Shown one piece after another: positions 1 through 57,337 of a DNA stretch of 57,337 nt; positions within the stretch are counted from its first letter, which is position 1; each line of letters starts with the position of its first letter. The position numbers and the translations under genes were made by a program. The DNA is from Candidatus Pacearchaeota archaeon (GTDB taxonomy: Archaea > Nanobdellota > Nanobdellia > Pacearchaeales > GW2011-AR1): positions 1-57,337 of the forward strand of contig JAVHOF010000037.1 of NCBI GenBank assembly GCA_036169915.1. The letters are read 5' to 3'. The notes beneath the pieces are model-generated. The model was not told the origin of the DNA and searched no databases. It was given only the letters and a program-made list of their open reading frames with translations.

Positions 1-3000
1 AATTGTTATATATCTAGTCTCAGTCATATTTTCATTGCTAGAACTATCTTTTGCAGATGCAAAATATGTATAGGTTCCAACATCCAATCCAGCAGTTGCA
101 TTCTTACTCTGGTTTACATATAAATACCATTGAGTTGAATTGAATTTATTTAAATTTGAAATATAATGCTGATAAGATTCATTAGCAGTTAAACTTCTAT
201 TCCAGATGCGGACTTCATCAACCAAACCTGGAAAATAATAACTATCCATAGAATATCTACTACCTATTGACACAGCTCCTCCTATTGCATGAGGAGTATA
301 ATCTAATTCACTTCCATATTGAGAACCATCAAGATACATTTTCATTTTACTCGTAGAACCATCTAAAACAAAAATCAAATGATGCCAAACATTTGGACTT
401 GGAGAATTACCAAACAATCTCCAAGCACCATCGTAAATTCCTATTTGTCCTGCTGTATCAGAACCCCAGCCAATAAGTATTCTTCCAGTTTGAATATCAA
501 AAATGTATTTACTTGCACTTGTACTATCTCTGGAATTTGCCCAAAATTCTATTGTATGAATTGTACTTGCATCTGTAACTCCGGTAGCCTTAACATAATT
601 ACTACTGCCATCAAAATAACTTCCCCATCCATATTTCCCAGATGAAGAATTAATCACAGCTCCACTCACTGTCCCATTATTTCCATATTTGCTAACATCA
701 ACAACCTTTGTGCTATTCTCTCCAAGAGAACTCAAATTATCAAAATTATACATTAAAACTAAACTATCATTATACAAGGTATAATTAGTTCCATTCCAAT
801 TATATTTCACTTCATTAATATCATTAGTTCCTTTTACAATACTGACATTTATAATAACAGAAGTATTTGTTGTCAAAGTTCCATTAGAAGAAGTTAAAGC
901 AGTAAAATTAACTTGAGGATAAACACTTACATTGACAGTATAACTTCTTGTATCTGAAATATTGAAATTATGTGAACTCCCATTACCATAGGAACTCCAA
1001 TTATAAGAATAAGTTCCATTCAGCAATCCAACAACAGAAACATTATACACATTTGCAGTAACATTTGACGCAGTATAATTAGTTCCATTAATTGATAACC
1101 AAACTGTTCCATTTGTATTGCTAAGAGTTACATTAAATAATCCAGTTCCACTTCCAGCAAGAGATGCATTATTATCTAAATAATTGCTGAATATGGGATA
1201 AGTTATATCTGATTGAAGGATTATTGTTCTTAAATCAGTTGAATTCAAATTATTAGAAGTATCTGTTGCAAATGTTTGATAAGTATAAGTACCATAATCA
1301 AGTCCCGTTGTTGCATTCTTTGATTGATTCACATACAAATACCATTGAGTTTGATTATATTTTTGTAGATTGCTTATATAAAGCTGTTGAATTTCAGAGG
1401 CAGATAATGTCCGATTATAAATCATAAAATTATCTATATTTCCAGTAATAGAATCACTATATCCTATTCCTATGTGCAGTTCTGGACCCATTGTACAAGT
1501 AGCAGCACATTCACTATTTACTTCTTGAACACCATTAAAATAAATTTTACTAGTTGAACCATTTCTAGTCCATACAATGAAAGACCAATTTCCTGCACTT
1601 AATGTAGTAGTAGTTGCAGCAGTATAACACGCATTACATGGAAGCGCCCTAATAGTTCCTGTAGCCATCAATTGCAGATATCTATCTGGACTTGAATCTT
1701 GTAAAGCATTTCCAGATTCAAAAATTCCATCCACTGCTCCAACAGATGCTTTAATCCACAATGCAAAAGTTTCATTAATACCTGTACCACTACCTCCAGT
1801 TATATCAGCCTTGCTAACCTTAATATAACTATTACTTCCACTAAAAGTATAGCAATTTCCAAATTTACAATTAGTTGTATTTAAAACTGCATTAGTAACT
1901 GTCCCATTATTTCCATACTTGCTCATATCAACAACCTTTGTGCTATTCTCACCAAGAGCAGATAAATTATCAAAATTCATCATCAATACAAGAGAATCAT
2001 TGTACAAAGTATAATTTGTTCCATTCCAATTATACTTTAATTCTGATAAATCAGCAGCATTTCCTATGCTTATATTAATTATTACATTTGTTGATGTTTG
2101 CCTGGTATTATTTTCAGGAGTTGGAGCAATAAAGGAAATATTATAACTTCCTGCAGGGTCAACAATATAATCAAAACTAACTGGATTATCTAAAACTTTC
2201 AAATCAAAAACTTTATTTGATTCTCCTTCATTTAGATTATTTAAATAAACTTTATAATAATTTTCTCCTGAAATATTTGTGAATCTTGCTATTTCTTCAT
2301 CTGAATCCTGCCTATAAACAGAAATGTCAGCAGAATTATTTTTAGTACTTTTTGCATAAATAGTAATATCATTGTTTTTTGTGAGGTTTTTTGAAAAATA
2401 AGCTCTTACAAATTGATTAATACCTATTTCTTCACTCCAATTTCCATCTAATTCTTTTGTGCTTTCATAAATATTGTTTACATAACTTCTCTTTTCATCC
2501 AAATGCTCTGCATTTGAAATAGGAATAATAATTAAGGTTGGGTCTAGTTCAATAATATTTCCAACTTTTTTATCTGTATCTGTAAAATCCCTTTCAATAT
2601 AAACAGTTATTGTATTATTATATTTTATATCAGAAATTTCAGTTATATTTTCAGTTACTCCCACAACTTTTCCTGCAAATCCAACAATTGCCTTTCCACT
2701 CAATGCAATTGCTTTTCCAGTTAATTTAATGAATTTTATAATTTGCCCAGTAAGACTAGTTTCAGTAGGAGATGTTTCAGTTGGAGTAGTTTCTATAGGA
2801 ACTTTGATAATTGTTTTAGCAGGTATCTGTTCTGCTGGTTGTTCAACAGAAGTTTCTGAATTTTTTTTATCTTCTTTTATTTCGGTTTTTGTTTCTTTTT
2901 GTTGTTGCTTTTCTTCTTTTGCTTCTTCTTTAGTAATCTGTTGTTCAGAAGGTATTGTTTCAGTTGGAGTTGTTTCAATAGGAATCTGCTCTGTTGCAGG

Positions 3001-4341
3001 TTGGGATGGTTCTTCTGTTATGTTTTCCTGTTCTGGAAATTTTATCTTTTCTGTTGCATTAATTTCTAAAGTTTTATTTGTTTCAATTATATCTGGAATT
3101 GTTTTATTAATGCTAACATTAGAAACTGGAATTGTAATATTAGTCTCATTTATATTTCCAATTGTTTCATTTATTCCAGTAACATTGGCGATTGTAAAAT
3201 TTTCTTTTTCAGTTATGTTTTTAATAATAGTTAGGTTTTCTTTAGGAATATTAATTGTTAGATTTATTGGAATTTCTAAATTTGGTGTTTCAAATCTAAT
3301 TTTATATCCTTGTTTTTCCAAGTCAGCAAAAGACAATAGGTTTCTTCCAATTCTCAAAGAATAGTTATTATAAACAGAAATAGTTTGATTGGATGTAACA
3401 TCAATTTTAGCCATGAACTTTAAATCATTTAACTTAACCTTATAGCCCCATTTATATTCTGGAGTTTTATTATTAATTTTAGAAGTATTTACATTTATGT
3501 CAAAGTTTTCAGCAGAAATTATTGAATTATCAGCTATTTCTTCAATTTCTTTTTTAGTCAGGCTATCTGCTGTTTCTTTTATTTCATTTATATTTTGGAT
3601 ATTTGTTTGAGGATTTTCTGTTTGAGTCTCTGGAATTTCTAAGATAGTTCCATCTGATTCATTAGTTTGATTTTCTATATTATTTAAATCAGTTGAATCA
3701 GTGATATTAGTTTGATTAATAGATTCAATATTGGTTTCATTGGATTCTTTAGTAATAGTTTCATTTAAATCTAGAACTGCATTTCCACTTATTCCAATAA
3801 CTGAACTTGAACTTATTTTGTTTGATGAACTATAAATAGAACTATCTAAGTTAGCTATATTTTCAACAAACTCACTGTAATTTAGCAGGTCAAAATATAA
3901 TCTTAAATTCCCATTTTCCAGCTGAAAATCCATTCTCTTATTTTTGTTTTTTGTAATTGGTTCTCTAACTCCAAGCAGTCCAGAATTTATAGGCTGTTTA
4001 ATATTTAAGTCAATAGAATCAGTATTAAATGTTTCAACAATTGTCTCAGCGTTTATCACTCCTTCTGAAATATTCTGATTTATTGCAAATCCTACTAATT
4101 TCTCGTTTATATTAGAATTCAGAAAAATTAAGAATAATAAAGATAATAAAAATATGGCAATGAACAAAAAAACAAGCCATTTGTTAGAAAAACTTGCAGG
4201 AGTAAAAGTTTTATTGTTGACTTTGACAGCATCTCTTGTTACATATTTCTTTTTTGTCTTGCCAGTTTCATCTCTGTAGCTTTGATAATAGTAAGGTCCA
4301 TATTTTTTTCCATTTATATAGAAATATCTTTTATATGCCAT
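1..4341 (-). CDS. Large membrane-anchored surface protein with tandem LamG/concanavalin-like jelly-roll modules (partial; runs off the window at position 1)
   Basis: My own minus-strand translation starts at the ATG at 4341 (MAYKRYFYINGKKYGPYYYQSYRDETGK...). A TM helix follows (WLVFLFIAIFLLSLLFLIFL) and the frame stays open for 1447 codons to position 1. Two copies of the module NWNGTNYTLYNDSLVLM.NFDNLS.LGENSTKVVD.SKYGNNGTV are present, and each module ends in a different LamG_3-like motif (LVDEVRIWNRSLTANE in one, NIDNFMIYNRTLSASE in the other). N-x-S/T sequons are very frequent. The ORF is missing from the supplied track only because it is open-ended. Confidence 0.85.
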   Translation of the reverse strand, partial: MAYKRYFYINGKKYGPYYYQSYRDETGKTKKKYVTRDAVKVNNKTFTPASFSNKWLVFLFIAIFLLSLLFLIFLNSNINEKLVGFAINQNISEGVINAETIVETFNTDSIDLNIKQPINSGLLGVREPITKNKNKRMDFQLENGNLRLYFDLLNYSEFVENIANLDSSIYSSSNKISSSSVIGISGNAVLDLNETITKESNETNIESINQTNITDSTDLNNIENQTNESDGTILEIPETQTENPQTNIQNINEIKETADSLTKKEIEEIADNSIISAENFDINVNTSKINNKTPEYKWGYKVKLNDLKFMAKIDVTSNQTISVYNNYSLRIGRNLLSFADLEKQGYKIRFETPNLEIPINLTINIPKENLTIIKNITEKENFTIANVTGINETIGNINETNITIPVSNVSINKTIPDIIETNKTLEINATEKIKFPEQENITEEPSQPATEQIPIETTPTETIPSEQQITKEEAKEEKQQQKETKTEIKEDKKNSETSVEQPAEQIPAKTIIKVPIETTPTETSPTETSLTGQIIKFIKLTGKAIALSGKAIVGFAGKVVGVTENITEISDIKYNNTITVYIERDFTDTDKKVGNIIELDPTLIIIPISNAEHLDEKRSYVNNIYESTKELDGNWSEEIGINQFVRAYFSKNLTKNNDITIYAKSTKNNSADISVYRQDSDEEIARFTNISGENYYKVYLNNLNEGESNKVFDLKVLDNPVSFDYIVDPAGSYNISFIAPTPENNTRQTSTNVIINISIGNAADLSELKYNWNGTNYTLYNDSLVLMMNFDNLSALGENSTKVVDMSKYGNNGTVTNAVLNTTNCKFGNCYTFSGSNSYIKVSKADITGGSGTGINETFALWIKASVGAVDGIFESGNALQDSSPDRYLQLMATGTIRALPCNACYTAATTTTLSAGNWSFIVWTRNGSTSKIYFNGVQEVNSECAATCTMGPELHIGIGYSDSITGNIDNFMIYNRTLSASEIQQLYISNLQKYNQTQWYLYVNQSKNATTGLDYGTYTYQTFATDTSNNLNSTDLRTIILQSDITYPIFSNYLDNNASLAGSGTGLFNVTLSNTNGTVWLSINGTNYTASNVTANVYNVSVVGLLNGTYSYNWSSYGNGSSHNFNISDTRSYTVNVSVYPQVNFTALTSSNGTLTTNTSVIINVSIVKGTNDINEVKYNWNGTNYTLYNDSLVLMYNFDNLSSLGENSTKVVDVSKYGNNGTVSGAVINSSSGKYGWGSYFDGSSNYVKATGVTDASTIHTIEFWANSRDSTSASKYIFDIQTGRILIGWGSDTAGQIGIYDGAWRLFGNSPSPNVWHHLIFVLDGSTSKMKMYLDGSQYGSELDYTPHAIGGAVSIGSRYSMDSYYFPGLVDEVRIWNRSLTANESYQHYISNLNKFNSTQWYLYVNQSKNATAGLDVGTYTYFASAKDSSSNENMTETRYITI
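60..2100 (-). repeat. Tandem duplication of about 1.2 kb inside the surface-protein gene (two LamG-containing units)
   Basis: DNA and protein blocks recur with an offset of about 1215-1230 nt. Examples are about 100-170 versus 1315-1385 and about 735-815 versus 1965-2045. Boundaries are approximate. Confidence 0.6.
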
Positions 4342-4468
4342 CTCTTTTTATTATAATTACAATTAGAGGCTATTTAAAATTTGCTTTTTATAAGAATAAT
4401 CTGCAGGAGTAAAAATATTTTCTACAAAAAATAGTTTGAAATTTGCTAAAAAAGGTAGAATAATAAGA

Positions 4469-4882
4469 CTATTTCTTAATTTTCAATTCATCAACCAACT
4501 TTCTAACTCTTTTTTTAATATTATCAACCCTTTTTCTAATTCCATCAATATCTTTTTCATCGCAATCTTTTATTTTCCACCATATTATCTTTCCACTATA
4601 GCTATTTTTAAAAAATTCAGGTTGAACATTATTAGCAACAATGATAATCATATTATAATCATTAATTTTTTTAACATCAACTCTTCTTGGAACTCCTCCA
4701 ACCACATAACCTTTTGCTTTCATGATCTTGATAACACTTTCAGAAACATAAAGATGCATTTCATCGATTAAAATTCCAGAGCTTTCAGCAACAATCTTCT
4801 TGTTTTTATTCAATGAATTAAAAATAGCCTCTCCAACTTTGCTTCTAAACCTATTATGTTTGCAGATAAATAAGATTTTCAT
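4469..4882 (-). CDS. Low-molecular-weight phosphotyrosine phosphatase / ArsC-like phosphatase
   Basis: MKILFICKHNRFRS carries the C-x5-R-S P-loop signature of LMW-PTPs. I prefer the ATG at 4882 over 4906 because it directly follows the upstream stop codon. Confidence 0.75.
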   Translation of the reverse strand: MKILFICKHNRFRSKVGEAIFNSLNKNKKIVAESSGILIDEMHLYVSESVIKIMKAKGYVVGGVPRRVDVKKINDYNMIIIVANNVQPEFFKNSYSGKIIWWKIKDCDEKDIDGIRKRVDNIKKRVRKLVDELKIKK

Positions 4883-4883
4883 G

Positions 4884-5216
4884 TTAATAATAAAATCTCC
4901 TTTCATAATCTTTATGATTAAACCATTCTAATATAACTGATAAAATTTCCACCCTATTCAAAGGGTTTAAAGTATAAATCAATCTCCAGCCACTAGGTAA
5001 ATCATATTTCCATAAATTATTTATTTTGTATTTTATAATATATTCTCTAGGAAAAAGTCTTTTAGGAATTTGAATTCCACAATAAGCATTAATCTGCATA
5101 TCGAGTATAGCCCTTTTAATTGATTTTTTCAAATCATCATTATCATCAAGTTCTCCAAATGCCTCTTGAATTCTGTCATTAGCAAAAACAACTTCAGAGG
5201 ATTTTAGGATTCTCAT
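4884..5216 (-). CDS. RelE/ParE-superfamily toxin-like protein
   Basis: The C-terminal pattern NLWKYDLPSGWRLIYTL...VEILSVILEWFNHKDYERRF resembles the RelE/ParE core (LW.YR.G.YRIIY...I..I.H...Y). The gene overlaps the upstream gene by 1 nt. Confidence 0.5.
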   Translation of the reverse strand: MRILKSSEVVFANDRIQEAFGELDDNDDLKKSIKRAILDMQINAYCGIQIPKRLFPREYIIKYKINNLWKYDLPSGWRLIYTLNPLNRVEILSVILEWFNHKDYERRFYY

Positions 5217-5491
5217 TATAATTTAATCCTTTTTCTATTCATGAAAAGTTTAGTAGATTCAGGATTCCATATATAAGCAAGAGTCCCATTTCGATCCATT
5301 GCAATTTTATTTATACTCTGCAAATAATCTAAAACAACAAGATATGTTTGCCACATTACTTTTTTTGGAAGCTTTTTCCACAATTTTGTTCTATTAAACT
5401 CTCCGCTATATTTATTGATAGTTTTTTCAACCATTAAAACCGTATCAAGTGTAGGGCTTCTTGCAATAAAATTTGTTATTACATTTTCCAT
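5216..5491 (-). CDS. Small hypothetical protein, possible winged-helix partner of the RelE-like gene
   Basis: The ORF is in the track. I prefer the internal start MENVITNF... because the upstream extension is hydrophobic, low-complexity sequence. The stop overlaps the start of the RelE-like gene. Confidence 0.45.
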   Translation of the reverse strand: MENVITNFIARSPTLDTVLMVEKTINKYSGEFNRTKLWKKLPKKVMWQTYLVVLDYLQSINKIAMDRNGTLAYIWNPESTKLFMNRKRIKL

Positions 5492-5641
5492 AATATATTG
5501 TATATCAATTGATATATAAATCTTTTTATTAAAGCAAATAACATACGCTAACATTTCTATATTTATAGTATTTAAAAAATCAAAAAAACATTTTGTCACC
5601 TAGCTAGCTCAAAAATAGAAAATAATTATTTTTTCCTATCT

Positions 5642-7882
5642 TCAATTTTCTTCTTTTACTCTTGTCTCAACAAATTTACCTGCATCTTTAAATAGGATTT
5701 CTTGATTAATTAATTTTCTTAAAATATCTCTTAAATCTGAGATTTTAACTTTGATTTGCTTTGTTGAATCTCTATCTCTTATTGTAACTTCTTTATTTTT
5801 AATACTATCTTCATCAATAGTTATACAATAAGGGGTTCCTATTTCATCATTTCTTGCATATCTCCTTCCAATACTTCCTGTTCTATCATAAAGTATTTTG
5901 AATTCTTTTCTTAAATCTTTGACAATTTTATCTGCAAGACTTTCATATTCTGGCTGTTTTACAATTGGAAAAACAGCTGCTTTTATTGGTGAGAGCTTTG
6001 GATTTAGTTTTAGAATAATATTATTTCTAATGGTATCATGGAAATAGGAATCAAACATGAAAACCAGGAAAGCCCTTTCAACTCCAAGACTTGGTTCGCA
6101 GACAACATGAGGGATAAATGTTTTTCCATTTTCATTTATTTCCATTTTTTCTCCTGAGAACTTTTGATGCTGAGATAAATCAAAATTTCCCCTATTTGCA
6201 AATCCCTGCAATTCTCTCCACCCCATTGGAAATTTATATTCCAAATCCCAGGTATCGATTGCATAGTGGCTTTTTTCATCTGAACAGTGCTGGCGTACAC
6301 GAAATTTCATTGGATTTGCTCCTAGGGAAATGAACCATTGGTATTCCTGAGCAATCCAGTATGCATGCCAGTCTGTTTTTATTATTTTATTCTCCCATGC
6401 ATTATAAATATTCATTAGTTCTGGTTCTTGGTTGTTCTTTTGCATTTCTTCGCTGTAAATCAATATTTCAGCATCTTTTATTTCATTCATGTATGAACAC
6501 GGCATTTCTGGAGAAATAAAATATTCAATTTCCATTTGTTCAAATTCCCTGCTTCTGAACAAGAATTCTCTTGGAGAAATTTCATTTCTGAAAGATTTTC
6601 CCACCTGAGATATTCCAAAAGGAAATTTCATTCTTGAGTTTTCCATAACAAGTTTGAAGTCTGCGAAAATCAACTGAGCTGTTTCAGGTCTTAGATAAGC
6701 TTTGATAGAATCTTCTTTTATTGGGCCTACTTGAGTTACGAACATTGGATTAAATTCTCCTTTATTTTCATATTCTCCTCCACATTTGTCGCATTTAACT
6801 TTTCCAAATTCATGTTTGTCAATTTTAGTCTTGTTTTTGCATTTTTTACAGATAACTGCCAAGTCAACAAAACTTGAAACATGCCCTGAAGCTTCCCATA
6901 CTTTTGGGTTTGTGATTATTGCTCCATCAATTCCAACCATGTCGTCTCTTTGATGAACATGAAATTTCCACCATTCTTTTTTAATATTATTTTTAAATTC
7001 ACTTCCTAAATGCCCAAAGTCCCAAAAACCTCCTAGTCCTCCATAGATTTCTCCGCTTGAATAAACAAAACCTTTTCTTTTGCAAAAATTAGCCAAATCT
7101 TCAATTGTTATGTTTGTGCTTTCTTGTCTCTCTTTTGATTCTTGGATTATTTCTTTTGCTTCTTCTAAATAATAATCCCAACTAGGTTGCCATTTTCCTT
7201 TTTTTCTCCAATCTTCTTTTATAGCTTGTTCCCAAGTTTTTTTATTTAATAAAACTTCGATGGCTAATTGTGGTGCTTTATGAGCAACAATTGCAATATT
7301 TTTTCCATTATACTCTTTGGATAAAAAATTTAGAAAATCTTTTATTCTTTTTTCAACATCTTTTAAACTTTCTCCATTAGGGAATGGATTATTAATATGA
7401 TTTTCATAATTAATTTTTTCCTCTTTAGCTTGATTTAAATTACCATAATCACATTCTCTTAATCTTTTATCTTGAATAATCTTATATTTTCCTTTAAAAC
7501 TTATTTCAGCAGAATCAATAGCTCTCTTTAAATCAGAGCAAAAAACAATATCATATTTTTCATTTTTAATCTGACTAGGGAGCTCTTGAGATTGTTTTAT
7601 TCCTAAATTGGATAATTCACCATCTGCTTGACCAGTAGAAATTCCTTTTTCATTATCTATAGTTGTTCCATGAACAAAATAGGTTATTTTAATTCCTTTT
7701 ATCTCTTCTAAATTTTCTTCGGATTTCATGCTTTTCATTATTTCTTCTGCTTTTTTTTCAGCTTCTTGTTTATTTTTTCCGAGATATGCAATGCACTCGC
7801 TTATTACTTTATCTGCTTTTCTTACACTTTTCTGCAAATAATAATAGTCTTTTCCTGCAACTTTCTTTTTAACAATGAACAT
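5642..7882 (-). CDS. glyS: Glycine--tRNA ligase (archaeal/eukaryotic alpha2 type) fused to an N-terminal histidine-phosphatase (PGM-family) domain
   Basis: The C-terminal 480 aa or so carry GlyRS motifs (GEIYGGLGGFWDFGHLG, LRPETAQ, FRNEISPR, EPSLGVERA, and an anticodon-binding domain). Residues 63-245 or so match the histidine phosphatase fold (FVHGTT.., SDLKRAIDSAE, ECDYGN, VAHKA). Confidence 0.9.
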   Translation of the reverse strand: MFIVKKKVAGKDYYYLQKSVRKADKVISECIAYLGKNKQEAEKKAEEIMKSMKSEENLEEIKGIKITYFVHGTTIDNEKGISTGQADGELSNLGIKQSQELPSQIKNEKYDIVFCSDLKRAIDSAEISFKGKYKIIQDKRLRECDYGNLNQAKEEKINYENHINNPFPNGESLKDVEKRIKDFLNFLSKEYNGKNIAIVAHKAPQLAIEVLLNKKTWEQAIKEDWRKKGKWQPSWDYYLEEAKEIIQESKERQESTNITIEDLANFCKRKGFVYSSGEIYGGLGGFWDFGHLGSEFKNNIKKEWWKFHVHQRDDMVGIDGAIITNPKVWEASGHVSSFVDLAVICKKCKNKTKIDKHEFGKVKCDKCGGEYENKGEFNPMFVTQVGPIKEDSIKAYLRPETAQLIFADFKLVMENSRMKFPFGISQVGKSFRNEISPREFLFRSREFEQMEIEYFISPEMPCSYMNEIKDAEILIYSEEMQKNNQEPELMNIYNAWENKIIKTDWHAYWIAQEYQWFISLGANPMKFRVRQHCSDEKSHYAIDTWDLEYKFPMGWRELQGFANRGNFDLSQHQKFSGEKMEINENGKTFIPHVVCEPSLGVERAFLVFMFDSYFHDTIRNNIILKLNPKLSPIKAAVFPIVKQPEYESLADKIVKDLRKEFKILYDRTGSIGRRYARNDEIGTPYCITIDEDSIKNKEVTIRDRDSTKQIKVKISDLRDILRKLINQEILFKDAGKFVETRVKEEN

Positions 7883-7913
7883 GATTTAGGAACTACAAAG
7901 AAGTTTAAAAAAC

Positions 7914-8732
7914 TTACTCCAGTAAAATACCAACTTCTTTTTTACTGATATTTGGAAATCTTTTGGTATAAGATGAAATCATTTGTTCCATAACTTCTAA
8001 GCTTTTGTAAAGTATTTCTAAAGCTCTTTCTGGATTAGTTAATGTTTTGTCTAGTCTTTTTATATTATCTAGAGTTGTATTAATTTCAGAAAGTATATCA
8101 TAGTTAACAGAATCTAACAAAGTTTCTAATTTTTTTTGAGCAAAATGTCTTCCTGTAATGACTTTACGAGTTCTTAACCATATTAATTTTTTAGGAAATT
8201 TTGCAACTTTGTCTATGGCAGATTCAACTATTTCTTCAAAATCTTTTTGAGATTGATGAAGATTAGTTAGAGAGTATAGGACTGCATTTCTTACACCTCT
8301 TGGACCTGAAAAATTAAATGCAGCGGTATGTAATGTCCCATATCTTGGATCCAAACCATTCATTTGAGAAAGAGTGTTTGGTCCGCATAAAATCTTTGCT
8401 CTTTTTTTCAACCAATCTGTATAATCTTTAGTATATGAAAGAAATCTTCCATCCTGAATAGTTTCTCTGTCTAGTAAATTGAATTGAGTTTTAATTCTGT
8501 TTCTTGATAATGCCCAGCTTAAAATTTGAGATATATCTCTTATTTGAGTTTCATCAGTAATTATTCTAGAATCTAAAACTAGAAAACCATCTATATCCGC
8601 TTTTCCATAAACACATGTTTTTTGTTGATATGAACCATAATAACCAAAACTTACTTTAGAATGCCTTTTGGAGAGTTGAGAGCTGAAATCATACATGAAT
8701 TTTTCATAGTTTTCTTGAGTAGGTCTTATCAT
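7914..8732 (-). CDS. Pol-beta-superfamily nucleotidyltransferase-fold protein
   Basis: GYYGSYQQKTCVYGKADIDGFLVLD fits the G[SG]-x(9-13)-DxD minimal NTase motif. The C-terminal half is helical. Confidence 0.55.
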   Translation of the reverse strand: MIRPTQENYEKFMYDFSSQLSKRHSKVSFGYYGSYQQKTCVYGKADIDGFLVLDSRIITDETQIRDISQILSWALSRNRIKTQFNLLDRETIQDGRFLSYTKDYTDWLKKRAKILCGPNTLSQMNGLDPRYGTLHTAAFNFSGPRGVRNAVLYSLTNLHQSQKDFEEIVESAIDKVAKFPKKLIWLRTRKVITGRHFAQKKLETLLDSVNYDILSEINTTLDNIKRLDKTLTNPERALEILYKSLEVMEQMISSYTKRFPNISKKEVGILLE

Positions 8733-8797
8733 AAATCTTTAATTTAAAGTTATTTTTTAAATAAATAGGTTGTAAAGAATATAGTTTCTAGTAAATT

Positions 8798-9430
8798 TTA
8801 TCCTAAATATCTTACTCTGCCAGGCTTAGGCTCATAGATAACTCCTTCTTCAAGAAGTTTTTTAATTTCTTGAGTTATTAATTCAGGAGGAGATTTTATT
8901 TTCATGATTATATCTTCTTTTTCAATACCTTCATTGGATTCTGATATTTTTATTAAATTAATTATTTCATCTCTTAATACTTTTATTTCTTGTTTTTGAA
9001 CAGGAGTACTATAATTATAGGATTTTTCAATTTCAAGTTTTCTTACTAGAAGATATCTTGGGTCTTGTTTTTTAATAAGTTCGGGGATAATGTATAATTC
9101 GTTATTAAAAAATCTTAAAACACCTATTAATAATAATGTATCTCCCTGAGAAATATCATTAAACTTATTGATATCTTCTCCAAAAAGTCTTGCTCTTACC
9201 TGTCCACTACCATCGTCAACAGTTATTGAAGCAAATCTTTTGTCTCCCTGACTTTCATATTTATCAACAACATTTGCAATTATATTCACTCTTACAATCT
9301 GTCTGTTTCCTAGCTCTAAGAATTTAAGTCTTTTATTCATGTCTTCTGAATCTTGAAAAATAGGATTGCCTCTTAATAAGTCTCCAATTCTTAATTTATG
9401 GGCTGTTTCTCTTTTTTTAAATTCAGGCAT
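8798..9430 (-). CDS. RPA-like single-stranded-DNA-binding protein (OB fold plus C-terminal winged helix)
   Basis: The OB-fold-like core is VRVNIIANVVDKYES...ASITVDDGSGQVRARLFGED. The C-terminus EEGVIYEPKPGRVRYLG resembles the winged-helix tail of the adjacent MCM (EKGDIYEPRTGYIQ). The gene lies just downstream of mcm. Confidence 0.6.
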   Translation of the reverse strand: MPEFKKRETAHKLRIGDLLRGNPIFQDSEDMNKRLKFLELGNRQIVRVNIIANVVDKYESQGDKRFASITVDDGSGQVRARLFGEDINKFNDISQGDTLLLIGVLRFFNNELYIIPELIKKQDPRYLLVRKLEIEKSYNYSTPVQKQEIKVLRDEIINLIKISESNEGIEKEDIIMKIKSPPELITQEIKKLLEEGVIYEPKPGRVRYLG

Positions 9431-9633
9431 TTTTTTCTTCCTTTTTACAAAACTTAATATTTTATTTCTTTTAAAAAGTTTTGTAACTCAGAGAAAATTT
9501 CTCTGATCCTCCAAATTTGATAAATTTTGAGTTTACAGAAAATTAAGGATTTTCTGTTCCATTAAAATTCTTTTTGAATAGAATTTTAAGGTTTTAAACA
9601 TTTAGGTAATAGCAGATAAGCTAATTTATTTTA

Positions 9634-12600
9634 TTAACCTCTTGTTCCAATATCTTGGATATATCCTGTTCTTGGTTCATAGATATCTCCTTTTTCTTTT
9701 AGCTTTTCTAGAGCTTCTTCAAACTCACTTTCTGAAAAATCTTTTAATTCTTTTTTAAGGATATCAAGAGGAATTTGTTTGCCGTGTATTTCTTCAAGTT
9801 TTTTCAAGGTTTCTTTGAATAGTATTATTTTGCTTCTCTGGCTTGAGGAAACTCTTGAGGTAAATCTATCTATATCAAATTTTTTAGTTTCAGGATCATA
9901 TCCGACTTGCATTAGATAATAATTTGTTAATCTTATTGCAACTTGAGCATCTTCTTTTTCAGCTGTTGGAGACAATCTTGATTTTGCATGGGCTTCTGCT
10001 AATCTTACTAGTCCTTGAAGCTGTCTTGCTGAAATAGCAATAGAACCTGATTCTCCTGATGTTTGCATATTTCTCAATTTAATATAATAATCTTTAATTT
10101 CTTCAACTGCTTCATCTGTAAGCCTTGGTTCTGTTTTTTGTTTTGCATAAGCAACATATTTTTTAAACAATTCTCTGTCAATTGGTGATTTGACATCTTT
10201 TCTTTGATGCATATTCAAAACATGTGTTGCAATTGCATTATCTTGAAATTTATTTGGCAAGTCTCTAAGAACGAAAATTAAATCAAATCTGTTTAATAAT
10301 GTTGGAGGAAGGTCGATTTGTTGAGTAATTGGCTGTGTTGGTTCAAATCTTCCATATTTTGGATTTCCAGCAGCAAGAACAGATGTTTGAGCGACAAGTG
10401 ATGCCTGTACATTAGCTTTTGAAATTGTTACTGTCTGCTGTTCAAGAGCTTCATGCATTGCACTTCTGTCCTGTTCGTCCATTTTTTCTATTTCATCAAT
10501 GCAGACAACACCTTTGTTAGCAAGAACCATTGCTCCTGCTTCTAATGCCCATCCTTTTAGAAATTCATCTTTAACAACTGTTGCTGTTATTCCAGCACCT
10601 GTTGTTGCTTTTCCAACAATATATCTTCCACGCGGAGCAATATTTGAAATGAATTTTAGGGTCACAGAATTATGAACTCCTATCCCATTTGCAACAAATG
10701 TATTTGTTGAGGGTATGCTTAAATCATATACTTCTTCATTCTTTTTTTCTAGAGTCTTTATATCTTTTATTTTTGACCAAATAATATTGCTATTTGCTAT
10801 TTTTTTCAAAGTTTCTAATTCACTTATTTTTTCTTTTGCTTTGTTATCAAATTCTTTAATTAATCTTAATAATCTTAATCTTCCTATTTCTCCTCTTTTT
10901 TTAACAGTTCTCATTTCTGCTGCTAAAGTTCTGTTTCCATTAATTCTGGAATTATATCCTAATTTTTTTACTATTTCATAAACAAGATTTCCACATGGAA
11001 TTAGATTATTGTAACTATAGATTGGAGAATTTTTATTGAGTTTAATTTCTCTTCCCAAAATTTCAATATTTTTTGTGAAGGTTTCAATCATATAGGTAGG
11101 AACAGAAAGAGAATAATAGCTAGTTTTATTATTTTTATAAAAATATCCTCTTATTTTTATTTTATTTAATATTCCTATTGAGAATAATAAATCAGAACAA
11201 TCTTCTACTAATTCTTTTGAAACACTAATTAGTTCAAATCCTTTTAGCATTTTTTTATTTTTTATTAATCTTCCATCACCTGAAAATAATCCGGAGATTA
11301 TTCCATAAATAAATTCTTTTGGTGAAAAATAGGCAAATCCTGGTATTTTCTTTATTCTTGAATAATTTCCCTTTATTCCTTTTTTTATATTGTTTAAATC
11401 TTTTTTATCATAGCAAAAAGCCATTAAAATATCTGAAAGATTTTTTGAAAATATAGAAACACTTTTATTATTGATATTGTAATTTAAGTTTATTTTTTTT
11501 GAAAAATCAACTACTCTTTTTTGAATTTCTTTATTTTGATTTGATATTTCTATTGTTTTTTCATTTTTTATATAACCTTCGGCTAAAAAAATTCCTATAA
11601 AAAATCCAAAATCTTTTTCAAGTAATATGTTATTTGGTAGAAGCTTTGAACTATTGCTTTGTTTTTTATTAAAATGCCCTGGTATAAATACTTTGAAATT
11701 CTTTTTATGATAGTTTATTGGTATTGGAATGTAGGAACTTTTATTTAATTCTTCTCCTTTTATTGGAATTATATTCCCCTCTTTTGAGAGAGTAATAAAA
11801 GAATGATCTTTTGTTGCTATTATTGATTTTCCATGTTCTGTTGTAAGTTTGATTAAATCTTTTTCAGGAAGATGTTTTATTATTTCATTTACATTTTCCC
11901 ATCTTGGTTTATGGGTTGATTGATCAATTGTTAATACTTTTAAATCTTCTGGATTTTTTCCAAATTTTTTATAAAGAATTTCTATTGTGTCATAGCCTGA
12001 TTCTTTATTTGAAATATACATTATTTTTTCATCTTTTCCAATTGATTTTGCCACACCAGGATCACCTATTAAAAATAAATGAATATCTCCTCTCTGGACT
12101 GTACCATCTGGAGAAGTTTTTCTAACTCCCCCAAACATTTGCAGTACTAATGCTTCTTTAATTTCTTCATAACCCCAAATACTTGGTGCAATGCTATCTC
12201 TTAGTTTATTGAAAAGTTCAGGATCAGTTGAAAGCTCTAGTATTTGTGTTTCATCTTCATCTGTGATTTCCAAATCTTCATAGGTTGATTCTAAAGGTAT
12301 AAGGTTATTTACTTCAATAGCTAAATCAAATCTTGTTGATATTGAACCTGTTGGAAGTGGAACAGGAACTTCTTTTAAAATGCCTATTACTCTTACTTTA
12401 CTTCCAGGAGTTGTTTTTTCTTCCATTAATGGTTCGACTAAGTCTTCTTTTAGAAAAGCATTCATTCTTCTTGGCTGTTCTCCTCCACTTAAATTTTCTT
12501 GAGACTCTTCAATAACTATTCTTTGCGCATCAACCATAGTTTTGCTTATTAATCTAAACTGTCCTTTTCTTCCACAAGAACATCTTGTTGGTTCTCTGAA

Positions 12601-13035
12601 TTTTTTTTCTATCTGCAAAACAGAGATAACTGTTCCGCAAGAAGGGCATTCAAACCTTGCATTTACAACCTGAGGCCTTACTTCTGATGCTTGCCTGACT
12701 AAACCTTCAAAGAAAATTAATTGATTTAGATGAGTTGCCCTTATTGTTCTTATTTTTACTTTTTGTGTTTCAGGCAAATCATTAAATCTTATCCTTGGAT
12801 TTTTTATTATTCCTGTTTCTTCTAAAGCTGTTTCAAGTATCTGCAAAATTTCTTCAGGATTTCCTATCAAAGCTTCTGCTAAAACAGGAGAATTTGAAGC
12901 TAAATCACCAAAATTAACAAAAACAACTTTTTTTCCTCTTCTTACACTTTCTCCTATTTCTTTTTTATAGGTTTCAAAAAAGAGCTTAGCTTCAGAGACA
13001 AGCTCTTCATTATTCTTTTTTTTATCAATCACCAT
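9634..13035 (-). CDS. mcm: MCM replicative helicase, interrupted by an intein in the Walker A P-loop
   Basis: The Zn finger is CPSCG...CSCG. The Walker A motif GDPGVAKS is split from VTLKFISNIAPRG. Also present are Walker B DEIEKMD, the Arg finger NRFDLIF, and a C-terminal winged helix. Confidence 0.95.
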   Translation of the reverse strand: MVIDKKKNNEELVSEAKLFFETYKKEIGESVRRGKKVVFVNFGDLASNSPVLAEALIGNPEEILQILETALEETGIIKNPRIRFNDLPETQKVKIRTIRATHLNQLIFFEGLVRQASEVRPQVVNARFECPSCGTVISVLQIEKKFREPTRCSCGRKGQFRLISKTMVDAQRIVIEESQENLSGGEQPRRMNAFLKEDLVEPLMEEKTTPGSKVRVIGILKEVPVPLPTGSISTRFDLAIEVNNLIPLESTYEDLEITDEDETQILELSTDPELFNKLRDSIAPSIWGYEEIKEALVLQMFGGVRKTSPDGTVQRGDIHLFLIGDPGVAKSIGKDEKIMYISNKESGYDTIEILYKKFGKNPEDLKVLTIDQSTHKPRWENVNEIIKHLPEKDLIKLTTEHGKSIIATKDHSFITLSKEGNIIPIKGEELNKSSYIPIPINYHKKNFKVFIPGHFNKKQSNSSKLLPNNILLEKDFGFFIGIFLAEGYIKNEKTIEISNQNKEIQKRVVDFSKKINLNYNINNKSVSIFSKNLSDILMAFCYDKKDLNNIKKGIKGNYSRIKKIPGFAYFSPKEFIYGIISGLFSGDGRLIKNKKMLKGFELISVSKELVEDCSDLLFSIGILNKIKIRGYFYKNNKTSYYSLSVPTYMIETFTKNIEILGREIKLNKNSPIYSYNNLIPCGNLVYEIVKKLGYNSRINGNRTLAAEMRTVKKRGEIGRLRLLRLIKEFDNKAKEKISELETLKKIANSNIIWSKIKDIKTLEKKNEEVYDLSIPSTNTFVANGIGVHNSVTLKFISNIAPRGRYIVGKATTGAGITATVVKDEFLKGWALEAGAMVLANKGVVCIDEIEKMDEQDRSAMHEALEQQTVTISKANVQASLVAQTSVLAAGNPKYGRFEPTQPITQQIDLPPTLLNRFDLIFVLRDLPNKFQDNAIATHVLNMHQRKDVKSPIDRELFKKYVAYAKQKTEPRLTDEAVEEIKDYYIKLRNMQTSGESGSIAISARQLQGLVRLAEAHAKSRLSPTAEKEDAQVAIRLTNYYLMQVGYDPETKKFDIDRFTSRVSSSQRSKIILFKETLKKLEEIHGKQIPLDILKKELKDFSESEFEEALEKLKEKGDIYEPRTGYIQDIGTRG
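10669..12045 (-). mobile_element. Intein of 459 aa with a LAGLIDADG homing endonuclease, inserted in the MCM P-loop
   Basis: The intein runs from S331 (SIGKDEKIMY, block A-like) to VHN789, followed by a +1 Ser. Block B is TKDH. The two LAGLIDADG motifs are GFFIGIFLAEGYI and IYGIISGLFSGDGRL. Joining the exteins restores GDPGVAKS-VTLKF. Confidence 0.85.
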
Positions 13036-13219
13036 TTTCTCACATCTTATTTAGTTAAGGTAGTTCAACTAATTTATAAGTATTTATCTATAGACTTAAT
13101 ATATTTAGAAAAGGTATATAAAATAAGGTTATTACTTGCGAGTTTAAAAGAATATTGACAGATAGACATATTTTTTATAGATTAGATAATTTTATATAAT
13201 TTTAAACTAAAGAAAATGT

Positions 13220-13501
13220 ATGTCATTGGATAGATTATTTGGAGAAAGGGGATTGGAATTATCAAGAAATTCTTATATTGATGGGGAAGGCACTAGGTGG
13301 GAAAATGAAGGAACTGAATTAAGAGTTTCAGTTTGCGGACCTGAAGATTATCAAACTTTTATGCTTCTTGGAAAAGATGAAGCAGAGAAATTTTTAAGTT
13401 CTTTTAATATACCTAGAGACAATCCATCTAAACTTGCAGGTTATAGTGTTTATACTTTATATAGAAAAAAGGTGTTAGTGGGTGTTTTAGGAAGAGGATA
13501 A
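13220..13501 (+). CDS. Hypothetical protein (orphan)
   Basis: ORF in the track with a non-repetitive, protein-like sequence. It lies 2 nt from the next ORF. Confidence 0.5.
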   Translation: MSLDRLFGERGLELSRNSYIDGEGTRWENEGTELRVSVCGPEDYQTFMLLGKDEAEKFLSSFNIPRDNPSKLAGYSVYTLYRKKVLVGVLGRG

Positions 13502-13503
13502 GA

Positions 13504-13788
13504 ATGACTGGAACTAAGATTTATAATGGGCATGAATTTCGTGAATATCTTTATAAATTCACTCATCCAGATGTATTTGATTGCAGGCATTTAAGAGTTT
13601 TATCTCAAGATGAATTAGTTGAATTAGAAGGAGAAGTTAAAACTTATGAACAAGGCTCTTTTATATGCATTCAAAGATTAGGTTCAAGTGATAATGCAAG
13701 ATGTATTTCACATTTAACAATAAATAAAGATGTTTTAGAAGTTTTATGCGGTTGGAATGAAAAAAGCAGATTTGTGCTGAATAAATGA
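13504..13788 (+). CDS. Hypothetical protein (orphan)
   Basis: ORF in the track, tightly linked to 13220..13501. Confidence 0.5.
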   Translation: MTGTKIYNGHEFREYLYKFTHPDVFDCRHLRVLSQDELVELEGEVKTYEQGSFICIQRLGSSDNARCISHLTINKDVLEVLCGWNEKSRFVLNK

Positions 13789-13806
13789 TTTATTGATAAA
13801 TTTAAA

Positions 13807-13998
13807 TTATAAAAAATAACCAATAACTAAGAGTACTAATGCAAAAACTATTTCTAAAATTGCTATTATTTTAATTCTTCGCTTTTTCTTAATTATCTTA
13901 AATGCCCAATTAGTAATACTTTTTTGAAATAATAAAACAATTAAAACTTTAATTAAAAAATAAATTCCTAAAGTGTAAAGTATTATTTTAATCACCAT
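13807..13998 (-). CDS. Small membrane protein with two TM helices
   Basis: Two hydrophobic helices flank a KKKRR loop. The gene sits directly upstream of tbp on the same strand. Confidence 0.35.
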   Translation of the reverse strand: MVIKIILYTLGIYFLIKVLIVLLFQKSITNWAFKIIKKKRRIKIIAILEIVFALVLLVIGYFL

Positions 13999-14016
13999 TT
14001 TTTTATTTTATATAAT

Positions 14017-14574
14017 TTATTCCTTTTTTCTTGCGTTAGCTTCTTTGATTTTTTTAATCAGCTGGCTCATTGAGTCTTCTAATTGCTGATTATTCTTTGT
14101 TCCCGTACATACAAGTTTTCCATTTGAGAATAACAAAAAAGTTGCATTTGGCTCTATTAATTTGTAGACCAAGCCTGGGAACTGTTCTGGTTCGTATTCT
14201 GTATTTTCTAATTCAAGTGCAAGATAATTAAGATTAAGCATCATGTTTATATTTCCTGATGCTACAATGTTCTGCACTGTTATTTTTGGCTTGTCTGTTA
14301 TTTTAACATTTATTTTTTTAAGTGTTTTTATAACCTGTTCAATAACCAATCTTACCTGAGCAATTGATTTTGTTCCTGTGCATACTAAATTTCCAGATGA
14401 AAAAACAAGAACTGCGGATTTTGGCTGTTTGATTCTTAAAACCAATCCTGGAAACTGCTCTGGATTGTATTCTGTATTAGGAATTGTTTTTGCAAGTTTT
14501 GTAAGAGGAACATCTTTTCCAAGAGAAGTAGTAGCAACAATATTCTGTATTTTTAATGAATTCTTATCAGCCAT
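14017..14574 (-). CDS. tbp: TATA-box-binding protein
   Basis: The duplicated TBP repeat is present: IQNIVATTSL...YNPEQFPGLVLRI..VLVFSSGNLVCTGTKS and VQNIVASGNI...YEPEQFPGLVYKL...LLFSNGKLVCTGTK. Confidence 0.95.
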   Translation of the reverse strand: MADKNSLKIQNIVATTSLGKDVPLTKLAKTIPNTEYNPEQFPGLVLRIKQPKSAVLVFSSGNLVCTGTKSIAQVRLVIEQVIKTLKKINVKITDKPKITVQNIVASGNINMMLNLNYLALELENTEYEPEQFPGLVYKLIEPNATFLLFSNGKLVCTGTKNNQQLEDSMSQLIKKIKEANARKKE

Positions 14575-14595
14575 TTTAAATTAAGACTCTATAGT

Positions 14596-14607
14596 TATTT
14601 ATAAATA
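14596..14607 (-). promoter_or_regulatory. Putative TATA box upstream of tbp
   Basis: On the minus strand ATTTATAAATA lies about 25-35 nt upstream of the tbp ATG. A second TTTATAAAT lies a little further upstream. Confidence 0.35.
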
Positions 14608-14681
14608 GCTATGATTTATAAACCTTTTGGTTTTTCTCGAGGAGAAAAATCTCGTTTAAAAGGAGGAAATTAAAAATTCTT

Positions 14682-14855
14682 TTATTTATCATCCATAACA
14701 TTCAAATTCTTAATGGAAATATTTACAGAATTTCTTGCTTCATCCCATGAAAGACCATAGTTTAATTCAATTTTTTTAATTAAAAAAAATAGTTCTTCAT
14801 CAACATTTACCAAGGTTTTCTTTTGAAATTTTTGACTTGAATTGATTGTTTTCAC
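14682..14855 (-). CDS. Possible small ribbon-helix-helix-like protein (57 aa, GTG start; not in the track)
   Basis: My own translation is VKTINSSQKFQKKTLVNVDEELFFLIKKIELNYGLSWDEARNSVNISIKNLNVMDDK*. The strand-helix-helix pattern KKTLVNVDEELF...L is RHH-like. There is no ATG start. Confidence 0.3.
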   Translation of the reverse strand: MKTINSSQKFQKKTLVNVDEELFFLIKKIELNYGLSWDEARNSVNISIKNLNVMDDK

Positions 14856-14966
14856 ACTTATGGGCTCTTTTATTAGTTGTTAAGCTTATGGGTGGCAGAA
14901 AATACATATTTTTTTAAAGCTTTTTAAAATAATTATAGTAAAAATTAAAATAAACTTAAAATAAAA

Positions 14967-15296
14967 ATGAATGAAAATCATTATAAAATAAAATTACAAG
15001 ACTATACCCCAACACATGGAGAGGTAATTGATTTTTTCAATCAAATTTATGAAAAATTAGGGGATAAATTTTCTTTTGTTTATGAAAACAAAAGTTATTC
15101 ATCTGCAGGACTTATTGAAGAAATGCAAAAAAGAACTGTTTTAGGAAGGACGTTTTATGATTATTTAGAATCTCTTTGTGAATTTCAGAATAGGAGGTTT
15201 ATAGATCTTATTAATAATCCTAAATTGCCTGAATTATTTTTAAAAGCTTCAGGTTTGGTAAAACTTATGGCTGATTCACGAAGTGAGAAATCTTAA
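14967..15296 (+). CDS. Hypothetical protein (orphan)
   Basis: ORF in the track. I recognise no motif. Confidence 0.45.
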   Translation: MNENHYKIKLQDYTPTHGEVIDFFNQIYEKLGDKFSFVYENKSYSSAGLIEEMQKRTVLGRTFYDYLESLCEFQNRRFIDLINNPKLPELFLKASGLVKLMADSRSEKS

Positions 15297-15300
15297 TCAT

Positions 15301-17046
15301 TTAAAAATTAATATTTCTTTCTGCTTCCTTCTTTTTATATTCTTTTTTTATTTCATCTAAGGTTGCAATATCATGAATGCTCCTGTCAGGCCTTAGTCTG
15401 TTTACTCTTGGAAATCTTAATGCAAAACCAGATTCATAGGTTGGACTTGCCTGTATATTTTGATAGACAATTGTTACTATAATTTTAGGCTTGACTTTAA
15501 CTTCTCTTCCATGACTGCTTATTATTAGAGGTTTAAGAAGATTTGTAAGTTCTGTAAATGATAGTCCTAATTCTTCTTTTTCTTTTAATCCTGTTGAAGC
15601 TTTTCCAATTTCAACATATTTATCTTTTTCTTCATCAAAACATGATAAAGTATATGAAGAGAGTATACCTCCTCTTTTTCCTGTTCCATATTCAGCCCCT
15701 GTAATTACTAAGTCAAATTCATTTTCAGTAGGTTTTAATTTTAACATAAATCCTACTCTTGCACCTGGTTTGTATCCTGCAGTCAGATTTTTTATCATAA
15801 CTCCTTCTTGCCCATTTTTTAATGCTTGTTTATAGAATTGTTCTGCTTCTTTCTCATCACTGGTGATAATTTGTTCAGCAGTTCTTATTTTATAGGGGTG
15901 ATGATGAATTATTTTTCTGATTAATTCAGTTCTTTTTTCAAATGGTTCCTGTAGCATTGATTTTCCATTATAATATAAAATATCAAAAACATTTACTTCT
16001 ACTGGAAGTTCTTTTTCTAATTTTTCAATATCATATTTTCTTCTAATTCTTTGAGATATATCTTGGAATGCTTTATATTTTTTTGTTTTAGGATCATAGC
16101 CTACTGCTTCTGAGTCTAAAATAAATGATTTTGCATTAATATGTTCTTTTATATATTTTACAACATCTTGAAATTGTTTTGTAACTTCATCAAGTCTTCT
16201 TGTAAATATCTTAATGTTGCCTGTTTCATCTTTGTTAATAAGCATTCTAAATCCATCATATTTATATTCAAATGCAGCTGGCTTTCCTACCCTTTCAAAA
16301 CCATCTTCTATTGATTCTGCTTTTAATGCTAACATTGTTTTTAGTGGATGGCCTGGAGTTAATTCTGTTTCATGGAGAGTATCTATACTTTTTAATGCTT
16401 TATTAAAAACAAGTGCAAAATCATTTGCTTTGTCATAGGACTCTTGGACAGCTAAGTTTGCTTTTTTTAACTCTTCTTTATTTGATTCATCTTCCTCTGG
16501 ATTTCCAAAGCAAGCCCATGTAATTGCATCTCTTATTGTTCCTGATGCAACACCAATTCTTAAATCATTTAATAAAGTTCTTATTATGTATTTTGCTTCT
16601 ATTCCTGATGCAGAAGTTAAAAGCTCTGAAACTAGAGACATTTTTTTATCAACAGTGCCTTTTCCAATTAATTCTGGAAGTTTTTTTAGATTATCAAGGA
16701 CTTTTTCAGTTGTTAATTTATTTGTGAAAAGAGTATTTTGTTTTTTCTTAGACATTACTTGCTCTGCAACTAATCCTAAGTCTCCTATTTTTTTCCATTT
16801 TTGGATTATTTCTTTTTTTGAAATACCTGATGCTTTTTCCATTGCTTTAATGCAAAGCTGGTCTGATATTCCAAATTCTTTTTCAGAGTAATCTGGAAAA
16901 GCTTTACCTTGAATAAGATAAATTATTTCTTTGTTTTTTTCATTTTTTATTTCTTTTAAGAACTTTGCAAGTATTTCTGTTTTTTTCAAACGAGAATGGT
17001 TCTTTTCAAGTTCTTCATAGGTTTCGCAAAGTTTTGAATACAGCAT
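15301..17046 (-). CDS. lig: ATP-dependent DNA ligase
   Basis: Adenylation motif I is EYKYDGFR. The length and motif order are typical of archaeal ligases (EGVMIK, a C-terminal OB domain, LRFPR). Confidence 0.95.
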   Translation of the reverse strand: MLYSKLCETYEELEKNHSRLKKTEILAKFLKEIKNEKNKEIIYLIQGKAFPDYSEKEFGISDQLCIKAMEKASGISKKEIIQKWKKIGDLGLVAEQVMSKKKQNTLFTNKLTTEKVLDNLKKLPELIGKGTVDKKMSLVSELLTSASGIEAKYIIRTLLNDLRIGVASGTIRDAITWACFGNPEEDESNKEELKKANLAVQESYDKANDFALVFNKALKSIDTLHETELTPGHPLKTMLALKAESIEDGFERVGKPAAFEYKYDGFRMLINKDETGNIKIFTRRLDEVTKQFQDVVKYIKEHINAKSFILDSEAVGYDPKTKKYKAFQDISQRIRRKYDIEKLEKELPVEVNVFDILYYNGKSMLQEPFEKRTELIRKIIHHHPYKIRTAEQIITSDEKEAEQFYKQALKNGQEGVMIKNLTAGYKPGARVGFMLKLKPTENEFDLVITGAEYGTGKRGGILSSYTLSCFDEEKDKYVEIGKASTGLKEKEELGLSFTELTNLLKPLIISSHGREVKVKPKIIVTIVYQNIQASPTYESGFALRFPRVNRLRPDRSIHDIATLDEIKKEYKKKEAERNINF

Positions 17047-17199
17047 TTATTTTTCCTCTTTTGATTTTTAATATAATGTCTATAATATTCTGCATTAATA
17101 AGTTTTAGCTTGAATTACTTGCTATCTTTAATTTGTTATAAGTATTATTATAAGGGTAGTTTCTTACAAAGAATAATTAATAGAAGTTATTAAAGGTTA

Positions 17200-17682
17200 T
17201 TATTGGAATTTAAAACTTTCAACTACTTCATTTGCAAAAACTTCTTTATATGGATGGTTTATAAATTCAATTTTTACTCCAAAATCTGACCCAAAAAATT
17301 CTATATAATCAAATTTTAATTGCTCAGAGGAAAGCTCATAGCCTGCTGCATATTTGCTAGCATAAATGTAAGAGTCGTATAAAATTCCTTTGGAATTTTT
17401 CTTTGCTTTTTCACTTGGAGCTTTGCCATTAATGATATTTGAGTAATCTATTCTTTTTCCTTTTAAATAATTTAGTCCTAGATTCTTTTCTTTTGTTATT
17501 CTAATTTGAGGGTCAATTTCATTAATCTTATTAGTCGGCCAATTTGGATTAAGAATTATAAATTCATTTTTGTTGATTTTTTCAGTGGTATCTGCACCCC
17601 ACTCTTTAGGTTCAACATAAAAAAAACTAAATCCTGGCATCTTTTTGAAGGTTTTTAATCCTATTATCTTAATTTTTTTCAT
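17200..17682 (-). CDS. Hypothetical protein
   Basis: ORF in the track. I recognise no motif. Confidence 0.45.
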   Translation of the reverse strand: MKKIKIIGLKTFKKMPGFSFFYVEPKEWGADTTEKINKNEFIILNPNWPTNKINEIDPQIRITKEKNLGLNYLKGKRIDYSNIINGKAPSEKAKKNSKGILYDSYIYASKYAAGYELSSEQLKFDYIEFFGSDFGVKIEFINHPYKEVFANEVVESFKFQ

Positions 17683-17832
17683 TTTTTATTTGAGGTTTGT
17701 TTTTGTGTAAGCTTTTTGACATTATGATTACTATTGTTAATATTAGTAGTAATATTACAATTATAAAGATTATGTTTCTTTTACCCTTTTTCATAAATAA
17801 ATAATACACTGAGAATTATTAAAGTTTTGTTT

Positions 17833-18909
17833 TTAATCAAAAAGATGCAAGTTATATTTTTTTGCGAAATCAACGATAGCTCCTTTTGCTCCAATGTCAG
17901 AATCTTCTGAACGAACAATTTCAGGAGATGGTAAATTAGGATGATGATAGTCTACCTTGCTTGATTTGTATCTTTCTATTGCAGGCTCAAATAAAATATC
18001 CCAGTCTTTTGTCTGGCTTCCCATATATATTATCATGTCTAAAGGACTTTGATTTGAAACTAATTGGCTTATTGAAAAGCCAATTGCATCTACTTGTATA
18101 TCTCTGATTCTTGCTTGAGGATTTTCTTTAGGATTTTTTCTAAACGCTCGATATACATGTTTTGCTGTTATTTTCTCAAACATTTCTTTTCTATAGGCAG
18201 AATCTCTTTGAAGTACTTCTAAAGCTTCATTAACTAATTTAGGGTGAGAATATCTTAATCCGTTTTTGTCTTTTACAACTTCTTCTAAAATTGTATGATA
18301 AGGTATTCCTCTTTTTCTTAAAGCATCTTGAGCCATAGCAGCTGCACCATTTCCACTAATAAATGGTTCTAAATGTCCTTCTCCGCCACAACCACAAAAA
18401 ACACCGCTTCCAGGCTTGAATAATTGATGTCCTCCTTCAATAATTCTTTTAATCAATCCATCTTCTGCAAATACTGAATAATTATTTCCTGAAGAACAAG
18501 TTTCATCAGCAACATTTCTTTTTCCTTTACCTTTTCCAAAATAAACTTCTCCATAGGTTGCACCTCTCATGTCATTGGTAGAGGAAACAAGATAACCTTT
18601 ATTACTCAATAGACTTGGAAAAGTTATCCTCCCCCTTATGTTTTTAAAATTAGGACTAAATATAATATCCAAGGATGCTTCATCCACTAAACCTGCTGCA
18701 CATATTCCTATGCCAACTACTTTTGAAGTGTCTGATGAAGAACCGACTAGTGAAAAAATAGCTGAAGAAATTCTATGATATAAATCAGAATTATCCTTGA
18801 TTTCATTATTTTCTATATCAAATAATCTTTGTATGATTTCTCCTGTTTTTGGGTTAATTAATATTCCTCGTGTATTTGTTGCTCCACAATCAATACCAAC
18901 ATATCTCAT
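17833..18909 (-). CDS. ROK-family sugar kinase (glucokinase-like)
   Basis: The N-terminal ATPase motif is GIDCGATNTRG. The ROK zinc motif is CGCGGEGHLE. Confidence 0.75.
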   Translation of the reverse strand: MRYVGIDCGATNTRGILINPKTGEIIQRLFDIENNEIKDNSDLYHRISSAIFSLVGSSSDTSKVVGIGICAAGLVDEASLDIIFSPNFKNIRGRITFPSLLSNKGYLVSSTNDMRGATYGEVYFGKGKGKRNVADETCSSGNNYSVFAEDGLIKRIIEGGHQLFKPGSGVFCGCGGEGHLEPFISGNGAAAMAQDALRKRGIPYHTILEEVVKDKNGLRYSHPKLVNEALEVLQRDSAYRKEMFEKITAKHVYRAFRKNPKENPQARIRDIQVDAIGFSISQLVSNQSPLDMIIYMGSQTKDWDILFEPAIERYKSSKVDYHHPNLPSPEIVRSEDSDIGAKGAIVDFAKKYNLHLFD

Positions 18910-18980
18910 AAAGAAAAAAATATCAAGAATTATATAAATTTAATCAATATTTAGAATATACAATAGAAATATATTAAGAA

Positions 18981-19577
18981 TTATTTTCTATGTGCTCGAA
19001 TACCTAAAGTCTTATGCACATACATTTTTCTCACACTCGGTCTTGCTTTATTTGTTGGACTTTTGCTTCTTAATCCTCTTGATTTTTTTCCAGCAGAGGT
19101 TAAGCCTCTATAAACTCTGTGTCTATTATTACTTCTGCATATCCAGTTTATTGTTCTGTCATTTTTAATTTCAGGTCTTGTAAAATCAACTAGAATAACT
19201 TCAAAGAAATAATGTTTTCCATCTTTTCCAAGATTGTAGCTATTTAGAACTTCTAAGTTTGGAAAATGTTTTTGAGCTCTTTGTTCAGCAACCCATCTAT
19301 AGCTCATTTTAACATTTTTTATAATAGTATGTCTTTTTGACCTTCTTCCTTTATTTGTTCTTGGTCTTTGTCTTCCTCCTCTTTGAACTTTTACTCTTGC
19401 AACAACAAATCCTGTTTTTGCTTTATATCCAAGAGTTCTTGCTCTGTCAAGTCTAGTTGGTTTTTCTAGTTTAACAACTGAATTACCAGCTCTCCAGGCA
19501 ATCATTAGTTCTCTTAATCTTTTTTCATCTGGTTTTTTCCAGGCTTCTCTTAAATGATAATACAATCCATTTGTCAT
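18981..19577 (-). CDS. rpl15e: 50S ribosomal protein L15e
   Basis: A highly basic protein with the L15e-type sequence YHLREAWKKP...RLDRARTLGYKAK.GFVVARVKVQRGG. Confidence 0.9.
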   Translation of the reverse strand: MTNGLYYHLREAWKKPDEKRLRELMIAWRAGNSVVKLEKPTRLDRARTLGYKAKTGFVVARVKVQRGGRQRPRTNKGRRSKRHTIIKNVKMSYRWVAEQRAQKHFPNLEVLNSYNLGKDGKHYFFEVILVDFTRPEIKNDRTINWICRSNNRHRVYRGLTSAGKKSRGLRSKSPTNKARPSVRKMYVHKTLGIRAHRK

Positions 19578-19735
19578 AAATGTTTTAGAGAAAATTGGTT
19601 TAAAAACCTAATGGTTTTTAAATCAAAGAAAAACTTAGGTTTTTCTGTGTCCTAAAATTCTTTGAATTTTTTGGCATTCAAAATCTTTGATGAGATAAGA
19701 TAGGTTTTATATTTCTCAAATTGTCTTTAAAAACC

Positions 19736-19744
19736 TTTAAATAA
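19736..19744 (+). promoter_or_regulatory. Putative TATA box for tRNA-Ile
   Basis: TTTAAATAA is centred about 28 nt upstream of the first tRNA nucleotide. Confidence 0.4.
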
Positions 19745-19767
19745 CATTAGTTTTTAGATATTTATAT

Positions 19768-19843
19768 GAGGCTGTAGCTCAGCCCGGTTTAGAGCACCGC
19801 TCTGATAAGGCGGGGGTCCCAAGTTCAAATCTTGGCAGCCTCA
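19768..19843 (+). tRNA. tRNA-Ile (anticodon GAU)
   Basis: Manual cloverleaf: acceptor GAGGCUG/CAGCCUC, D arm GCUC..GAGC, anticodon stem CCGCU/GGCGG with loop CUGAUAA, T arm CCAAG-UUCAAAU-CUUGG, discriminator A. CCA is not encoded. Confidence 0.9.
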
Positions 19844-19953
19844 TATTTTAAAAAGTTTCTGCCAAGATTTTTCAAATAATTCTATTCGATAAAATAGAAT
19901 TGAAGTCACCAAAAATAGTATTAATTTTTGAGTGTTTGGCAGCCTCATATTTT
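19832..19953 (+). repeat. 18-nt perfect direct repeat of the tRNA-Ile 3' end, with a hairpin-containing spacer
   Basis: TTGGCAGCCTCATATTTT occurs at 19832-19849 and again at 19936-19953. The spacer contains CTGCCAAG, an inverted copy of CTTGGCAG, and the palindrome AATTCTATT-CGATAA-AATAGAATT. Confidence 0.85.
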
Positions 19954-20005
19954 TCGTAACCTTTTTATAACCTATTTACATTTAATTTTAAAAGAGAGTG
20001 CATAT

Positions 20006-20620
20006 GTGAGTAGTAAATTTCATAATTGGTGGTTAGAAATAAAAAAGAATAAGAGGAAATTAATAATCTCTTTGTTCTTTCTAATAATAGCTATAGCTTT
20101 ATATAGCCTTTCTTTGGATTATTTAAAAGATCATAAAGGATTTGCTGTTTCTCCAGATCTTATTTTAGATAATTTCGGACCTTATAATTTAGGTTATATT
20201 TATATTTGGCTTTTTATTGCAATAGTTGTTATATTTTTTATTTATCCTTTAATCTTTAAACCGCATGAATTGCATTATGCAATTAGTATGTTTAGTCTAT
20301 TTCTTATAGTAAGATCTGGTTTTGTTATTTTTACACATTTGCAGATTCCAGCTGATGCAATTGATGTTTCATTTCCAGGAATTTTAAGAATATTTAATTC
20401 TACAAATGATTTATTTTTTTCAGGTCATGCAGGTTTGCCTTTTTTAGGATTTTTAATATTTAATGATAGTAAGAAAATGAAATATTTTATGTTAATCTCT
20501 TCTATAGTCTTAGCCATAACAGTACTTGTTATGCATGTACACTATTCTATTGATGTTTTAAGTGCCTTTTTTATAACTTATGGAGTTTATGTAATAGGAA
20601 ATAAATTTATGAAGAAATAA
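20006..20620 (+). CDS. PAP2_C / sphingomyelin-synthase-like membrane protein
   Basis: A multi-TM protein with the motifs FFSGHAG and HVHYSIDV..AFFITYG, which match the SGH and HY.xDV motifs. The start is uncertain: GTG at 20006 or TTG at 19928. Confidence 0.6.
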   Translation: MSSKFHNWWLEIKKNKRKLIISLFFLIIAIALYSLSLDYLKDHKGFAVSPDLILDNFGPYNLGYIYIWLFIAIVVIFFIYPLIFKPHELHYAISMFSLFLIVRSGFVIFTHLQIPADAIDVSFPGILRIFNSTNDLFFSGHAGLPFLGFLIFNDSKKMKYFMLISSIVLAITVLVMHVHYSIDVLSAFFITYGVYVIGNKFMKK

Positions 20621-20624
20621 AAAA

Positions 20625-21233
20625 ATGTTTACTAATTTTTCATCAGTTTTGGACTTTGTAAAATCAAGCAGTTATTTTTTAATTTTTATTGCAATGATAA
20701 TTGAAGGTCCTATGGTAACTGCTTCTGCAGCATTTGCAGCGTCTCTTGGATATCTTAATATATATCTGATATTTGTATTATCTTTATTGGGAGATTTGAC
20801 AGGAGACATTATTCATTATTATTTTGGAAGACTTTTAAGGAAGACAGTTATTGAAAGGTATATCAAAAAGAAGGGTATAAACAATAGCCAGATTAAAAAA
20901 CTAGATGAAAAAATACATAATAATCTTTGGAAATCAATGATGTTGATTAAAATGACCCCTCCCCTTTCAACACCTGGGCTTTTATTGATAGGTGCTTCAA
21001 GAGTTCCTGTTTTAAGATATATGATAATTTCTCTTATTACAATTCTTCCTTTAACTATTTTTTATACAGCATTAGGATTTTATTTTGGTTTTGCAGCGAA
21101 AACTATTTTAGATTATTTTAAGATTGGAGAATATGCCTTATTTTTTGTAATATTAATAGTGATTATATTTCTGTTATACAGGCTTGTTTATAAAAAAGTA
21201 ATGGCAAAAATAAAAAATTGGTTAAAATTATAA
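20625..21233 (+). CDS. DedA/VTT-family membrane protein
   Basis: The sequence EGPMVTASAAFAASLGYLN...LLGDLTGDIIHYYFGR is typical of the DedA family. Confidence 0.7.
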   Translation: MFTNFSSVLDFVKSSSYFLIFIAMIIEGPMVTASAAFAASLGYLNIYLIFVLSLLGDLTGDIIHYYFGRLLRKTVIERYIKKKGINNSQIKKLDEKIHNNLWKSMMLIKMTPPLSTPGLLLIGASRVPVLRYMIISLITILPLTIFYTALGFYFGFAAKTILDYFKIGEYALFFVILIVIIFLLYRLVYKKVMAKIKNWLKL

Positions 21234-21255
21234 ATTGAATAAGACATTTGATAAA

Positions 21256-22446
21256 ATGAAAAAATTGAATATTGCAATTGTATGTGATGGGGTTACAAGC
21301 ACAACTGCAGGTTCATTTATATCTACATTAAGATTTTCAGAAATTTTGAGAAAAAGAGGGCATAAGATAATATTTATTACTTCAAAAAAACAAGGAGAAA
21401 AAAATATAACTCATTATAATAAAATAAAAGTTTACAGATTTTTTTCACTTCTTCTTCCAAAAACAGAAGGTCAGTTGTATATTTCTTTTCCTACTGCTTC
21501 AAAAATAGAAAAAATTTTAAGAAAAGAAAAAATAGATATACTGCATATAATGATTCCTACTCCTTCTTCAGCAGCTGCAGTAAAAGCAGCAAAAAGACTT
21601 AAAATAAAAATAGTATCTCATTCTCATACCCAACCAGAAAACTTGTTTTTACATTTACCTAAATTTCTTCCATTAAAAATGATAAATAATATTTTTTATA
21701 AGTATATGATAGGGATATATAAAAATGCTGATATTATAATATGTCCATCTAAATTTGCAGAAAGAGCTTTAAAAAAACATAATTCTGAATTAAATACAGT
21801 TATAATAAGCAATGGAGCGAATCTTTCAAAATTTGAGAGAATAGATGCAGAACCGTTTCTTAAAAAATTTAATATTCCTTTGGATAGTAAAAAATTAGTT
21901 TTTGTTGGAAGGCTTCATCCTGAAAAAAAGGTAGATACATTAGTGAAAGCAATGCCTTATATTATAAAAGAATATAAAAAAGTTCATGCAATTATTGTCG
22001 GATTTGGTTATATGTATGATCCTTTAAAAAGATTATCAAAAAAACTTAATATTGAAAAGTATATAACTTTCTGTGGAAAGATTTCAGATGAAGAATTAAG
22101 AATGGCTTATAGTTCTGGGGATATATTTGTTTTGCCTTCTTTAGCAGAGCTTGAGGGAATGGCAGTTTTAGAGGCTATGTCATGCAAGAATCCTATTTTA
22201 ATTGCAAATTCCAAAGAAAGTGCTTCTGTTGATTTTGTTGATGGTAATGGTTTTTTATTTAAACCTGAAAATCCAAAAGATCTTGCTGAAAAAGTGTTAA
22301 GATTACTTAAAAATGAAAAATTGAGAAAATCAATGTCTTTGAAAAGTTTTGAAAATAGCAGGAATTATGATATAAATAAAAGCGTTGATAAACTAGAGAA
22401 TCTGTATTATTCTTTATTAGATGGAAGAAAAATATCTGGGAATTAA
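21256..22446 (+). CDS. Family 4 glycosyltransferase (GT-B fold)
   Basis: An E-x7-E-type motif is present (ELEGMAVLEAMSCKNPIL) after FVGRLHPEKK. I prefer the ATG at 21256 (MKKLNIAIV) to the TTG at 21235. Confidence 0.8.
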   Translation: MKKLNIAIVCDGVTSTTAGSFISTLRFSEILRKRGHKIIFITSKKQGEKNITHYNKIKVYRFFSLLLPKTEGQLYISFPTASKIEKILRKEKIDILHIMIPTPSSAAAVKAAKRLKIKIVSHSHTQPENLFLHLPKFLPLKMINNIFYKYMIGIYKNADIIICPSKFAERALKKHNSELNTVIISNGANLSKFERIDAEPFLKKFNIPLDSKKLVFVGRLHPEKKVDTLVKAMPYIIKEYKKVHAIIVGFGYMYDPLKRLSKKLNIEKYITFCGKISDEELRMAYSSGDIFVLPSLAELEGMAVLEAMSCKNPILIANSKESASVDFVDGNGFLFKPENPKDLAEKVLRLLKNEKLRKSMSLKSFENSRNYDINKSVDKLENLYYSLLDGRKISGN

Positions 22447-23224
22447 GAATAGAATCTTTTATAGGAAAAATAAATTTAATCCTAAACATAAAACTCTTGT
22501 TTTTGTTCATGGACTTTCAGGAAGCTCTTCTGCATGGGTTAATTATGAAAAAAGATTTGAAAAAGAATTTAATGTATTGACATTTGATTTAAGAGGTCAT
22601 GGGAAGTCATTTAGACCTGAAAAGATTTCAGAATATTCAATTGAAAAATTTTCAGAAGATCTTTACAGCCTAGTTAGACACGAAAAGATTTCAGATTTTA
22701 TTTTAATAGGGCATTCTTTGGGAAATTTGATTGTTCTAGATTTCTTAAAAAAACATCAAAATTTAGTAAGATCTGTAATTTTTATAGGGGCAGAATATGC
22801 ACCTTCAAAAAGAAAGTTTAGCAAAATAATAACTCCTCTTTTTCTTATCACGCCTATTTTGAATTTTTTTGGATTAAAAAAGAAATTTGGTCAGGTAGAT
22901 TATTCAAATTATAAAAAAACAGGAGACTGGAATATCAGAAGAATGCATGCTGATATTAAGAATACAGGTTTGAAAAGCTATATTTATTCAACAAAACATG
23001 CTTATGGTTTTAATGCAGAAAATTATCTTTCTAAGATAAAAATTCCTGTTTTGATAATACATGGAGATAAAGATACTATTTTTCCTATTTCTTCTGCTAG
23101 AAAAATGACATCAAAAATAAAAAGCTCTAAGTTAGTATTATTTAAGGGCGCAGACCATATAATCCCTTTAAATTACTATGAAAAATTGTCAAAGGAAATT
23201 GAAAAATTTGCCAGAATACATTAG
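22421..23224 (+). CDS. Alpha/beta-fold hydrolase
   Basis: The oxyanion region is HGLSGSS, the nucleophile elbow is GHSLGN, and the C-terminal motifs are HGDKD and ADH. Confidence 0.75.
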   Translation: MEEKYLGIKNRIFYRKNKFNPKHKTLVFVHGLSGSSSAWVNYEKRFEKEFNVLTFDLRGHGKSFRPEKISEYSIEKFSEDLYSLVRHEKISDFILIGHSLGNLIVLDFLKKHQNLVRSVIFIGAEYAPSKRKFSKIITPLFLITPILNFFGLKKKFGQVDYSNYKKTGDWNIRRMHADIKNTGLKSYIYSTKHAYGFNAENYLSKIKIPVLIIHGDKDTIFPISSARKMTSKIKSSKLVLFKGADHIIPLNYYEKLSKEIEKFARIH

Positions 23225-23235
23225 CTTTTTTGATT

Positions 23236-23895
23236 TTATCTTTCCTGCATTTCAATAATTAAATTACCTTCTTTTAAACCATAGCCAAGAATAGGCAGTT
23301 TCATGTTCAAGATTTTTGAATATATTTTTTTATCAGAAATAGCTTTTATTTCAATTGAGTTTTCAAGATTATTTATAAAAACATCTTCTATGTGATTAAC
23401 ACCCGGGACTTCTAGTTCATAAACAATTTTGCCATCAACTCTTCTGATTTTTGAAGATGGCTCTTCTCTAGGAAGTTTTGCAAGTTTTTCTTTATTTTTT
23501 TCAGAAATTACTTTTGGCTTTTTTATAATCTCTGTCTTTCTTGTTTGTCTTTTTTCAGGAAAAACTCTTTTTCCATTCACAAAAAATTGCACTTCTAGAT
23601 TTCCAGTGTTGCGAGAAGGTTGGATTCTTGATTCTGAAAATTCTTTGTTTAATTCAGGAAGGCTTTTCATCTGCTTTTCAATAATTTTTTCAGCCATTTT
23701 AAAGGCATTATCAAATATTTTATCCATAAAAGAACCGCCCATATCTAAACTTTTTTCACTTATAAAATCGTTTTTTCCTAAGATTCCAAAATCTTCTTTA
23801 TCATATTTAGACTCTTGATTAAGACCGCAATATGGACAAAGATTGTATTCTTTTTCAATCTTTTTTTTACACTTAGAACATGTTTTTTTGAACAT
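23236..23895 (-). CDS. Zinc-ribbon protein with a C-terminal Hsp20/alpha-crystallin-like domain
   Basis: The N-terminal zinc ribbon is CSKCKKK..CPYCG. The C-terminus (YELEVPGVNHIEDVFINNLENSIEIKA...GNLIIEM) resembles an ACD beta-sandwich. Confidence 0.55.
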   Translation of the reverse strand: MFKKTCSKCKKKIEKEYNLCPYCGLNQESKYDKEDFGILGKNDFISEKSLDMGGSFMDKIFDNAFKMAEKIIEKQMKSLPELNKEFSESRIQPSRNTGNLEVQFFVNGKRVFPEKRQTRKTEIIKKPKVISEKNKEKLAKLPREEPSSKIRRVDGKIVYELEVPGVNHIEDVFINNLENSIEIKAISDKKIYSKILNMKLPILGYGLKEGNLIIEMQER

Positions 23896-24000
23896 TTTAT
23901 AAAATAGTAGTAAGAGATATAGAAAAGTTCAGTTTAAATATTTTTGTATGTTAAAAACTAGGATGATAAGGTTTTTTAATAGCTAATTTTTTATATTATA

Positions 24001-24783
24001 ATGGAAAAAGAAGGTAATGATTTGAAAGAAGAATTAATCAAGAAATATAACATTGATACAGGAAAAAGTATTAAACCTCCACATTTAGATGATGAACAAA
24101 GAAAAACTTTATCATCTTTTTCCTGTCCCAAAAAATCTTCTAAATATGAAGGATTTTTTGATATTGAGAAGCTTAAGCAGGAACAGATAAAGTTATCCAA
24201 AGAGATTGTTGTAAAAGATAAAATTGATTTTAAACTCGCTGACAGATTTGGTGCAGTTGATAATACTTTTATCAATAATAAAATTTTATGTTCTATGATT
24301 GTTTGTGATAAGGACTTTAAAATTATAGACCGGGCTTATGTGTTTGAAAAAGTTAAATTCCCTTATATACCTGGATTTAGAAATTATAGAGAGTTGGTTC
24401 CAATGACTCTTGCTTTTGAAAAACTTAGTGAGAGGCCTGATGTTTTTTTTGTTCCTGCACAAGGAATTGCTCATCAAAGGCTTGGACTTGCAAGCCATTT
24501 TAGTTTGGCAACAGGAATTCCAACAATAGGATTGTCAAACTCTGTTGTTGATTGCGAAGTTAATGGGGATTATATTCTAAAAAATGGGAAAAAAGTAGGA
24601 AAAACTCTTGTAAGCAAAGAAGGAAGCAGACCAATGTATATAAGTCCTGGAAATTTAATTTCAATTGAAAGCGCTTATGAATTATCAAAAAAATTGATTG
24701 TACTTCCTCATAAATATCCAGAGCCAATGCATCTTGCTGGAAAATATTTAAGAGAAGTAATAAAAGAGATTAATGTGAAATAA
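24001..24783 (+). CDS. nfi: Endonuclease V, with an N-terminal extension of about 55 aa
   Basis: Core motifs are present: GAVDNTF, FPYIPGFRNYRE, PDVFFVPAQGIAHQRLGLASHF and IPTIGLS. Confidence 0.85.
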   Translation: MEKEGNDLKEELIKKYNIDTGKSIKPPHLDDEQRKTLSSFSCPKKSSKYEGFFDIEKLKQEQIKLSKEIVVKDKIDFKLADRFGAVDNTFINNKILCSMIVCDKDFKIIDRAYVFEKVKFPYIPGFRNYRELVPMTLAFEKLSERPDVFFVPAQGIAHQRLGLASHFSLATGIPTIGLSNSVVDCEVNGDYILKNGKKVGKTLVSKEGSRPMYISPGNLISIESAYELSKKLIVLPHKYPEPMHLAGKYLREVIKEINVK

Positions 24784-24867
24784 TATATCTATAATCTTAT
24801 ATAATATCTGAGATTTAATTAAGTGATAGTTTTCTTTTTATGCTTAACTTCATATATAACAAAATAA

Positions 24868-26244
24868 TCATTTAACCCAGTGAAATGCATGATTATTATA
24901 AAAATATAAATGATGCCTGAAAAATTGATATCTGAATAAATATCTGAATTCAAACTTTTTCTTTTGTTTTACTTCTTTTATTTTAGGTGTCATTATAAGA
25001 GCTACTAATAATCTTAAAATTCCTGAAATTAGAAATATGAATAAGATGTGATTCATGAAATTAATTGTTAGATTGCTGACTAAAATTGCACCTATTCCTG
25101 CTCCAATAAAAACTGCAAATCCATTTAATAGGTCATAATAGGAAAGTGCAAGGCTTCTTCTTTGAGTGCTTACGCAGTCAAAGACATAGTTTGAAGCTGC
25201 TAGATTAAATCCACCCCAAGCAATGCCACTTATTAGCTGTGGAACTAACACTAGGTAAATAGGAGAACTTGAAAATAACCATAATGCTGGAATAAAAGCT
25301 ATGAGTATAGATGTTATTTTTAATATCTCATAATTTCCATATTTATCTGAAAACCTGCCCCAGAATCTTATTACTACCATTGTGAAAAGGGTTTGAGATA
25401 TTACAACTATCATTAGAGTCAAATAGCTGAATTTTAGATTTCTAATCATATAGACGACAAAGAAAGGACTTGCAACCATTGTTGCACAGTTTACAAGAGC
25501 TCTGAAAATAGAAAATCTTCCAAAGTTATTAAATGGAGCTTTTTTAATAAAACTGGTAAAACTAAAATAATATCCTTTTTCTATTTTAAATTCAGGTTCG
25601 TATTGCTTGCTTAGGAAATATCTGGAGATTGTTCTTGAAATTATTGCAATTATAAACAAGATTATAAATCCGAATATAGTCCAGTTATTTTTTTTAAGAA
25701 AATCAAGAAATATTGCTGCAGATATTGTACATATTAAACTGACAGCTCCAAAAATTAGGTTTCTTTTTGCAAACCATCTTCCCCTATGTTTTTCATCAAT
25801 TATATCCCCTATCCATGAAAACCATGCAGGTGCTCCTGCATTTGCACATATGACATAGAGTGAAAAAAATAGTAAAAGCATTAGTGGAAGAAGATTAACA
25901 ATAGTCCCAAAATAATAAAGAAGAGCTATAATAATTAATGGAATCCATGTTAAAATTTCAAAAAAAACTGTTTTTAAAACAATATTTTTTCTTTTGTTTT
26001 TTTCTATAAGAGTAGAGCTGTACCATTCACTCATAGGCCCTAATAATCCTGGGATGGAAGAGAACATTGCAATCAGAGAATCGCTTGAATTAATTGCAAT
26101 TGCAAATGGGATTATGTAATTATTAACAATAGAATCTTTTATTGTTGAAAAAAATCCATCTTTAATGCTGTATTCTCTTGATTTTTCTATTGAATCTTCA
26201 ATATTCATTGTTTTTTTGTTGTCTCTTTTTTTCATATTTTTCAA
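24868..26244 (-). CDS. MFS-type transporter
   Basis: There are about 12 predicted TM segments arranged as two halves around a central loop. Confidence 0.65.
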   Translation of the reverse strand: MKNMKKRDNKKTMNIEDSIEKSREYSIKDGFFSTIKDSIVNNYIIPFAIAINSSDSLIAMFSSIPGLLGPMSEWYSSTLIEKNKRKNIVLKTVFFEILTWIPLIIIALLYYFGTIVNLLPLMLLLFFSLYVICANAGAPAWFSWIGDIIDEKHRGRWFAKRNLIFGAVSLICTISAAIFLDFLKKNNWTIFGFIILFIIAIISRTISRYFLSKQYEPEFKIEKGYYFSFTSFIKKAPFNNFGRFSIFRALVNCATMVASPFFVVYMIRNLKFSYLTLMIVVISQTLFTMVVIRFWGRFSDKYGNYEILKITSILIAFIPALWLFSSSPIYLVLVPQLISGIAWGGFNLAASNYVFDCVSTQRRSLALSYYDLLNGFAVFIGAGIGAILVSNLTINFMNHILFIFLISGILRLLVALIMTPKIKEVKQKKKFEFRYLFRYQFFRHHLYFYNNHAFHWVK

Positions 26245-26284
26245 CTCTTTTTAGACAATTGATTTTCTTTAATATTATTGTGAG

Positions 26285-26641
26285 TCATGTAAGATGTTTA
26301 ATTTTAGGAATGATAAATATTGCAAAAAGAAATCCGATTAGTCCTATTAGGCTTATTAGGAAAAGATAAAATAATGCATAGGTCTTGTCTGAATACATTT
26401 GATTATTTGCTTCATTTTTCTGCTGATTATCTTGAGTAGACATTTTTATATTTGAGGAGTTTGTATTAATATTTTTTGTTTCATTATCTGATATTGCAAA
26501 ACCTGTAAATTTTTGATTATTATAGCCTTTTGAATCTTTCAAAATGTTTATGAAATTGCTGAATATTAATATTAATGTTATTGCAATCAACATATACATT
26601 ATCTTTCTATAATGTTTTGATTTTAATATTTTTTTTATCAT
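26285..26641 (-). CDS. Membrane protein with N- and C-terminal TM helices
   Basis: ORF in the track. Its start overlaps the stop of the upstream small AbrB-like ORF (ATGA). Confidence 0.45.
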   Translation of the reverse strand: MIKKILKSKHYRKIMYMLIAITLILIFSNFINILKDSKGYNNQKFTGFAISDNETKNINTNSSNIKMSTQDNQQKNEANNQMYSDKTYALFYLFLISLIGLIGFLFAIFIIPKIKHLT

Positions 26642-26799
26642 TTTTTACCCCCTGTTTTTTTAATATCTTCAGAATCAAAATCAAGTGCAAGAAAATCTCC
26701 TTCGGTGAGAGAGAATCTTTCAATAGTTTCCATTGGAATTGTGATTACGTAAGAATTTCCCACTTTTCTTAATTTTGCATCAAACTTTCTTTTAACCAT
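26638..26799 (-). CDS. AbrB/SpoVT/MazE-type small DNA-binding protein (53 aa; not in the track)
   Basis: My own translation is MVKRKFDAKLRKVGNSYVITIPMETIERFSLTEGDFLALDFDSEDIKKTGGKK*. VGNSYVITIP...L..GD is the swapped-hairpin AbrB signature. The stop and the downstream start overlap as ATGA. Confidence 0.65.
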   Translation of the reverse strand: MVKRKFDAKLRKVGNSYVITIPMETIERFSLTEGDFLALDFDSEDIKKTGGKK

Positions 26800-26926
26800 C
26801 TTTTTATGTATATACTTAGTATATACTAGTATTTAAATCTTTTTCTGCATATATTTTTATGTATATACAAAAGATATACATATTTAAAAAGATTGTGTTT
26901 TTTTTGAAGAATTTTGTAGAAAGAGA

Positions 26927-27024
26927 ATGCACCATGCGGTCCTCGAGAATTCTAAAAGAATTCTCGGGAACTTCAAAACTAGGTTTTGAAGTGAATTCTT
27001 CCCGCATGAATATGCACCATGCGG
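26927..27024 (-). repeat. 13-nt perfect direct repeat of the tRNA-Gly 3' end, bounding a Y-shaped palindromic element
   Basis: ATGCACCATGCGG occurs at 26927-26939 and again at 27012-27024. Between the copies lie two 9-bp hairpins (CGAGAATTC/GAATTCTCG and CTTCAAAAC/GTTTTGAAG), closed by a 7-bp stem (CATGCGG/CCGCATG). Confidence 0.85.
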
Positions 27025-27083
27025 GAATCGAACCCGCGTCACAAGCTTGGGAAGCTCGAATTCTACCACTAAACTAATGATGC
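27013..27083 (-). tRNA. tRNA-Gly (anticodon CCC)
   Basis: Reverse complement: GCAUCAU-UA-GUUU..-CGAGC-UUCCCAA-GCUUG-UGAC-GCGGG-UUCGAUU-CCCGC-AUGGUGC-A. The acceptor stem has 7 bp including one G-U pair. Confidence 0.9.
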
Positions 27084-27102
27084 TTTTGTTTTATCTTTTT
27101 AT

Positions 27103-27345
27103 TTATTTTGATTTCTTTTTAAAATATAACATTATCAAAACAATTCCTGATAAAACCAGAGTAGACAGTTCATAGTAAATAGTTTGCGAGCTTGTTTGAT
27201 ATTCATTTACAACTAATACTAGAACTCCTAATATGTAAGCTATTACAAATAAAGGCTTGATATCTTTTTTACCTTTCCATAGATAAAAAATTTCTATAAG
27301 CCAGGCAATTGCAATTATTGACAGCCCTATTTCAACTAATCCCAT
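27103..27345 (-). CDS. Small membrane protein with three TM helices
   Basis: ORF in the track with strongly hydrophobic segments. Confidence 0.45.
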   Translation of the reverse strand: MGLVEIGLSIIAIAWLIEIFYLWKGKKDIKPLFVIAYILGVLVLVVNEYQTSSQTIYYELSTLVLSGIVLIMLYFKKKSK

Positions 27346-27383
27346 TTTTTCATCTCCTTTTTATTTCATTTTAAGAATTTTTT

Positions 27384-27605
27384 TTATTCTATTAATTTTA
27401 TTGCACCTTTTTCACAAGCATTTACACAAGCTCCACAACTTATGCATTTATCTTTGTGAAAGATTACCTGCTTTTTTCTTTCCAATGCTTGAACAGGACA
27501 TATTTCAACACATCCCTCACATTTTGTTTTTGTTCCGCCACAGCTACACCTTATGCATTTTCCGTTTTTCCAACAGCATTTTTTATAATCTATTATTATA
27601 GGCAT
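27384..27605 (-). CDS. 4Fe-4S ferredoxin-domain protein
   Basis: The motif CISCGACVNAC is present together with CEGCVEICP and extra N-terminal cysteines. The gene starts 8 nt after the gatB stop. Confidence 0.7.
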   Translation of the reverse strand: MPIIIDYKKCCWKNGKCIRCSCGGTKTKCEGCVEICPVQALERKKQVIFHKDKCISCGACVNACEKGAIKLIE

Positions 27606-27612
27606 TTTATAA

Positions 27613-29007
27613 TTATTCTAATCTCCTTTCAAGTATTTTTTTTATTGTTTGGAAATTTGCACGCTTATTTGTTGCGTGCATGACTTGTCCTATTAAAAAA
27701 TTCAAAGCTTTAGATTCTCCTGCTTTAAAATCTTTAATTGATTGCTGGTTCTTATTTATAATTCCATCTATTATTTTTTCTAACTCTTTTTCATCTGAGA
27801 TTGATTGTGATTGTTTTGCTTCCTGCATTGGTGAAAAGGATTTTGGAATAAATTTTCTTAAAATATCTTTAGCTTTTAATGGTGTTATTTTGTTATCTTG
27901 CAATAGATTTAATAGTTCTATTATATGCAGAGGATTAATTTTAACTTTATCCATTGTTTTTTTATTATAGTTTAAAACGCCTAACCATTCTATTGTTATC
28001 CATGGAAGAGCTATTTTAGGAGATATTTTTTCAGCAACACTTTCAAAAAGTTCAACAATCTCAAGATTTTTAGTAAGGACTTCTGCATCTTCTTTATTCA
28101 GTTTATGTTTTTTGACCAATTTGTCTAATTTTTCCATAGGAGATTCAGGAAGATTTTTTTTAATTTCATCAATTCTTTGTTTTGTTATTTTTAAAATAGG
28201 CAAATCAGGGTCTGGAATAAATCTATAATCTTGTGCTTCTTCTTTGCTTCTCATAAGTTCTGTTTTTCCTGTTTCAGAATTCCATCTTCTTGTTTCTTTT
28301 GTTTTAGGTTTTTCTTTCTCATGTCTTGAAATCTCTGAATTTATAGCTCTTACAATTTCAGTTATTGAATTAACATTTTTTATTTCAGCTCTTTCTGAAA
28401 TTCCTTTAATATTAACATTAACATCTGCTTTTATTCCTGCGTCTTTGTTAAGTGCTTTGATATATGATAATGTTAATACTAATTGTCTTAGCCAGTTTTC
28501 AACTTGTTCTGCATTTTTAAAATCAGGTTCTGTAACAATTTCAACTAAAGGTGCTCCTGCTCTATTGTAATCTATTTTTCCTGTTTCAGGATTCCATGCA
28601 GCAGGATCTTCTTCTAAATGTACTTCTCTTATTTTTATTCCTAAAAATTCCCCATTTTCAGCAACAGGAATTGAATAGGCTCCTGAAATTGTTTTTTGGT
28701 ATCCTGTTGGCATGTCTGGCCAATTGTAGTGTTTTCTTTGAAAAATCAGAGGTTTTTTATTTTCAATTATATTTGCATTGCAGTTTAGCATTAGCCCTAT
28801 TTGAAGAATTTTATCAACAGCTGACTTATTTGGAAGCATTGGTTTTGCTCCTGGCTGTCCAGTGCATATTGGGCAGATGTTTTCGTTTGGTTCTATAATC
28901 TTCATGTCATGAAAATTCCTGCAAGTGCAGAAAAGCTTTTCATCTGTATCTATATATCCATGAATTTCTAAACCTATCATGGAATCAGTTTCTTTTTTAT
29001 GTTCCAT
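27613..29007 (-). CDS. gatB: Asp/Glu-tRNA amidotransferase subunit B
   Basis: Motifs include IGLEIHGYI...KLFCTC, CPICTGQPGAKP and EVHLEEDPA, with a C-terminal YqeY-like tail. The start is ambiguous (29025, 29007 or 28980). Confidence 0.9.
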   Translation of the reverse strand: MEHKKETDSMIGLEIHGYIDTDEKLFCTCRNFHDMKIIEPNENICPICTGQPGAKPMLPNKSAVDKILQIGLMLNCNANIIENKKPLIFQRKHYNWPDMPTGYQKTISGAYSIPVAENGEFLGIKIREVHLEEDPAAWNPETGKIDYNRAGAPLVEIVTEPDFKNAEQVENWLRQLVLTLSYIKALNKDAGIKADVNVNIKGISERAEIKNVNSITEIVRAINSEISRHEKEKPKTKETRRWNSETGKTELMRSKEEAQDYRFIPDPDLPILKITKQRIDEIKKNLPESPMEKLDKLVKKHKLNKEDAEVLTKNLEIVELFESVAEKISPKIALPWITIEWLGVLNYNKKTMDKVKINPLHIIELLNLLQDNKITPLKAKDILRKFIPKSFSPMQEAKQSQSISDEKELEKIIDGIINKNQQSIKDFKAGESKALNFLIGQVMHATNKRANFQTIKKILERRLE

Positions 29008-29065
29008 AAAAAATAAAGAAAACATAAGTTTAATAAAGTTTCTTTATGTAAAAATTTAAACAAAA

Positions 29066-29512
29066 ATGGTAGAAAGAATAAACACAATTGTTGAAGGCGC
29101 GTTTCCAGATACTCCAAGTAGCTTGCTGTATGCAGGATTTGAATTTGAAATACCTAAAAATGCAAGACTTTTAAGAATTAAAGATAAAACTAAATATGTC
29201 TTATATTGTAGTACTAATTTTGTTGATATGTCTATAGAACAAAACCCTTTTTTTACAGATTATAAACAATGCAGAGATATTGAAGGAGGATTTCCATTAG
29301 AAAGATTATATCCGAATATTAATTGGGCATTTGATGCTCAAAGGTCTTTTACAACAAGAGATGGAAGAATTTATATTGAGTCTACTTTTTTTCATAAAGA
29401 CTGGAGATGGTATTTAGATTCTGTTCCATTTATAATTCAAGATTGTAATACTATTTTTAGTTGTGAGAGAAAAACAGAAGAATTAAATCAAAATCCAAGA
29501 AGGGTTTTTTAA
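29066..29512 (+). CDS. Hypothetical protein (orphan)
   Basis: ORF in the track. I recognise no motif. Confidence 0.45.
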   Translation: MVERINTIVEGAFPDTPSSLLYAGFEFEIPKNARLLRIKDKTKYVLYCSTNFVDMSIEQNPFFTDYKQCRDIEGGFPLERLYPNINWAFDAQRSFTTRDGRIYIESTFFHKDWRWYLDSVPFIIQDCNTIFSCERKTEELNQNPRRVF

Positions 29513-29572
29513 TTTTTTTATGAGATAGTTGTGCTTAAGCAATTTTTTCTCTTTATGTTTTTAATGGATAAA

Positions 29573-30499
29573 TTATGAAATAAATCTAAATTCTTCCAAA
29601 ATATCCAATACAGTATAAATATTTTCTTTGACTAAATCACATATTTCAATTTCTCTTTTTGACATCTTTGATTTATTTATCTTTTCATATATTTTTTTTA
29701 TGAATTCTCTGATTTCATCTATTTTTTTTACAAACGAACCATCAAACTCTTTATATAGATTTGAATGAAATAATTTAAGTATTTCAAAAGATTCTTTCAA
29801 AAATCTGATTGTTATTGCATTAAAAGTGAATGTTTTTTTATCTGAACCAATTTCTGTAATCTCTTCAGCTACCATCTTACACCTATCTCCTATAAGTTCT
29901 AATTGCATAGCTAAAAAATATAATAGCTCTTTTTTCATTTTTTTATTAACTACATTTTTGTTTATCAATCTGATTATATAGTCTATAAATTTATTTATTT
30001 GCTTGTCAGTTAGAATTATTTCTTTCAGCCTTTCAGATTCCAAAGGCTTGGTATCATCTTGAAGCTCTTCGCACATTGACATCATCAATATGATAACCCT
30101 TTTTATCAGCTTATCAATATCTTCAGTTTGTGATTTTGCAATATCTTCAATAATGCATTCGTTTTTTGATTGTTCTACTATTTCAAATCCAATCAAATCC
30201 TTTATTGTTTCTTCAATTATATTTAATTGATTAATATTCTTGAATTTTAAGGCTAATCTGTCATAGCCTTTTCTGTATAATGCACGCAGATGGCGGTATA
30301 ATGTTGATGGAGAATAGTCATTTATATCCAAACTTAAACTTTTATAATCTTGTTTTATTGGCTCTCCTATTATTAATCTATTTTCTTCTTCAGTCACATC
30401 TATCTCATCGCCTTTCTTTATTCCCTGTTGCTTTACCCATTTTGAAGGAAGACTGATTACAAGAGTCTGGTTTGCCAACTGAATTGCTTTTCTTTTCAT
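29573..30499 (-). CDS. AbrB-domain / PhoU-like regulator (archaeal phosphate-uptake-regulator type)
   Basis: The N-terminus LANQTLVISLPSKWVKQQGIKKGDEIDV is an AbrB/SpoVT domain. The remainder consists of two helical PhoU-like repeats. Confidence 0.6.
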   Translation of the reverse strand: MKRKAIQLANQTLVISLPSKWVKQQGIKKGDEIDVTEEENRLIIGEPIKQDYKSLSLDINDYSPSTLYRHLRALYRKGYDRLALKFKNINQLNIIEETIKDLIGFEIVEQSKNECIIEDIAKSQTEDIDKLIKRVIILMMSMCEELQDDTKPLESERLKEIILTDKQINKFIDYIIRLINKNVVNKKMKKELLYFLAMQLELIGDRCKMVAEEITEIGSDKKTFTFNAITIRFLKESFEILKLFHSNLYKEFDGSFVKKIDEIREFIKKIYEKINKSKMSKREIEICDLVKENIYTVLDILEEFRFIS

Positions 30500-30608
30500 A
30501 ATTGAGATAATTGTTGGAGATATATAAATTTTACTATTTTTATATATTATAAGGTAATATATATAGTTTAAGGAAAAAGTATATAAAAAGATAAGTATGG
30601 GTTAGATT

Positions 30609-31058
30609 ATGAAAAAAACAAAAAACAAAAAAATTTTGATTTTTTTTATTGGGATATTCTTTTTATTTATATTTTTATCTTTTGTTTCTGCTGATGAAAT
30701 ACAGGCTCCAAAGGGAAATGAAATAGTACCTCTTGTTAGGGGAGATAATCTAGGAGTATTAATGTCTCCAGATACAACCTATACTCTTTATTATATTGCT
30801 GATGGAAAATCTGCAACAATACAATATAGCGAATCTTTTGCATCTTACTTTTTTGGAAAAAGGAATAATGAGAAATCTCTTATTGCAATGAGTATTTATT
30901 ATGCACCTTGGTTTGATCAAAAATATACTCTTGTTAAAAATACTGGAATAGATCTTTTTACTCAAAAAACAAGCCTTCTGCAAACTAAAGGTGTTTACAA
31001 GTTTGAATTTAAATGTTATGGGCACAATTGGGCTGCTGTTAATTTTAAAGTATATTAA
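30609..31058 (+). CDS. Secreted hypothetical protein
   Basis: A signal or anchor peptide is present: KKILIFFIGIFFLFIFLSFVSA-DE. Confidence 0.5.
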   Translation: MKKTKNKKILIFFIGIFFLFIFLSFVSADEIQAPKGNEIVPLVRGDNLGVLMSPDTTYTLYYIADGKSATIQYSESFASYFFGKRNNEKSLIAMSIYYAPWFDQKYTLVKNTGIDLFTQKTSLLQTKGVYKFEFKCYGHNWAAVNFKVY

Positions 31059-31070
31059 ATCTAGGAGTTA

Positions 31071-31493
31071 ATGAAAATGATACGAGCATTAGTTGTTGAG
31101 GATCATGATAAATGGCAAAAATTTCATAAAAATTATCTTGAATCTATTTTAGGGAAAGATAATATAGATATCACTGATAACTATGAATGTGCTATTTCTA
31201 TGTTAGGTCAAGAGTATGGGTTATATATTATAGATGGACAATTCTTTAGAACTCCTGATGGTGAGCTTCAGTTACTCGGAATCCAATTAGCCGAAGATGT
31301 TAGAAATAAAGAGGGTGGTTATGATAAAATTGTAATAGTAAGCAGTAGTGATGATACTTTATTTAAAGCGCAACTTTTAGGAGTATTTAATGTCTATAAT
31401 AAATCTTATTTAAATAACAATGAAAAAGAAGTTTTGAAATTTAAAAGTTGTGTTAAAACTATTTTATGCGGAGTTAATGATGATAGCAGATGA
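31071..31493 (+). CDS. Stand-alone response-regulator receiver (CheY-like) domain protein
   Basis: The acidic pair is in ALVVEDHD, the acceptor-like Asp is in LYIIDGQF, the Ser/Thr position is in IVIVSSS, and the Lys position is in VYNKS. Confidence 0.55.
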   Translation: MKMIRALVVEDHDKWQKFHKNYLESILGKDNIDITDNYECAISMLGQEYGLYIIDGQFFRTPDGELQLLGIQLAEDVRNKEGGYDKIVIVSSSDDTLFKAQLLGVFNVYNKSYLNNNEKEVLKFKSCVKTILCGVNDDSR

Positions 31494-32592
31494 AACTTTT
31501 GAAGTAGCTAAAGATAAGTATTTAGATATCCCTGATTTAGAATTGCATTTTTATAATATGAAATGCAGTGGGATAAGTGATCCTGTGATGGAATCAGGTG
31601 GAGATAGGCCTATTTTTTATCTTTTTGATGATAAAAATTTTGGATTAATTTCTTTTATGCTTTCTGAAAGTTCTCCTTATCAAGTAGATGAAAATAGAAT
31701 ATTGTTTAATAATTGTGAATTGAGTTTTGAAAGTATTCTTTTTACTCGTTTAGGAAATACTTTACCCTATTATTATTTTAGGGGACCTCAGGGAATGTTT
31801 CCAAGCCTGTATGATGAAAGAATTCTTAATGTAAATTTTAATCCTCAATGTGGTGGTTGTGATTTTTGTTTTTATGGATATAGAAGTAAACAATTAGAAA
31901 ATATTCTTTCTGAACATGGTTTCTTGAGAATTGAAACGGAAACAGGATTAAAAGAATTTAGTTCTTTAGCCGAGATAGCTATCGTTACTGGAAGATTTGA
32001 ATCTGAAGACAAGCTAAAAAAGCATGTTCTTGATGTAATTGATAGTGCCGAAGGAAGAGGGTTTAATGGAAGAATTTTTTATATAGGGTCTCAATTAGTA
32101 ACTCCTGTTAGAATAGAAGAAATCTTGAAAAGATTAGGGAATAATCCTGATAGGTTTAAATATGCCTACACTATTGAAAGATTTTTTGATAGAAGTTCTA
32201 TCATGCATGGATCTAAAGGAAAGAAAACTTACTCTGAGATATTATCTGATTTGGGAGTAATTAGGAGTTTAGGAATAGATAAATTAGAATATACTTATAT
32301 TGTAGGTATAGAAGATTTGGATGGATTTAAAAAAGGTGCAGATGGATTAGTCCATATCGCTACTCCTCATATTTCTATTTTAAGGAAGACTGGCCATGGA
32401 GCAAATTCTTTGATAAGGTCTAATGATTACATTGAACATGGGCTTGATTATCTTTGTCAGATAAGAAAATATTATGAACATCTATATAAGGGTAAGATTA
32501 TAGGAAATAATTTTGCTAATTTATGGCTGTTCTCTCTTAGTGATTTTAATTTTTCATCTTATTTAAATCGTTTATCTTCAGTTCGAAATTGA
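31477..32592 (+). CDS. Putative Fe-S enzyme, radical-SAM-like TIM barrel with a non-canonical CX2CX2C motif
   Basis: NFNPQCGGCDFCFYGY is followed by an alternating beta/alpha pattern (IAIVTG, IFYIGSQ, YTYIVGIED). The ATG at 31477 overlaps the end of the REC gene. Confidence 0.35.
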   Translation: MMIADETFEVAKDKYLDIPDLELHFYNMKCSGISDPVMESGGDRPIFYLFDDKNFGLISFMLSESSPYQVDENRILFNNCELSFESILFTRLGNTLPYYYFRGPQGMFPSLYDERILNVNFNPQCGGCDFCFYGYRSKQLENILSEHGFLRIETETGLKEFSSLAEIAIVTGRFESEDKLKKHVLDVIDSAEGRGFNGRIFYIGSQLVTPVRIEEILKRLGNNPDRFKYAYTIERFFDRSSIMHGSKGKKTYSEILSDLGVIRSLGIDKLEYTYIVGIEDLDGFKKGADGLVHIATPHISILRKTGHGANSLIRSNDYIEHGLDYLCQIRKYYEHLYKGKIIGNNFANLWLFSLSDFNFSSYLNRLSSVRN

Positions 32593-32666
32593 AAAAGACA
32601 TTAAAAAGGATATGAAAAATGAAAATTCAAAATTTAATTGAGTGTAAGGAGGTAAATAAAAAACAA

Positions 32667-34760
32667 ATGAAAAATAAAAATTTATTTTTAATTTTGGGAA
32701 TTGTTTTAGTTTTAATTTTGTCTGGATTTGTAAGTGCGCTTGCAATAGGTGACAAGGTGGAAGTGTATAATACTGGAAACAGTGGATTGCTTGTTCTTAG
32801 CCCTAATGCTTGCAGTTCTTCAATTGGAGTTAAATTTAATGGAGCAAGGGGGACTATTACAGCTGGTCCTATTTATTGCAGCTCTTATAATCGCTGGAAA
32901 GTTACATGGGATGGAGGTCCTACTGGATGGAGTGCTGAAAATTGGTTGAGAAAAGTTGTTACTTGCACCAATCAATGTTCATCTGGACAAATAAGATGCA
33001 ATGGATATTACAAACAAAGCTGTATTTCCAGCAATGGATGTTGGATATGGGGTGGAGATACTTATTGCAGTAATGGATGTGCTTATGGACAATGCCTTGG
33101 TGGTTGCACTCCAAAAACATGTTCTCAACTTGGAAAACAATGTGGAGCATGGGATAATGGTTGTCAGCAATCAATAGATTGTGGAACTTGTTCTTCTGGT
33201 AAAACTTGTTCAAATGGACAATGTGTAAGTGGAGGAAGTTTGCCTACTTCTATAATCTCGCCTGTTGATGGTAATCTTGAGATTGTCAATACTTTAGGCG
33301 CTTGTTCAAATACAAAATGGTGTTTTAATCAACATAAAACAGGAGGGCATGTGCCAGGTGGAGGAATATGTAAGGCAGATGATACTTATGCTTGGGATGC
33401 TAATCTTAATTTTCCTAGTCAAGATTCTGATAAAGGTAAACCTGTTTATTCAGTTGCTTCTGGAGTTGTCACAAGTCTCTATGGAGGATGTACAAATGCC
33501 GGAGGGTCTTATGGGCAAGTATTAATTGAACATAATTATAATGGAAATAAATGGTGGAGTGGATATTTACATATGGGAAATATTCAAGTGAAAACTGGAC
33601 AGAGTGTAAACGAAAATACAATTTTAGGGTATGTGTCAAATACAGGAGTATCTGATGGTAATAATCATTTACATTTTGTAGTCTATAAAGGTTCTAACAC
33701 TAATGGAGGGTTAGTATCATTTAATTTAAACATAAATCCTAGAAATAATGGTTGTACTCCTCAATGTTCTGGAAAACAATGTGGAAGTGATGGATGTGGT
33801 GGAAGTTGTGGCAGTTGTTCTAATGGAAAAACATGCAATTCAAATGGACAATGCGTTACTTCATGTACTCCAAAAACATGTTCTCAACTTGGAAAACAAT
33901 GTGGGGGATGGGATGATGGATGTCAAAAATCAATAAATTGTGGCAGTTGCTCTAATGGAAAAACATGCAATTCAAATGGACAGTGTGTAAGTGGTTGTAC
34001 AAATCAATGTACTTATAAAACCAATAGATGCAATGGACAAAATTCAGAATATTGTACAGATTATAATGGTGATGGATGTTCTGAATGGATTGTACAAAGA
34101 GTTTGTGATTATGGGTGTAACAATAATAATGGTTTTTGTTATATGTGTACTCCTAATTCAAAATATTGTTATGGAAATTGGATTATGAAATGTAGTTCTG
34201 ATGGTTCTAGCGCGAGTGGAGATACTTATTGTAGCAAGGGATGTAATAATGGGGCTTGTATTAATAGTTGTACTCCAAATTGGAATTGTGGAGCTTGGTC
34301 AACATGTTCGAATAATCAACAAACAAGAACATGTACAGACTCTAATAATTGTGGAACAAATAATGGGAAACCTGCTACTTCGCAAAGTTGCAGTGCTTCT
34401 GGAAATAACCATAATTCAGATTGTACATTTATAACAAACATTCAACCAGCAGGATCAACATGGGTAATAGAAGATTATCTGAATTCTCCGGATGGAAAGA
34501 AATGGTTAGCAATGGATATAACTGGTGATGGAATTAAAGAAATATTTGGTTATATGAGTGGTTCAAGTACTGATTCATGCCCACCAGATAATATTTATTG
34601 GCACACATCACCAATTTCTGCATTAGGAGGTTTTATGCTAAAATATTATTATTCTTCAAACAATATTGAAAAGCAATTATTTGTTTGTGATAATAATAGA
34701 TTTGCAGCATACTCTTCGACCCGTAATATACCAACAAACCCTGACATTAGTTGCCCATAA
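32667..34760 (+). CDS. Secreted Cys-rich multidomain protein with an M23 (LytM-type) peptidase-like domain
   Basis: GGAGG lies about 13 nt upstream of the ATG at 32667. A signal peptide is followed by an SH3b-like N-terminal domain. The M23-like core is [11 protein letters not shown]...YGQVLIEH...WWSGYLHM...[17 protein letters not shown]. Repeated Cys-rich modules ([35 protein letters not shown]) are also present. Confidence 0.8.
33105..33992 (+). repeat. Repeated Cys-rich module coding units inside the M23-like gene
   Basis: Near-identical DNA (..ACTCCAAAAACATGTTCTCAACTTGGAAAACAATGTGG..) starts at 33105 and at 33864. A shorter related module lies at about 33753-33863. Confidence 0.8.
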
Positions 34761-34870
34761 ATTAATTTTTCTTTTTCTTTTTCTTCTTTTTTTCATTCTA
34801 CTTCAGTAATTACAATTTAAATATATTTTATATCAACAATCTTTAAATAATCTGATTGTTATTTTAGTAC

Positions 34871-35374
34871 ATGAAAAGAGGCTCAAAGAAAATAAAAAAG
34901 AGTGAGAAAAGTGAAGATGGAATTCTAAGTTATGAAATTATAGATAATACTCAGAATATGACTGATAGCAGCAATAGTTTTGATAATAGTTCTTTTGAAA
35001 AACCAAAAGAATCTATGGAAAGTCCTAATAAGCCTTTTAATGAAACTCAATTGGTAATGGAGCAAAAACCTAATAATGAAAAGAAAAGTCCTGTTAAAAC
35101 TCTTGTTATTCTGATAATACTTATTTTATTGGTTGATGCTATTTTTCTTTTTGCATATTTAAAACCTGATTTAAAAACAACATTATCTAATTTTTTTAAA
35201 CCTAGGGTTGTTGATAATCCAAGTTCATTAAAATGCAATGATGGAACTCCTTATAATTCATGCGCAAAAAATAAACCTTATTATTGTTATAATGGAGAGC
35301 TTTTGAAAAGCGCATATAATTGTGGGTGCCCTGAAGGATATAAAGTAGCTTTCCAAGATTGCAAGAAGATTTAA
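34871..35374 (+). CDS. Membrane-anchored protein with a C-terminal Cys-rich domain
   Basis: The central TM helix is LVILIILILLVDAIFLFAYL. The C-terminus is CNDGTPYNSCAKNKPYYCYNGELL..CGCPEGY...C. Confidence 0.5.
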   Translation: MKRGSKKIKKSEKSEDGILSYEIIDNTQNMTDSSNSFDNSSFEKPKESMESPNKPFNETQLVMEQKPNNEKKSPVKTLVILIILILLVDAIFLFAYLKPDLKTTLSNFFKPRVVDNPSSLKCNDGTPYNSCAKNKPYYCYNGELLKSAYNCGCPEGYKVAFQDCKKI

Positions 35375-35514
35375 TCATTTATTTGATAATGTTACAATAA
35401 TGCTTGAGTGAAAGAAGATTAAGCTACTTATTCTTCATCTGCAAATCTTATAGGCTATAGATATTACAAGCATTATATCATAATATATTTATATTCAATA
35501 TAATTTATAATAAA

Positions 35515-35826
35515 ATGCGCGAAGATATAAAAATTTTAAGTGAAGAAGAAATTTTTGAAAACTTAAAGGAGCTTCCTGGATGGGAATATAAAGATGGTAA
35601 AATTTCAAAAGAGTTTAAATTCAAGGAATTCCTTGATGTTTTGGCTTTTCTTGTAAAAATATCTCCTTTTTTTGAAAAAAATGATCATCATCCAGATATG
35701 CACATATTTTATTCTAAAGTTTTATTTGAATTGACAAGATGGGATGCTGGAGGAAAAGTTACTGGTATGGATTTTATTACTGCTAAAGAGATTGAAAGAG
35801 TTTATTTGGATTTTAAAAACATTTAA
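35515..35826 (+). CDS. Pterin-4a-carbinolamine dehydratase (PCD/DCoH family)
   Basis: LPGWEY...F.F..F..AF.F...I....E..DHHPDM....KV...L.T matches the PCD family pattern. Confidence 0.8.
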   Translation: MREDIKILSEEEIFENLKELPGWEYKDGKISKEFKFKEFLDVLAFLVKISPFFEKNDHHPDMHIFYSKVLFELTRWDAGGKVTGMDFITAKEIERVYLDFKNI

Positions 35827-35850
35827 AAACTAATCTTTTTAAGAAAGATT

Positions 35851-36453
35851 ATGAAACTGAAACTTGGAGAATGTTTAAGAAAACCTAATGATGATTATTA
35901 CAATTATGCTCTTAGGAATGCAAGAATTGAGGCAAGGTATAGTGAAGAACAATTAGCTGTGGAACTTGGAGTTTGCAGAACTATGATTTCACATTATGAA
36001 AGATTAAGAACTCTTCCAGCTCCTGCAATTGTTAAGAAATTGTCAAAGGTTTTGCATAGAAAGGTAAGAGAACTTTTTCCAAAAGAAATGAGAGCATATG
36101 CAAGAGCAGGACGAGTTAAACAAAATAATGGTAAAGAAGATGCACTAGATTATGCACAACCTCTACCGAAAAATATTGAATCATTAGAAGATGCTGGACA
36201 AGAATATTCTGATATTTATTCTATGCTGGATATACATGATAATATTAAAAAGGTACTTAAGGGATTAAGTTATAGACAAAGAGAAGTGATTAAGTTAAGA
36301 TATGGTTTAGGTGATGGATATTCTTATACTTTGGAAGAAGTTGGATATATATTTAATGTATCAATGGAGAGAATAAGACAGATAGAAGCCAAAGCAGTGA
36401 AAAAATTGCAAATGCCAGAAGTAGCTGCCAATTTAGTAGGATTTTTAGATTAA
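35851..36453 (+). CDS. XRE-type HTH fused to a bacterial sigma-70 region 4 domain
   Basis: The N-terminus YSEEQLAVELGVCRTMISHYERL is an XRE HTH. The C-terminus LSYRQREVIKLRYGLGDGYSYTLEEVGYIFNVSMERIRQIEAKAVKKLQ...LVGFLD aligns almost position for position with RpoD region 4.2 as I recall it (L..RE..VL..RFG......TLEEVG..F.VTRERIRQIEAKALRKL....L..FLD). Confidence 0.8.
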   Translation: MKLKLGECLRKPNDDYYNYALRNARIEARYSEEQLAVELGVCRTMISHYERLRTLPAPAIVKKLSKVLHRKVRELFPKEMRAYARAGRVKQNNGKEDALDYAQPLPKNIESLEDAGQEYSDIYSMLDIHDNIKKVLKGLSYRQREVIKLRYGLGDGYSYTLEEVGYIFNVSMERIRQIEAKAVKKLQMPEVAANLVGFLD

Positions 36454-36459
36454 ATTTAT

Positions 36460-36903
36460 TCAATCTTTTTCAAATTTTCTTAATTGAGCCATGTTTTCTG
36501 CTAAATAATTTTCAACATATTTTGAAAAATGCGGAATTGGACAATCAGTGCAGTCCCATATTCTTTTTTTTGGAAGTGCTTGATGATAAAACCATTTTCC
36601 AAATTGTAAGTCTATTCTACATCCCCCTTCAATTTTATTATTTTTATAATCAGGGCAAGCACATAGTAAACAATTTAATTCCCTTAATTCAGGGTGGCAG
36701 TGTCTTGAAGGTTCTTCTTTATAATAAAGGCATTTATCTGGGTATTTTACACTTCTTACTTCAAAACTAGTCTCTTGTATTATTGCATGTATGTTTTCAA
36801 TTCTAAGTTCTATGCCTGCTGTTTTTAATTCTCTAACAATATCTCTAAGATGCGTTTCAGCCCAGGTTTCTAGATGATTCTTAGTTGTTTTTTTATCTGT
36901 CAT
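36460..36903 (-). CDS. Cys/His-rich protein, putative metal-binding (cysteine-rich small domain-like)
   Basis: The Cys/His pattern is HCHPELRELNCLLCACPDY...GGCRID...WDCTDCPIPH. Confidence 0.5.
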   Translation of the reverse strand: MTDKKTTKNHLETWAETHLRDIVRELKTAGIELRIENIHAIIQETSFEVRSVKYPDKCLYYKEEPSRHCHPELRELNCLLCACPDYKNNKIEGGCRIDLQFGKWFYHQALPKKRIWDCTDCPIPHFSKYVENYLAENMAQLRKFEKD

Positions 36904-36944
36904 TTATCAATAGGTTTTTATAGTATTTTAAAGATTATTGTAGT

Positions 36945-38243
36945 ATGAAAAAACCTTTTATTAAGCCAGAACCAGGAGATAAAGTTGAAGTGCTTATAAA
37001 TAATAAAAGAGAAACAGGAATTCTTTTGGAGTCGCATGATTCTGGAATTCTTTTATTGAAACTGGATAATGGTTATAATCTTGGACTGAAAAAAGAAGAT
37101 ATTTCTGAAATAAAAGTCATTGAAAAAGGTAGGATAGAGGAAAAAACTGAAGCTAAATTTGAAATATCTCATAAAAAACCTATTATTGATTTTATTGTTG
37201 TTGGAGGAACTATAACAAACAAACTTGACCCTAAAACCGGAGGAGTGACTAATTTGATTAATCCTCAGGAATTATTTTTAGTTTATCCTGAGGTTTTTCA
37301 GTTTGCAGATATAAGAATTCATAATCCTTTTATGAAAGCAAGCGAGAGCATGAATTTTCTTGATTGGATTAAAATAGCCAAGATTGTTGAAAAAAGTTTG
37401 AATAATGAAAATGTTAAAGGGGTTATTATTACTCATGGAACTGATTTTTTGCATTACACAGCAGCTGCATTAAGTTTTATGCTTCCTAATTTAAACAAGC
37501 CTGTTGTGCTGACTTATTCTCAAAGGTCAAGTGATAGAGGTAGTGCAGATTCAAGATTAAATCTTATCTGTTCTGCGCATGCAGCTCTTAGTGATATTGC
37601 AGAAGTAATGATTGTTGGACATGCAACAATAAATGATAATTATTGCTATGCTCTTTCTGGAACAAAAACAAGAAAAATGCATACTTCAAGAAGAGATACT
37701 TTTCGTGCTATTAATACAAAGCCTATTGCAAAAATTTTTCCAGATGGAAAAATTGAATCTATTAAAGAGTATAATAAAAGAAAATCTGGAAATTTTAAAA
37801 TAAAAACTGATGCGGTTTTTGAACCTAAGGTTGCTTTAGTAAAATTTTATCCAGGGCAAGATCCTAATATTTTAGATTATTATAAGAAAAAAGGATATAA
37901 GGGGATTGTGATTGAAATGTGCGGGTTAGGACATGTGTGCACTGAAGGAAAATTCAATTGGTTACCTAAATTAAAACAAATAATAAGCTCTGGAATTTTT
38001 GTTTGCGCTGCTCCACAGACATTATACGGAAGATTAGACCCTTATGTTTATGCTCCTCAGAGAAAGATTTTGGAAACAGGAGTTGTTTTTTTAGAAGATA
38101 TCTTGCCAGAAACAGCATTTGTAAAACTTGGATTTGTTTTAGGACATAAGATATGGAGAGGAAGTGTTGCTACTCGTGTAAAAATGCTTGAAAATATTTC
38201 AGGAGAATTTAATAAAAGATTAGGCAATGAGTTTTTGGATTAA
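36945..38243 (+). CDS. gatD: Glu-tRNA(Gln) amidotransferase subunit D
   Basis: An N-terminal small beta domain (GDKVEV...) is followed by an asparaginase fold (GGTI, ITHGTDFLHYTAAALSF, and a C-terminal domain). Confidence 0.9.
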   Translation: MKKPFIKPEPGDKVEVLINNKRETGILLESHDSGILLLKLDNGYNLGLKKEDISEIKVIEKGRIEEKTEAKFEISHKKPIIDFIVVGGTITNKLDPKTGGVTNLINPQELFLVYPEVFQFADIRIHNPFMKASESMNFLDWIKIAKIVEKSLNNENVKGVIITHGTDFLHYTAAALSFMLPNLNKPVVLTYSQRSSDRGSADSRLNLICSAHAALSDIAEVMIVGHATINDNYCYALSGTKTRKMHTSRRDTFRAINTKPIAKIFPDGKIESIKEYNKRKSGNFKIKTDAVFEPKVALVKFYPGQDPNILDYYKKKGYKGIVIEMCGLGHVCTEGKFNWLPKLKQIISSGIFVCAAPQTLYGRLDPYVYAPQRKILETGVVFLEDILPETAFVKLGFVLGHKIWRGSVATRVKMLENISGEFNKRLGNEFLD

Positions 38244-38246
38244 AAA

Positions 38247-38657
38247 TCATTTTCTTATAACAATCATTTTTCTTATTCTAGAAAAATAATGTATATCAGG
38301 CATATTAGGTGCGTTTTCTAGTCTGATTGCATAAGCTCTTGATTTTAAAACATCTGTTTCTAATTTCCCATGATGAAATGTTGGTTTTTCAGTTCCTTTA
38401 TTATCTTCAGTTATATAAATTTCTCTTCCATAATAATTATCCATTTCTTTTGCTGCAAATTCTGGGTTGACAGGAGGAATAAATTCAGAAGAAAGTTCAG
38501 CTTTTTTTAGTATTTCAGTTAGTGTTGTTTCATATCTTGTAGTCATACCTTCAACAACTGTTACAATATTTGGTTCAGAAATTGTTATTCTTTCAGCATG
38601 TCTTGTTTCAGAATGCATTGCTTTTTTTCTTTCAACCATTGTTTTTATAAAAAACAA
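38247..38657 (-). CDS. Hypothetical protein (orphan; possible paralog of 39107..39466)
   Basis: ORF in the track. Its C-terminal region is similar to that of 39107..39466. Confidence 0.45.
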   Translation of the reverse strand: MFFIKTMVERKKAMHSETRHAERITISEPNIVTVVEGMTTRYETTLTEILKKAELSSEFIPPVNPEFAAKEMDNYYGREIYITEDNKGTEKPTFHHGKLETDVLKSRAYAIRLENAPNMPDIHYFSRIRKMIVIRK

Positions 38658-38689
38658 AGAGTTTTAAATATTTGTGTATTGGAGATAAT

Positions 38690-39085
38690 ATGAAAAAATA
38701 TTATATTTTTGGAATTGTTGTTTTGTTTTTTGTAATTTTATTATTATTTTTGAGAAGTTTTAATGGTGGAGAAGATAATTGGATTAAAGATTCTAAAGGA
38801 ATTTATGTGAAACATGGAAATCCTTTTAATATTCCTGATTATGTTGAAGATCAGCAAAAAGCCATTATTTGTTCTAATAGTTTATATGATAAAGAAAAAA
38901 ATAAAAGTGCTGAATTTAACAGCCAATGTTTAGGAACATGTCTGGATTATAGTGTGGATATTGTTCATATTCCTAGAACTTCTGAAGATAATAAGATTGA
39001 GAATCAATGTGCTGATTATAGAAATGGGATTACAAAAAGTTTTATTGAGCTTGACAGAAATGGAGAAATTGTGAGGGTAGTTTAA
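38690..39085 (+). CDS. Signal-anchored secreted hypothetical protein
   Basis: MKKYYIFGIVVLFFVILLLFL is followed by a domain containing several cysteines. I prefer the ATG at 38690 over the TTG at 38672. Confidence 0.5.
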   Translation: MKKYYIFGIVVLFFVILLLFLRSFNGGEDNWIKDSKGIYVKHGNPFNIPDYVEDQQKAIICSNSLYDKEKNKSAEFNSQCLGTCLDYSVDIVHIPRTSEDNKIENQCADYRNGITKSFIELDRNGEIVRVV

Positions 39086-39106
39086 TTTTTTATTCAATTT
39101 CAATAT

Positions 39107-39466
39107 TTAGTTGATATAACAGATCATTTTAATCGGGATTCTTTTTTTTCTTTCTATTACTAATATTCTTCTCAAATCTCTATTATTTATAAAAACTCTT
39201 GAATTATATTCGTCAAATAATCTAAATACAAATCCAAAATCAGTTGGTCTTAATATAGTTCCATCATATAAAGGTTTTCTATTTTTTTCAGAGTCTAGAC
39301 CAAGTCTATATGACTCATATTTTTTTAGACTTGGAGAACTAATCATAACTCTATAGTTTTCATATCTTTTTATAACATCTTCTATGGGTTCAGCTTCTTT
39401 TTTTCTTAAGTCTATTACAATCATTTCTGGAGATTCATTTTCAACTGATGTTTCTACAGTTGCCAT
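39107..39466 (-). CDS. Hypothetical protein (orphan)
   Basis: ORF in the track. Confidence 0.45.
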   Translation of the reverse strand: MATVETSVENESPEMIVIDLRKKEAEPIEDVIKRYENYRVMISSPSLKKYESYRLGLDSEKNRKPLYDGTILRPTDFGFVFRLFDEYNSRVFINNRDLRRILVIERKKRIPIKMICYIN

Positions 39467-39518
39467 ACCTTTAATAAGAAAAAGAACTTTATAATAATTG
39501 TTGTATAGAATTGAATAA

Positions 39519-39890
39519 TCACTTTAATCTTTTTTCAATTCTATCGAGTTGCTTTTTTAATTCCTGAATTTCTTTTTCAGCTTTTTTATTTATGAGATAG
39601 TCATATTCAGCTCTTTCTCTGTCTCTTTGAGATTCTCTGTTTTGAGACATTAATATCATTGGAGCCAGAATTACACTAATAATTCCTAGAACTAAATTAA
39701 GAAAAACAAATGGATATGGGTCAAATTTGTATAATAATTCAAATGCATTTATTGAAAGCCAAAGTATTAAAAGAACAAATAGAATAAAAATAAAAACCCA
39801 ACTTCCTGCAAGTTTTGTAAATCTGTCTGCTATTCTTTGTCCAAGACTCCACTTATGCCTGTTTATCGGATGATATAGCTCTTTTTGCAT
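39519..39890 (-). CDS. DUF1003-family membrane protein
   Basis: FDPYPFVFLNLVLGIISVILAPMILMSQNRESQRDR..AE.DY..N.KAE.EI matches the DUF1003 pattern as I recall it. Confidence 0.65.
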   Translation of the reverse strand: MQKELYHPINRHKWSLGQRIADRFTKLAGSWVFIFILFVLLILWLSINAFELLYKFDPYPFVFLNLVLGIISVILAPMILMSQNRESQRDRERAEYDYLINKKAEKEIQELKKQLDRIEKRLK

Positions 39891-40033
39891 GTTTAGAAAT
39901 AGAAATGAGGATTTATATAATTTTCTTTATTATACTCAAAATAAATTTGGTAAAATTTGGATTACTTATTAGTTGTAACTTATTAGTAGATACATACAGA
40001 AAGGTTTAAAAATAATAAACTTATGATAGTTTA

Positions 40034-40813
40034 ATGAAACGTGAAATATATAATTTAGGAGATGAGGAATTTGCTTTTTTTATAAATAGAATTGCAGAAG
40101 AACTTAGATATAGAGATATTCCTTATGCTTTTGTAGGCGGTGTTGCTGTTCAATCTCAGATTTTAAAAAGGCTTACTAAAAAATATAATGCAGATATATC
40201 TCATCTTATATTAAATAGTGATGTAAGATTTCAAGATTATGTAAGAGCTACTGATGATGTAGACCTTGCTTTGAAGTTTCCAACAGATGAAAAAGGTAAT
40301 GTTAGTCCTGAAAATCTTGAAAAAATCATAGATGTCTGTGAGCATATAGAAGGCGTTTATTTGTCAGGAGATCATAAACATCTTTTTGAATATCTATTGC
40401 AAAGAAATGGAATAAGAAGACCTGTTTTTAGTGTTTCTATTGATGACAATCAACAGGAAAATTTATTTCTGAATATATCTAGAGAATCTAGAAATTTAAG
40501 AAGGATAAGCTATCAATTTTATGAAGAATTCATAGATGCTGGAGAAGATTTAACAATTCCTTATAGCTCTTCTTTTAGTTTACGAATTAAAACTTATAGG
40601 CCTGAACATATTTTAGCTACAAAAATATCTCAATTAAGAGCAAAAGATATGATGGATATAAAAAATCTTGTTGAAATTATGCAGCAATGTGGAGAGGAAG
40701 TAGATGCTAAGGAACTTGAAAGGATTTTAATACCTTGTCATTTAATAAATTATGAAAGATTTGGGTCTCTAACAGGAATATCTGTTGATGTTGATTTAAA
40801 TGGACATTCTTAA
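40034..40813 (+). CDS. Nucleotidyltransferase-fold protein (AbiEii-like)
   Basis: The sequence is YAFVGGVAVQSQ....VRATDDVDLAL, which fits the GG...R.T.D.D pattern. Confidence 0.4.
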   Translation: MKREIYNLGDEEFAFFINRIAEELRYRDIPYAFVGGVAVQSQILKRLTKKYNADISHLILNSDVRFQDYVRATDDVDLALKFPTDEKGNVSPENLEKIIDVCEHIEGVYLSGDHKHLFEYLLQRNGIRRPVFSVSIDDNQQENLFLNISRESRNLRRISYQFYEEFIDAGEDLTIPYSSSFSLRIKTYRPEHILATKISQLRAKDMMDIKNLVEIMQQCGEEVDAKELERILIPCHLINYERFGSLTGISVDVDLNGHS

Positions 40814-40853
40814 CATTAACAAGTTTTATTAAGTTTAAATTTTTTCTTCTTTC

Positions 40854-42296
40854 ATGGAAATAAAAAAGGAAATTAAATGCGGGCTTGAGATTCATCAGCA
40901 GCTTGATACACATAAACTGTTCTGTGAATGTCCGAGCATTTTGAGAAATGATGCTTCGAGTTTTAAAGTAAAAAGAAAGCTTCATGCTGTTGCAGGTGAG
41001 AGCGGGGAAGTGGATATTGCTGCAAAATATGAAGCTTCTAAGGACAGGGAATTTGTTTATTATGGTTATGATACTACTTGTTTAATTGAGCTTGATGAAG
41101 AACCACCTCATTTAATTAATTCAGAAGCATTGAAAATTGCACTGCATATTGCGCTTCATCTTAATTGCGAAATTTCTTCTATTTCTCAGATAATGAGAAA
41201 AACAGTTGTTGATGGTTCAAATACATCTGGTTTTCAAAGAACAGTCTTGATTGCAAGAAATGGTTTTGTTGAAACCAAATTTGGCAGGGTTGGAATAAGA
41301 ACTCTTTTATTAGAGGAAGATGCTGCAAGGCCTGCGTCTGGAAATGAAGAGGGAAATGAAAACATTAAGGTGTATAAATTAGACAGGCTTGGAATTCCAT
41401 TAGTTGAAATTGCAACAGAACCTGATATTAAAAGTGCTGAACAAGCTAAAGAAGTTGCATTACTTATTGGAGATGTTTTAAGAAGCTGCAAAGTCAGGAG
41501 AGGAATCGGTACGATAAGACAGGATGTAAATATCAGCATTTCAGGGCATCCAAGAATTGAAATAAAAGGTTTTCAGGATGTTAAAATGTTTATTTCTGTT
41601 ATTGAAAATGAAATTAAAAGACAAGAAGAAAATCTCAGATTAAAAAAAGATTTGAAAAGTGAGGTTAGAAACTCAAGTGCTGATGGAACAACTAAATTTT
41701 TAAGACCCATGCCCGGAAGTTCAAGAATGTATCCTGAAACTGACTTGCCTTTGCTTAGAATCTCAAGAGAAATCATCAATGATGCAAAAGCAACATTGCC
41801 TAAATTAAGAAGTGAAATCAAATCAGAATTAAAAGAAAAAGGACTTTCTGAAGAAATGATTAAATTATTGTCTCATGGAGATAAGATAGAAGAGTTTGAA
41901 TCTTTATTAAAAATAATAAATGAACCTAATTTTATTGCAAAAGTTCTTTTTATTTTTCCAAAGGAAATTGCAAGTCATGAGAAAATTGAAAATATTGATG
42001 ATATTCTTAATCTTGATGTGATTGAGTCAATAATCAATGCTGTTGAAAGGAAAAAAATTCAGAGAGAAGATGTGAAGCATGTCATGGAAGAGATTGCCCT
42101 CGGAAAAAAATTTGAAGATGCGATTAAGCTTGAGAAATTTGATTTATCTGATATTGAATCTGAAATTGCAAAAATTGTTAAAGAAAAACCTGACTTGTCA
42201 ATTGGCGGATATATGGGATTAATTATGCAGAAATTTAAGGGCAAGGTAAATGGTAAAGATGCCACTGAAATACTTGGGAAATTGATAAAACTTTAA
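40854..42296 (+). CDS. gatE: Glu-tRNA(Gln) amidotransferase subunit E (short form)
   Basis: Motifs include CGLEIHQQLDTHKLFCECPS, LEEDAAR, IEIKGFQD and RMYPETDLP. At 480 aa it is shorter than the GatE lengths of about 600+ aa that I recall. Confidence 0.85.
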   Translation: MEIKKEIKCGLEIHQQLDTHKLFCECPSILRNDASSFKVKRKLHAVAGESGEVDIAAKYEASKDREFVYYGYDTTCLIELDEEPPHLINSEALKIALHIALHLNCEISSISQIMRKTVVDGSNTSGFQRTVLIARNGFVETKFGRVGIRTLLLEEDAARPASGNEEGNENIKVYKLDRLGIPLVEIATEPDIKSAEQAKEVALLIGDVLRSCKVRRGIGTIRQDVNISISGHPRIEIKGFQDVKMFISVIENEIKRQEENLRLKKDLKSEVRNSSADGTTKFLRPMPGSSRMYPETDLPLLRISREIINDAKATLPKLRSEIKSELKEKGLSEEMIKLLSHGDKIEEFESLLKIINEPNFIAKVLFIFPKEIASHEKIENIDDILNLDVIESIINAVERKKIQREDVKHVMEEIALGKKFEDAIKLEKFDLSDIESEIAKIVKEKPDLSIGGYMGLIMQKFKGKVNGKDATEILGKLIKL

Positions 42297-42703
42297 TAAA
42301 CTATAATAATTCTTTCTTCAGATTCCTTATCTTTTCTTTCTCTTTCTTGTTCTTCTTCTAGTTGTTTAAGCCATTCTTTTTCTTGTTTTTTAGTGTATTC
42401 CTGTTCTCTTTTATCTTCTTCTTCAACATAATGTTCATAACCAGCAAAATTTATTCTTATACCTTTGATTCTATTTCCCAAAACTCTGAATGCCAAAGTT
42501 TCTGATAAATATTTTCCATTATGTTTTTGAGAACTAAAAAATTCATTTCTTATATGTGCAAGACCTTTTTCATCAAAAATATCTATAGAATGAGTTTTGC
42601 AATAATTCCTTATTCCTTGCTGGGTTAAATAACATAAACTTTCATTGTTATGTCTTAATGGAATTTCTTCTAATCTTTGTCTTAAGTATTTTTTAAGAGA
42701 CAT
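42293..42703 (-). CDS. Hypothetical protein with an E/K-rich C-terminus
   Basis: ORF in the track. Confidence 0.45.
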   Translation of the reverse strand: MSLKKYLRQRLEEIPLRHNNESLCYLTQQGIRNYCKTHSIDIFDEKGLAHIRNEFFSSQKHNGKYLSETLAFRVLGNRIKGIRINFAGYEHYVEEEDKREQEYTKKQEKEWLKQLEEEQERERKDKESEERIIIVY

Positions 42704-42780
42704 TTGCTTACAAAATATTTAACCCTATAAAAATCTTTTGGAACAAAAGATTTTAAAAACCTTGTATTTCTGTATTAAAT

Positions 42781-44202
42781 ATGTTAAGGACACATAATCT
42801 AGGTGAAATTAATGAAAATCTCATTGGAAAAAAAGTGAAACTTTGTGGATGGATAGATGTCACTAGAGAGCATGGAAAGGTTATTTTTCTTGATTTAAGA
42901 GACAGATATGGAAAAGTTCAGAGTGTTGTTGTTTCTAAAAATTTAGATTTTGAGGTTGTTAAAAAATTACCTAAAGAATCTTGTATATCAATTGAAGGAA
43001 CTGTAAATGCAAGACCCAAAGGAAGTGAGAATATAAATATTCCTAGTGGTAAGGTGGAGGTATTAATTGATAAGGTGCATGTCATGAATAGTTGTCCTGA
43101 ATTACCTTTTCAATTAGATGAAAAAGGAGTCAATGAAGAAATAAGATTAAAATATAGGTTTTTAGACTTAAGAAGAGAAGAACTGCAGAAAAATCTTCTT
43201 TTTAGACATAAATTAATAAAATCTTTTAGAGATTATTTTGATAAACATAATTTTATCGAAGTTGAAACTCCTATGCTTGGAAAATCAACTCCAGAAGGTG
43301 CTAGAGATTATGTTGTTCCTTCAAGAGTAAATCCTGGAAAATTCTATGCTCTACCTCAATCACCTCAATTATATAAACAATTATTAATGGTTAGTGGATA
43401 TGATAGATATTTCCAAATTGCTAAATGTTTAAGAGATGAAGACCTTCGTGCTGATAGACAACCAGAATTCACACAATTAGATGTTGAAATGAGTTTTGTT
43501 GAGATGGAAGATATATATACTATTGTTGAAGGATGTTTGAAACATGCATTTAAAGAAGTTTTAGGAATTGACTTGAAAACTCCTTTTAGAAGAATTTCTT
43601 ATGATGAATCTATGAAAAAATATAAAAGTGATAAGCCTGATTTAAGGCCTGAAATAAAAGAGAAATATGCATTTTGTTGGATTGTGGATTTTCCAATGTT
43701 TGAATATTCAAAAGAAGAAGAAAAAATAGTTGCAGCTCATCATCCTTTTTGTATGCCAGAGGATTTATCAAATAATCTTGAAAAAAATCCATTAAAAATA
43801 AAGGCTAAGACTTATGATTTAGTTCTAAATGGAACTGAACTTTTAAGTGGAAGTATTAGAATCCATAATCCTGAAATACAATCTCGTGTTTTTAAGATAC
43901 TTGGAATAGGAAAAGAAGAATCTGAAAAAAAATTTGGATTTTTATTGAAAGCTTTATCTTATGGAGCTCCGGTTCATGGAGGATTTGCCATTGGTTTAGA
44001 TAGATTAATACAGATTTTAGCTGAAGCTGAATCTATAAGAGAAGTGATTGCTTTTCCAAAAAATCAAAGTGCTCAGGATGTAATGTCTGAAGCACCTGCG
44101 GATTTAACTGATAAACAATTAAAGGAAGTTTCTATAAAATTAGATTTGCCTGAGAAAAAAGAAAATAAAGATAATTCTAAAAAAACCAGAAAAAATAAAT
44201 AA
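42781..44202 (+). CDS. aspS: Aspartate--tRNA ligase, bacterial type, lacking the GAD insertion domain
   Basis: VKLCGWI...[68 protein letters not shown] and [10 protein letters not shown]...IREVIAFPK are close to E. coli-type AspRS. SDKPDLR joins almost directly to WIVDFPMFE where the insertion would normally lie. Confidence 0.9.
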
Positions 44203-44207
44203 AATTA

Positions 44208-44321
44208 ATGCATGCAGGCTGGGGGGCTGGTGTTGAAAGAATAACTATGTTATTATTGGGATTGCCTAATATTAGAGAAGCTGTACTTTTTCCAAGAGAC
44301 AGAGATAGATTAATGCCTTAA
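44208..44321 (+). pseudogene. Relic of the C-terminus (motif 3 onward) of an archaeal-type AspRS
   Basis: My own translation is [37 protein letters not shown]. It matches the archaeal/eukaryotic class IIb ending (PHAG.G.G.ER..M...G..NIRE..LFPRDR.RL.P). A stop codon lies 4 codons upstream of the ATG, so only the tail survives. Confidence 0.7.
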
Positions 44322-44468
44322 TTCTAATGATTACTAAACTTATAATTTTTATTAGATTTAAAATTAGTAAAAGCAGATTTTATAATTGATAATTCTTATC
44401 AGCAAGTATTTAAACTATTAAAAGAATTAAATATTAGATAACAAATTTTTTATAAGGATATATTCATT

Positions 44469-44951
44469 TTATAATAAACAAAATTCAAATGGAATAGTTC
44501 CTTCTATTATTCTATGAGCTTCATAGCCTGCTCTTGTTAAAGCATCTCTTTGTATTTTAACATAGTCTTCTCCACAAAAACCACATATTCCTATTGGACA
44601 TTGCCATGGCAATACTGGAAGATGAGGTATTTCATAAGGTTTCATTTTTCCCCAGATGTCAAAATGAGGAAATCTTTTTCTTAAAGCTTCTATGTCTTTT
44701 AGACATAAATCAAGATCTTCAATATCTCTTTTATTAAGTTCATCATAGGTCATATGAGTCAAATCTCCATAGGCAGCATCTATTGCATACATTATTATAA
44801 CAAAAGGATTCTTTAATTTAGAAACAGAGGTGTAATTAGAATTTTCTGGCCTGAAAATCTCAAGCAATGAGGTTCTTTGCAATCTTACATCTCTAGTTCT
44901 TCTTGCTAAATCTTCATTACTATTAAAATCACTGTTTGGCAATTCCAACAT
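44469..44951 (-). CDS. Hypothetical protein (orphan; contains CPIGICGFCG)
   Basis: ORF in the track. Confidence 0.45.
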   Translation of the reverse strand: MLELPNSDFNSNEDLARRTRDVRLQRTSLLEIFRPENSNYTSVSKLKNPFVIIMYAIDAAYGDLTHMTYDELNKRDIEDLDLCLKDIEALRKRFPHFDIWGKMKPYEIPHLPVLPWQCPIGICGFCGEDYVKIQRDALTRAGYEAHRIIEGTIPFEFCLL

Positions 44952-44995
44952 TTATTATATTAGAAAATAGTGTTTATTAATTTTACTAATGGAAA

Positions 44996-45340
44996 TTAAT
45001 TAGAATAAGGTAGTTCTTGTTTGTCAAATTCTCTGTAAATATTGTTTCTTAATTCATGCAATCTATCAAATACTAATCCTTCTGGAATATTGTTTGGAAT
45101 AGCTAATCTAACTTGATAATCATGAGAATTTCTTGAAACTAATATTGTGAAAGGACCTGTTATAATTTTTGTTTTTCCATTAGTTTCAAGCTCTTCAGCA
45201 TGTCTTTTAGCTAGTTCTTTAATATCCATTATAGTAAAAGGGGCTGATTTAAGAGGGCTTCTATAAAATAATCTTTCACATATTTCTAAAGAAGTTTGTA
45301 GAAATGTTCTTTCATCCAAAGATGTTGTTTGAGGTGACAT
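44996..45340 (-). CDS. Hypothetical protein (orphan)
   Basis: ORF in the track. Confidence 0.45.
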   Translation of the reverse strand: MSPQTTSLDERTFLQTSLEICERLFYRSPLKSAPFTIMDIKELAKRHAEELETNGKTKIITGPFTILVSRNSHDYQVRLAIPNNIPEGLVFDRLHELRNNIYREFDKQELPYSN

Positions 45341-45357
45341 TTTTTTTGAATATAAAA

Positions 45358-45407
45358 CCCTGGAAGAGCCAGTTTCATACTAAAAGTATGTCTTTGCTCT
45401 TCTGGGG
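45358..45407. ncRNA. Candidate structured RNA element or GC-rich nested hairpin
   Basis: CCCTGGAAGAGC pairs with GCTCTTCTGGGG over 12 bp, including 2 G-U pairs. This stem encloses an inner hairpin CATACT-AAA-AGTATG. The element is an isolated GC-rich feature in an AT-rich divergent intergenic region. Confidence 0.3.
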
Positions 45408-45537
45408 AAAAGAGGTGATAATATATATTAGAATAGCTAATATTTAAACCTTTCGATTTTGTATTAACTTACTAGTGATAACTAAATAAAAAGATTTTTA
45501 AATACTCTTTTGCGTATTAAATTACTAGGAGTATAAG

Positions 45538-45969
45538 ATGATAGATACTGAATCAGGATTTGATTGCTATGAAAGAAGTTTAGATATAGATCATAGAAGC
45601 AGTTATCCTAAACTTAATGCTCATCATAGATTTCAATGTAGGGGGTATCAGGATAATAAAAAGTCTGTTAGAACTTTGGATTCTGAAGCTAATTATGAAG
45701 GTGATATTATTTCAGCAAGAGTTAAATATTTACTCAAAAACCATCCTGAAATAGCTGAAGAATTCTCATTGAAAAAAGATTTAGGTTGTTTAGCTTTAAA
45801 ATATTTGAGAGGTGATTATATTTATTTTTCTAAAAGAATTGCAAAAATGGCTGTTTATGACGTTCTTGTTAAACTATTGGGAAGTTCTGCTTTAGATGGA
45901 ATTGAAAGAGACCCTTCTCTTGGATGGGATAATAATGGAAAAGGAAGAAAGAAGAAACGAAAAAAGTGA
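45538..45969 (+). CDS. Hypothetical protein with a basic C-terminal tail
   Basis: ORF in the track. Confidence 0.45.
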   Translation: MIDTESGFDCYERSLDIDHRSSYPKLNAHHRFQCRGYQDNKKSVRTLDSEANYEGDIISARVKYLLKNHPEIAEEFSLKKDLGCLALKYLRGDYIYFSKRIAKMAVYDVLVKLLGSSALDGIERDPSLGWDNNGKGRKKKRKK

Positions 45970-46024
45970 AATAATAGTTTTGGTGAAAGAGTATATTTAT
46001 AAATTATTTTTAATTTAGATTATT

Positions 46025-46822
46025 ATGAAAATTTTAGCTATTGGAGATCCACATGGAAATTTAGATAAAATTAAAAAAATTTCTTTAAGAAATGTGGATT
46101 TAATTTTATTGACTGGAGATTTGGGAGATGCTAGTCTTATGAGAAAAATGGCTTTTGAAAATGTGGCTAGAAAAAAACAAGGTTTGCAAGAAAAAGAATA
46201 TTCTTCAAAAGAGAAAAAAAGAGCATTCATGGAGTCTTATAATTCAGCTATAAAAATAGTTAGATATTTAGCAAGATTTGCACCTGTTTATACTGTATTT
46301 GGAAATGTTGAAAATTCAAATCCTGAAACAAGGGAGAATTCAAGAGATATTGGATTACCTTTGCCGTTTTTAACAAATGATTTAAATTTAATTGAAGGGG
46401 TTAGAATAATAAATAATAGGATTGCTAATTATCGTGGAATTAAAATTGGTGGATTAAACTATTTTGTTGATACAAGTTGGATTAGGGAGTTTAAACCTTC
46501 AGATTTTAGGGAAAAAATGGCTAATGCAAAAAAAGAAACAGATAAAGCAAGAAGAGTTTTAAATCAATTTGGAGAATTAGAGATATTGATTTGTCATCAA
46601 CCCCCATATGGGGTGTTGGACAAAGTGACTGCCAAATTTGCACCAAAGCATTGGTTAGGAAAACATGCAGGAAGTAAAGTAATTTTAGATTATATAAAAA
46701 AATATCAACCTTCATATGTTTTTTGTGGACATATTCATGAAGGAAAAGGTATGAGAAAAGTTGGAAAGACTGAAGTTTATAATTTGGGAGTTGTTGGATA
46801 TAAAATTATAGATATTAATTAA
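46025..46822 (+). CDS. Calcineurin-like metallophosphoesterase
   Basis: The family motifs appear in order: GDPHGN, LLTGDLGD, GNVE, CHQPPYG and CGHIHEG. Confidence 0.8.
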   Translation: MKILAIGDPHGNLDKIKKISLRNVDLILLTGDLGDASLMRKMAFENVARKKQGLQEKEYSSKEKKRAFMESYNSAIKIVRYLARFAPVYTVFGNVENSNPETRENSRDIGLPLPFLTNDLNLIEGVRIINNRIANYRGIKIGGLNYFVDTSWIREFKPSDFREKMANAKKETDKARRVLNQFGELEILICHQPPYGVLDKVTAKFAPKHWLGKHAGSKVILDYIKKYQPSYVFCGHIHEGKGMRKVGKTEVYNLGVVGYKIIDIN

Positions 46823-46927
46823 TTTTATATACAGAAAAATTTTTGTTTATTTTTATTTTTTTGTCTAAAAAACTTCTATATACTAAAAAAGAAGAAGTTT
46901 TTTATATGCCTTTTTCCTGTAATCTTT

Positions 46928-47173
46928 ATGAATAGAACTATAAATTCAGAAAAGGTTCAGAAAGAAGCAAAACATATTCTTGATAAATTTGCATTAGCTC
47001 TTGAAAAAGTTGAGCATGAACACGACTTAGATTTTTATGTTGAAAGAGAAGAATTTGAAAGAAAAGAAGGAAAAAGAAAAGGAAATTCCAAGGAATTTAA
47101 GGAAAAGATTCTTGAAAATGCTCCTAAACATGATAAAGACTTTATTATTGCTGAAACTGGGAGCTGGAAATGA
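46928..47173 (+). CDS. gatC: Asp/Glu-tRNA amidotransferase subunit C
   Basis: The C-terminus ILENAPKHDKDFIIAE resembles the bacterial GatC ending (..NAP...DGY..VP). The protein is small and sits in an operon with gatA. Confidence 0.65.
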   Translation: MNRTINSEKVQKEAKHILDKFALALEKVEHEHDLDFYVEREEFERKEGKRKGNSKEFKEKILENAPKHDKDFIIAETGSWK

Positions 47174-47520
47174 ACTCAGGTATTTCTAAGTCTGGTAGAA
47201 GAAGAGGAATTCAAATAAAAAAAGATAAAAAAGTTTTAACTAGGCCTTTGAGGACTTTGAAGAGAGATTTAGAATTAGGATATTTAAAACTTTCAGAATG
47301 TTTAGATAAAGGTTTAGAAGAATTAATGGGATTTGTCAGAACTGAAATGGAAAATCCTATCAAAAGCAGAGCTTTTAAAGTAAGATATAATGGATTTGAT
47401 AGATTGCTTAATCTTACAAGAGAAATATCACCAGATTTTGATTTAAGCTCTTATGAAAGAATATATGATAAAATAACAGAAAGAATATTTGGTTTTCAGC
47501 AACAAGAATCTAGTTATTAA
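47170..47520 (+). CDS. Hypothetical helical protein (paralog of 47536..47937)
   Basis: Its start overlaps the gatC stop as ATGA. It shares the motifs DL.[LM]....[ED]C[LM]...LEE..G and Y..KI..[RK]...F with the next ORF. Confidence 0.55.
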   Translation: MNSGISKSGRRRGIQIKKDKKVLTRPLRTLKRDLELGYLKLSECLDKGLEELMGFVRTEMENPIKSRAFKVRYNGFDRLLNLTREISPDFDLSSYERIYDKITERIFGFQQQESSY

Positions 47521-47535
47521 ACTTGTAGGATAAAG

Positions 47536-47937
47536 ATGAGAAGGAAAAAATTATTGTCTAAAAGTCTTGATGAAATAGAATCTGATTTAGACATGGAAGT
47601 AATTAATGCTCATGATTGTATGGCAACTGCTTTAGAAGAATTTGAAGGAAGAATTATTCAAGCGTGCAGAGTCGGACATACTCTTGTTAGAGATGCTCAA
47701 TTAAAAATAAAAGGGCTTTTTGATTATTTATCAAGACCTGAAAGTTCATTGAAACTTTCTGAAAGAGATAACACTTATTTTAGAGAAATGTATAGTAAAA
47801 TTTTAGATAAATATAATTTATTTTTAGATGAGCATGGAATTGTCAAAGGAGCAAGGGTTGGAAGATTTATTAAAGATGCCTCTTCTGGTTATTCAAAAAG
47901 TGTTGTTGAAGATCCATTCAGGAGTTTTAGAACATGA
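47536..47937 (+). CDS. Hypothetical helical protein (paralog of 47170..47520)
   Basis: ORF in the track. Its stop overlaps the start of the next gene (ATGA). Confidence 0.55.
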   Translation: MRRKKLLSKSLDEIESDLDMEVINAHDCMATALEEFEGRIIQACRVGHTLVRDAQLKIKGLFDYLSRPESSLKLSERDNTYFREMYSKILDKYNLFLDEHGIVKGARVGRFIKDASSGYSKSVVEDPFRSFRT

Positions 47938-48185
47938 AGGATATGATAAAATTAAGAAAAGAAATAAATAAAATAGATAGAGAAACAATTAGATTATTAA
48001 GAAAAAGATTTGAAATAAGCAGAAAGATTGGAGATTATAAAAAGAAAAATAATCTTAAGATAAGAGATTTAGAAAGGGAGAACAAAATAATAGGGGGAAA
48101 AATAAAAGAATCTAAATTAAATAAAATATTTGTTAAAAATTTATATAATCTTATTTTTAGAGAATCAAGGAGAATACAAAAATGA
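47934..48185 (+). CDS. AroQ-type chorismate mutase-like protein
   Basis: LRKEINKIDRETIRLLRKRFEISRKIGDYKK......D.ERE matches the CM type 2 helix pattern. The gene is 83 aa long. Confidence 0.6.
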   Translation: MKDMIKLRKEINKIDRETIRLLRKRFEISRKIGDYKKKNNLKIRDLERENKIIGGKIKESKLNKIFVKNLYNLIFRESRRIQK

Positions 48186-49519
48186 TAAAAGAAAAATTAA
48201 AATTGATAAAAGAAGGAAAATTAAGTGCAGAGCAGAATATTAGAAATCTTATTGAGAAAATAAAGAAAGAAAATTCTGAAATTAATGCTGTTTTGCATAT
48301 AAATGAAAATGCTGTTAATCAGGCTAGAGAGATTGATAAAAAAATTAAAAATAATAAATCTGGAAAATTAGCAGGATTGGGTTTTGTTGTTAAAAGCAAT
48401 ATAAATGTTTTAGGATTAATATGCAATTGCGCTTCTCGCACTTTGGAAAATTATAAATCTACTTATAATGCAAGTGTTATTGAGAAACTTTTGAAGGAAG
48501 ATGCAATTGTTCTTGGAATGGCTAATATGGATGAGTTTGCAGCAGGAGGTAGTGGTGAAAATAGCGTATTTGGAATAACTAAAAATCCTCGTGCACCTGA
48601 TAGAATTCCTGGAGGCAGCTCAAGTGGAAGTGCTGCAAGTGTTGCAGCTGGATTTTGTGATTTTGCTCTTGGAAGCGATACAGGGGGAAGCATAAGAAAT
48701 CCTGCTTCACATTGCGGAATTGTTGGAATGAAACCGAGTTATGGAGCTGTTTCAAGATATGGATTAATAGACTTATCAATGAGCTTGGATCAAATAGGTC
48801 TATTGACAAATAGTGTTGATGACTGCAAAATTATTTTTGATATAATAAAAGGAAAAGATGAAAGAGATTCTGTTACTAGAGATTTTTCTATTGAAAAAAA
48901 AGATATTAAGAAAATTTTTATTGGAATTCCTAAAATAAGGGCAAATAAGGAAATTTGGGATTTAGTGTTAGAAAGAGTTGATGAGATTTGCAAGAAGAAT
49001 AATTGGAAAAAAGAGAATTGTGAGATAAAACATATTGATTTGGGAATACAAACTTATTATCCTATTAATTATGTTGAATTTTTTTCAGGTACAAGAAAAT
49101 TCGATGGAAGAAAATATGGATTTAAAATTGAAGATGTTTGCGGAGAAGAAGTTTTAAGAAGAATTTTAGGTGGACAGGAGATATCTAAGGCAGAATTTGC
49201 AGGAAAATATTACAGAAGAGCGTTAAAAGCTAAAAGGATAATTGAAAAAGAATTTGAAAATTCTTTTAAGAAATTTGATGTTTTGATAATGCCTACTGTT
49301 CCTAGAACCCCTCATAAATTTAAAGAAAAAATAAGTGTTGAAGACATGTATAATTATGATACTCTGACTGTTTTAGCAAATCTTGCCGAAATTCCTGGAA
49401 TTTCAGTTCCTTGCGGAACAATTAAAGAACAAGGAAATGAAATTCCTATTGGTATGCAGATTCTTGCTTCTAAAGGGGATGATGATTTTTTGCTTGATGT
49501 TGCGAAGATTTTCAATTAG
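48182..49519 (+). CDS. gatA: Glutamyl-tRNA(Gln)/Asp-tRNA(Asn) amidotransferase subunit A
   Basis: The amidase signature GGSSSGSAASVAAGFCDFALGSDTGGSIRNPA is present. Confidence 0.9.
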   Translation: MIKEKLKLIKEGKLSAEQNIRNLIEKIKKENSEINAVLHINENAVNQAREIDKKIKNNKSGKLAGLGFVVKSNINVLGLICNCASRTLENYKSTYNASVIEKLLKEDAIVLGMANMDEFAAGGSGENSVFGITKNPRAPDRIPGGSSSGSAASVAAGFCDFALGSDTGGSIRNPASHCGIVGMKPSYGAVSRYGLIDLSMSLDQIGLLTNSVDDCKIIFDIIKGKDERDSVTRDFSIEKKDIKKIFIGIPKIRANKEIWDLVLERVDEICKKNNWKKENCEIKHIDLGIQTYYPINYVEFFSGTRKFDGRKYGFKIEDVCGEEVLRRILGGQEISKAEFAGKYYRRALKAKRIIEKEFENSFKKFDVLIMPTVPRTPHKFKEKISVEDMYNYDTLTVLANLAEIPGISVPCGTIKEQGNEIPIGMQILASKGDDDFLLDVAKIFN

Positions 49520-49612
49520 AACCAATGATAATTAATAATAATTGAAAATCTGAAGGAAGAATTTTTAGCTAAAAAGAATAACAATTAAATACCTTATTTA
49601 TTTTATTTTATT

Positions 49613-50449
49613 ATGTTATCTACAAATGATTTTGTCAATATTTTTTTACCTGTACTAAGTCATTGGATAATTTGGCTTATTTTCTTTGTAGTTGTTATTA
49701 TTGTTTTACTTATATATGCTTGTCCTTACTTTAAAAAACCCAAGAAAGAAATTAGCAGTTATCATGTCGGCATACCTATTGCAGGCATTATTTCATTATA
49801 TATTTTTACGAAAATGCTTGAGGGAGTTATTTATCAGGAGTCTATTCTAAAAGTTGATGCATGGGTTAATGAAATTATTTTCACTCTCTATTTTCCTTGG
49901 ATAGGTAATGTTGCACTGTTCATTACAAATTTTGGAAGTACTATTATGATATCTATACTTTTTATATTGATTTTAGCAGTATTGCTTTTTAGAAAAAGAT
50001 GGCGTTATGCAATACTTTCAACAATAGCAATTCTGGGAGCATTATTATTACAGTTAATAATCAAGAATCTTGTACATCGTACGAGACCAGAAAATTTAAT
50101 AGCTACGGATTTTAGTTTTCCCAGCGGGCATGCAATGATGGCGATAATCTTTGTTTCTTTACTTATCTACTCATTTAAGGATGATTTTAAAAACAAGATA
50201 GTAAGATATGTATTAATAATTACAGCCTCTGCTTTCTTCATTACTGTTGGAATTAGCAGGATAATAATTCATGTTCATTGGTTTAGTGATGTTATAGCAG
50301 GAATGTCTATAAGTTTTTTTTGGTTTATATGTGTGGTGCTTGTTGAAAGATTAATAACTGGTGTAGTTCCAGCAATAAAGAGTGAAACAAAGAAAGCAGA
50401 ATCAATTGTTCCTGAAAAAGTAATTTCATCAGTTGCAAAGTTAAGTTGA
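49613..50449 (+). CDS. PAP2-family membrane phosphatase
   Basis: The three PAP2 motifs are present: K...HRTRP, PSGH and SRIIIHVHWFSD. Confidence 0.8.
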   Translation: MLSTNDFVNIFLPVLSHWIIWLIFFVVVIIVLLIYACPYFKKPKKEISSYHVGIPIAGIISLYIFTKMLEGVIYQESILKVDAWVNEIIFTLYFPWIGNVALFITNFGSTIMISILFILILAVLLFRKRWRYAILSTIAILGALLLQLIIKNLVHRTRPENLIATDFSFPSGHAMMAIIFVSLLIYSFKDDFKNKIVRYVLIITASAFFITVGISRIIIHVHWFSDVIAGMSISFFWFICVVLVERLITGVVPAIKSETKKAESIVPEKVISSVAKLS

Positions 50450-50546
50450 GTTACAATTTCATATATTCTTTGAGAAATCTAAATAATCAATTGCTATTTG
50501 TTTTTATTTTACAAATGTTTTTAAACTTATTATTTTCAAGATTTGA

Positions 50547-51335
50547 ATGACATCTCAATCTATTGATGTAAGAAATCTTGAAAGAACAATTGAACGTCTT
50601 GAAAGAACAGACTTATCTAAAGAAACTCTTGATTCAATAGTAGGAAAGATTTCTGGAGTTCATGATATTTTTACATCTTTTGGAATAGGTTCTGAATCAG
50701 AATTATTTCAAAGACTTGATAAATTTACTGATGCTGCTGAAAAGTATTTTAGCCCCAGACCTGCATCTAATGGAGATATAAGAAGTTATGCAGGTGTTTC
50801 AGGCAATTATAAACTTTTTTATAATTATGTTGATACCCATGCATTTTTAGGAAGGATATATCATGAACAAGATTCTACTGGAAGAATAAAAGTTGACTGG
50901 AGATTTAATTTAGGAGGCAGAATAGAATTTGTTGATTCAAGATTATATCCTGAAGGAAAGACTTGCCATTTGATGGGATATACTGATAGAAAAAAAGAAC
51001 CTGTATTATGGGAAGAGGGTTTATTTTGGTATAATCGCAGATTACCTGGAAGGTTAGGGTTAATCGCTGGAAATTTTTTTAAAAAATCTCTTTTCAAAAG
51101 ATATTCTACTTTGCTCAGATTTGGGCATGCAACAGCAAGGCAATTGATTGAAAATCTAGAAAATGAAAATGTTTTGGATAGTTATAAAATTAGGGATGGA
51201 CAAAAACAGTTAAAAGAGTTATCTGGGGATTCAGAAGCCTTGAGAATTTTGGAAAAAGCTGCAGTTTTATATCCAAGAATAAGTGGAGATTCAGATGATT
51301 ATTTTGTTGTTGAATATAGAAATTTTAGTGGATAA
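50547..51335 (+). CDS. Hypothetical protein (orphan, 262 aa)
   Basis: ORF in the track. Confidence 0.5.
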   Translation: MTSQSIDVRNLERTIERLERTDLSKETLDSIVGKISGVHDIFTSFGIGSESELFQRLDKFTDAAEKYFSPRPASNGDIRSYAGVSGNYKLFYNYVDTHAFLGRIYHEQDSTGRIKVDWRFNLGGRIEFVDSRLYPEGKTCHLMGYTDRKKEPVLWEEGLFWYNRRLPGRLGLIAGNFFKKSLFKRYSTLLRFGHATARQLIENLENENVLDSYKIRDGQKQLKELSGDSEALRILEKAAVLYPRISGDSDDYFVVEYRNFSG

Positions 51336-51337
51336 TA

Positions 51338-51712
51338 CTAAAGAATTTCTTTAATTTTTTTTGCACAATAAACTGCTTTTTTATAGTCTCTTTTTTTCAT
51401 AGCATTGCTATAGTTTATCCATGCTTTTTCTAAATCTCTTTCTTCTCTTTTAATCTTTCTTATAACATCTCCAATCCATAAGTTAGCATCACATGAAAAT
51501 TCAAGTCTTAATCTATGTGATTGTGCAAAAGAATATAATTCTTTTAAATCCTGCTTTGTTTTATCTAAAAAATCATACATTTCTGCAACTTCTTCATCTG
51601 AATCTGGAATAGGTTCAATGCTTAATCCACGATAAGCACATAAATAATGATTTATCTGCTTCTGAATTAATCTTCTTAATTCAATTTTAACTCTTCTTTC
51701 TAGTTTTTTCAT
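51338..51712 (-). CDS. Hypothetical helical protein (orphan)
   Basis: ORF in the track. Confidence 0.45.
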   Translation of the reverse strand: MKKLERRVKIELRRLIQKQINHYLCAYRGLSIEPIPDSDEEVAEMYDFLDKTKQDLKELYSFAQSHRLRLEFSCDANLWIGDVIRKIKREERDLEKAWINYSNAMKKRDYKKAVYCAKKIKEIL

Positions 51713-51763
51713 ATAAGTTTGTTTTATAATTATCTTTAAATATATATTTATCTTTTATTTTTT

Positions 51764-52414
51764 ATGCAATATAAGAATATTGATATAAAATGGCTGGGAC
51801 ATTCAGGCTTCTTAATTAAGGCTAGTGGAATTAATGTTTTTATTGATCCCTTTAAAATATCAGATAATATTGGTGAAAAGGCAGATTTGATATTGATAAC
51901 TCATAGTCATTATGATCATTGTTCTGTTGAAGATTTAAAGAAGATTATTAAAAGAGGAACAATGGTTGTAGGGCCTGCTGACATCTTAAGCCAGACTAGA
52001 CAGATAGAAGATGTGAATTTTAAAATTACAGAGCCTGGAAAAAGCTTTGATTTTAAAGGAATAAAAATAGAATGTGTTCCTGCTTATAACACTAATAAGC
52101 CTTATCATCCAAAAGATGAATCATGGGTTGGATATATTATTGATTTTTCAGGAACAACGGTTTATCATCCAGGAGACAGTGATGTTATTCCTGAAATGAA
52201 TAATATCAGAGTTAATGCTGCAATGTTTCCTGTCAGTGGAAAGTTTGCAATGGATTATCATGAAGCAGCAACTGCGGTTGAGATTATTCATCCAGATTTA
52301 GCAATTCCAATGCATTGGGGAACAATAATCGGAACAATCAGCGATGCTGAAAACTTTGTTAGATTATGCAAGGAAAAAGGAATTAATGCTGTGGTAATGG
52401 AGAAAGAAAGCTGA
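51764..52414 (+). CDS. Metallo-beta-lactamase-fold hydrolase (UPF0173-like)
   Basis: The metal-binding motif ITHSHYDH is followed by downstream HPGD and H residues. Confidence 0.8.
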   Translation: MQYKNIDIKWLGHSGFLIKASGINVFIDPFKISDNIGEKADLILITHSHYDHCSVEDLKKIIKRGTMVVGPADILSQTRQIEDVNFKITEPGKSFDFKGIKIECVPAYNTNKPYHPKDESWVGYIIDFSGTTVYHPGDSDVIPEMNNIRVNAAMFPVSGKFAMDYHEAATAVEIIHPDLAIPMHWGTIIGTISDAENFVRLCKEKGINAVVMEKES

Positions 52415-52416
52415 TT

Positions 52417-53058
52417 TTAATGTTTTTTTAATTCTTCTCCTAATTGCTTTGGATCTTTGATATATACTAGATTTATGCCAAATTTTTTCATATATTCTTC
52501 ATCTTCTTCACTTAATTTTCCTTTTTTCAAAAAAGGAGAGTATACAAAAACTGAAAAACTATTATCTGCTCTTATTTCAGGATGAATAAATTTCCCAGCA
52601 ATACTAACTCCTTCTTTTCTTCCTTTTAGCAATTTATATAAATAAATAGCATAGTTTAATTCTCCATTAGTTCCAGGGCTTGCTCCTAAATATAAAATTG
52701 CGTCTCCTAATAATCCTTTGATTAAATCATGTTTAAACCAATTTTCAGTGTCTATAATTTCATCAAATAAAAGTTTTCCATTTATTGTTTCATTTATATA
52801 AGGCTCTAAATGTTTTATTCCAAAAGTTTTATCAGCCTGCGGAACTGTTCCAATAATTCTTTTTCCATTTTTTTGTCTGTATAATTTTGCTATTTCTAAA
52901 GATATGCCTTTATCTGGAAGAAGCTCTATTTCACATTCAGAATCAGCTAAAACTTGTGCTATTTTTTCAAGTTCTGACTCGAATTTGGCTTCTGGAATTC
53001 TTAAAATTTTATGATAATGAAATTCAATATCTCCAGGCCCGATTAATGAAATTCTCAT
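52417..53058 (-). CDS. SLOG/LOG-like Rossmann-fold protein
   Basis: There is weak resemblance to TIGR00725/LOG proteins (IIGTVPQ, LGASPGTNGEL). Confidence 0.4.
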   Translation of the reverse strand: MRISLIGPGDIEFHYHKILRIPEAKFESELEKIAQVLADSECEIELLPDKGISLEIAKLYRQKNGKRIIGTVPQADKTFGIKHLEPYINETINGKLLFDEIIDTENWFKHDLIKGLLGDAILYLGASPGTNGELNYAIYLYKLLKGRKEGVSIAGKFIHPEIRADNSFSVFVYSPFLKKGKLSEEDEEYMKKFGINLVYIKDPKQLGEELKKH

Positions 53059-53099
53059 TTTAGAGAAAAGAATATAAGGTATATAAAATTTTGTTCTTT

Positions 53100-53672
53100 A
53101 TGAAACCTCAAAATAATTTTCAACAGCAAAAACAAAAACAATTGGCAAAGTTAGACAAGTCTAATATTGGGGAATGGGATGAAAAAATAAAAGATTTATG
53201 TGATAAGATAAATAAAAAAAGGGATTATTATACAACAAGTTCTTGTTCTGGAAGAGTTGTTCTATTAAAAGCATCTGACAGGAAGATGAAAGATGCTTTT
53301 CTTTTTAGAACTCATGATAAAATAACATTTAAAGAATTAAAAAAAGTTTTGGATGACATTAAAAAGTATTATAATAGAGGGGTTGAGTTTCAGCAGACAT
53401 GCTGTATCTTGCATGTTGCATGCAAAAACATCGACGATGCTTTTGATATTGTGAAAAAAGCAAAACTTTGCGGATGGAAAAGAAGCGGAGTTATGACTAA
53501 TGGAAAAAGATGCATTGTTGAATTGCATTCAACTGAAAGCATAAGTTTTCCTATTATGGAAGATGGAAAAATTCTTGTGGATGATAATTTCTTGAAGATT
53601 GTTACTAAAAAGGCAAATAACAAGCTTGAGAGAGTATGGACAAAAATAGAAAGACTTAAAAACCTTCTATAA
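53100..53672 (+). CDS. taw3: tRNA wyosine-derivative methyltransferase Taw3/TYW3
   Basis: The TYW3 signature YYTTSSCSGRVVLL is present. Confidence 0.75.
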   Translation: MKPQNNFQQQKQKQLAKLDKSNIGEWDEKIKDLCDKINKKRDYYTTSSCSGRVVLLKASDRKMKDAFLFRTHDKITFKELKKVLDDIKKYYNRGVEFQQTCCILHVACKNIDDAFDIVKKAKLCGWKRSGVMTNGKRCIVELHSTESISFPIMEDGKILVDDNFLKIVTKKANNKLERVWTKIERLKNLL

Positions 53673-53723
53673 TTTATTCAAAAACCTCATAAACCCCTTG
53701 CATCAAAAATTTTATATATTTGT

Positions 53724-53981
53724 ATGCATTATAATAATATGGCAATTAATAGCAGATTACAAAAAACAACAATAAGATTAGAGAATTCTATTGGCGAATC
53801 TAATGGTTTAAATGGATTTCCAATCAAACGAGAGCCTGGTTTTAGATATAAAGTAGTGAGTGAAAAAGTTCATTATAGTGATGGGGATTATGTCAGAACT
53901 TGTGTAAAAAAAATTGATAAATTATCTGGACAGATAATTAGTGAAACTTATTATCATCAGCCTATTTCCTTGAATAATTAA
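53724..53981 (+). CDS. Hypothetical protein (orphan)
   Basis: ORF in the track. Confidence 0.4.
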   Translation: MHYNNMAINSRLQKTTIRLENSIGESNGLNGFPIKREPGFRYKVVSEKVHYSDGDYVRTCVKKIDKLSGQIISETYYHQPISLNN

Positions 53982-54266
53982 AATTATTTAATTTTTTTCT
54001 TAATAACTCTGATATTTTCATTAAACTATATACTTCATAACATATTTTTGTAAAAGGCAAATATTTTTAAAGAATAAATTATAGAATAAATTAATAATAA
54101 TCAATTTTAATCTCTGACAAGATTAAAATCGATTTTTAAAAAAGGTGAATATAATATTTTTCTTGGTCATAATTATATTTCTTATTAATGTAGAGAAGAA
54201 TAGATATTTAAACCTTATGGTGTTCTTCAAAACAAAAAATAATGGTTTGAAAGGAGGGACAAAAAG

Positions 54267-55361
54267 ATGGTATTAGATTTTGCAAAAGAAGCAATTGACA
54301 ATCTTGATACGCATAGTATCAACTTTGATGATTTGAAAGCTGGCAAGGCCAATATAAAAGTTTTTGGAGTTGGTGGGGCTGGCTGCAATGCCATAACTTG
54401 GTTATTTAACAAGGGAATTAATGGCGCAACAGTATATGGAGCAAATACAGATGCTTTACACTTGAGCATAACAAAAGCAGATGATAAAATCCTTATTGGT
54501 AAAGACCTTACAAGAGGATTGGGTGCTGGTGGAAAAGCAGAAGTAGGAAGAGAAGCTGCTAAGGAATCTATTTCAGAGCTTAAAAAAGCAACATCTGGAG
54601 CTGATATGATTTTTATCATTGGTGGCGAGGGTGGAGGAACTGGAACAGGTGCTATGCCAGTACTTGCTCAGATTTCAAAAGAAACTGGAGCTGTTGTAAT
54701 TGGAGTTGTAACAATGCCATTTGAATGTGAAAAAGCAAGAATCGACAAAGCTGAATTTGGTTTGCAAGAATTAAGAGAGTATGTTGATACTGTTATTGTA
54801 ATTGACAATAATAGACTTGTGGATATTGCTGGACAATTACCTATTCAACAAGCATTTGCAGTTGCTAATGAGTTAATGAGTACTATGATAAAAGGAATTG
54901 TAGAGACAATTACTTTACCAAGCTTAATCAACCTTGATTATGCAGATGTATCTGCTATTATGAAAAAGGGTGAGGTAGCTGTTATTGGAATTGGAGAATC
55001 TGACTCAAGTGATAGGATTAATGAATCTGTTAGGCAGGCTTTGACACATCCATTGTTAGACGTGGATTACAAAGGTGCAAATGGAGCATTGATTCACATT
55101 ACTTGTGGTCCAGATATGAAATTGGAGGAGTTTAGCCAGATTGGAAAACTTGTTACAGAAAACATTGCTCCAGAAGCTCAGGTTATAATTGGTGCAAGAA
55201 TTAACAAAGACTTTGAAGGAAGAGTCAGAGTTATCACAATTATGACAGGAGTATCAAGCCCTTATATCTTAGGAAGACAAAAATACAAAGAATATGATTC
55301 AAGACCTGCTGTTAATGAATTCTCAGATTTGGGAATAGAAATTGTAAGAGATAGGTGGTAA
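54267..55361 (+). CDS. ftsZ: Cell division protein FtsZ
   Basis: The motifs are GVGGAGCNAI and the tubulin signature GGEGGGTGTGAMPV. GGAGGG lies about 10 nt upstream of the ATG. Confidence 0.95.
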   Translation: MVLDFAKEAIDNLDTHSINFDDLKAGKANIKVFGVGGAGCNAITWLFNKGINGATVYGANTDALHLSITKADDKILIGKDLTRGLGAGGKAEVGREAAKESISELKKATSGADMIFIIGGEGGGTGTGAMPVLAQISKETGAVVIGVVTMPFECEKARIDKAEFGLQELREYVDTVIVIDNNRLVDIAGQLPIQQAFAVANELMSTMIKGIVETITLPSLINLDYADVSAIMKKGEVAVIGIGESDSSDRINESVRQALTHPLLDVDYKGANGALIHITCGPDMKLEEFSQIGKLVTENIAPEAQVIIGARINKDFEGRVRVITIMTGVSSPYILGRQKYKEYDSRPAVNEFSDLGIEIVRDRW

Positions 55362-55394
55362 AATCATATATTTGATTATAAATTTTTTTATTTA

Positions 55395-55425
55395 CCTGCC
55401 ATTAATTTTTCGGCAGGATTTTTTT
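55395..55425. terminator. Hairpin plus T-run between the convergent ftsZ and 55424..55882 genes
   Basis: CCTGCC-ATTAATTTTTC-GGCAGG is followed by ATTTTTTT. Confidence 0.4.
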
Positions 55426-55618
55426 AATTATATCTATTAGTCCTTAAATTTATTCCTAGAATAAATCTTTCTGGCATTTGATAAACTACTCCATTATCAA
55501 ACATACCTTCTCCATAAACCTTATGAATTTCTGCAACAGCTTGCAATAGATTGTCATAATTTTCTCCTTTTAAAACAAGGCTTTTAGCTCTTGCAACTCT
55601 TCCTTTTTTAGTTAAATC

Positions 55619-55882
55619 TCAAACTTTCCAAACTTTAAATTTATCCTGTAAAAGAGTTTGATGTCCAATTAATTTTTCATATGAATCTTCTGGAAATTTA
55701 GAAACATGGAACTCTAATTCACATCCAAATTTTTCTGCTATTTCTTTAACATTAACTTTGCCATTATTTTGGCCATATTCTGCATTCAGTCTAAAATTTT
55801 TAGAAACAATATCATATGCAATTACTTCTATTCTTCCTTGGCTTTGAGGTTCAAAATCCGGAACTTGATTTGTTGATGACAT
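55619..55882 (-). CDS. Hypothetical protein; the frame continues past an in-frame TGA to 55424
   Basis: ORF in the track. My own translation after the TGA continues with protein-like sequence, DLTKKGRVARAKSLVLKGENYDNLLQAVAEIHKVYGEGMFDNGVVYQMPERFILGINLRTNRYN*. Confidence 0.5.
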   Translation of the reverse strand: MSSTNQVPDFEPQSQGRIEVIAYDIVSKNFRLNAEYGQNNGKVNVKEIAEKFGCELEFHVSKFPEDSYEKLIGHQTLLQDKFKVWKV

Positions 55883-55970
55883 TTTATTTTTTAATTAAAT
55901 TTACCTGAAAATAAATTTAAACAAGGTTTAAAAGAATTGTTATTATAAAGTGTATATTTGAATAAGTATA

Positions 55971-56531
55971 TTAGTCACTCATTTTTGGAAATGGCTTTCT
56001 GAATTTGTTTTTCCATGTTTCAAAAAATATTCTGTTATCTATATTTGTCTTTTTTCTCTGGACTGTTGCATCTCCTTTTAATTGATAACCTATTGGAAGA
56101 ATTGCTTCAATCTCTGCACTTTCAGATATATTCAGCAAATCTTTTATTTCTGAGTCTGTATATGCTCCTATCCAGCAGGAAGCAAGACCTAAATTAGTTA
56201 TATTTAAAAGAAAATTTTCAATTGATGCTCCTGCATGCTGTTTAATATATTTAACTGCTCTTTTATCATACATAATATTAACTTCTTTTAATTCAGAGCA
56301 TACAACTACAAGTATAGAAGCTTTTTTTATAAAATCCTGCTGGCATGCTTCTGCTATTTCATTTATTTTTTTTGAATCTTCAACTATTATGAATTTTAAT
56401 ATTGGCAAATTTCCTGGAGAAGGCGCAAGATTCGCAATATCAATACAATTTATGACCTCTTCTATTCTTGGTTTTTTATCAGAATATTTTCTTATTGAGG
56501 CTCTTTTTCTGATTAATTTATCAAAATCCAT
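55971..56531 (-). CDS. Nitroreductase-family protein
   Basis: The N-terminal pattern RASIRKYSDKKP.......I......APS.GN is typical of nitroreductases. Confidence 0.8.
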   Translation of the reverse strand: MDFDKLIRKRASIRKYSDKKPRIEEVINCIDIANLAPSPGNLPILKFIIVEDSKKINEIAEACQQDFIKKASILVVVCSELKEVNIMYDKRAVKYIKQHAGASIENFLLNITNLGLASCWIGAYTDSEIKDLLNISESAEIEAILPIGYQLKGDATVQRKKTNIDNRIFFETWKNKFRKPFPKMSD

Positions 56532-56569
56532 GTTATTAACAGATAATTCCTATATAAAAGTGTTTTGCT

Positions 56570-57127
56570 TTATTTATTTAAACTTTCTAATTTATTTAAA
56601 ATATACTTTATTATTCCAAGAATTATAATCGCTCCTACAATAATTCCCAGAACAAGTGCAAGATTTGAAAAACTGGCAAATATACCTGAGGCAATGGAGT
56701 CATCACCAGTCTGATTTTTAATTTCTTTATTATTTTTTATTTCTTCTGGAGTAATCATGCATATTCCATAACACCATTGTATAGAACTATTTTTATTTAT
56801 TTTTGCTATTAAACCATCCCAGAATCCATAGCAATTGTATTTTTGAGTTGTATTAGAATCTAAATTAGATTCATCAATTATATTACCATCAATCATAGCT
56901 TCATCATAAAGTATTTCAGTATTATTTTCATCATAAATAGTAGACTCATTGTTATTTAGAATACTTTCATCTATGTTATTATCTGTATTATTTGCTTGAT
57001 TTTCTTCTGAAATTATGTTCTTATTTTCTTCTGAAACCTGGATTTTGTTTCCGCAGCTTTTTGGAAATATAAGTATAAATATTAAAATTAATGTTAGCCA
57101 TAAAATCCAATGAACACTTCTTTTCAT
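56570..57127 (-). CDS. Secreted or membrane protein (signal peptide, N/D/E-rich linker, Cys-containing region, C-terminal TM)
   Basis: The N-terminus is WILWLTLILIFILIF and the C-terminal TM helix is LALVLGIIVGAIIILGII. Confidence 0.5.
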   Translation of the reverse strand: MKRSVHWILWLTLILIFILIFPKSCGNKIQVSEENKNIISEENQANNTDNNIDESILNNNESTIYDENNTEILYDEAMIDGNIIDESNLDSNTTQKYNCYGFWDGLIAKINKNSSIQWCYGICMITPEEIKNNKEIKNQTGDDSIASGIFASFSNLALVLGIIVGAIIILGIIKYILNKLESLNK

Positions 57128-57167
57128 ATAATGAGGAATATTCTTTTATTTTTAAATATTCGTGAAA

Positions 57168-57240
57168 CGTCCCGGAGAGGACTCGGACCTCTGACCCTTC
57201 GATTAACAGTCGAATGCTCTACCAACTGAGCTACCGGGAC
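57168..57240 (-). tRNA. tRNA-Asn (anticodon GUU)
   Basis: Reverse complement: GUCCCGG-UA-GCUC..GAGC-A-UUCGA-CUGUUAA-UCGAA-GGGUC-AGAGG-UCCGAGU-CCUCU-CCGGGAC-G. Confidence 0.9.
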
Positions 57241-57266
57241 TCAATACAAGTTTTTTAGAAAAAGAA

Positions 57267-57276
57267 TATATTTAAA
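57267..57276 (-). promoter_or_regulatory. Putative TATA box for tRNA-Asn
   Basis: On the minus strand CTTTAAATATA lies about 27-36 nt upstream of the tRNA 5' end. Confidence 0.4.
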
Positions 57277-57337
57277 GCTATTTATTTTGTTAAGTCAACT
57301 TGTGAACTTAACATACTCTTAAAAAATTATGCTCACA

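Follow-up and report, generated by a model that had tools for sequence, protein, structure and literature searches.

Radical SAM chemistry is compatible with altered spacing of the cluster cysteines, as in ThiC (CX2CX4C) and HmdB (CX5CX2C). Nor are M23 hydrolases new to the archaea, since M23 homologues have already been published from four Nanoarchaeia genomes (PMC12352652). Here we describe a row of five plus-strand genes in a 57,337-nt stretch of a DPANN (Nanoarchaeota-type) chromosome (the whole stretch analysed, hereafter “the window”), in which the gene for a Cys-rich M23 protein lies next to that of a divergent radical SAM enzyme (Table 1). The original prediction took the five genes for a single module; it seems quite likely that the row is instead a “mosaic” in which two conserved gene pairs, independent of each other, are combined: gene 1 with gene 4 (pair A) and the receiver (REC) gene 2 with gene 3 (pair B).

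Table 1. Features of the five-gene row, with positions in the window
Feature	Position	Strand	Basis
Gene 1, 149-aa exported or membrane-anchored protein	30609..31058	+	Predicted; N-terminal hydrophobic helix, then ~120-aa beta-sandwich
GGAGTTAATGA, putative ribosome-binding site and REC start codon	31064..31074	+	Sequence comparison
Gene 2, 140-aa single-domain CheY-like receiver, radical SAM partner (pair B)	31071..31493	+	Profile and conserved residues
Gene 3, 371-aa divergent radical SAM enzyme	31477..32592	+	AF2 model, Foldseek; overlaps REC gene
Gene 3 family-specific N-terminal domain, ~110 aa, three helices then beta-sheet, conserved SPY motif	31477..31806	+	Model and alignment
CX2CX2C cluster motif, codons for C125-G-G-C128-D-F-C131	31849..31869	+	Invariant in 20 homologues
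Gene 4, 697-aa secreted modular M23 peptidoglycan endopeptidase	32667..34760	+	Pfam, homologues; signal peptide read from sequence
Gene 4 SH3b-like N-terminal domain (residues 42-114, 713-aa frame)	32742..32960	+	BLASTP to P0176
Gene 4 first Cys-rich repeat block (residues 116-205)	32964..33233	+	Sequence
Gene 4 M23 metallopeptidase domain	33258..33716	+	Pfam match 271-359; conserved region about 214-366
Gene 4 second Cys-rich repeat block (residues 378-601)	33750..34421	+	Sequence and homologues
Gene 4 C-terminal domain (residues 602-713)	34422..34757	+	BLAST alignments reach residue 713; conserved in L023, L025, L026
T-rich tract, likely archaeal oligo-T terminator	34761..34797	+	Directly after gene 4 stop; function predicted
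Gene 5, 167-aa protein, one transmembrane helix and C-terminal six-Cys domain	34871..35374	+	ORF and homologues

The five open reading frames were recovered with the predicted spacing (a 12-nt gap, a 17-nt overlap and gaps of 74 and 110 nt), which holds only if gene 3 starts at the ATG at 31477 and gene 4 at Met17 (32667), rather than at the alternative upstream starts at 31450 and 32619. Two details given earlier for gene 3 are mutually incompatible: the 17-nt overlap stands with the ATG at 31477, whereas a 380-aa protein would start at the GTG at 31450 and overlap the REC gene by 44 nt; homologues back a length of 370-371 aa. Both preferred starts are supported by the ribosome-binding sites that precede them. 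The 11-mer at the REC start recurs unchanged at 31470-31480, the start of gene 3, and AAGGAGGT lies at 32646-32653, ahead of the gene 4 ATG, which is why we favor 32667 over the ATG at 32619 (713 aa). Further, the order gene 1, REC, radical SAM and start of gene 4 was reproduced in at least nine independent Logan assemblies (from other sequencing runs), so that the arrangement is not an assembly chimera.

Gene 4 was expected to encode an exported Cys-rich protein with a peptidoglycan endopeptidase-like core, and it does carry an M23 domain scoring above the Pfam cut-off (E 2.7e-14), with H239, H244, D255, D260, H305, H318, H350 and H352 kept in at least 86 of 93 homologues and matches among PDB sequences that include TagE, ShyA, zoocin A, lysostaphin and LasA. 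The protein contains 62 cysteines in 697 aa (8.9%), fewer than the 90 or so first estimated. Many other extracellular modules are fused to M23 domains that share 60-70% identity with that of gene 4, and repeats like those of the first Cys-rich block occur in Myxococcales and other extracellular proteins. The SH3b-like region aligned with P0176 at residues 388-463 (33% identity, E 1e-7) and 252-279 (E 0.001), the latter falling in part inside the Pfam SH3_3 match of P0176 (220-276); neither this fragment alone nor the C-terminal domain matched Pfam. The protein would be exported via its Sec-type signal peptide, with the disulfide-rich repeats and SH3b-like domain serving as scaffold and binding parts and the zinc M23 domain cutting the peptide cross-links of bacterial peptidoglycan, in line with what has been published on peptidoglycan hydrolases that archaea use against bacteria.

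Gene 1 belongs to a family of only 16 known proteins and had no match in a Pfam search. Its AF2 model (pLDDT 85.4) consists of a helix (residues 3-24) followed by an all-beta domain, for which Foldseek returned collagen-binding/PPC domains, C-CPE and YPM (E 3e-4 to 1e-3, TM 0.4-0.5). In five of the six other contexts found, a gene 1 homologue lies directly 5' of a Cys-rich or M23 protein gene with nothing between, and all five (L023/24, L025, L026, L031 and L032) lack REC and radical SAM genes. Judged by this synteny, gene 1 is a conserved upstream partner of the Cys-rich/M23 protein, and it may be co-exported or anchored in the membrane, acting as a beta-sandwich binding module alongside the Cys-rich scaffold. 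That it is instead an inhibitor or immunity-type partner of the hydrolase, as its position directly upstream and the PliG lysozyme inhibitors among its fold matches (ranks 35 and 37) might suggest, is improbable: archaeal cells contain no murein that would need protecting, binding modules (collagen-binding domains, C-CPE) rank higher among the fold matches, and the partner of gene 1 in L025 is a Cys-rich protein without an M23 domain.

Pair A, flanked by gene 5, would make up cell-surface equipment. Gene 5 had been called a Cys-rich membrane protein; the transmembrane helix is there, but the cysteines number only six, all within the C-terminal ~50 residues. In L025 a homologue comes after the gene-4-like gene (48% identity, E 2e-22); in L001 another comes after p187 (49% identity), two genes beyond the radical SAM gene. 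The T-rich tract is followed by a TATA-like TTTAAATATA ahead of gene 5, which is probably transcribed apart from gene 4. Neither an oligo-T tract nor a clear promoter separates gene 1 from gene 4 in the window sequence, and genes 1-4 may therefore share one transcript. Such a transcript would permit a local, lineage-specific functional link.

The fold of gene 3 fits the Fe-S enzyme first proposed: in its AF2 model (pLDDT 88.8, pTM 0.88) it is predicted to be a radical SAM TIM-barrel, with LipA, BioB, NosL, SuiB, LAM, HydG and BlsE as best Foldseek matches in the PDB (E 2e-5 to 1e-3), at identities of only 9-17% and TM-scores of about 0.4. The window protein itself had no Pfam or NCBIfam match, and Pfam Radical_SAM matches were weak and limited to 4 of 20 homologues; an exhaustive search extended the family to 209 representative relatives. 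The cysteine triad noticed at the outset, CGGCDFC, occupies residues 125-131 and falls one residue short of the canonical CX3CX2C, with which it aligns, across a one-residue gap, in a solved radical SAM protein. Since distant relatives carry either CX3CX2C or CX2CX2C, the short form represents a one-residue loop deletion within one family. Beyond these three invariant cysteines there is one near-invariant (C327), and no auxiliary-cluster (SPASM/twitch-like) cysteines were found in the alignment of homologues. The N-terminal domain, also found in distant relatives, has invariant K29, G32, R44, P45 and S66-P67-Y68 and no Pfam match.

The receiver assignment of gene 2 holds in its signature residues and falls short in its Pfam score. 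The phospho-acceptor Asp55, Ser91 and Lys110 are in place (D55, S91, W15 and Q57 are invariant, and K110 is present in five of seven), and the profile matches the solved receiver domain 5lwk (E 8.7e-4), whereas Response_reg was matched at only E 0.003 and 18.2 bits, below the cut-off of 30.2. As originally noted, there is no kinase near the receiver: no histidine kinase was found among the scanned ORFs of the window.

The proposed tie between receiver and enzyme was borne out. Seven other contexts have a REC gene 5' of the radical SAM gene (the two often touch or overlap): orthologues in L001, L007/L019, L012, L014 and L002/3/17 and diverged REC-like ORFs in L008 and L016, all without M23. L013 has a radical SAM gene without REC. 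The wider module did not survive the same comparison, as none of the 16 other genomic contexts found for the radical SAM family contains an M23 or Cys-rich neighbor. L023 shares the gene order of the window from GatE through GatD (71% identical) and further on, with no REC-radical SAM pair between gene 1 and M23; in L001, where synteny is kept on the side of GatE (74% identical), gene 1 and M23 are missing. The gene 4 leader in the window aligns with the gene 1-gene 4 spacer of L032, AAGGAGGT included, and the REC-radical SAM block therefore sits inside that spacer. On this comparison of contigs, this small-genome (DPANN) archaeon is the only one in which pair B separates gene 1 from gene 4; the pair would have been inserted there, probably co-transcribed with pair A and with no functional tie to it. 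Some recurrent closeness to surface-protein genes exists among close relatives, since L007/L019 encode, 5' of REC, a free-standing secreted protein of 106 aa whose SH3b-like sequence is homologous to the N-terminus of gene 4, and the gene-5-like gene is found in L001.

It is thus very unlikely that all five genes form one system in which a receiver-controlled radical SAM enzyme modifies the Cys-rich M23 protein before export (by thioether or other cross-links). The genes are contiguous, on the same strand and without an obvious terminator between gene 1 and gene 4, and SuiB (rank 7) and the sactipeptide thioether-forming enzyme 5why (rank 29) are among the structural matches of gene 3. Against this stand not only the neighborhoods without M23 or Cys-rich genes just described and the five contigs with gene 1 and gene 4 alone, but also the missing auxiliary-cluster cysteines, an N-terminal domain of helices then strands that is unlike a RiPP recognition element, the widespread occurrence of such Cys-rich repeats without any such enzyme, and family partners that are kinases and phosphatases.

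In L004 and L009, the radical SAM gene has His_Phos_1 directly upstream and an AAA_33/KTI12-like kinase downstream, so that in these distant relatives a histidine phosphatase occupies the slot held elsewhere by REC. Downstream genes in the family encode P-loop kinases, methyltransferases, and GrpB or HAD hydrolases (a kinase, alone or together with a methyltransferase, in L008 and L016, a HAD hydrolase directly downstream in L027); GrpB lies beside the enzyme in L013 and is fused to it in P0039 and P0102, and other fusions involve MFS, HD plus methyltransferase, and URO-D. Such neighbors (kinases, phosphatases, methyltransferases, GrpB, MFS transporters) speak for small-molecule chemistry and not protein maturation, and this context points to phospho-metabolite or nucleotide chemistry. 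Pair B would then be cytoplasmic: gene 3 would coordinate a single site-differentiated [4Fe-4S] cluster with C125, C128 and C131 and cleave SAM to a 5'-deoxyadenosyl radical; its substrate would be a small phosphorylated metabolite or nucleotide, which the N-terminal domain probably binds. The translationally coupled REC would be a dedicated partner that either gates activity via phospho-Asp55 or handles a phosphoryl group.

The latter could go as far as REC being a phosphatase “stand-in” and no switch at all, with Asp55 taking or removing the phosphoryl group of the radical SAM substrate or product, the role of His_Phos_1 or HAD proteins in other branches. We regard this as unlikely, albeit the least so of the alternatives. 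The shared upstream slot in L004 and L009, the HAD hydrolase of L027 and the lack of a histidine kinase among the window ORFs scanned all fit, and receivers can autophosphorylate from small phosphodonors and autodephosphorylate; on the other hand, the second acidic residue is Asn in the REC-like proteins of L008 and L016, which would weaken Mg2+ binding, and a kinase may exist in the genome outside the 57-kb window. There is also a slim chance that REC and radical SAM (with the kinase of their relatives) are a mobile viperin-like nucleotide-modifying or defense cassette that landed here by chance. The pair lies in a variable region, a 68%-identical copy sits on a CPR-bacterium-like contig, and the family Cys motif aligned to the CX3CX2C of the PDB entry “Radical SAM core domain-containing protein” (best profile match, E 0.1), a motif that we take to be viperin-like; PADLOC VakA is a weak match for the associated P-loop kinases (E 2e-5 to 1.5e-4), as is pVip for a distant relative (E 0.004), all these matches being under any curated threshold. 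Genes 2 and 3 themselves have no PADLOC match, no viperin is among the top 50 Foldseek matches of gene 3, and no kinase is adjacent in the window.

The REC-radical SAM pair amounts to an uncharacterized version of known kinds. Gene 2 shares with single-domain CheY-like response regulators its size (about 130 aa), a receiver-type profile, and the acidic pair, phospho-acceptor Asp, Ser and Lys in register; unlike them, it is translationally coupled to an enzyme gene and not to kinase or chemotaxis genes, its family has an invariant Trp15 and Gln57 that are atypical, and the acidic pair is degenerate in distant members. Gene 3 has the TIM-barrel-type core and three-Cys loop after the first strand of LipA, BioB, NosL, HydG, lysine 2,3-aminomutase and BlsE, as well as two elements that resemble SAM-binding motifs (TG..E after strand 2, VGIE after strand 5), and departs from solved radical SAM enzymes in its CX2CX2C, its extra ~110-aa N-terminal domain without known relative and its lack of an auxiliary cluster; ThiC and HmdB are unrelated families with other Cys spacings.

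In pair A, gene 1 has the beta-sandwich fold of the collagen-binding (PPC-type) domains of clostridial collagenases and the C-terminal claudin-binding domain of C. perfringens enterotoxin, at only 9-13% identity and TM-scores of 0.4-0.5, and, unlike those domains, stands alone as a protein that has an N-terminal helix of its own. Gene 4, like lysostaphin, zoocin A, LytM, LasA and the archaeal homologues (PMC12352652), is a secreted M23 zinc endopeptidase with the HxH motif, catalytic His and Asp ligand and, as in modular M23 hydrolases, an accessory SH3b-like module; its long first His-to-Asp spacing (H244...D260) is nearer LasA than the HxxxD of lysostaphin, and it has no PG_binding_1 or zoocin target-recognition domain. 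What sets it apart from known modular M23 hydrolases is the M23 domain placed between two Cys-rich repeat blocks, the unassigned C-terminal domain that follows, and the small beta-sandwich partner gene dedicated to it.

The row of five plus-strand genes (genes 1-5, see the table) breaks down into two gene pairs that are independent of each other, the second nested within the first: gene 1 with gene 4, which encodes an M23 protein (gene 5 lies at the edge), and gene 2, encoding a receiver-like protein (REC), with gene 3, encoding a predicted radical SAM enzyme. The original prediction had joined all five in a single module in which the radical SAM enzyme would mature a Cys-rich M23 effector under the control of the receiver. 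Among 16 other contexts of the radical SAM gene (contigs or loci L001, L002, L004, L007, L008, L009, L011-L014, L016, L020-L022, L027 and L028), not one has an M23 or Cys-rich gene adjoining it. The REC-radical SAM pair recurs in 7 other contexts and the gene 1-gene 4 pair in 5, and in the contexts collected the two never occur together outside the organism of the window; only the sub-pairs are found. The gene-by-gene calls were largely right, including the radical SAM/TIM-barrel fold, but the maturase role and the functional module built on it are not supported.

Homologues of gene 1 (54-77% identical) lie directly upstream of gene-4-like genes, with nothing between, in L023/L024, L025, L026, L031 and L032, and the partner is missing only in L033. 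The gene-4-like protein of L025 has the Cys-rich and C-terminal parts without an M23 domain, and a gene 5 homologue comes next; what stays together is therefore gene 1 and the Cys-rich scaffold. Two loci display the pairs separately in a gene neighborhood shared with the window. L023 shares synteny with it over the stretch from GatE past GatD (71% identical) as far as the next GatB-like gene, and there gene 1, the M23 gene and GatD follow in direct succession, the REC and radical SAM genes being absent; L001 matches the gene order of the window on the side of GatE and AbrB-PhoU and carries REC, radical SAM and then other genes, gene 1 and the M23 gene being absent. Further, the DNA 5' of the gene 4 start, with its Shine-Dalgarno, can be aligned to the spacer that separates genes 1 and 4 in L032, showing that the 1.5-kb REC-radical SAM block sits inside that spacer. 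Direct or inverted repeats were considered as insertion scars flanking the block, and only short AT-rich chance matches were found besides a shared ribosome binding site (RBS) 11-mer.

The five consecutive genes and their gaps were recovered as claimed, with spacings (from the tabulated starts) of 12 nt, a 17-nt overlap, 74 nt and 110 nt. Two figures needed correction: the 380 aa originally given for gene 3 belongs to the GTG start, with which the overlap with gene 2 would grow to 44 nt, and gene 4 has 62 cysteines instead of about 90. The starts at 31477 and 32667 are supported by the identical 11-mer GGAGTTAATGA shared by the starts of genes 2 and 3 and by the AAGGAGGT that precedes the gene 4 ATG, respectively. 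Independent assemblies of several other sequencing runs contain gene 1, gene 2, gene 3 and the start of gene 4 in unchanged order, so the row is no assembly chimera. The window, with a G+C content of 26-34% and genes for MCM (with an intein), ATP-dependent DNA ligase, GatD/GatE, FtsZ and AspRS, is a piece of archaeal chromosome, and close homologues carry the labels Nanoarchaeota or Woesearchaeota. In the independent assemblies of this organism (L034-L038), four of the five contigs end 440-520 bp into gene 4, ahead of its second Cys-rich repeat block, the fifth (L034) being clipped by the chosen flank. The gene 4 repeats probably fragment short-read assemblies, and such surface proteins may consequently be under-represented in metagenome gene catalogues.

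Coordinates of the gene row and of other features (window positions unless a locus is named)
Feature	Position	Strand	Description
Gene 1	30609-31058	+	149 aa
Gene 2 (REC)	31071-31493	+	140 aa
Gene 3 (radical SAM)	31477-32592	+	371 aa; ORF reaches back to GTG at 31450
AAGGAGGT	32646-32653		5' of gene 4 ATG 32667
Gene 4 (M23)	32667-34760	+	697 aa; 713 aa from upstream ATG at 32619
T-rich tract	34761-34797		After gene 4 stop
Gene 5	34871-35374	+	167 aa
His_Phos_1 fusion	5642-7882	-	746 aa; His_Phos_1 (residues 71-205, E 4e-28) fused N-terminally to class II aminoacyl-tRNA synthetase core and HGTP anticodon-binding domain, an unusual fusion; sole His_Phos_1 homologue found in window
MCM helicase	9634-13035	-	Interrupted by intein with LAGLIDADG homing endonuclease domain
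AbrB/MazE-PhoU-like regulator	29573-30499	-	Divergent from gene 1; same position in L001 and L007
HTH_3-Sigma-70 protein	35851-36453	+	200 aa; XRE-type HTH_3 and bacterial Sigma-70 region 4 (E 4e-16), in an archaeal genome
AbiEii-type protein	40034-40813	+	Nucleotidyltransferase toxin homologue
~187-aa protein	L001 5115-5678; L007 2312-2935; L015 800-1423		After radical SAM gene in closest relatives
106-aa secreted protein	L007 441-809; L019 8-376		Directly upstream of receiver gene (Nanoarchaeota contig)
L013 (contig Ga0156069_109)	59-226 and 1681-3320		Radical SAM protein 68% identical to that of window; putative L33 ribosomal protein also encoded on contig

Judged from its sequence, gene 4 encodes a secreted modular M23 endopeptidase predicted to cleave peptidoglycan. 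It matches the Pfam M23 family at 53.5 bits (cut-off 28.7), and its sequence matches in the PDB include TagE, ShyA, zoocin A, lysostaphin and LasA. Residues H244 (or H239), D260, H318, H350 and H352, conserved in 86-93 of 93 homologous M23 domains, are the putative zinc ligands and catalytic residues expected of the family (H...D, H, HxH); the H-to-D spacing is longer than HxxxD. Around this domain are arranged, in this order, a signal peptide, an SH3b-like domain, two Cys-rich repeat blocks and a C-terminal domain. The SH3b-like domain, without a Pfam match of its own, resembles part of a protein that bears SH3_3; Pfam searches at E up to 10, run separately on the SH3-like part, the Cys repeats and the C-terminal part, gave no assignment. 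The M23 domain itself is a mobile module, 60-70% identical to domains that are fused to other extracellular modules (TPR, HEAT, LRR, PKD, NlpC/P60, dockerin and others) in many bacteria and in Methanoperedens. The free-standing 106-aa secreted protein of L007/L019, which shares 35% identity with the N-terminal, SH3b-like domain of gene 4, constitutes a second case, among close relatives, of a surface-protein gene adjoining REC-radical SAM.

The gene 1 family comprises 16 proteins only. In the gene 1 model (pLDDT 85.4) an N-terminal helix precedes a beta-sandwich, which resembles collagen-binding/PPC domains as well as the domain of C. perfringens enterotoxin that binds claudin. Gene 5 encodes one transmembrane helix and a C-terminal six-Cys domain, for which, taken in isolation, Pfam gave no assignment at E up to 10. 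The T-rich tract after gene 4 and a TATA-like element 5' of gene 5 suggest that gene 5 is probably transcribed separately. A gene-5-like candidate after the radical SAM gene of L014 was set aside (similarity E 2.4, ORF cut by the contig end).

The radical SAM fold predicted for gene 3 is borne out by structure modelling. All 18 Foldseek matches at E <= 0.001 to its AlphaFold (AF2) model (pLDDT 88.8, pTM 0.88) are radical SAM enzymes, among them LipA, BioB, NosL, SuiB, lysine 2,3-aminomutase, HydG and BlsE, and the core is modelled as a partial or full (beta/alpha) TIM barrel. The TM-scores are only about 0.4, in part because residues 1-110 add a helix-then-sheet domain that is restricted to the gene 3 family and, searched in isolation, has no Pfam assignment at E up to 10. 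C125, C128, F130 and C131 are invariant in the alignment of 20 homologues, and the three cysteines would form a [4Fe-4S]-binding triad of the radical SAM type. The motif is CX2CX2C, one residue shorter than the canonical CX3CX2C of the superfamily (PF04055), which lies in the loop following strand 1 and holds a site-differentiated [4Fe-4S] cluster; the aromatic residue (Phe130) before the last Cys is present. By opening a one-residue gap, a profile search aligned CGGCDFC with the CX3CX2C of a radical SAM protein of known structure. Both motifs occur among the relatives of gene 3 (209 representatives in an exhaustive profile search), and we therefore regard the short form as a loop deletion inside a true radical SAM family.

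Gene 3 itself has no Pfam or NCBIfam match and no significant match in PDB sequence searches; 4 of the 20 homologues match PF04055 weakly (best E 1.5e-5), as do most of the distant fused relatives (17-35 bits vs a cut-off of 29.5), and NCBIfam searches with the window genes and ten relatives returned nothing beyond sub-threshold generic radical SAM matches. Auxiliary-cluster cysteines of the SPASM/twitch type were not found in gene 3, only C327 being near-invariant outside the triad in the 20 homologues, which argues against SPASM-type peptide cross-linking. A prokaryotic viperin was also considered and rejected: the PADLOC defence models match none of genes 1-5, giving weak VakA and pVip matches only for partners or distant relatives, and no viperin is among the top 50 Foldseek matches.

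Gene 2 scores 18.2 bits against the Pfam receiver family (PF00072; cut-off 30.2) and its L002 orthologue 23.2 bits, and a profile of seven orthologues matches the solved receiver domain 5lwk (E 8.7e-4). The phospho-acceptor Asp55 and Ser91 are kept in all seven receiver-like sequences; the five closer orthologues also retain Lys110 and the acidic pair E10-D11, and the pair is degenerate (EN or DN) in the ORFs of L008 and L016. A flavodoxin or B12-binding domain was rejected since the sequence has neither the FMN-type phosphate loop nor the DxHxxG motif, and a HAD-like DxD (D11-H-D13) since D13 is not conserved. In line with the original prediction, no HisKA or HATPase_c domain of a cognate histidine kinase was found in the window ORFs scanned.

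L001, L007/L019, L012, L014 and L002/L003/L017 each have a receiver-like ORF immediately before the radical SAM gene (radical SAM proteins 81-49% and receivers 75-49% identical to those of the window), and diverged ones hold the same position in L008 and L016; in several of these loci the two genes overlap or abut. L004-type loci and L009 have a His_Phos_1 phosphatase in the receiver's upstream position and an overlapping AAA_33/KTI12-like P-loop kinase downstream. L008 and L016 have, downstream, a kinase and a class I methyltransferase, fused in L016; after the radical SAM gene come GrpB in L013 (without a receiver), an AP_endonuc_2 barrel in L002 and a HAD hydrolase in L027. Two relatives (P0039 and P0102) carry an N-terminal GrpB fusion, and others are fused to an MFS transporter, to HD and methyltransferase domains, to URO-D or to HATPase_c. 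These partners and fusions point to a phosphorylated small molecule or nucleotide, not a protein, as substrate.

Other neighbors of the family were also noted. The ~187-aa protein of the closest relatives stands where the window has its M23 gene. It combines an N-terminal half rich in Gly and Ser, a conserved CCYVTTACL...LPRDSLE motif and a helical C-terminal part, and has no Pfam match; a fragment of it lies near the gene 1 homologue of L033. In the most distant full-length relatives (L020, L021 and L022, 37-38% identical), a conserved protein of 209-274 aa that shows no ORF-level similarity within the collected set comes after the radical SAM gene, and next to it a larger protein with a second CxxxCxxC motif, read by eye as a B12-binding-type radical SAM enzyme. 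The L33 protein of L013 reads as bacterial-type and the L013 protein P0007 is labelled Candidatus Daviesbacteria at NCBI, suggesting either that the gene moved between DPANN archaea and CPR bacteria or that the contig was mis-binned.

As to what the nested pair does, we infer that gene 3 may be a cytoplasmic enzyme with a single [4Fe-4S] cluster that would perform radical chemistry on a phosphorylated small molecule or nucleotide, and that REC would be its dedicated partner, serving as a phospho-switch or else taking on the phospho-handling for which other loci have phosphatases. It seems rather unlikely that the whole of a more specific proposal holds: that REC and the CX2CX2C enzyme form a dedicated two-protein system in which phospho-Asp chemistry gates radical catalysis or takes part in the turnover of a phosphorylated metabolite or nucleotide, and that they belong to a new DPANN/CPR radical SAM subfamily with REC, His_Phos_1 and HAD as interchangeable phospho-handling partners.

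Taken together, these results dispose of an attractive but mistaken candidate, the "new secreted-effector maturation system", and leave two subjects in its place. The translationally coupled REC-radical SAM pair is conserved and kept in very small genomes, in which genes that persist tend to be important; it merits modest follow-up, and the recurrent kinase and phosphatase partners are a concrete place to seek the substrate. Gene 4 is a DPANN M23 peptidoglycan hydrolase, on present prediction, with a Cys-rich scaffold and its own small partner protein, and joins the recent indications that the cell walls of bacteria are attacked or fed on by archaea. Peptidoglycan hydrolases with which archaea kill bacteria were reported in 2025, together with M23 homologues listed from four Nanoarchaeia genomes (PMC12352652); its kind is thus already known, and gene 4 is a new member of it. 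Literature searches on CX2CX2C, GrpB- or histidine phosphatase-linked, receiver-linked or DPANN radical SAM enzymes turned up no account of the gene 3 family, and the REC-radical SAM pair, whose enzyme has a shortened cluster motif and an N-terminal domain of its own, is a hitherto undescribed variation on known kinds.

Follow-up and report, generated by a model that had tools for sequence, protein, structure and literature searches.

The window analysed here, a 57,337-nucleotide contig of a Candidatus Pacearchaeota archaeon, carries a gene whose central domain (aa 205-377) is a genuine M23-fold domain by both profile match and modelled fold, and which belongs to a distinct subfamily in which the first histidine of the metal site is most likely displaced rather than lost. 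The reading that we favour, with somewhat better than even confidence, is that the gene encodes a Sec-secreted, disulfide-rich, modular zinc endopeptidase of this subfamily, which would act outside the archaeal cell by cutting cross-links in bacterial peptidoglycan. The zinc-binding residues, catalytic activity, secretion, peptidoglycan substrate and biological role are inferred.

Gene and domain organization

The gene consists of one ORF on the forward strand (32619-34760, 713 aa) with a probable start at the ATG at 32667 (Met17), giving a 697-aa protein; homologues P0002 and P0005 have an equivalent MK(T)KNK... start, which matches this ATG. The segment Met17-Ala40 is the sole hydrophobic segment of the 697-aa protein on the Kyte-Doolittle scale, and the protein is predicted to be exported through a Sec signal peptide. 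The signal peptide is followed in order by an SH3-like domain, two Cys modules, the 173-aa M23 domain, five Cys modules and a 118-aa C-terminal domain, and the mature chain contains 62 Cys. A T-rich tract that abuts the stop codon is a possible archaeal terminator. Coordinates are given in Table 1.

Table 1. Features of the M23 gene and its flanks in the window (residues numbered on the 713-aa ORF).
Feature	Position	Strand	Basis or remark
Small secreted 149-aa protein, possibly M23-associated	30609..31058	+	60% identical to 159-aa ORF of contig L040
Shine-Dalgarno-like AAGGAGGT	32646..32653	+	Before probable start ATG 32667; read from sequence
Putative signal peptide, Met17-Ala40	32667..32738	+	n/h/c regions, VSA|LA; predicted from sequence
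N-terminal SH3-like beta-barrel, aa 41-113, pI 9.1	32739..32957	+	AlphaFold and Foldseek
Cys modules L1 (aa 116-162, 8 Cys) and S1 (aa 163-204, 8 Cys; nt 33105)	32964..33230	+	Identity matrix
Direct DNA repeat, copy 1	33085..33208	+	83% identical to copy 2 over 124 nt
M23 metallopeptidase domain, aa 205-377, distinct subfamily	33231..33749	+	Pfam, AlphaFold, Foldseek, conservation
His244, proposed first zinc ligand	33348..33350	+	His in 87/87
TYAWD, aa 256-260; Asp260 proposed ligand	33384..33398	+	D260 in 87/87
His318 (YLHM), counterpart of LytM His260	33570..33572	+	87/87; aligned by HMMER
His350-Leu-His352, HxH motif	33666..33674	+	Both 87/87; align with HLHF of solved M23 enzymes
Cys modules S2 (aa 379-415) and S3 (aa 416-458; nt 33864)	33753..33992	+	Identity matrix
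Direct DNA repeat, copy 2	33844..33967	+	Partner of 33085..33208
Cys modules L2 (aa 460-509), L3 (aa 510-550) and T (aa 551-592, WSTCS...QTRTC)	33996..34394	+	Kept in P0002, P0004, P0005
C-terminal domain, aa 596-713, acidic (pI 4.6), 4 Cys	34404..34757	+	43-58% identical in P0002-P0005
T-rich tract	34761..34798	+	Abuts stop codon; read from sequence

The N-terminal domain was modelled with a pLDDT of 86-94 for aa 41-110 (AlphaFold), and its Foldseek matches were nearly all SH3 or bacterial SH3b domains (probability 0.8-1.0, TMt about 0.6, weak E-values of 0.04-0.5), including YorP (2heq), LytB (4q2w), the phiSM101 endolysin (4krt) and CPE1231 (2kt8). The SH3b-like flank proposed in the sequence-only reading therefore holds at the level of fold, but neither SH3_3 (PF08239) nor any other Pfam family matched the domain or its two closest homologues at E ≤ 10, and a PDB sequence search with the domain gave no match; a weak, transitive sequence link runs through P0228, whose aa 73-142 are 42% identical to the domain and overlap the sub-threshold SH3_3 match (E 0.094) of that protein. 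This basic domain probably docks the enzyme on its target, in parallel to lysostaphin, which likewise pairs an M23 domain with an SH3-type targeting domain.

Seven Cys modules in total (L1, S1, S2, S3, L2, L3 and T) were delimited by a module definition and an identity matrix, two before and five after the M23 domain, in agreement with the earlier description of a core embedded in repeated Cys-rich modules. The three copies counted around the core in that description are S1, S2 and S3, all of an 8-Cys 'S' type, with S1 and S3 84% identical as protein, and its further modules were recovered as L1 and L2 (CTNQC...) and as L3 and T (CTPN...). The modules at 33105 and 33864 had also been called almost identical in DNA, which is an overstatement because the repeat has 83% identity over 124 nt; its two copies bracket the block formed by the M23 domain and S2. 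As for the thrombospondin-like motif, the W..CS....R.C string is present (WSTCS..QTRTC) but aa 458-600 gave no match to TSP_1 (PF00090) at E ≤ 10. A Pfam search assigned the Cys modules to no family, the sole match being a sub-threshold LNR/Notch. Together, the seven modules may form a rigid stalk. The C-terminal domain is common to sister proteins that bear other heads; it had no match in Pfam (aa 596-713) and was not found across 120 other genera of the same family.

The M23 domain and its proposed zinc site

The Pfam profile Peptidase_M23 (PF01551) matched aa 271-359 with 53.5 bits against a cut-off of 28.7 (E 2.7e-14), and a six-frame scan of the genome gave 57.5 bits, so that the M23 assignment of the sequence-only reading was upheld by the HMM search that it had proposed as a check. 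The match spans profile positions 11-91 of 96 and hence leaves the HxxxD end of the profile unmatched. Sequence and profile searches of the PDB (HMMER) returned Csd1/TagE, LytU, ShyA, zoocin A and lysostaphin. The AlphaFold model of the domain (pLDDT 92.7, pTM 0.90) had 59 Foldseek matches in the PDB at E ≤ 0.001, the best 50 of which were all M23 (probability 1.0, TMq 0.37-0.54), and the M23 hallmarks read earlier in the core (about 33246-33689), including NHLHF, were found at their positions.

In common with M23 endopeptidases of PF01551 (LytM, lysostaphin, zoocin A, ShyA, Csd1-3), the domain has the core beta-sheet fold with the GxPVxA...GxV strand pair, the (V/I)xIxH, YxH(L/M) and HxH motifs, an HMM score above the cut-off and a secreted, modular setting, here predicted. 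It differs in having Thr for the His of HxxxD, with an invariant His at H(x)15D, or H(x)10D if the Asp is D255; in carrying at its N-terminus an additional conserved subdomain of about 65 aa (SPVxG...WCFNQH...GH...GGGI..) that has no sequence match in the PDB; in the signatures WWSGYLH and HLHFVVYxGxN and an optional Cys251-Cys291 disulfide; and in its archaeal host, whose genome (84% complete) yielded no genes for murein synthesis. The label 'LytM/lysostaphin-type' does not fit in detail, the domain belonging to a separate, strongly conserved subfamily with its own N-terminal subdomain. Searched against PDB sequences, the N-terminal 78 aa of the domain gave only chance matches (tau repeats, a fimbrial subunit).

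M23A enzymes (beta-lytic protease, 8af1; LasA, 3it5; pseudoalterin, 6ik4) share with the domain a long H(x)nD, here proposed, a length of about 175-180 aa, disulfides and secretion. Coverage of the model was most complete with 8af1 (TMq 0.54 over 176 columns) and 3it5 (0.52 over 170), but M23A membership is not assigned, the sequence likeness being limited to the common M23 core (for LasA, E 6.6e-7, profile positions 65-158, LasA residue 36 onward), and E-values from both Foldseek and HMMER favour M23B members. The LasA profile alignment does not place H244.

Conservation was counted in 87 subfamily sequences, in all of which H244, D260, H305, H318, H350, H352 and Y356 are invariant; the active-site residues, including H244, are also kept in distant members from named genomes (35-45% identical). 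H318 lies 32 residues before H350 and aligns with the His of YAHL/YMHL in zoocin A, DipM and lysostaphin. HxxxD in its canonical form is missing, with Thr256 at the His position, where the 87 sequences have T, S, G or R and never His; the pattern around Asp260 is small-hydrophobic-Asp, like the canonical G-[IVL]-D. For the first motif of M23 enzymes, H(x)nD, values of n = 3, 7 or 12 are documented, and both LasA (H(x)12D) and phi29 gp13 (H(x)7D) are active (PMC9662197). Because the invariant H244 precedes the invariant D260, as in the H(x)12D of LasA, the first motif is most likely displaced, as H(x)15D via H244, rather than the metal site lost. The atypical first metal motif pointed out earlier is therefore real in that HxxxD is missing and TYAWD stands at aa 256-260 (nt 33384), but a shifted His244 is its likely explanation and not a lost site.

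On this basis, the zinc ligands would be His244, Asp260 and His352, the His of the usual HxxxD having moved to an upstream loop, with His318 and His350 proposed as the general base/water-activating pair. These identities are predicted from conservation and the Asp ligand is ambiguous between D260 and D255, the latter being Asp in 85 and Glu in 2 of the 87 sequences, with a spacing of H(x)10D instead of H(x)15D; when the subfamily is aligned by MAFFT with the canonical M23 of P0003, HxxxD falls, ambiguously, within ±3 residues of either. Cys251 and Cys291 occur together (both in 49 sequences, neither in 36, mixed in 2), and a disulfide is therefore indicated.

Archaeal locus, subfamily and sister proteins

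The genome assembly comprises 212 contigs, with 84% completeness and 2% estimated contamination. The M23 gene lies in the middle of its contig, between an archaeal GatB and the archaea-specific GatD. The best named relatives of this GatD are in Nanoarchaeota, Nanoarchaeia and Pacearchaeota, and its grouping with Nanoarchaeota/Pacearchaeota (DPANN) bears out the archaeal host assumed in the sequence-only reading. An orthologue occupies the same GatB-GatD locus in one metagenomic relative (independent groundwater assemblies); between the two contigs, the M23 domain is 78% and GatD 71% identical. The dN/dS of the M23 domain against this syntenic orthologue is about 0.17 (dS about 1, near saturation), and the domain is shown to be under purifying selection. 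A small secreted protein is the only conserved neighbour common to the DPANN orthologue contig, where its 159-aa counterpart lies directly upstream of the orthologous M23 gene; a Pfam search of the 149-aa protein gave no match. Recent transfer as judged from composition was rejected because GC3 of the gene (0.16) matches that of the host genome (0.20 ± 0.07). The M23 subfamily was found in 0/24 congeners and 0/400 genomes of the phylum. Neither a PBP transpeptidase nor a Mur ligase turned up in the genome, a result that, at 84% completeness, does not prove the absence of Mur/PBP genes; three ORFs with an SLT motif are present.

The subfamily itself is discrete, with 55-78% identity across phyla and about 167 clusters of 50% identity at E < 1e-30, and its range takes in many bacterial phyla together with Methanothrix, Methanoperedens and Methanoculleus. 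The closest named relatives of the M23 domain (64-66%) are from Methanotrichaceae and Dehalococcoidia, and the 38 named genomes with the subfamily include 8 methanogen/Methanoperedens archaea and 3 Dehalococcoidia. Fusions to NlpC/P60, Glucosaminidase, GH25, Phage_lysozyme, Hydrolase_2 or Amidase_6 domains occur in some members (P0007 and P0030 were checked). Of about 95 members listed, only about 7 have a second wall-lytic domain; the partners are mostly repeats of a generic binding type (TPR, HEAT, LRR, PKD, beta-helix) or proteases of other kinds (caspase, C13), and small single-domain secreted members also exist, e.g. of about 200-270 aa in Methanothrix. Searches of phage (50,697) and plasmid (72,556) records gave no full-length member, and one divergent relative was found on a Pseudoalteromonas plasmid. 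No conserved operon partner of the subfamily genes was found across phyla. The subfamily tree is unrooted with weak deep branches, and no donor is named. The catalytic domain would have been acquired horizontally and, in the lineage of the archaeon, may have entered a Cys-module scaffold that already existed, at a site between two repeated S modules.

The Cys-module scaffold is common to other ORFs of the same genome. Relatives on this scaffold carry other heads, namely a canonical M23 (P0003, HIGLD) and GH73-like domains (P0005, P0006) with an AKLEGQFG motif and sub-threshold Pfam scores (17-18 bits vs 30.2); the head of P0005 had no match in the PDB. In P0005 the equivalents of S1 and S3 are joined directly, without M23. 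A shared scaffold and the swapping of heads among sister proteins are thus shown. A glucosaminidase-head paralogue was sought in the same genome and not found, the sole Glucosaminidase-like match (contig C193) being an unrelated 252-aa ORF.

A wider reading, which we put forward tentatively and hold to be possible rather than probable, is that of an undescribed and exceptionally conserved cross-domain M23 subfamily with a displaced zinc His, which microbes of sediment and groundwater exchange by horizontal transfer and which is over-represented in organisms without murein (Methanothrix, Methanoperedens, Methanoculleus, DPANN, Dehalococcoidia). In such carriers the enzyme could only act outwards. 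In this DPANN lineage, it would be one of several exchangeable 'warheads' (subfamily M23, canonical M23, GH73-like, or two of them combined), all mounted on the same type of secreted, disulfide-rich stalk and sharing the C-terminal domain.

Proposed role, alternatives and significance

The proposed action is extracellular: the enzyme would cut peptide cross-links in the peptidoglycan of bacteria, and could in this way lyse neighbouring or host bacteria or open them, or scavenge wall peptides. As a target, bacterial peptidoglycan is favoured by the domains to which subfamily members are fused. No recognised peptidoglycan-binding Pfam domain was detected in the 697-aa protein.

The alternative with most to recommend it, though we consider it unlikely, is an active M23 protease whose substrate is protein, either Gly-rich or structural proteins of the environment or the envelope of an archaeal host (S-layer, sheath, pseudomurein peptides), serving attachment, the opening of cell-cell bridges or feeding. 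Such a substrate is possible because M23A enzymes such as LasA and pseudoalterin also cleave elastin and other proteins (PMC9662197), and it is M23A structures that cover the model most completely. Cultured DPANN are episymbionts of archaea (Castelle et al. 2021, PMC8204110). The hosts known for DPANN are archaea, not bacteria. Furthermore, most partner domains in the subfamily are either repeats that mediate protein-protein interaction or further proteases, and carriers without murein are frequent among the named genomes (8/38 and 3/38, as above). Bacterial peptidoglycan is nevertheless preferred, since muramidase, glucosaminidase, NlpC/P60 or amidase heads occur in fusion with some members, the same DPANN scaffold swaps its head for a canonical M23 or GH73-like domain, and Foldseek E-values put peptidoglycan-acting M23B enzymes first. 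This analysis found no support for pseudomurein specificity; the pseudomurein endoisopeptidases PeiW and PeiP are cysteine proteases.

It is improbable, in our judgement, that the domain is instead a degenerate, non-catalytic LytM-type ligand binder or hydrolase activator whose zinc site was abolished by the missing His. The degenerate LytM factors EnvC, NlpD, DipM and SpoIIQ share the M23 fold and depart from the canonical metal motifs, EnvC and SpoIIQ are among the fold and sequence matches, Thr256 is never His in the subfamily, and the Pfam match leaves out the HxxxD end. These factors, however, lack several ligands and are inactive regulators, marked by loss of ligand and catalytic residues, whereas here only the -4 His is replaced: H318, H350, H352 and D260 are all invariant, as is the substitute His244, in the 87 sequences and across phyla. 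The identity of 55-78% across domains of life speaks for strong constraint on the active site, and LasA and phi29 gp13 are active with displaced motifs of their own (PMC9662197). Least credible of all is an assembly or binning artefact that misplaced a bacterial gene in an archaeal genome; the M23 family is 97% bacterial (PMC9662197) and the assembly is fragmented into 212 contigs with some estimated contamination, but the position of the gene between archaeal GatB and GatD in mid-contig, its host-like GC3, the orthologue at the same locus in independent assemblies and the Cys-module scaffold common to other ORFs of the genome all stand against it.

Archaeal peptidoglycan hydrolases that kill bacteria are already known, e.g. 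'Woldo', a zoocin A homologue from Halogranum (Strock et al. 2025, PLoS Biol, PMC12352652), and Castelle et al. (2021, PMC8204110) and Vigneron et al. (2022, PMC9723730) report murein lytic transglycosylase proteins encoded by Pace- and Woesearchaeota. The present case resembles these systems in being a predicted secreted, horizontally acquired, bacterial-type wall hydrolase of an archaeon without detected murein synthesis genes, with the same patchy distribution, domain shuffling and proposed use against bacteria. The M23 proteins of Strock et al. join a canonical M23 to Pfam wall-binding domains (PG_binding_1), whereas here a different subfamily sits on a Cys-module stalk; the protein has no Pfam-recognisable binding domain and therefore fails their 'modular PGH' filter (Pfam catalytic plus Pfam wall-binding domain). 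The M23 subtype and the design with swappable heads appear to be undescribed, while the general idea of archaeal wall hydrolases is already published.

If active on bacterial walls, the enzyme would add an easily testable weapon or host-access tool to the few known archaeal anti-bacterial enzymes, and this in DPANN archaea, about whose partners and lifestyles little is known; it would also show that Pfam screens for a catalytic plus a wall-binding domain miss enzymes of this kind. If the wider reading is true, the set of heads would parallel, in archaea, the polymorphic antibacterial toxins, and the repeated Cys-module DNA would be the recombination substrate for head exchange. The single-domain secreted members, such as those of Methanothrix, are handy for biochemistry and could become new lytic enzymes, and the subfamily is a natural experiment in ligand relocation, from which the tolerance of the M23 zinc site could be learned.

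The gene and its M23 domain

The M23 gene of the window is one ORF, from which residues are numbered here. Translation likely starts at the ATG at 32667 (Met17), because the upstream AAGGAGGT (32646-32653), the resulting textbook signal peptide with predicted cleavage before LA, and the N-termini of the closest homologues all agree on this position. No hydrophobic segment other than the signal peptide is present, the mature protein carries 62 cysteines, and a T-rich tract lies directly 3' of the stop codon. The layout described in the sequence-only reading was accurate, except that the DNA repeat called almost identical is 83% identical across 124 nt; modules S1 and S3 share 84% identity at the protein level.

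Features of the M23 gene and protein, with associated ORFs
Feature	Sequence	Position	Remark
M23 gene	window	32619-34760 (+)	713 aa
SH3-like domain (supported by fold)	protein	aa 41-113	
Cys module L1	protein	aa 116-162	
Cys module S1	protein	aa 163-204	
M23 domain	protein	aa 205-377	
Cys module S2	protein	aa 379-415	
Cys module S3	protein	aa 416-458	
Cys module L2	protein	aa 460-509	
Cys module L3	protein	aa 510-550	
Cys module T	protein	aa 551-592	WSTCS..QTRTC
C-terminal domain	protein	aa 596-713	
DNA repeat	window	33085-33208 / 33844-33967	
Cys251, Cys291 codons	window	33369-33371, 33489-33491	
Secreted protein	window	30609-31058 (+)	149 aa
Membrane protein	window	34871-35374 (+)	167 aa
SLT-motif ORFs	own genome	C137:1526-1666 (-), C64:3513-3671 (-), C64:29922-30059 (-)	233-281 aa; ..ES..G(L/I)(M/F/I)Q..
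Large Cys-rich ORFs	own genome	C141:12156-20531, C120:33368-36664, C36:4381-6831, C75:37114-39705, C97:2-3571, C141:892-2595, C2:8624-10399	567-2791 aa

Membership of the domain in M23, proposed from the sequence, was confirmed by Pfam Peptidase_M23 (53.5 bits, cut-off 28.7; E 2.7e-14) and by PDB searches with phmmer and with a profile, which returned only M23 enzymes (Csd1/TagE, LytU, ShyA, zoocin A, lysostaphin, DipM and LasA). An AlphaFold model of the domain, resting on a 39-sequence alignment (pLDDT 92.7, pTM 0.90), gave 59 PDB matches at E<=0.001, of which the best 50 are all M23 domains (TMq 0.37-0.54); among the matches listed, the fullest superpositions were with beta-lytic protease 8af1 (0.54), ShyA (0.53) and LasA (0.52). 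The domain belongs to M23 and is quite probably an active metallopeptidase.

The N-terminal domain, described earlier as SH3b-like, is SH3-like by fold, while SH3b membership found no Pfam match; neither did the PDB give a sequence match. It was modelled confidently (block pLDDT 86-94) and its fold matches, weak in score (E 0.04-0.5, TMt ~0.6), are nearly all SH3 or bacterial SH3b domains (YorP, LytB, phiSM101 endolysin, CPE1231). It is also 42% identical to a segment of the related protein P0228 that overlaps a sub-threshold SH3_3 match. Model confidence was low for the second Cys module in the part that was modelled. No Pfam family matched the Cys modules, the T module or the C-terminal domain, which leaves the thrombospondin-like reading of the W..CS....R.C motif in T unsupported.

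A subfamily with a first metal motif that is probably displaced

An exhaustive HMMER search of the 173-aa domain against 1.84 billion cluster representatives returned 167 clusters at E<=1e-30, rising to 320 at E<=1e-10 and to 3542 at E<=1e-3. Members of the top band align over the full 173 aa (48-78% identity), and ordinary M23 proteins align to the C-terminal core only (~100 aa). The subfamily signature comprises, in this order, SPVxG...C..(K)WCFNQH..G.H..GGGI, DxGKPVYA..G.V, G..WWSGYLH(L/M)..IQV..GQ.V...T.(I/L)GY(I/V)S and GGLxSF(D/N)..I..R. Neither Pfam nor NCBIfam holds a dedicated model, the best NCBIfam matches being generic and far under their cut-offs. Judged by its sequence, the subfamily is distinct from ordinary M23.

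Family M23 is defined by H(x)nD and HxH motifs (PMC9662197). As had been noticed, the first is atypical here: TYAWD (aa 256-260) sits at the HxxxD position, and none of 87 subfamily sequences has His at position 256, where T, S, G or R occurs instead. His244, Asp260, His305, His318, His350, His352, Tyr356 and Asn360 are invariant in all 87; Asp255 is kept in 85 and replaced by Glu in two, and His239 is conserved in 79. This pattern is also kept in members of 35-45% identity (Bacteroidota, Acidobacteriota, Planctomycetota and others), and the His239-His244 loop varies in length (e.g. in the syntenic orthologue P0004) with 'GH' kept in every case. We infer that the ligand role has passed to His244, which would form H(x)15D with Asp260; this Asp fits the canonical small-hydrophobic-Asp pattern (A-W-D vs G-[IVL]-D). 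Asp255 is the alternative partner, which would give H(x)10D; alignment with canonical M23 carries an ambiguity of +/-3 residues at the first motif. Longer spacings do occur in active enzymes, H(x)12D in LasA and H(x)7D in phi29 gp13 (PMC9662197).

Cys251 and Cys291 co-vary almost perfectly among the 87 members (both in 49, neither in 36, mixed in two), which implies an optional disulfide that would link the loop bearing His244 and Asp260 with the one that follows the GxV strand. Such co-variation may be taken as an independent sign of a folded, extracellular domain.

The Cys-module scaffold and its locus

The homologous protein P0005 has the same signal peptide, but joins L1-S1 straight to S3-L2-L3-T-C-terminal domain and is without M23; aa 114-204 and 404-712 of the window protein correspond to its aa 189-281 and 271-584 (54-58% identity). 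Relative to P0005, in which S1 is joined directly to S3, the M23+S2 block (aa 205-403) is an insertion bracketed by the S1/S3 repeat, an outcome that recombination between repeated module DNA would produce. For P0005 a GH73-like head is weakly supported (Glucosaminidase in Pfam at E 0.008, and an AKLEGQFG motif), P0006 combines a GH73-like head with the subfamily M23, and P0003 carries the SH3-like domain, modules and C-terminal domain with a canonical M23 (HIGLD). The N-terminal beta domain of P0004 differs from that of the window protein. With signal peptide, Cys-module stalk and C-terminal domain in common and heads that differ, P0003, P0005, P0006 and the window protein look like a polymorphic family of secreted enzymes. 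Seven more large Cys-rich ORFs (6-10% Cys, essentially no Pfam matches) occur in the same genome, and the secreted or surface proteome of the organism seems to be built from Cys modules.

GatD, an archaea-specific protein, is encoded with its GatD_N domain 2 kb downstream of the M23 gene, and its closest named relatives (68-79% identity) belong to Nanoarchaeota, Nanoarchaeia and Pacearchaeota MAGs. The genome measures 1.56 Mb (30% GC, 84% complete), and GC3 is 0.16 for the M23 gene vs 0.20 +/- 0.07 for the genome. With an archaeal GatD so near and a host-like GC3, an assembly artefact is very unlikely. The gene for P0004 occupies the same GatB ... GatD locus on groundwater contigs, directly upstream of GatD; the M23 domain is 78% identical vs 71% for GatD, with an M23 dN/dS of ~0.17 (dS ~1, near saturation).

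The stretch from GatB (-) to GatD (+) is variable (window 27613-29025 and 36945-38243; groundwater contig L040), with the M23 gene kept in both genomes. The intervening genes differ, and those found only in the window code for a sigma70_r4+HTH protein, Pterin_4a, a membrane protein, and receiver-like, zf-like and 380-aa Cys-motif ORFs. The secreted 149-aa protein, without a Pfam match, is 60% identical to an ORF immediately upstream of the orthologous gene (L040 7520-7996), and may be a conserved M23 partner, i.e. a co-secreted factor, inhibitor or chaperone. Directly downstream of the M23 gene lies the gene for a 167-aa membrane protein whose end is formed by a small extracellular domain rich in Cys (CNDGTPYNSCAKNKPYYCYNGELLKSAYNCGCPEGYKVAFQDC); Pfam gave no match for this protein, and no counterpart was seen beside the orthologue in L040.

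Distribution, origin and target

None of 24 further species of the genus and, at E<=1e-20, none of 400 high-quality genomes of the phylum matched the subfamily profile; in a few genomes of the same order it met nothing but generic M23 cores. A search of 120 other genera of the family did not detect the C-terminal domain, and metagenomes hold a few close relatives (P0002, P0004, P0006). Among one-per-species genomes, 38 subfamily loci were found, of which eight are archaeal (six Methanotrichaceae/Methanothrix, Methanoperedens and Methanoculleus), three Dehalococcoidia and two CPR Moranbacteria, with the remainder spread over at least 10 bacterial phyla. In a quick maximum-likelihood tree, the window protein clusters with P0004, P0002, P0006, P0124 and P0138 (SH-aLRT 91), nested in a poorly resolved, short-branched cluster of Methanotrichaceae, Dehalococcoidia and Poribacteria-type sequences; bacterial sequences make up all of the long, deep branches. 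The bacterial origin raised by the sequence-only reading is thus probable, and the tree fits horizontal spread, with no donor nameable because it is unrooted.

No full-length member was found in phage or plasmid collections. The sole mobile-element copy found, a divergent one (H..DDTYAIDLN, PWFSGYMHM, DHLHFAIYSG) with a PPC pre-peptidase domain as fusion partner, sits on a Pseudoalteromonas xiamenensis plasmid (NZ_CP072134.1; L067 1069-2010) ~840 bp downstream of a tyrosine recombinase, with one small ORF in between. In Methanothrix/Methanotrichaceae (L003 3893-4522, L004, P0123) the M23 domain directly follows the signal peptide, and a tandem second ORF of L003 (4548-5120) clusters with the M23-gene family; these small secreted forms are convenient minimal versions for biochemistry.

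Regarding the target, we lean towards bacterial peptidoglycan, judging by fusions and analogy. Elsewhere the subfamily is fused to NlpC/P60, Glucosaminidase, GH25, Phage_lysozyme, Hydrolase_2 (SleB) and Amidase_6 (two cases verified), the other heads that the DPANN scaffold carries likewise belong to wall-hydrolase types, and the pairing of SH3-type domain and M23 recalls lysostaphin. A protein substrate is the rival reading: the partner domains of the subfamily are mostly generic binding repeats or other proteases, and M23A enzymes also digest proteins. As precedent for peptidoglycan, killing of bacteria is published for archaeal peptidoglycan hydrolases, which include M23 proteins from Halobacteriales and from four Nanoarchaeia genomes (PMC12352652), and large extracellular murein lytic transglycosylase proteins of Pace- and Woesearchaeota have been taken to indicate contact with bacteria (PMC8204110, PMC9723730). 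Pointing the same way, the genome encodes three ORFs with the SLT lytic-transglycosylase motif (22.8-24.8 bits vs a cut-off of 21.3), and neither PBP transpeptidase nor Mur ligase was found in it at 84% completeness; by motif, these ORFs are further putative murein-directed genes in an archaeon without detected Mur ligase or PBP. Contig C193 (~6.4 kb), whose ORFs include one of 252 aa that resembles Glucosaminidase (27.8 bits, just under cut-off), one that resembles a CCA-adding enzyme and several rich in zinc ribbons, looks more like a virus or mobile element than like core genome.

A horizontally acquired, secreted M23 wall hydrolase in an archaeon is a class already known. The window protein would escape the published Pfam-based screen, because it has no recognisable wall-binding domain. 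Three aspects appear new: an M23 subfamily that combines a proposed displaced histidine with an additional subdomain, the striking conservation of this subfamily together with its enrichment in hosts that lack murein, and a Cys-module scaffold with exchangeable heads in a Pacearchaeota lineage.

Follow-up and report, generated by a model that had tools for sequence, protein, structure and literature searches.

A primary-sigma-factor region 4 fused to an XRE helix-turn-helix domain in a DPANN archaeon

The locus and the architecture of its product

The window, namely the whole stretch of DNA analysed here, is a 57,337-nt contig of a Candidatus Pacearchaeota archaeon (JAVHOF010000037.1). Its archaeal genes include those for MCM (with an intein and an archaeal winged helix), ATP-dependent DNA ligase, L15e, GatD/GatE and TBP, and the nearest relatives of its GatD are those of Nanoarchaeota/Pacearchaeota. 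The premise of the original prediction, that the genome is archaeal and encodes TBP, was thus correct. The features discussed below are as follows.

14017-14574, minus strand: TBP (193 bits)
35515-35826, plus strand: pterin-4a-carbinolamine dehydratase (NCBIfam PRK00823, 84 bits), ending 24 nt before the start codon of the fusion gene
35851-36453, plus strand: XRE-sigma4 fusion gene, complete (ATG start, 200 aa, stop codon included)
35887-35928, plus strand: N-terminal signature motif of the archaeal subfamily (aa 13-26, NDDYYNYALRNARI), which precedes and runs into helix 1
35911-36075, plus strand: XRE-family helix-turn-helix (HTH) domain (aa 21-75; Pfam HTH_3 and AlphaFold2)
36064-36129, plus strand: 'ELFPxxLRxYxRxxR' segment and long helix (aa 72-93) that follow the XRE domain (conservation and AlphaFold2)
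36130-36198, plus strand: variable linker, predicted to be disordered (aa 94-116; pLDDT and family alignment)
36199-36450, plus strand: sigma-derived module (aa 117-200), running from the final part of the 3.2 linker through regions 4.1 and 4.2 to the C-terminus
36364-36408, plus strand: region 4.2 recognition helix (aa 172-186, MERIRQIEAKAVKKL), corresponding to E. coli sigma70 residues 584-598

In Pfam, the open reading frame at 35851-36453 contains an XRE HTH in its N-terminal part and sigma-70 region 4 in its C-terminal part. Specifically, HTH_3 (PF01381) matches aa 21-75 over profile positions 1-55 of 55 (36.9 bits, threshold 23; E = 3.7e-9), while Sigma70_r4 (PF04545) matches aa 135-187 over profile positions 1-49 of 50 (58.7 bits, threshold 24.1; E = 4.1e-16). 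Sigma70_r4_2 reaches only E = 0.11, and the 200-aa protein has no match to Sigma70_r2 or Sigma70_r3, even at E ≤ 1. The predicted N-terminal XRE HTH and the absence of sigma regions 1-3 are therefore borne out by Pfam.

The AlphaFold2 model contains two folded helical domains (aa 19-93 and aa 120-195) separated by a disordered linker. The pLDDT of the linker is 46–59 over aa 91-120 and falls below 50 at aa 110-118, and both the length and the sequence of this segment vary widely across the family alignment. The XRE domain adopts a five-helix fold (aa 19-27, 32-39, 43-50, 58-68 and 72-75) with pLDDT of at least 90, followed by a helix at aa 78-93 within the LFPE segment. In an alignment of 26 members, D14 and R25 of the signature motif are invariant and N18 and R22 nearly so; in the LFPE segment, F76 is invariant and P77 nearly invariant. 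Of 126 family representatives, 117 have the LFP motif, making the LFPE helix a family hallmark, one that may contribute to packing or dimerisation.

We also considered whether the XRE domain is a diverged sigma region 3, an idea prompted by extended alignments in Foldseek (with full SigA chains) and in tblastn (with rpoD). It was ruled out: hhalign against full-length sigma gives a probability of 1.8%, homology is confined to the final 84 sigma residues, and the extra length of the tblastn alignments adds no score.

The gene lies as a single-gene insertion between housekeeping genes, and neither an integrase nor any other element gene was detected among the annotated flanking genes. The order of pterin dehydratase followed by XRE-sigma4 gene is kept on all independent contigs and on the contig carrying the ortholog (L203), and the two genes are probably co-transcribed. 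An AbiEii-like gene is also present in the window. HicAB lies near one other family member, and toxin-antitoxin-type genes are found near some members.

The sigma4 module and its probable donor lineage

Compared by hhalign with full-length sigma, the family aligns to the final 84 columns, so that the sigma-derived part of the protein matches the end of a primary (group 1) factor (probability 99.94%, E = 2.6e-36). The NCBIfam RpoD model likewise places aa 125-200 on positions 555-630 of 631. Among PDB sequences, every strong match is to a group-1 sigma factor (E = 5e-18 to 4e-11), RpoS reaching only about 2e-7, and the C-terminal domain of the AlphaFold2 model superposes on solved SigA region 4 at 1.0–2.0 Å in Foldseek. 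The C-terminal half contains the TLEEVG motif, the ERIRQIEAKA recognition helix and the terminal FLD, which align with E. coli sigma70 residues 546-612 at an offset of +412. The E. coli reference sequence used matches 1TLH and 4JK1 at 100%. The assignment of the C-terminus to a genuine primary-sigma region 4, as first proposed, thus stands on the Sigma70_r4 score and the group-1 PDB matches. A LuxR/GerE assignment is ruled out by the significant Sigma70_r4 match and by the absence of GerE (PF00196) from the Pfam families at E ≤ 1.

In E. coli sigma70, the canonical residues that read the −35 element are R584, E585, R588 and Q589. The recognition helix of the window protein keeps E585, R586, R588 and Q589 (E. 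coli numbering), with R584 replaced by M. Among 83 archaeal-subfamily members, the E. coli residue is kept at R588 in 57, Q589 in 62, E585 in 54, R586 in 63, R554 in 58 and R562 in 64; the R584 position is R in 39 and K in a further 15. As judged from this alignment, the DNA-contact residues of sigma4 are largely retained. The C-terminal tail keeps L607 in 57 of the 83 and F610 in 49. One whole clade of the archaeal subfamily (P0124, P0127-P0129 and P0137-P0139) has a degenerate recognition helix and tail.

The best database matches of region 4 are Planctomycetota-type primary sigma factors (102–107 bits), compared with at most 69 bits for any solved sigma in the PDB. The window module is 74–79% identical to Planctomycetota-type RpoD. 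Over 67 aa, members of the window subclade are 78–93% identical to the Planctomycetota RpoD consensus, while the overall identity of the proteins is only 45–50%, and the family region 4 consensus is near-identical to the Planctomycetota consensus. At the DNA level, region 4 of a high-GC relative is 76–81% identical to Planctomycetota rpoD. In a scan of genome contigs, the search patterns fell within region 4, so that the matches were swamped by Planctomycetota rpoD. By sequence affinity, sigma4 is bacterial and Planctomycetota-like, as the earlier proposal of a bacterial origin for the sigma piece would have it. The region 4 types of the two subfamilies described below resemble different bacterial RpoD lineages.

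Family, assembly integrity and inheritance

At E ≤ 1e-30, an exhaustive HMM search, with clusters defined at 50% identity, yielded 301 representatives. Full-length matches of 150–330 aa in a single stretch make up about 125 of the best 150, so that the family comprises at least about 125 clusters with the same layout, namely XRE domain, LFPE helix, linker and sigma4. A search with the N-terminal profile retrieved 26 clusters at E ≤ 1e-18, 24 of which carry Sigma70_r4, the next match being at 3e-7. Several members are labelled 'RNA polymerase sigma factor (sigma-70 family)' by JGI. The family is large and previously uncharacterised, and we found no published description of its architecture, phage relatives or donor lineage.

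Within it, we define here an archaeal subfamily of proteins of ~200 aa. A DxYxNY-like motif was detected in 75 of 126 full-length representatives in a first regular-expression pass, and a looser motif rule assigns 83 of the 126 to the subfamily. The window protein has all of its elements: the DxYxNY..R.AR lead-in, XRE domain, LFPE helix, linker, and sigma4 up to ..FLD. Genomic context is archaeal in all six informative cases, the window included, and the taxonomic range of the subfamily is drawn from these six contexts. One relative's locus encodes an Rpb1-type RNA polymerase (RNAP) subunit. At two further loci (L092 and L096), a small DUF7557 protein, a candidate partner, is encoded beside the XRE-sigma4 protein. 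A metagenome scan with the N-terminal alignment returned four short contigs only. The ratio of GARP to FYMINK, tried as a proxy for archaeal versus bacterial origin, was dropped because its distribution is unimodal and uninformative.

A second subfamily, with the pattern EFRFG...LFPEWL, is found on one mobile element and about 15 IMG/VR viral contigs, including a temperate phage; the IMG/VR viral contigs yielded no close member of the archaeal subfamily. Membership in a known phage protein family is ruled out: no PHROG family has both domains, no full-length relative occurs in 50,697 GenBank phages or in PLSDB plasmids, and BFVD gives no convincing two-domain match.

The bacterial affinity of the sigma4 segment, and nothing else, could suggest a bacterial fragment stitched into an archaeal contig by assembly or binning. 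We give this explanation next to no credence. Fifteen contigs, assembled independently and drawn from different sequencing runs, carry the identical 200-aa protein with the same left and right neighbours and identical junctions, which excludes chimerism. In addition, GC content is uniform across the window (26–34%), the bacterial-like stretch is confined to the last 84 codons while the N-terminal half is family-specific, and divergent homologs are embedded in core-gene clusters of other archaea. The contamination on which the original prediction would have foundered is thus discounted.

Between the window gene and its ortholog (L203), dN/dS is 0.33, indicating that selection maintains the gene; purifying selection is evident from this codon comparison. 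Sequence identity is 73–81% for the protein, compared with about 94% for the neighbouring pterin dehydratase. The gene is missing at the syntenic site in two relatives with GatD 77–79% identical, and is present with conserved synteny in the closer ortholog. Two other members (P0126 and P0337) share local synteny beside aIF5B and CTP synthase, and vertical inheritance is therefore indicated.

The original prediction envisaged domain capture from bacteria and reuse in this archaeon. The bacterial source of the sigma piece is upheld, while capture within this archaeon proves too narrow a reading of a large family with a phage branch. Because of that family size and the phage/mobile-element branch, acquisition of a ready-made fusion is at least as likely as fusion inside archaea. 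The archaeal branch most probably arrived as an already fused gene by horizontal transfer, putatively from phage or bacterium to archaeon, with phages or mobile elements as likely vehicles.

Function, rival explanations and significance

We favour, with a probability of roughly 0.6, the reading that the protein is a horizontally acquired, two-HTH, sequence-specific DNA-binding transcription regulator in an archaeon and not a sigma factor. It would be a cytoplasmic regulator with two different HTH modules on a flexible tether, the XRE domain with its family-specific N-terminal motif and LFPE helix being the first and sigma4, probably derived from a Planctomycetota-type rpoD, the second. One branch of the family would reside on phages and mobile elements and another in the chromosomes of DPANN archaea, the archaeal branch having received the already fused gene by horizontal transfer. 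In the archaeon, it would act as an accessory, fast-evolving and selectively maintained regulator, presumably recognising two-part operators close to archaeal promoters, where the sigma4 HTH would still read DNA through the canonical −35 residues. DNA binding, regulatory role, oligomeric state and target sites are all put forward here from sequence. The M that replaces the −35-contacting R584 in the window protein counts against this reading, as do the negative target searches described next and the near-RpoD conservation of the whole sigma4 surface discussed below.

The original prediction suggested a TTGACA-like target, which found no backing: the window has 35 copies of TTGACA against 40.2 ± 6.2 expected, which is no enrichment, and the hexamer does not recur consistently in front of eight family genes. 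A perfect 21-bp palindrome overlaps the start codon (35831-35851) and is the sole copy in the window. It was ruled out as an operator, being unique in the window and altered by non-compensatory changes in the ortholog, where the intergenic DNA is 96% identical yet the palindrome is broken. No DNA target is predictable from the TTGACA or palindrome searches.

An unlikely alternative to a regulator with a role in the host is that a mobile element or virus left the gene behind in the archaeal chromosome, where its product (e.g., a regulator of immunity or late genes) would act on element-derived genes only or have no current host role. Its appeal lies in the relatives on phage and mobile-element DNA, in the accessory character of the gene, absent at the syntenic site in near relatives, in its evolution faster than that of a housekeeping neighbour, and in the toxin-antitoxin-type genes beside some members (HicAB, and the AbiEii-like gene in the window). 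Against these stand the single-gene insertion among housekeeping genes with no element genes detected in the annotated flanks, the synteny of P0126 and P0337 together with the dN/dS of 0.33, and the lack of a close archaeal-subfamily member on IMG/VR viral contigs. A bona fide minimal sigma factor directing RNAP to promoters is very improbable, for all that several members are so annotated by JGI and that sigma-70 genes of DPANN archaea have been discussed as possible sigma factors (Castelle et al. 2021, PMC8204110). The protein has neither sigma2, the domain for core binding and −10 recognition, nor sigma3; its NCBIfam RpoD score is 83.5 bits against a cut-off of 555, and full-length sigma models in NCBIfam give at best 83.5–86.9 bits against cut-offs of 555–800. 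Only the superfamily model TIGR02937 (sigma70-ECF) exceeds its cut-off (51.3 versus 42.9 bits), and the protein matches it only in part (profile positions 85-162 of 165). In bacterial sigma factors, sigma2 (regions 2.1-2.4) is the part that contacts the beta' coiled-coil and reads the −10 element. Because sigma2 and sigma3 are lacking and the genome, to judge from TBP in the window and the Rpb1-type subunit at the relative's locus, uses TBP and an archaeal-type RNAP, the protein is, as far as sequence can tell, not a sigma factor.

It is also improbable, less so than a minimal sigma factor, that sigma4 acts mainly through protein contacts, either docking on archaeal RNAP or TFB, so that an XRE-bound activator recruits it in a sigma-like manner, or engaging the beta-flap or −35 elements of a bacterial (Planctomycetota-like) partner. 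The ...L..FLD tail of sigma factors belongs to the flap-binding surface, and the tail is retained in much of the archaeal subfamily, as counted above. In the window subclade, near-RpoD conservation (78–93% for sigma4, compared with 45–50% overall) extends over the whole sigma4 surface and is higher than DNA binding would obviously need, which leaves room for a conserved protein partner. That the region 4 types of the subfamilies resemble different bacterial RpoD lineages points the same way, and in the phage-borne branch would be in keeping with a sigma4 mimic engaged in 'host tracking'. However, archaeal RNAP is not known to have an equivalent of the beta-flap-tip helix, and the clade with a degenerate helix and tail speaks against a universally constrained partner. 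Interference with the RNAP of a bacterial partner, as the original prediction suggested, finds no support: inspected by eye, the N-terminus lacks any hydrophobic stretch of the kind seen in signal peptides and membrane anchors, none of the annotated neighbours is recognisably linked to secretion, and no evidence ties these archaea to bacterial hosts. It would be a long shot, in particular, that sigma4 is kept for a conserved partner, tethering the archaeal machinery or being delivered to, or acting on the DNA or RNAP of, a Planctomycetota-like partner, with the phage branch an RpoD-tracking mimic. The two-HTH DNA-binding regulator thus stays our preferred reading, and the gene apparently encodes a functional small regulator in a DPANN (symbiotic-type) archaeon.

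The final 84 residues of the protein are homologous to domain sigma4 of bacterial group-1 sigma factors (E. coli sigma70 530-613, and above all Planctomycetota RpoD), with the same fold and a recognition helix that keeps E585, R586, R588 and Q589. In contrast to those factors, its sigma4 is detached from sigma1.1-sigma3 and joined to an unrelated XRE domain, it occurs in a TBP-encoding archaeon (as read from the 57-kb window), and R584 is replaced by M. Like many XRE/Cro-C1 regulators (HTH_3), it is small and accessory and has phage relatives; unlike them, it adds the DxYxNY...R.AR lead-in and the LFPE helix, and its C-terminal partner is sigma4 instead of a peptidase, oligomerisation or sensor domain.

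The archaeal DNA-binding proteins Tfx, Bat-type HTH_10 proteins and LuxR solos carry InterPro signatures of sigma-70 region 4 or 3/4 in their HTH (PMC5413776). Their likeness to sigma factors is remote and at superfamily level, whereas the window module is 74–79% identical to the RpoD of a living lineage. MzaA of the MZA anti-phage system (NCBIfam NF041931, PADLOC PDLC02203) is the top NCBIfam and PADLOC match, by way of region 4. The match covers 76 of 683 PADLOC profile positions and about 124 of 726 in NCBIfam (86.9 bits, cut-off 800). None of nine neighbouring proteins matches a PADLOC model, and no other MZA or defence gene lies nearby. An MZA component was thus ruled out, with a partial match at the level of region 4 only and no mzaB-E neighbours.

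Sigma-70-annotated genes in DPANN archaea are already known (PMC8204110). Castelle et al. (2021) reported a 'sigma-70' family, fam00359, which is prevalent in Woesearchaeota, excluded mis-binning, and found no anti-sigma factors for it. The XRE-sigma4 family occurs in the same kind of organisms and bears the same automatic sigma-70 annotation; the text of PMC8204110 gives no domain architecture for fam00359 and treats its members as possible sigma factors. From the common annotation and host group, the window protein may be a member of fam00359.

These results expose an annotation trap: DPANN 'sigma-70 family sigma factors', at least those of the XRE-sigma4 family, are XRE regulators carrying the last 84 residues of a sigma factor. 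They also provide a clear example in which a core module of bacterial transcription has been reused across domains of life, with a likely donor and likely vehicles that can be traced, and define a large two-HTH family, so far uncharacterised, whose members (at least about 125 clusters at 50% identity) lie on archaeal chromosomes and on phage and mobile-element DNA. A sigma4 module acting on a protein partner, should that prove true, would make these findings far more important. The DNA specificity of one of the two modules is predictable from decades of sigma70 work, which makes the family a testable system for learning how regulators of bacterial type connect with the TBP/TFB machinery of archaea.

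Domain architecture and authenticity of the locus

Two features of the window lie at these coordinates.

35851-36453, + strand: XRE-sigma4 gene, genuine ORF of 200 aa
14017-14574, − strand: TBP gene, archaeal marker

The XRE-sigma4 protein contains a complete XRE-type HTH_3 domain at residues 21-75 (36.9 bits, cut-off 23) and a sigma-70 region 4 domain, Sigma70_r4, at residues 135-187 (58.7 bits, cut-off 24.1), while Pfam gives no match to sigma region 2 or 3 or to GerE/LuxR. Residues 125-200 align to the extreme C-terminus of NCBIfam RpoD models. The strong PDB sequence matches are all group-1 sigma factors, with E-values down to 5e-18; RpoS reaches only ~2e-7. Profile-profile comparison equates residues 117-200 with the C-terminal 84 residues of a primary sigma factor (probability 99.94%, E = 2.6e-36). 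The XRE half is not a diverged sigma region 3, as the N-terminal profile has no relation to that region (probability 1.8%). AlphaFold2, supplied with a 26-member family alignment, predicts two confident helical domains (residues 19-93 and 120-195) joined by a disordered linker (pLDDT < 50 at residues 110-118; mean pLDDT of the model 80). The predicted C-terminal domain fits region 4 of solved SigA structures with deviations of 1.0-2.0 Å. The domain, PDB, structural and profile-profile results therefore bear out the original prediction of an XRE HTH fused to primary-sigma region 4 in an archaeal genome also encoding TBP. Its choice between Sigma70_r4 and a LuxR/GerE HTH falls to Sigma70_r4; the claimed absence of regions 1-3 holds for regions 2 and 3 in Pfam, with homology confined to the last 84 sigma residues.

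The E. coli σ70 533-613 sequence used for numbering is 100% identical to 1TLH and 4JK1; therefore residue n of the protein corresponds to σ70 residue n+412. On this numbering E585, R586, R588, Q589, K593, K597, L607, F610 and L611 are kept, and R584 is replaced by M.

The window also encodes MCM with an intein and an archaeal winged helix, ATP-dependent DNA ligase, L15e, GatD and GatE. The nearest named relatives of its GatD are Nanoarchaeota, Nanoarchaeia and Pacearchaeota archaea (71-79% identity); from these markers and relatives, the organism is a DPANN archaeon. A chimeric assembly, raised as a concern in the original prediction, is excluded by uniform GC (26-34%) and by the exact protein recurring on 15 contigs, each assembled independently and drawn from different sequencing runs, in constant gene order (pterin dehydratase, XRE-sigma4 gene, opposite-strand zf-like gene, GatD).

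Several other genes of the window deserve mention. The MCM helicase gene (9634-13035, − strand) is split by an intein that bears a LAGLIDADG homing-endonuclease domain, and inteins also occur at related loci, in SMC (contig L092) and aIF5B (contig L098). Since GatD/GatE amidotransferase, a GatB-type subunit and a GatA-like amidase are all encoded (27613-29025, −; 36945-38243, +; 40854-42296, +; 48182-49519, +), both tRNA transamidation systems appear to be present. A class II aminoacyl-tRNA synthetase (5642-7882, −; tRNA-synt_2b core and HGTP anticodon-binding domain) carries an N-terminal His_Phos_1 histidine-phosphatase domain, an unusual fusion. Bacterial-type modules include a 713-aa Peptidase_M23 (peptidoglycan endopeptidase-type) cell-wall hydrolase (32619-34760, +), 1.1 kb upstream of the XRE-sigma4 gene, and a 307-aa regulator with an N-terminal MazE/AbrB-type (SpoVT-AbrB) DNA-binding domain (29573-30499, −). 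Between gatD and gatE lies an AbiEii-like nucleotidyltransferase (40034-40813, +; 23.6 bits, cut-off 22.5), of a type IV toxin-antitoxin toxin class, for which PADLOC gave no match.

Family and genomic contexts

Full-length relatives are few in a word-indexed search. Searching with the N-terminal half yields 26 clusters at E <= 1e-18, 24 of them also carrying Sigma70_r4; after a gap, generic XRE proteins follow at 3e-7. When the 26-member profile was searched exhaustively with HMMER, 301 cluster representatives (50% identity) reached E <= 1e-30. Of the top 150, ~125 have a length of 150-330 aa and match the whole two-domain profile in a single stretch. Very long proteins of up to 1,900-3,500 aa (P0281, P0282, P0284, P0286, P0300 and others) match it in 6-15 separate stretches and apparently consist of XRE and/or sigma4 modules repeated in tandem; in the sigma factors P0343, P0383 and P0413 the r3-r4 segment occurs twice, possibly an assembly artefact.

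The family splits into two subfamilies. Subfamily 1 (~83 representatives assigned by motif, including the window protein) has a lead-in DxYxNY..R.AR, YERLR..P and ELFPE.LREY. In its member P0303 the start codon has probably been called too far downstream: DNA upstream (contig L097, ~9880-10000) encodes an in-frame ...DDYCNYFLRDARI... lead-in, and P0303 therefore has the full subfamily-1 N-terminus. Subfamily 2 has EFRFG.....YN...R..RL.LGLTQ, YE.FR.YP and LFPEWL, in some proteins with an excisionase-like N-terminal extension.

The setting of subfamily 1 is archaeal in 6/6 informative contexts, the window and these five:

P0007: between aEF1-alpha and aEF2, S7, S12, NusA and Rpb1 genes
P0126: adjoins aIF5B, S6e and histone
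P0131: close to intein-containing SMC, a DnaG-type Toprim gene and aEF1-alpha
P0303: close to aCPSF1, proteasome and TYW2 genes
P0337: close to diphthamide synthase, intein-containing aIF5B, S6e and eIF2-gamma

The neighbourhoods of P0126 and P0337 are locally syntenic, and inheritance is therefore vertical in part; beyond this pair synteny is not kept. The gene is missing at the syntenic site in the two nearest relatives by GatD (77-79% identity) and retained, with identical upstream synteny, in a closer ortholog; it is therefore accessory. Immediately 5' of the mutually unrelated members P0131 and P0318, on the same strand, lies a DUF7557 (PF24434) gene of 69-71 aa (L092 6795-7004; contig L096 4079-4294), which may be a partner gene and is absent upstream of the XRE-sigma4 gene in the window. 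On the archaeal contig L098, a 661-aa protein with a faint Sigma70_r4 match (14549-16534), 4 kb downstream of P0337, may be a second sigma4-containing protein of one genome.

Subfamily 2 occurs on a mobile element with DUF5131, DNA methylases, an IstB-like gene, HTH_17 and ParA, and on ~15 IMG/VR viral contigs (33-70% GC). One of these, L100, is a temperate phage with the gene between early genes and an HNH/terminase module. It also encodes, adjoining the integrase, a 73-aa protein (4575-4796; C-terminus ...SHERIRQIIRRINRK) that resembles a region-4.2-like HTH standing on its own. Full-length relatives are absent from GenBank phages, PLSDB plasmids, PHROGs and BFVD.

Origin of the region 4 module

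Across 5.8 billion proteins and GTDB genomes, the best region 4 matches are primary sigma factors of Planctomycetota (Pirellulales and related; 74-79% identity, 102-107 bits); solved sigmas of other phyla score at most 69 bits. The consensus of these matches is near-identical to that of the window's subclade. Over 67 aa, members of this subclade share 78-93% identity with the consensus of the matches and 52-58% with E. coli; the mean for the wider family is 48%. P0418 (contig L099, 60% GC) shares the HTH-ELFP-sigma4 layout, and over region 4 its DNA is 76-81% identical to Planctomycetota rpoD genes at their 3' ends, with nucleotide similarity still detectable for the window gene (28% GC). The region 4 of subfamily 2 is of a more generic RpoD type.

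We infer that the two domains were first joined in bacteria or phages and that the archaeal branch took up a ready-made gene, its sigma4 coming from a Planctomycetota-type rpoD; in the phage branch, repeated capture or 'host tracking' of region 4 is possible. The original interpretation is supported in part: a bacterial region 4 in an archaeon stands, with uptake of a ready-made gene at least as likely as local domain capture.

Selection, function and novelty

Against the L203 ortholog, dN/dS is 0.33 overall (0.38 N-terminal part, 0.29 sigma part), and the gene is under purifying selection. The protein is 73-81% identical between these loci, versus ~94% for the neighbouring pterin dehydratase (35515-35826) and 96% for intergenic DNA, so the regulator diverges markedly faster than the sequence around it. 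Among the 83 subfamily-1 representatives, DNA-contact residues are largely kept (R588 57/83, Q589 62/83, E585 54/83, R586 63/83, R554 58/83, R562 64/83); R584 is the most variable, and one clade has a degenerate recognition helix.

A sigma factor is rejected because sigma2 and sigma3 are absent and the genome uses TBP. Membership in a defence system is likewise rejected. On the most economical reading, the protein would regulate transcription by sequence-specific binding through two HTH domains joined by a flexible tether. The proposed TTGACA-like target fares poorly, being neither enriched in the window nor consistently present upstream of family genes; a palindrome at the start codon is not conserved.

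Sigma-70-classified genes (fam00359) were reported in DPANN archaea, especially Woesearchaeota, with mis-binning ruled out, no anti-sigma factors found and the control mechanism called unclear (Castelle et al. 2021, PMC8204110); 'sigma-like' genes in DPANN archaea are therefore already known. The text of that paper does not give the domain architecture of fam00359, and the term was not found in two of its supplementary files. Tfx- and Bat-type proteins carry generic sigma-r4 InterPro signatures according to a survey of archaeal LuxR solos (PMC5413776). Literature searches for HTH_3 combined with Sigma70_r4 returned nothing relevant. What appears new is the architecture, combining an XRE regulator and a sigma4 domain, the confinement of homology to the C-terminal 84 residues of sigma, the family size and phage/mobile-element branch, and the Planctomycetota-type donor.

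In the window's subclade the whole sigma4 surface is unusually conserved, which DNA binding does not fully explain. This leaves a low probability that sigma4 engages a protein partner. A reading in which the module is kept for such a partner, or to act across domains, is likewise of low probability and would be highly interesting if true.

Follow-up and report, generated by a model that had tools for sequence, protein, structure and literature searches.

A 37-codon archaeal-type remnant behind a GAD-less bacterial-type aspS: a probable recent homeoallele swap in the gat cluster of Pacearchaeota

Thermus thermophilus and Deinococcus radiodurans carry two aspartyl-tRNA synthetases, a bacterial-type discriminating AspRS1 and an archaeal-type non-discriminating AspRS2 (PDB 1efw, 1n9w, 3kfu). 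The replacement of a resident gene within its cluster was reportedly treated by Omelchenko et al. 2003 in Genome Biology, under the title 'Evolution of mosaic operons by horizontal gene transfer and gene displacement in situ', and the displacement cases collected there are said to have been inferred from phylogeny and gene order only. Homology-facilitated illegitimate recombination was reportedly described in naturally transformable bacteria by de Vries and Wackernagel 2002 and by Prudhomme et al. 2002. Among the aminoacyl-tRNA synthetases, the passages of Andam, Williams and Gogarten on homeoalleles concern bacterial TyrRS and archaeal ThrRS and SerRS, and describe replacement through recombination in conserved flanks, with synteny kept (PMC3191353).

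The current work concerns a 57,337-nucleotide stretch of Pacearchaeota DNA, hereafter the window. An intact aspS of 473 aa, presumed to encode the working AspRS of the lineage, occupies positions 42781-44202 on the plus strand. Its product scored 699.5 bits against NF001750 (cutoff 443) and 626.5 bits against TIGR00459 aspS_bact (cutoff 373.85); the archaeal-type AspRS models gave 218-239 bits, under their cutoffs. Pfam placed the N-terminal OB-fold anticodon-binding domain (PF01336, tRNA_anti-codon) at residues 19-100 and PF00152, tRNA-synt_2, at residues 118-429, covering profile positions 1-308 of 308, and the class IIb catalytic core is present with motifs 1-3. The protein aligns to residues 9-301 and 433-594 of the Pseudomonas aeruginosa AspRS 4wj3, leaving the 131 residues of the GAD insertion (302-432) unmatched as the query runs from 292 to 294 across the gap, and no match to PF02938, GAD, was found by the Pfam search. 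The bacterial C-terminal extension after motif 3 is kept, query residues 430-456 corresponding to 4wj3 residues 568-594. As judged from profile and structure-chain alignment, the gene is a GAD-less variant of bacterial-type AspRS, a form common to all 120 closest homologues (446-538 aa). The initial annotation had called the gene bacterial-type and had noted the loss of an insertion of about 130 aa; both descriptions are borne out.

Immediately downstream, at positions 44208-44321 of the plus strand, lies a second reading frame of 37 codons plus stop, in a frame different from that of the bacterial-type aspS, which homology assigns to the end of an archaeal-type aspS, from motif 3 to the C-terminus. 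The 37-aa peptide carries motif 3 and the ...FPRDR.RL.P C-terminus of that family. It matches PDB 3i7f at residues 513-548 of 548 (E 1.2e-9) and 1b8a at residues 403-438 of 438 (E 9e-9), and the chains 1b8a, 3i7f and 4j15 are all matched through their last residue. Among profiles, it corresponds to positions 403-438 of 438 in NCBIfam NF003483 (E 1.9e-14) and to positions 393-428 of 428 in TIGR00458 aspS_nondisc, and it scores 36.7 bits against Pfam PF00152 (cutoff 25); bacterial-type AspRS, AsnRS and LysRS gave far weaker matches. Such an agreement with archaeal/eukaryotic-type AspRS is far beyond chance, and a comparison with class IIb synthetase C-termini, proposed at the outset, is significant (E ~1e-9 in PDB), in keeping with the earlier assignment of motif 3 and the archaeal/eukaryotic ending to this frame. 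At the protein level, 35 of the 37 residues are identical to the enzyme of the locus L056, which over its full length passes TIGR00458 with 456.7 bits (cutoff 368.4), and 36 of 37 to P0131, a full-length Pacearchaeota enzyme of 448 aa encoded on a 6.5-kb contig of another metagenome.

Only 37 of the approximately 430 residues of an archaeal-type AspRS are present, and the anticodon-binding domain and motifs 1 and 2 are missing; the ORF is a gene fragment and not a member enzyme. The remnant's ATG corresponds to a Met codon inside the ancestral gene, where relatives read ...YGAP-M-HAGWG.... A tblastn search with 8 full-length archaeal-type enzymes (E < 5) found no further archaeal-type aspS piece in any frame of the window, which also bears on the question, raised earlier, of a longer remnant.

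The two coding regions are separated by five bases, AATTA (44203-44207, plus strand), between the aspS stop (TAA, 44200-44202) and the remnant ATG, and the recombination or deletion breakpoint is placed here. The initial annotation had put the fragment 6 nt after aspS; the adjacency stands, and its figure is the difference of start and end rather than the number of intervening bases. It was correct that the fragment's frame is closed 4 codons before the ATG, by the TAA at 44196-44198. Homology to the archaeal-type aspS of L056, L058 and L046 begins exactly at the ATG at 44208, with none upstream of it. The junction is found in 10 contigs assembled independently from different sequencing runs, at 99.6-100% nucleotide identity, 9 of the 10 being at least 99.99% identical and the fragment itself identical in 10 of 10. 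Because it is reproduced in 10 independent assemblies, the junction is not an assembly chimera. A search for the left breakpoint in the upstream intergenic DNA gave nothing resolvable, since a generic promoter-like box, TTTAAAAACC, stands 25-35 nt ahead of the ATG in both aspS types.

The surroundings of these genes form a recognizable cluster. Upstream lies gatE (40854-42296, plus strand; NF003107, 491 bits, cutoff 456), the left synteny anchor, which encodes 480 aa and is itself without a GAD-like insertion; in the GatE of L179 (618 aa), residues 10-283 and 404-613 are matched. This neighbour had been taken for a GatB-like gene, an assignment that has to be withdrawn in favour of GatE; the true gatB lies 14 kb away. 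Between gatE and aspS is a variable spacer with a minus-strand ORF call of 136 aa (42293-42703), which has no assigned function and no homologue among the compared loci; unrelated small minus-strand ORFs are found at its position in relatives. A variable spacer also follows on the right (44469-45969), with ORFs of 160 aa (minus), 114 aa (minus) and 143 aa (plus). Relatives with either type of aspS have weak homologues of the 160-aa and 143-aa ORFs downstream of that gene: the former resembles L004 6554-6859 (27% identity) and the latter sequences in L056, L054 and L003 (30-43% identity), and weakly conserved right-flank ORFs (143 aa, 116 aa) are also located downstream of aspS in the archaeal-type loci L056 and L054. 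The right synteny anchors are a metallophosphoesterase gene (46025-46822, plus strand), named from the Pfam Metallophos match of the identical gene in L005, and gatA (48182-49519, plus strand; TIGR00132, 470 bits, just under the cutoff of 481), with gatC (46928-47173, plus strand; TIGR01827, 55.6 bits, cutoff 52.1; NF000681, 59.5 bits) between them.

The same slot can be followed in relatives. Among 80 related Pace-, Woese- and Nanoarchaeota loci with archaeal-type aspS, gatE lies directly upstream of the full-length gene in 36, gatA downstream in 35, and both flanks are present in 27. A metallophosphoesterase homologue is located downstream in 11 of the 80, with 51-68% identity in, for example, L023, L037, L048, L060, L024, L028, L071, L070 and L075, and in some relatives asnS adjoins the archaeal-type aspS. 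Bacterial-type aspS occupies the same gat neighbourhood in 8 other distinct loci (L001/L002, L003, L004, L101, L179, L180, L182/L183, L184/L185). The order gatE - aspS - (metallophosphoesterase) - gatC/gatA is common to either aspS form: at the position of the stump, the full archaeal-type gene is found in some relatives and the bacterial-type gene in others. The intact archaeal-type aspS that had been sought at the orthologous locus is therefore present, and displacement at the same locus, as first proposed, is supported by these counts. A metagenome scan with the bacterial-type AspRS alignment added one further useful Pacearchaeota-like locus only, L101; it returned mostly ordinary bacterial genes because its automatically chosen patterns are universal in bacterial AspRS.

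The GAD-less bacterial-type aspS is widespread in Pacearchaeota, and both forms occur in Pace- and Nanoarchaeota. A neighbor-joining tree of GatE with 200 bootstraps, which reflects a single flanking gene that could itself recombine and is not a species tree, joined the window with the bacterial-type loci L001, L003 and L004 and the archaeal-type loci L046 and L054 in one clade with 99% support. Within it, bacterial-type L003 pairs with archaeal-type L054 (92%) and bacterial-type L001 with archaeal-type L046 (79%), and monophyly of the bacterial-type carriers received 0% support. The two aspS types are interleaved in one well-supported GatE clade, in conflict with this reference tree. One further discordance was considered and set aside as proof of transfer: the locus L179 is 85% identical to the window in AspRS and 55% in GatA, at dS 2.6, a value that fits a distant genome in which rate variation may explain the difference; its GatB is 57% identical to that of the window.

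The age of the scar can be approached from the remnant itself. Compared with the functional genes of the three nearest relatives, L056, L058 and L046, the remnant shows dS of 0.85-1.0 and dN of 0.046-0.10 (against L054, dS is saturated), so that the divergence of the stump is almost only at synonymous sites, and dN/dS is about 0.05-0.1, the same as between functional genes. A low dN/dS of the stump is equally expected under continued purifying selection on a small ORF. A single change, T36M, is unique to the stump of the window; 98 of 120 relatives have T at this site and none has M. In simulation, the probability of observing no stop and at most 2 amino-acid changes fell below 0.05 at t of at least 0.08 substitutions per site; under neutrality, this puts the age of the remnant at no more than about 0.08 substitutions per site. 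The scar looks young rather than fossil. That a 3' end was left behind by displacement, as the initial annotation held, is retained, and its word 'fossil' is not.

The bacterial-type aspS of the window stands at a pairwise dS of about 1.0 from its nearest sampled relatives, or about 0.5 per lineage. A further bacterial-type AspRS, P0127, encoded on a 29-kb contig, is 89% identical to that of the window. Sampled relatives of either aspS type are all at dS ~1, with no close donor or recipient among them, and because of this the flanks do not show which way, or by what steps, the last event ran. The original bacterial transfer must be much older than the scar, because the bacterial-type gene is widespread and the 8 other loci have no remnant. 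The earlier proposal of a horizontal acquisition that replaced the archaeal gene therefore holds for the replacement; the transfer from bacteria is the older event, and the scar is more likely the trace of a later exchange within the Pacearchaeota.

The 37-codon ORF is probably the non-functional 3' stump of the slot's ancestral archaeal-type aspS, displaced in a recent homeoallele swap. An ancestral archaeal-type, presumably non-discriminating aspS would have stood between gatE and gatC/gatA in the tRNA-dependent amidotransferase gene cluster. The two aspS forms may be regarded as homeoalleles, divergent forms of one enzyme exchanged by recombination among Pacearchaeota, and the recent swap would have brought in, by recombination, the bacterial-type allele of a related Pacearchaeote outside the sample. 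Of the two crossovers, one would fall within or close to conserved DNA of the left flank, and the second would be an illegitimate join, 5 nt past the incoming stop, that left the resident gene its last 37 codons. The stump would now be neutral DNA, probably within the aspS 3' untranslated region and between two convergent genes.

An unlikely alternative is that both genes long stood in tandem, the bacterial-type aspS having been inserted between gatE and the archaeal-type aspS and the two having coexisted like AspRS1 and AspRS2 of Thermus and Deinococcus, and that a recent deletion, starting just past the bacterial stop, removed the archaeal-type gene except for its last 37 codons. Such a history would explain the 'clade-base' depth (dS ~1) of both pieces together with the freshly inactivated look of the remnant, and the relevant passages of PMC3191353 give two routes of homeoallele replacement, of which coexistence with subsequent loss is one. 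The intermediate that it predicts is nevertheless missing from the comparison: a bacterial-type aspS lies within ~2.7 kb upstream of the archaeal-type gene in 0 of the 80 archaeal-type loci, an archaeal-type gene or remnant lies downstream in 0 of the 8 other distinct bacterial-type loci, and no compared locus of either kind holds both forms within 4-6 kb. This is true even of the close loci L046, L054, L056 and L058 on one side and L001, L003, L004 and L180 on the other.

Somewhat less likely still is an abortive import, in which the bacterial-type gene was the resident and archaeal-type DNA entered through right-flank homology, the stump being the edge of the import, with its illegitimate left end inside the aspS of the donor. 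A young stump beside an older bacterial-type gene is explained equally well in this way, and a join directly after the stop is the closest position that spares the essential gene; a full-length enzyme with a C-terminus identical at 36 of 37 residues (P0131) also exists in another metagenome. The same one-sided illegitimate event is required, however, with no gain in parsimony, and the right-flank ORFs are only weakly similar to those of archaeal-type relatives, so that no imported tract is recognisable.

Selection on the stump is a very improbable explanation, either of the 37-aa ORF as a micro-protein, a motif-3 peptide interacting with a class II synthetase, or of its DNA as a 3' UTR or terminator element. 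In one form, to which little credence can be given, a translationally coupled micro-ORF would have been exapted to modulate the GAD-less AspRS dimer or GatCAB docking; in another, quite as doubtful, the stump DNA would be an essential 3' end or terminator of the imported gene. If true, selection would explain the near-perfect conservation and the intact ATG and stop. The ORF does begin 5 nt past the aspS stop, a spacing open to translational coupling, its dN/dS is low as given above, and NCBI and Logan gene callers both call it. Motif 3, however, is a strand-helix built into the catalytic core, and independent folding is not expected of it. Moreover, the ORF is missing from all 8 other distinct bacterial-type loci, its sole unique change replaces a highly conserved Thr, and its ATG is merely inherited, with no Shine-Dalgarno-like sequence found upstream. 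A scan for promoters and terminators gave counts not above shuffled expectation, with no site in or beside the stump. A run of T lies near 44345-44360.

A homologue search with the 37-aa peptide gave 5 hits, among which no conserved micro-ORF family was found; apart from the ORF itself, the short hits are truncated or frameshifted copies of full genes, or scraps at low coverage. In L015, from an archaeon of 64% GC, the full gene is frameshifted; L017 runs off the end of its contig; the gene of L018 is interrupted, on a contig of 514 bp; and L016, on a contig of 858 bp at 1.5x coverage, may be a second stump. Fusion of aspS and the stump by read-through or frameshift was also considered and rejected: the frames differ, the in-frame TAA intervenes and there is no canonical slippery site.

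An origin of the fragment from an intact archaeal-type aspS elsewhere, as a stray duplicate or through faulty assembly or binning, is hardly credible, for although one 57-kb window was seen and archaeal-type aspS is common in co-occurring Pacearchaeota, the junction recurs in the independent assemblies, the fragment has the place and the orientation native to archaeal-type aspS in this cluster and, as a weak point, no archaeal-type protein at least 80% identical to the clade's type carries the population's signature of NCBI plus Logan occurrence on at least 10 contigs (the population's products are found on 16 contigs for the fragment and 11 for the aspS product).

The enzyme that replaced the archaeal-type form would have to serve the Asn pathway as well. 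The window encodes GatCAB and GatDE, with gatB (27613-29025, minus strand; TIGR00133, 400 bits, cutoff 314.8) completing GatCAB beside the gatC and gatA described above, and gatD (36945-38243, plus strand; NF003217, 427 bits, cutoff 310) as the partner of GatE. It also encodes tRNA-Asn (GTT; 57168-57240, minus strand; ARAGORN and Rfam), the substrate of the indirect Asn pathway. No AsnRS was found in the 57 kb, and the earlier statements on GatCAB and AsnRS in the window are both upheld. Because archaeal GatCAB serves only the formation of Asn-tRNA-Asn, the bacterial-type AspRS would be required to charge both tRNA-Asp and tRNA-Asn; the 473-aa enzyme is thus probably non-discriminating, a prediction made from gene content, and its best PDB matches are tied between the non-discriminating 4wj3 and the discriminating 1efw. 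An archaeal Asn-transamidosome without a GAD domain is described in a review (PMC9499178), and a GAD-less bacterial-type AspRS may for that reason suit archaeal GatCAB. Its occurrence alongside archaeal GatCAB bears on how the Asn-transamidosome, the complex making Asn-tRNA-Asn, is built.

A literature search found no paper on bacterial-type AspRS in DPANN. The case adds an example to a known evolutionary process and leaves current understanding in place. Its value lies in the readable stump of the losing allele, which gives direction, the archaeal-type gene having been destroyed at this locus, and recency. With the aspS of Pacearchaeota, the homeoalleles gain a case for AspRS and for DPANN, set in a conserved gatE-aspS-gatC/gatA cluster, and such a system could serve to measure recombination and biased gene transfer in uncultured organisms.

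With the homeoalleles, as the passages of PMC3191353 present them, the locus shares two deeply divergent synthetase forms that are patchy in one group, one form per locus, a common syntenic context and a distribution at odds with the reference tree. It differs from them in the enzyme, AspRS, in the group, Pacearchaeota (DPANN), and in a bacterial-type allele without GAD; homeoalleles normally occur as one form per genome, and here one form per locus was seen, within 4-6 kb. A physical stump of the losing allele also remains here, and those passages mention no such remnant.

The dual AspRS of Thermus and Deinococcus consist of the same two genres, with the same link to GatCAB-dependent synthesis of Asn-tRNA-Asn, and both of their PDB families are matched by the two pieces in the window. 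There, both genes are kept and the archaeal-type one was acquired; here, the host is archaeal, the acquired gene is the bacterial-type one, which lacks GAD, and the archaeal-type gene was destroyed. The best structural relative of the intact enzyme is 4wj3 (E 8e-148), the bacterial-type non-discriminating AspRS of the Pseudomonas aeruginosa transamidosome, and the two have in common the anticodon-binding domain, catalytic core and bacterial C-terminal extension, the GAD insertion being present in 4wj3 only.

In its geometry the locus resembles homology-facilitated illegitimate recombination, with one homologous anchor, one illegitimate join and a truncated resident beside incoming DNA; unlike those cases, it belongs to a DPANN archaeon, with neither anchor nor donor assigned. 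As in xenologous displacement in situ, a distant, horizontally acquired gene of the same function replaces the resident at the same position of a cluster. Synthetase displacement has usually been inferred from trees and gene order; unlike the cases of Omelchenko et al., however, a remnant of 111 nt here marks the breakpoint to one or two bases.

In this AT-rich window, the region of about 30% GC around aspS carries an intact bacterial-type aspS at 42781-44202 (+), a 473-aa open reading frame whose TAA stop codon (44200-44202) is followed by AATTA and then by an ATG at 44208. This ATG opens a frame of 37 codons (44208-44321), which is closed upstream by a TAA at 44196-44198, four codons ahead of it. 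All coordinates and readings of the initial annotation proved correct on ORF inspection; it had placed the fragment 6 nt after aspS, and this closeness holds, with an exact gap of 5 intervening bases. The exact 37-aa peptide is encoded on 16 contigs. Ten Logan contigs, assembled independently from different runs (SRR254905xx), span the junction of aspS and fragment with a nucleotide identity of 99.6-100%; nine reach 99.99% or more, and the fragment is identical in all ten. The same junction in ten independent assemblies indicates a real structure, not an artefact.

The reading of the small frame as an archaeal-type AspRS C-terminus is borne out by the peptide search. From residue 2 onward the peptide aligns to the very end of archaeal/eukaryotic-type AspRS chains in the PDB (3i7f, 513-548 of 548; 1b8a, 403-438 of 438; the human and yeast enzymes; E 1e-9 to 7e-7) and to positions 403-438 of 438 in model NF003483 (E 1.9e-14); matches to bacterial-type AspRS, AsnRS and LysRS are much weaker. 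Among species-representative genomes a scan detected 160 relatives, of which 80 loci were kept, and full-length archaeal-type AspRS with a C-terminus 80-95% identical to the fragment occur in many Pacearchaeota, Woesearchaeota and Nanoarchaeota MAGs. The AspRS of one such locus, L056, is identical at 35 of 37 positions and passes TIGR00458, 'aspartate--tRNA(Asn) ligase' (456.7 bits, cutoff 368.4). The database protein P0131 (JGI, 448 aa, contig of 6505 bp), full-length and labelled 'nondiscriminating aspartyl-tRNA synthetase', matches at 36 of 37, with T36 as the sole difference, and shares the rare Ala in GWGAG; among the sampled sequences, it probably stands nearest to the destroyed gene. 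The closest genes read YGAP-M-HAGWG across the start of the fragment, so its ATG goes back to a Met codon inside the ancestral gene. At the DNA level, similarity to archaeal-type genes begins exactly at 44208, with none upstream; past the stop codon there is none either, and there the relatives also differ among themselves. A check for a longer, frameshifted remnant over all frames of the window found no further archaeal-type AspRS pieces beyond the 37 codons.

The intact gene encodes a bacterial-type AspRS without the insertion domain (GAD), as had been stated. The 473-aa protein scores 699.5 bits against NF001750 (cutoff 443) and 626.5 bits against TIGR00459 aspS_bact (cutoff 373.85), while archaeal-type AspRS models reach only 218-239 bits. 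Pfam finds an OB-fold anticodon-binding domain and a full-length class IIb core, with no match to the GAD domain. In the alignment to P. aeruginosa AspRS (4wj3), residues 1-292 correspond to 9-301 and 294-456 to 433-594, so that the 131-residue GAD insertion is cleanly missing. The best 120 homologues (59-99% identity) are 446-538 aa long, apart from one 326-aa partial, lengths at which GAD is missing from all of them; those with names are Pacearchaeota and Nanoarchaeota MAGs, and other genomes thus carry the gene as well. More GAD-less bacterial-type AspRS of about 450 aa (44-54% identity) were observed on metagenome contigs L099-L117 and L125 (GC 29-57%), where gat synteny is missing; the form thus extends beyond the Pacearchaeota clade. 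According to a review, Asp-tRNA-Asn is the specific substrate of archaeal GatCAB (PMC9499178). Therefore the bacterial-type enzyme, if it is the sole AspRS, would have to be non-discriminating, as the archaeal-type enzyme that it replaced presumably was; in the PDB, one non-discriminating and one discriminating enzyme share the top rank among its relatives.

The aspS slot lies among gat genes. Its upstream neighbour is not GatB but GatE (40854-42296, +; NF003107, 491 bits, cutoff 456). gatD lies at 36945-38243, and downstream are a metallophosphoesterase gene (46025-46822), gatC (46928-47173) and gatA (48182-49519); gatB (27613-29025, -) and a tRNA-Asn gene (57168-57240) are also present. GatCAB is therefore encoded, as had been noted, and no AsnRS was found in the 57-kb window. 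Among the 80 archaeal-type aspS loci, 36 have same-strand gatE upstream, 35 gatA and 11 a metallophosphoesterase downstream, and 27 have both flanks; many of the remaining loci are cut by contig ends or belong to non-DPANN archaea. Two weakly conserved right-flank ORFs (143 and 116 aa) have homologues 3' of aspS in archaeal-type L056 and L054, and also in bacterial-type L003, L004 and L180. Given these shared flanks, the fragment occupies the position and orientation of the archaeal-type aspS 3' end in relatives, which supports the proposed displacement at the same locus.

Several further features of this neighbourhood were observed. The window GatE (480 aa) lacks the central AspRS-like (GAD-type) insertion of canonical GatE in relatives (617-618 aa; L046 429-2282, L179 897-2753) and aligns only to residues 10-283 and 404-613 of L179 GatE; GAD-less versions of both GatE and AspRS are thus found in this genome. 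Between gatD and gatE, a 259-aa ORF (40034-40813, +), which a single fetched relative (L063) has in this position, matches the Pfam AbiEii nucleotidyltransferase toxin at a borderline level (E 5.6e-5, 23.6 bits, cutoff 22.5). An 83-aa ORF (47934-48185, +), overlapping the gatA start by 4 nt, has a precomputed Pfam CM_2 (chorismate mutase type II) match and keeps its position in L003 and L180. Further upstream, a 713-aa protein (32619-34760, +) has weak similarity to M23/LytM-type peptidoglycan endopeptidases (residues about 272-358, E 1e-5 to 1e-3). Such similarity is surprising for an archaeal protein, whose target may be a bacterial host or neighbour. Both aspS types share a TTTAAAAACC(T/C)...TTTCT box whose end lies about 10-25 nt upstream of the ATG (window 42745-42780 and the matching 35 nt in L180, L004, L001, L056, L046 and L033). 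It looks like an archaeal TATA/BRE promoter with a near-leaderless mRNA and would place bacterial-type aspS under a native-looking archaeal promoter. A second class IIb synthetase lies directly 3' of archaeal-type aspS in L051 (about 4296-5549), L057, L062, L074, L077 and L079, several of which also have gat genes nearby. That of L051 is AsnRS (TIGR00457, 433 bits, cutoff 342.6), so some Pace- or Nanoarchaeota lineages have the direct Asn route.

The two aspS types are interleaved among close relatives, the 'homeoallele' pattern. In a neighbor-joining tree of GatE (200 bootstraps), which represents one flanking gene and not the species, the window, L001, L003 and L004 (bacterial-type) form a clade with L046 and L054 (archaeal-type) at 99% support. 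Within it, L003 pairs with L054 (92%) and L001 with L046 (79%), and the four bacterial-type carriers are monophyletic in 0%; bacterial-type L182, L184 and L179 are placed among other archaeal-type lineages. This pattern is known in other synthetases, where a swap through recombination in conserved flanks, with synteny kept, has been proposed (PMC3191353). Spacers 42297-42780 and 44322-46024, like their equivalents in L001, L003, L046 and L054, are hot spots of gene-content variation with unrelated small ORFs, often on the minus strand (136 aa in the window; 437, 113, 156 and 97 aa in the four relatives, respectively). Such variability fits repeated recombination at this locus.

The term 'fossil' in the initial annotation is misleading. 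By Nei-Gojobori estimates, the bacterial-type aspS differs from its nearest relatives (L001, L003, L180) with dS about 1.0 and dN 0.096-0.158, and archaeal-type genes of the clade differ from each other with dS 0.85-1.3 and dN 0.08-0.117. Against the same 37 codons of the three nearest genes (L056, L058, L046), the fragment shows dS 0.85-1.0 and dN 0.046-0.10, indistinguishable from values between functional genes. Its sole window-unique residue is Met36, at a site where 98 of 120 relatives have T and none has M. In neutral simulation, a frame with no stop and at most two amino-acid changes has a probability under 5% from 0.08 substitutions per site onward, and the terminal branch measures about 0.5. 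Unless selection still acts on the small ORF, truncation is therefore recent and falls in about the last sixth of the branch; Pacearchaeota first acquired a bacterial-type aspS long before this scar arose.

One-sided illegitimate recombination is expected to give just this structure, in which the gene that came in is complete and a junction of 5 nt joins it to the 3' end of the resident one. Most likely, the resident archaeal-type allele would recently have been replaced by a bacterial-type one from a related Pacearchaeote outside the sampled set. Long tandem coexistence of both genes followed by recent deletion would leave the same structure but is rather improbable, as no locus of either kind among 88 distinct ones holds both in tandem. 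Somewhat more doubtful still is the opposite direction: DNA of the right flank would have passed from an archaeal-type relative into a genome that already had bacterial-type aspS, with the stump as the border of the imported piece. The sampled relatives, which all stand at dS of about 1 and include no close donor or recipient, do not separate these histories; all three are exchanges between alternative aspS alleles at one locus. Selection on the stump as a micro-ORF, which would account for its intactness, is unlikely: no archaeal-type remnant occurs at any of the eight other distinct bacterial-type loci in the same gat neighbourhood (L001/L002, L003, L004, L101, L179, L180, L182/L183, L184/L185), the start codon is a chance inheritance, no ribosome-binding site lies ahead of it, and a motif 3 on its own would not be expected to fold. 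Other short database matches, considered as relatives of such a micro-ORF, were cut or frameshifted genes or low-coverage scraps. A second stand-alone archaeal-type piece was observed in L016 (158-340; 858-bp ENA contig, 1.5x coverage): the last 53 codons, 96% identical to L033, preceded by stop codons and by sequence that does not resemble AspRS. This piece may be the scar of a further displacement, broken at another point, or a misassembly at low coverage.

The original interpretation is supported with three refinements: the GatE neighbour, the young scar and the older acquisition. No paper on bacterial-type AspRS in DPANN archaea was found in the literature. The closest known concepts to the aspS swap are aaRS homeoalleles and in-situ xenologous gene displacement, and AspRS1/AspRS2 of Thermus/Deinococcus are its mirror image, with a bacterial host and both genes kept. 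The event is of a known kind, and this locus provides an unusually explicit new case of it.
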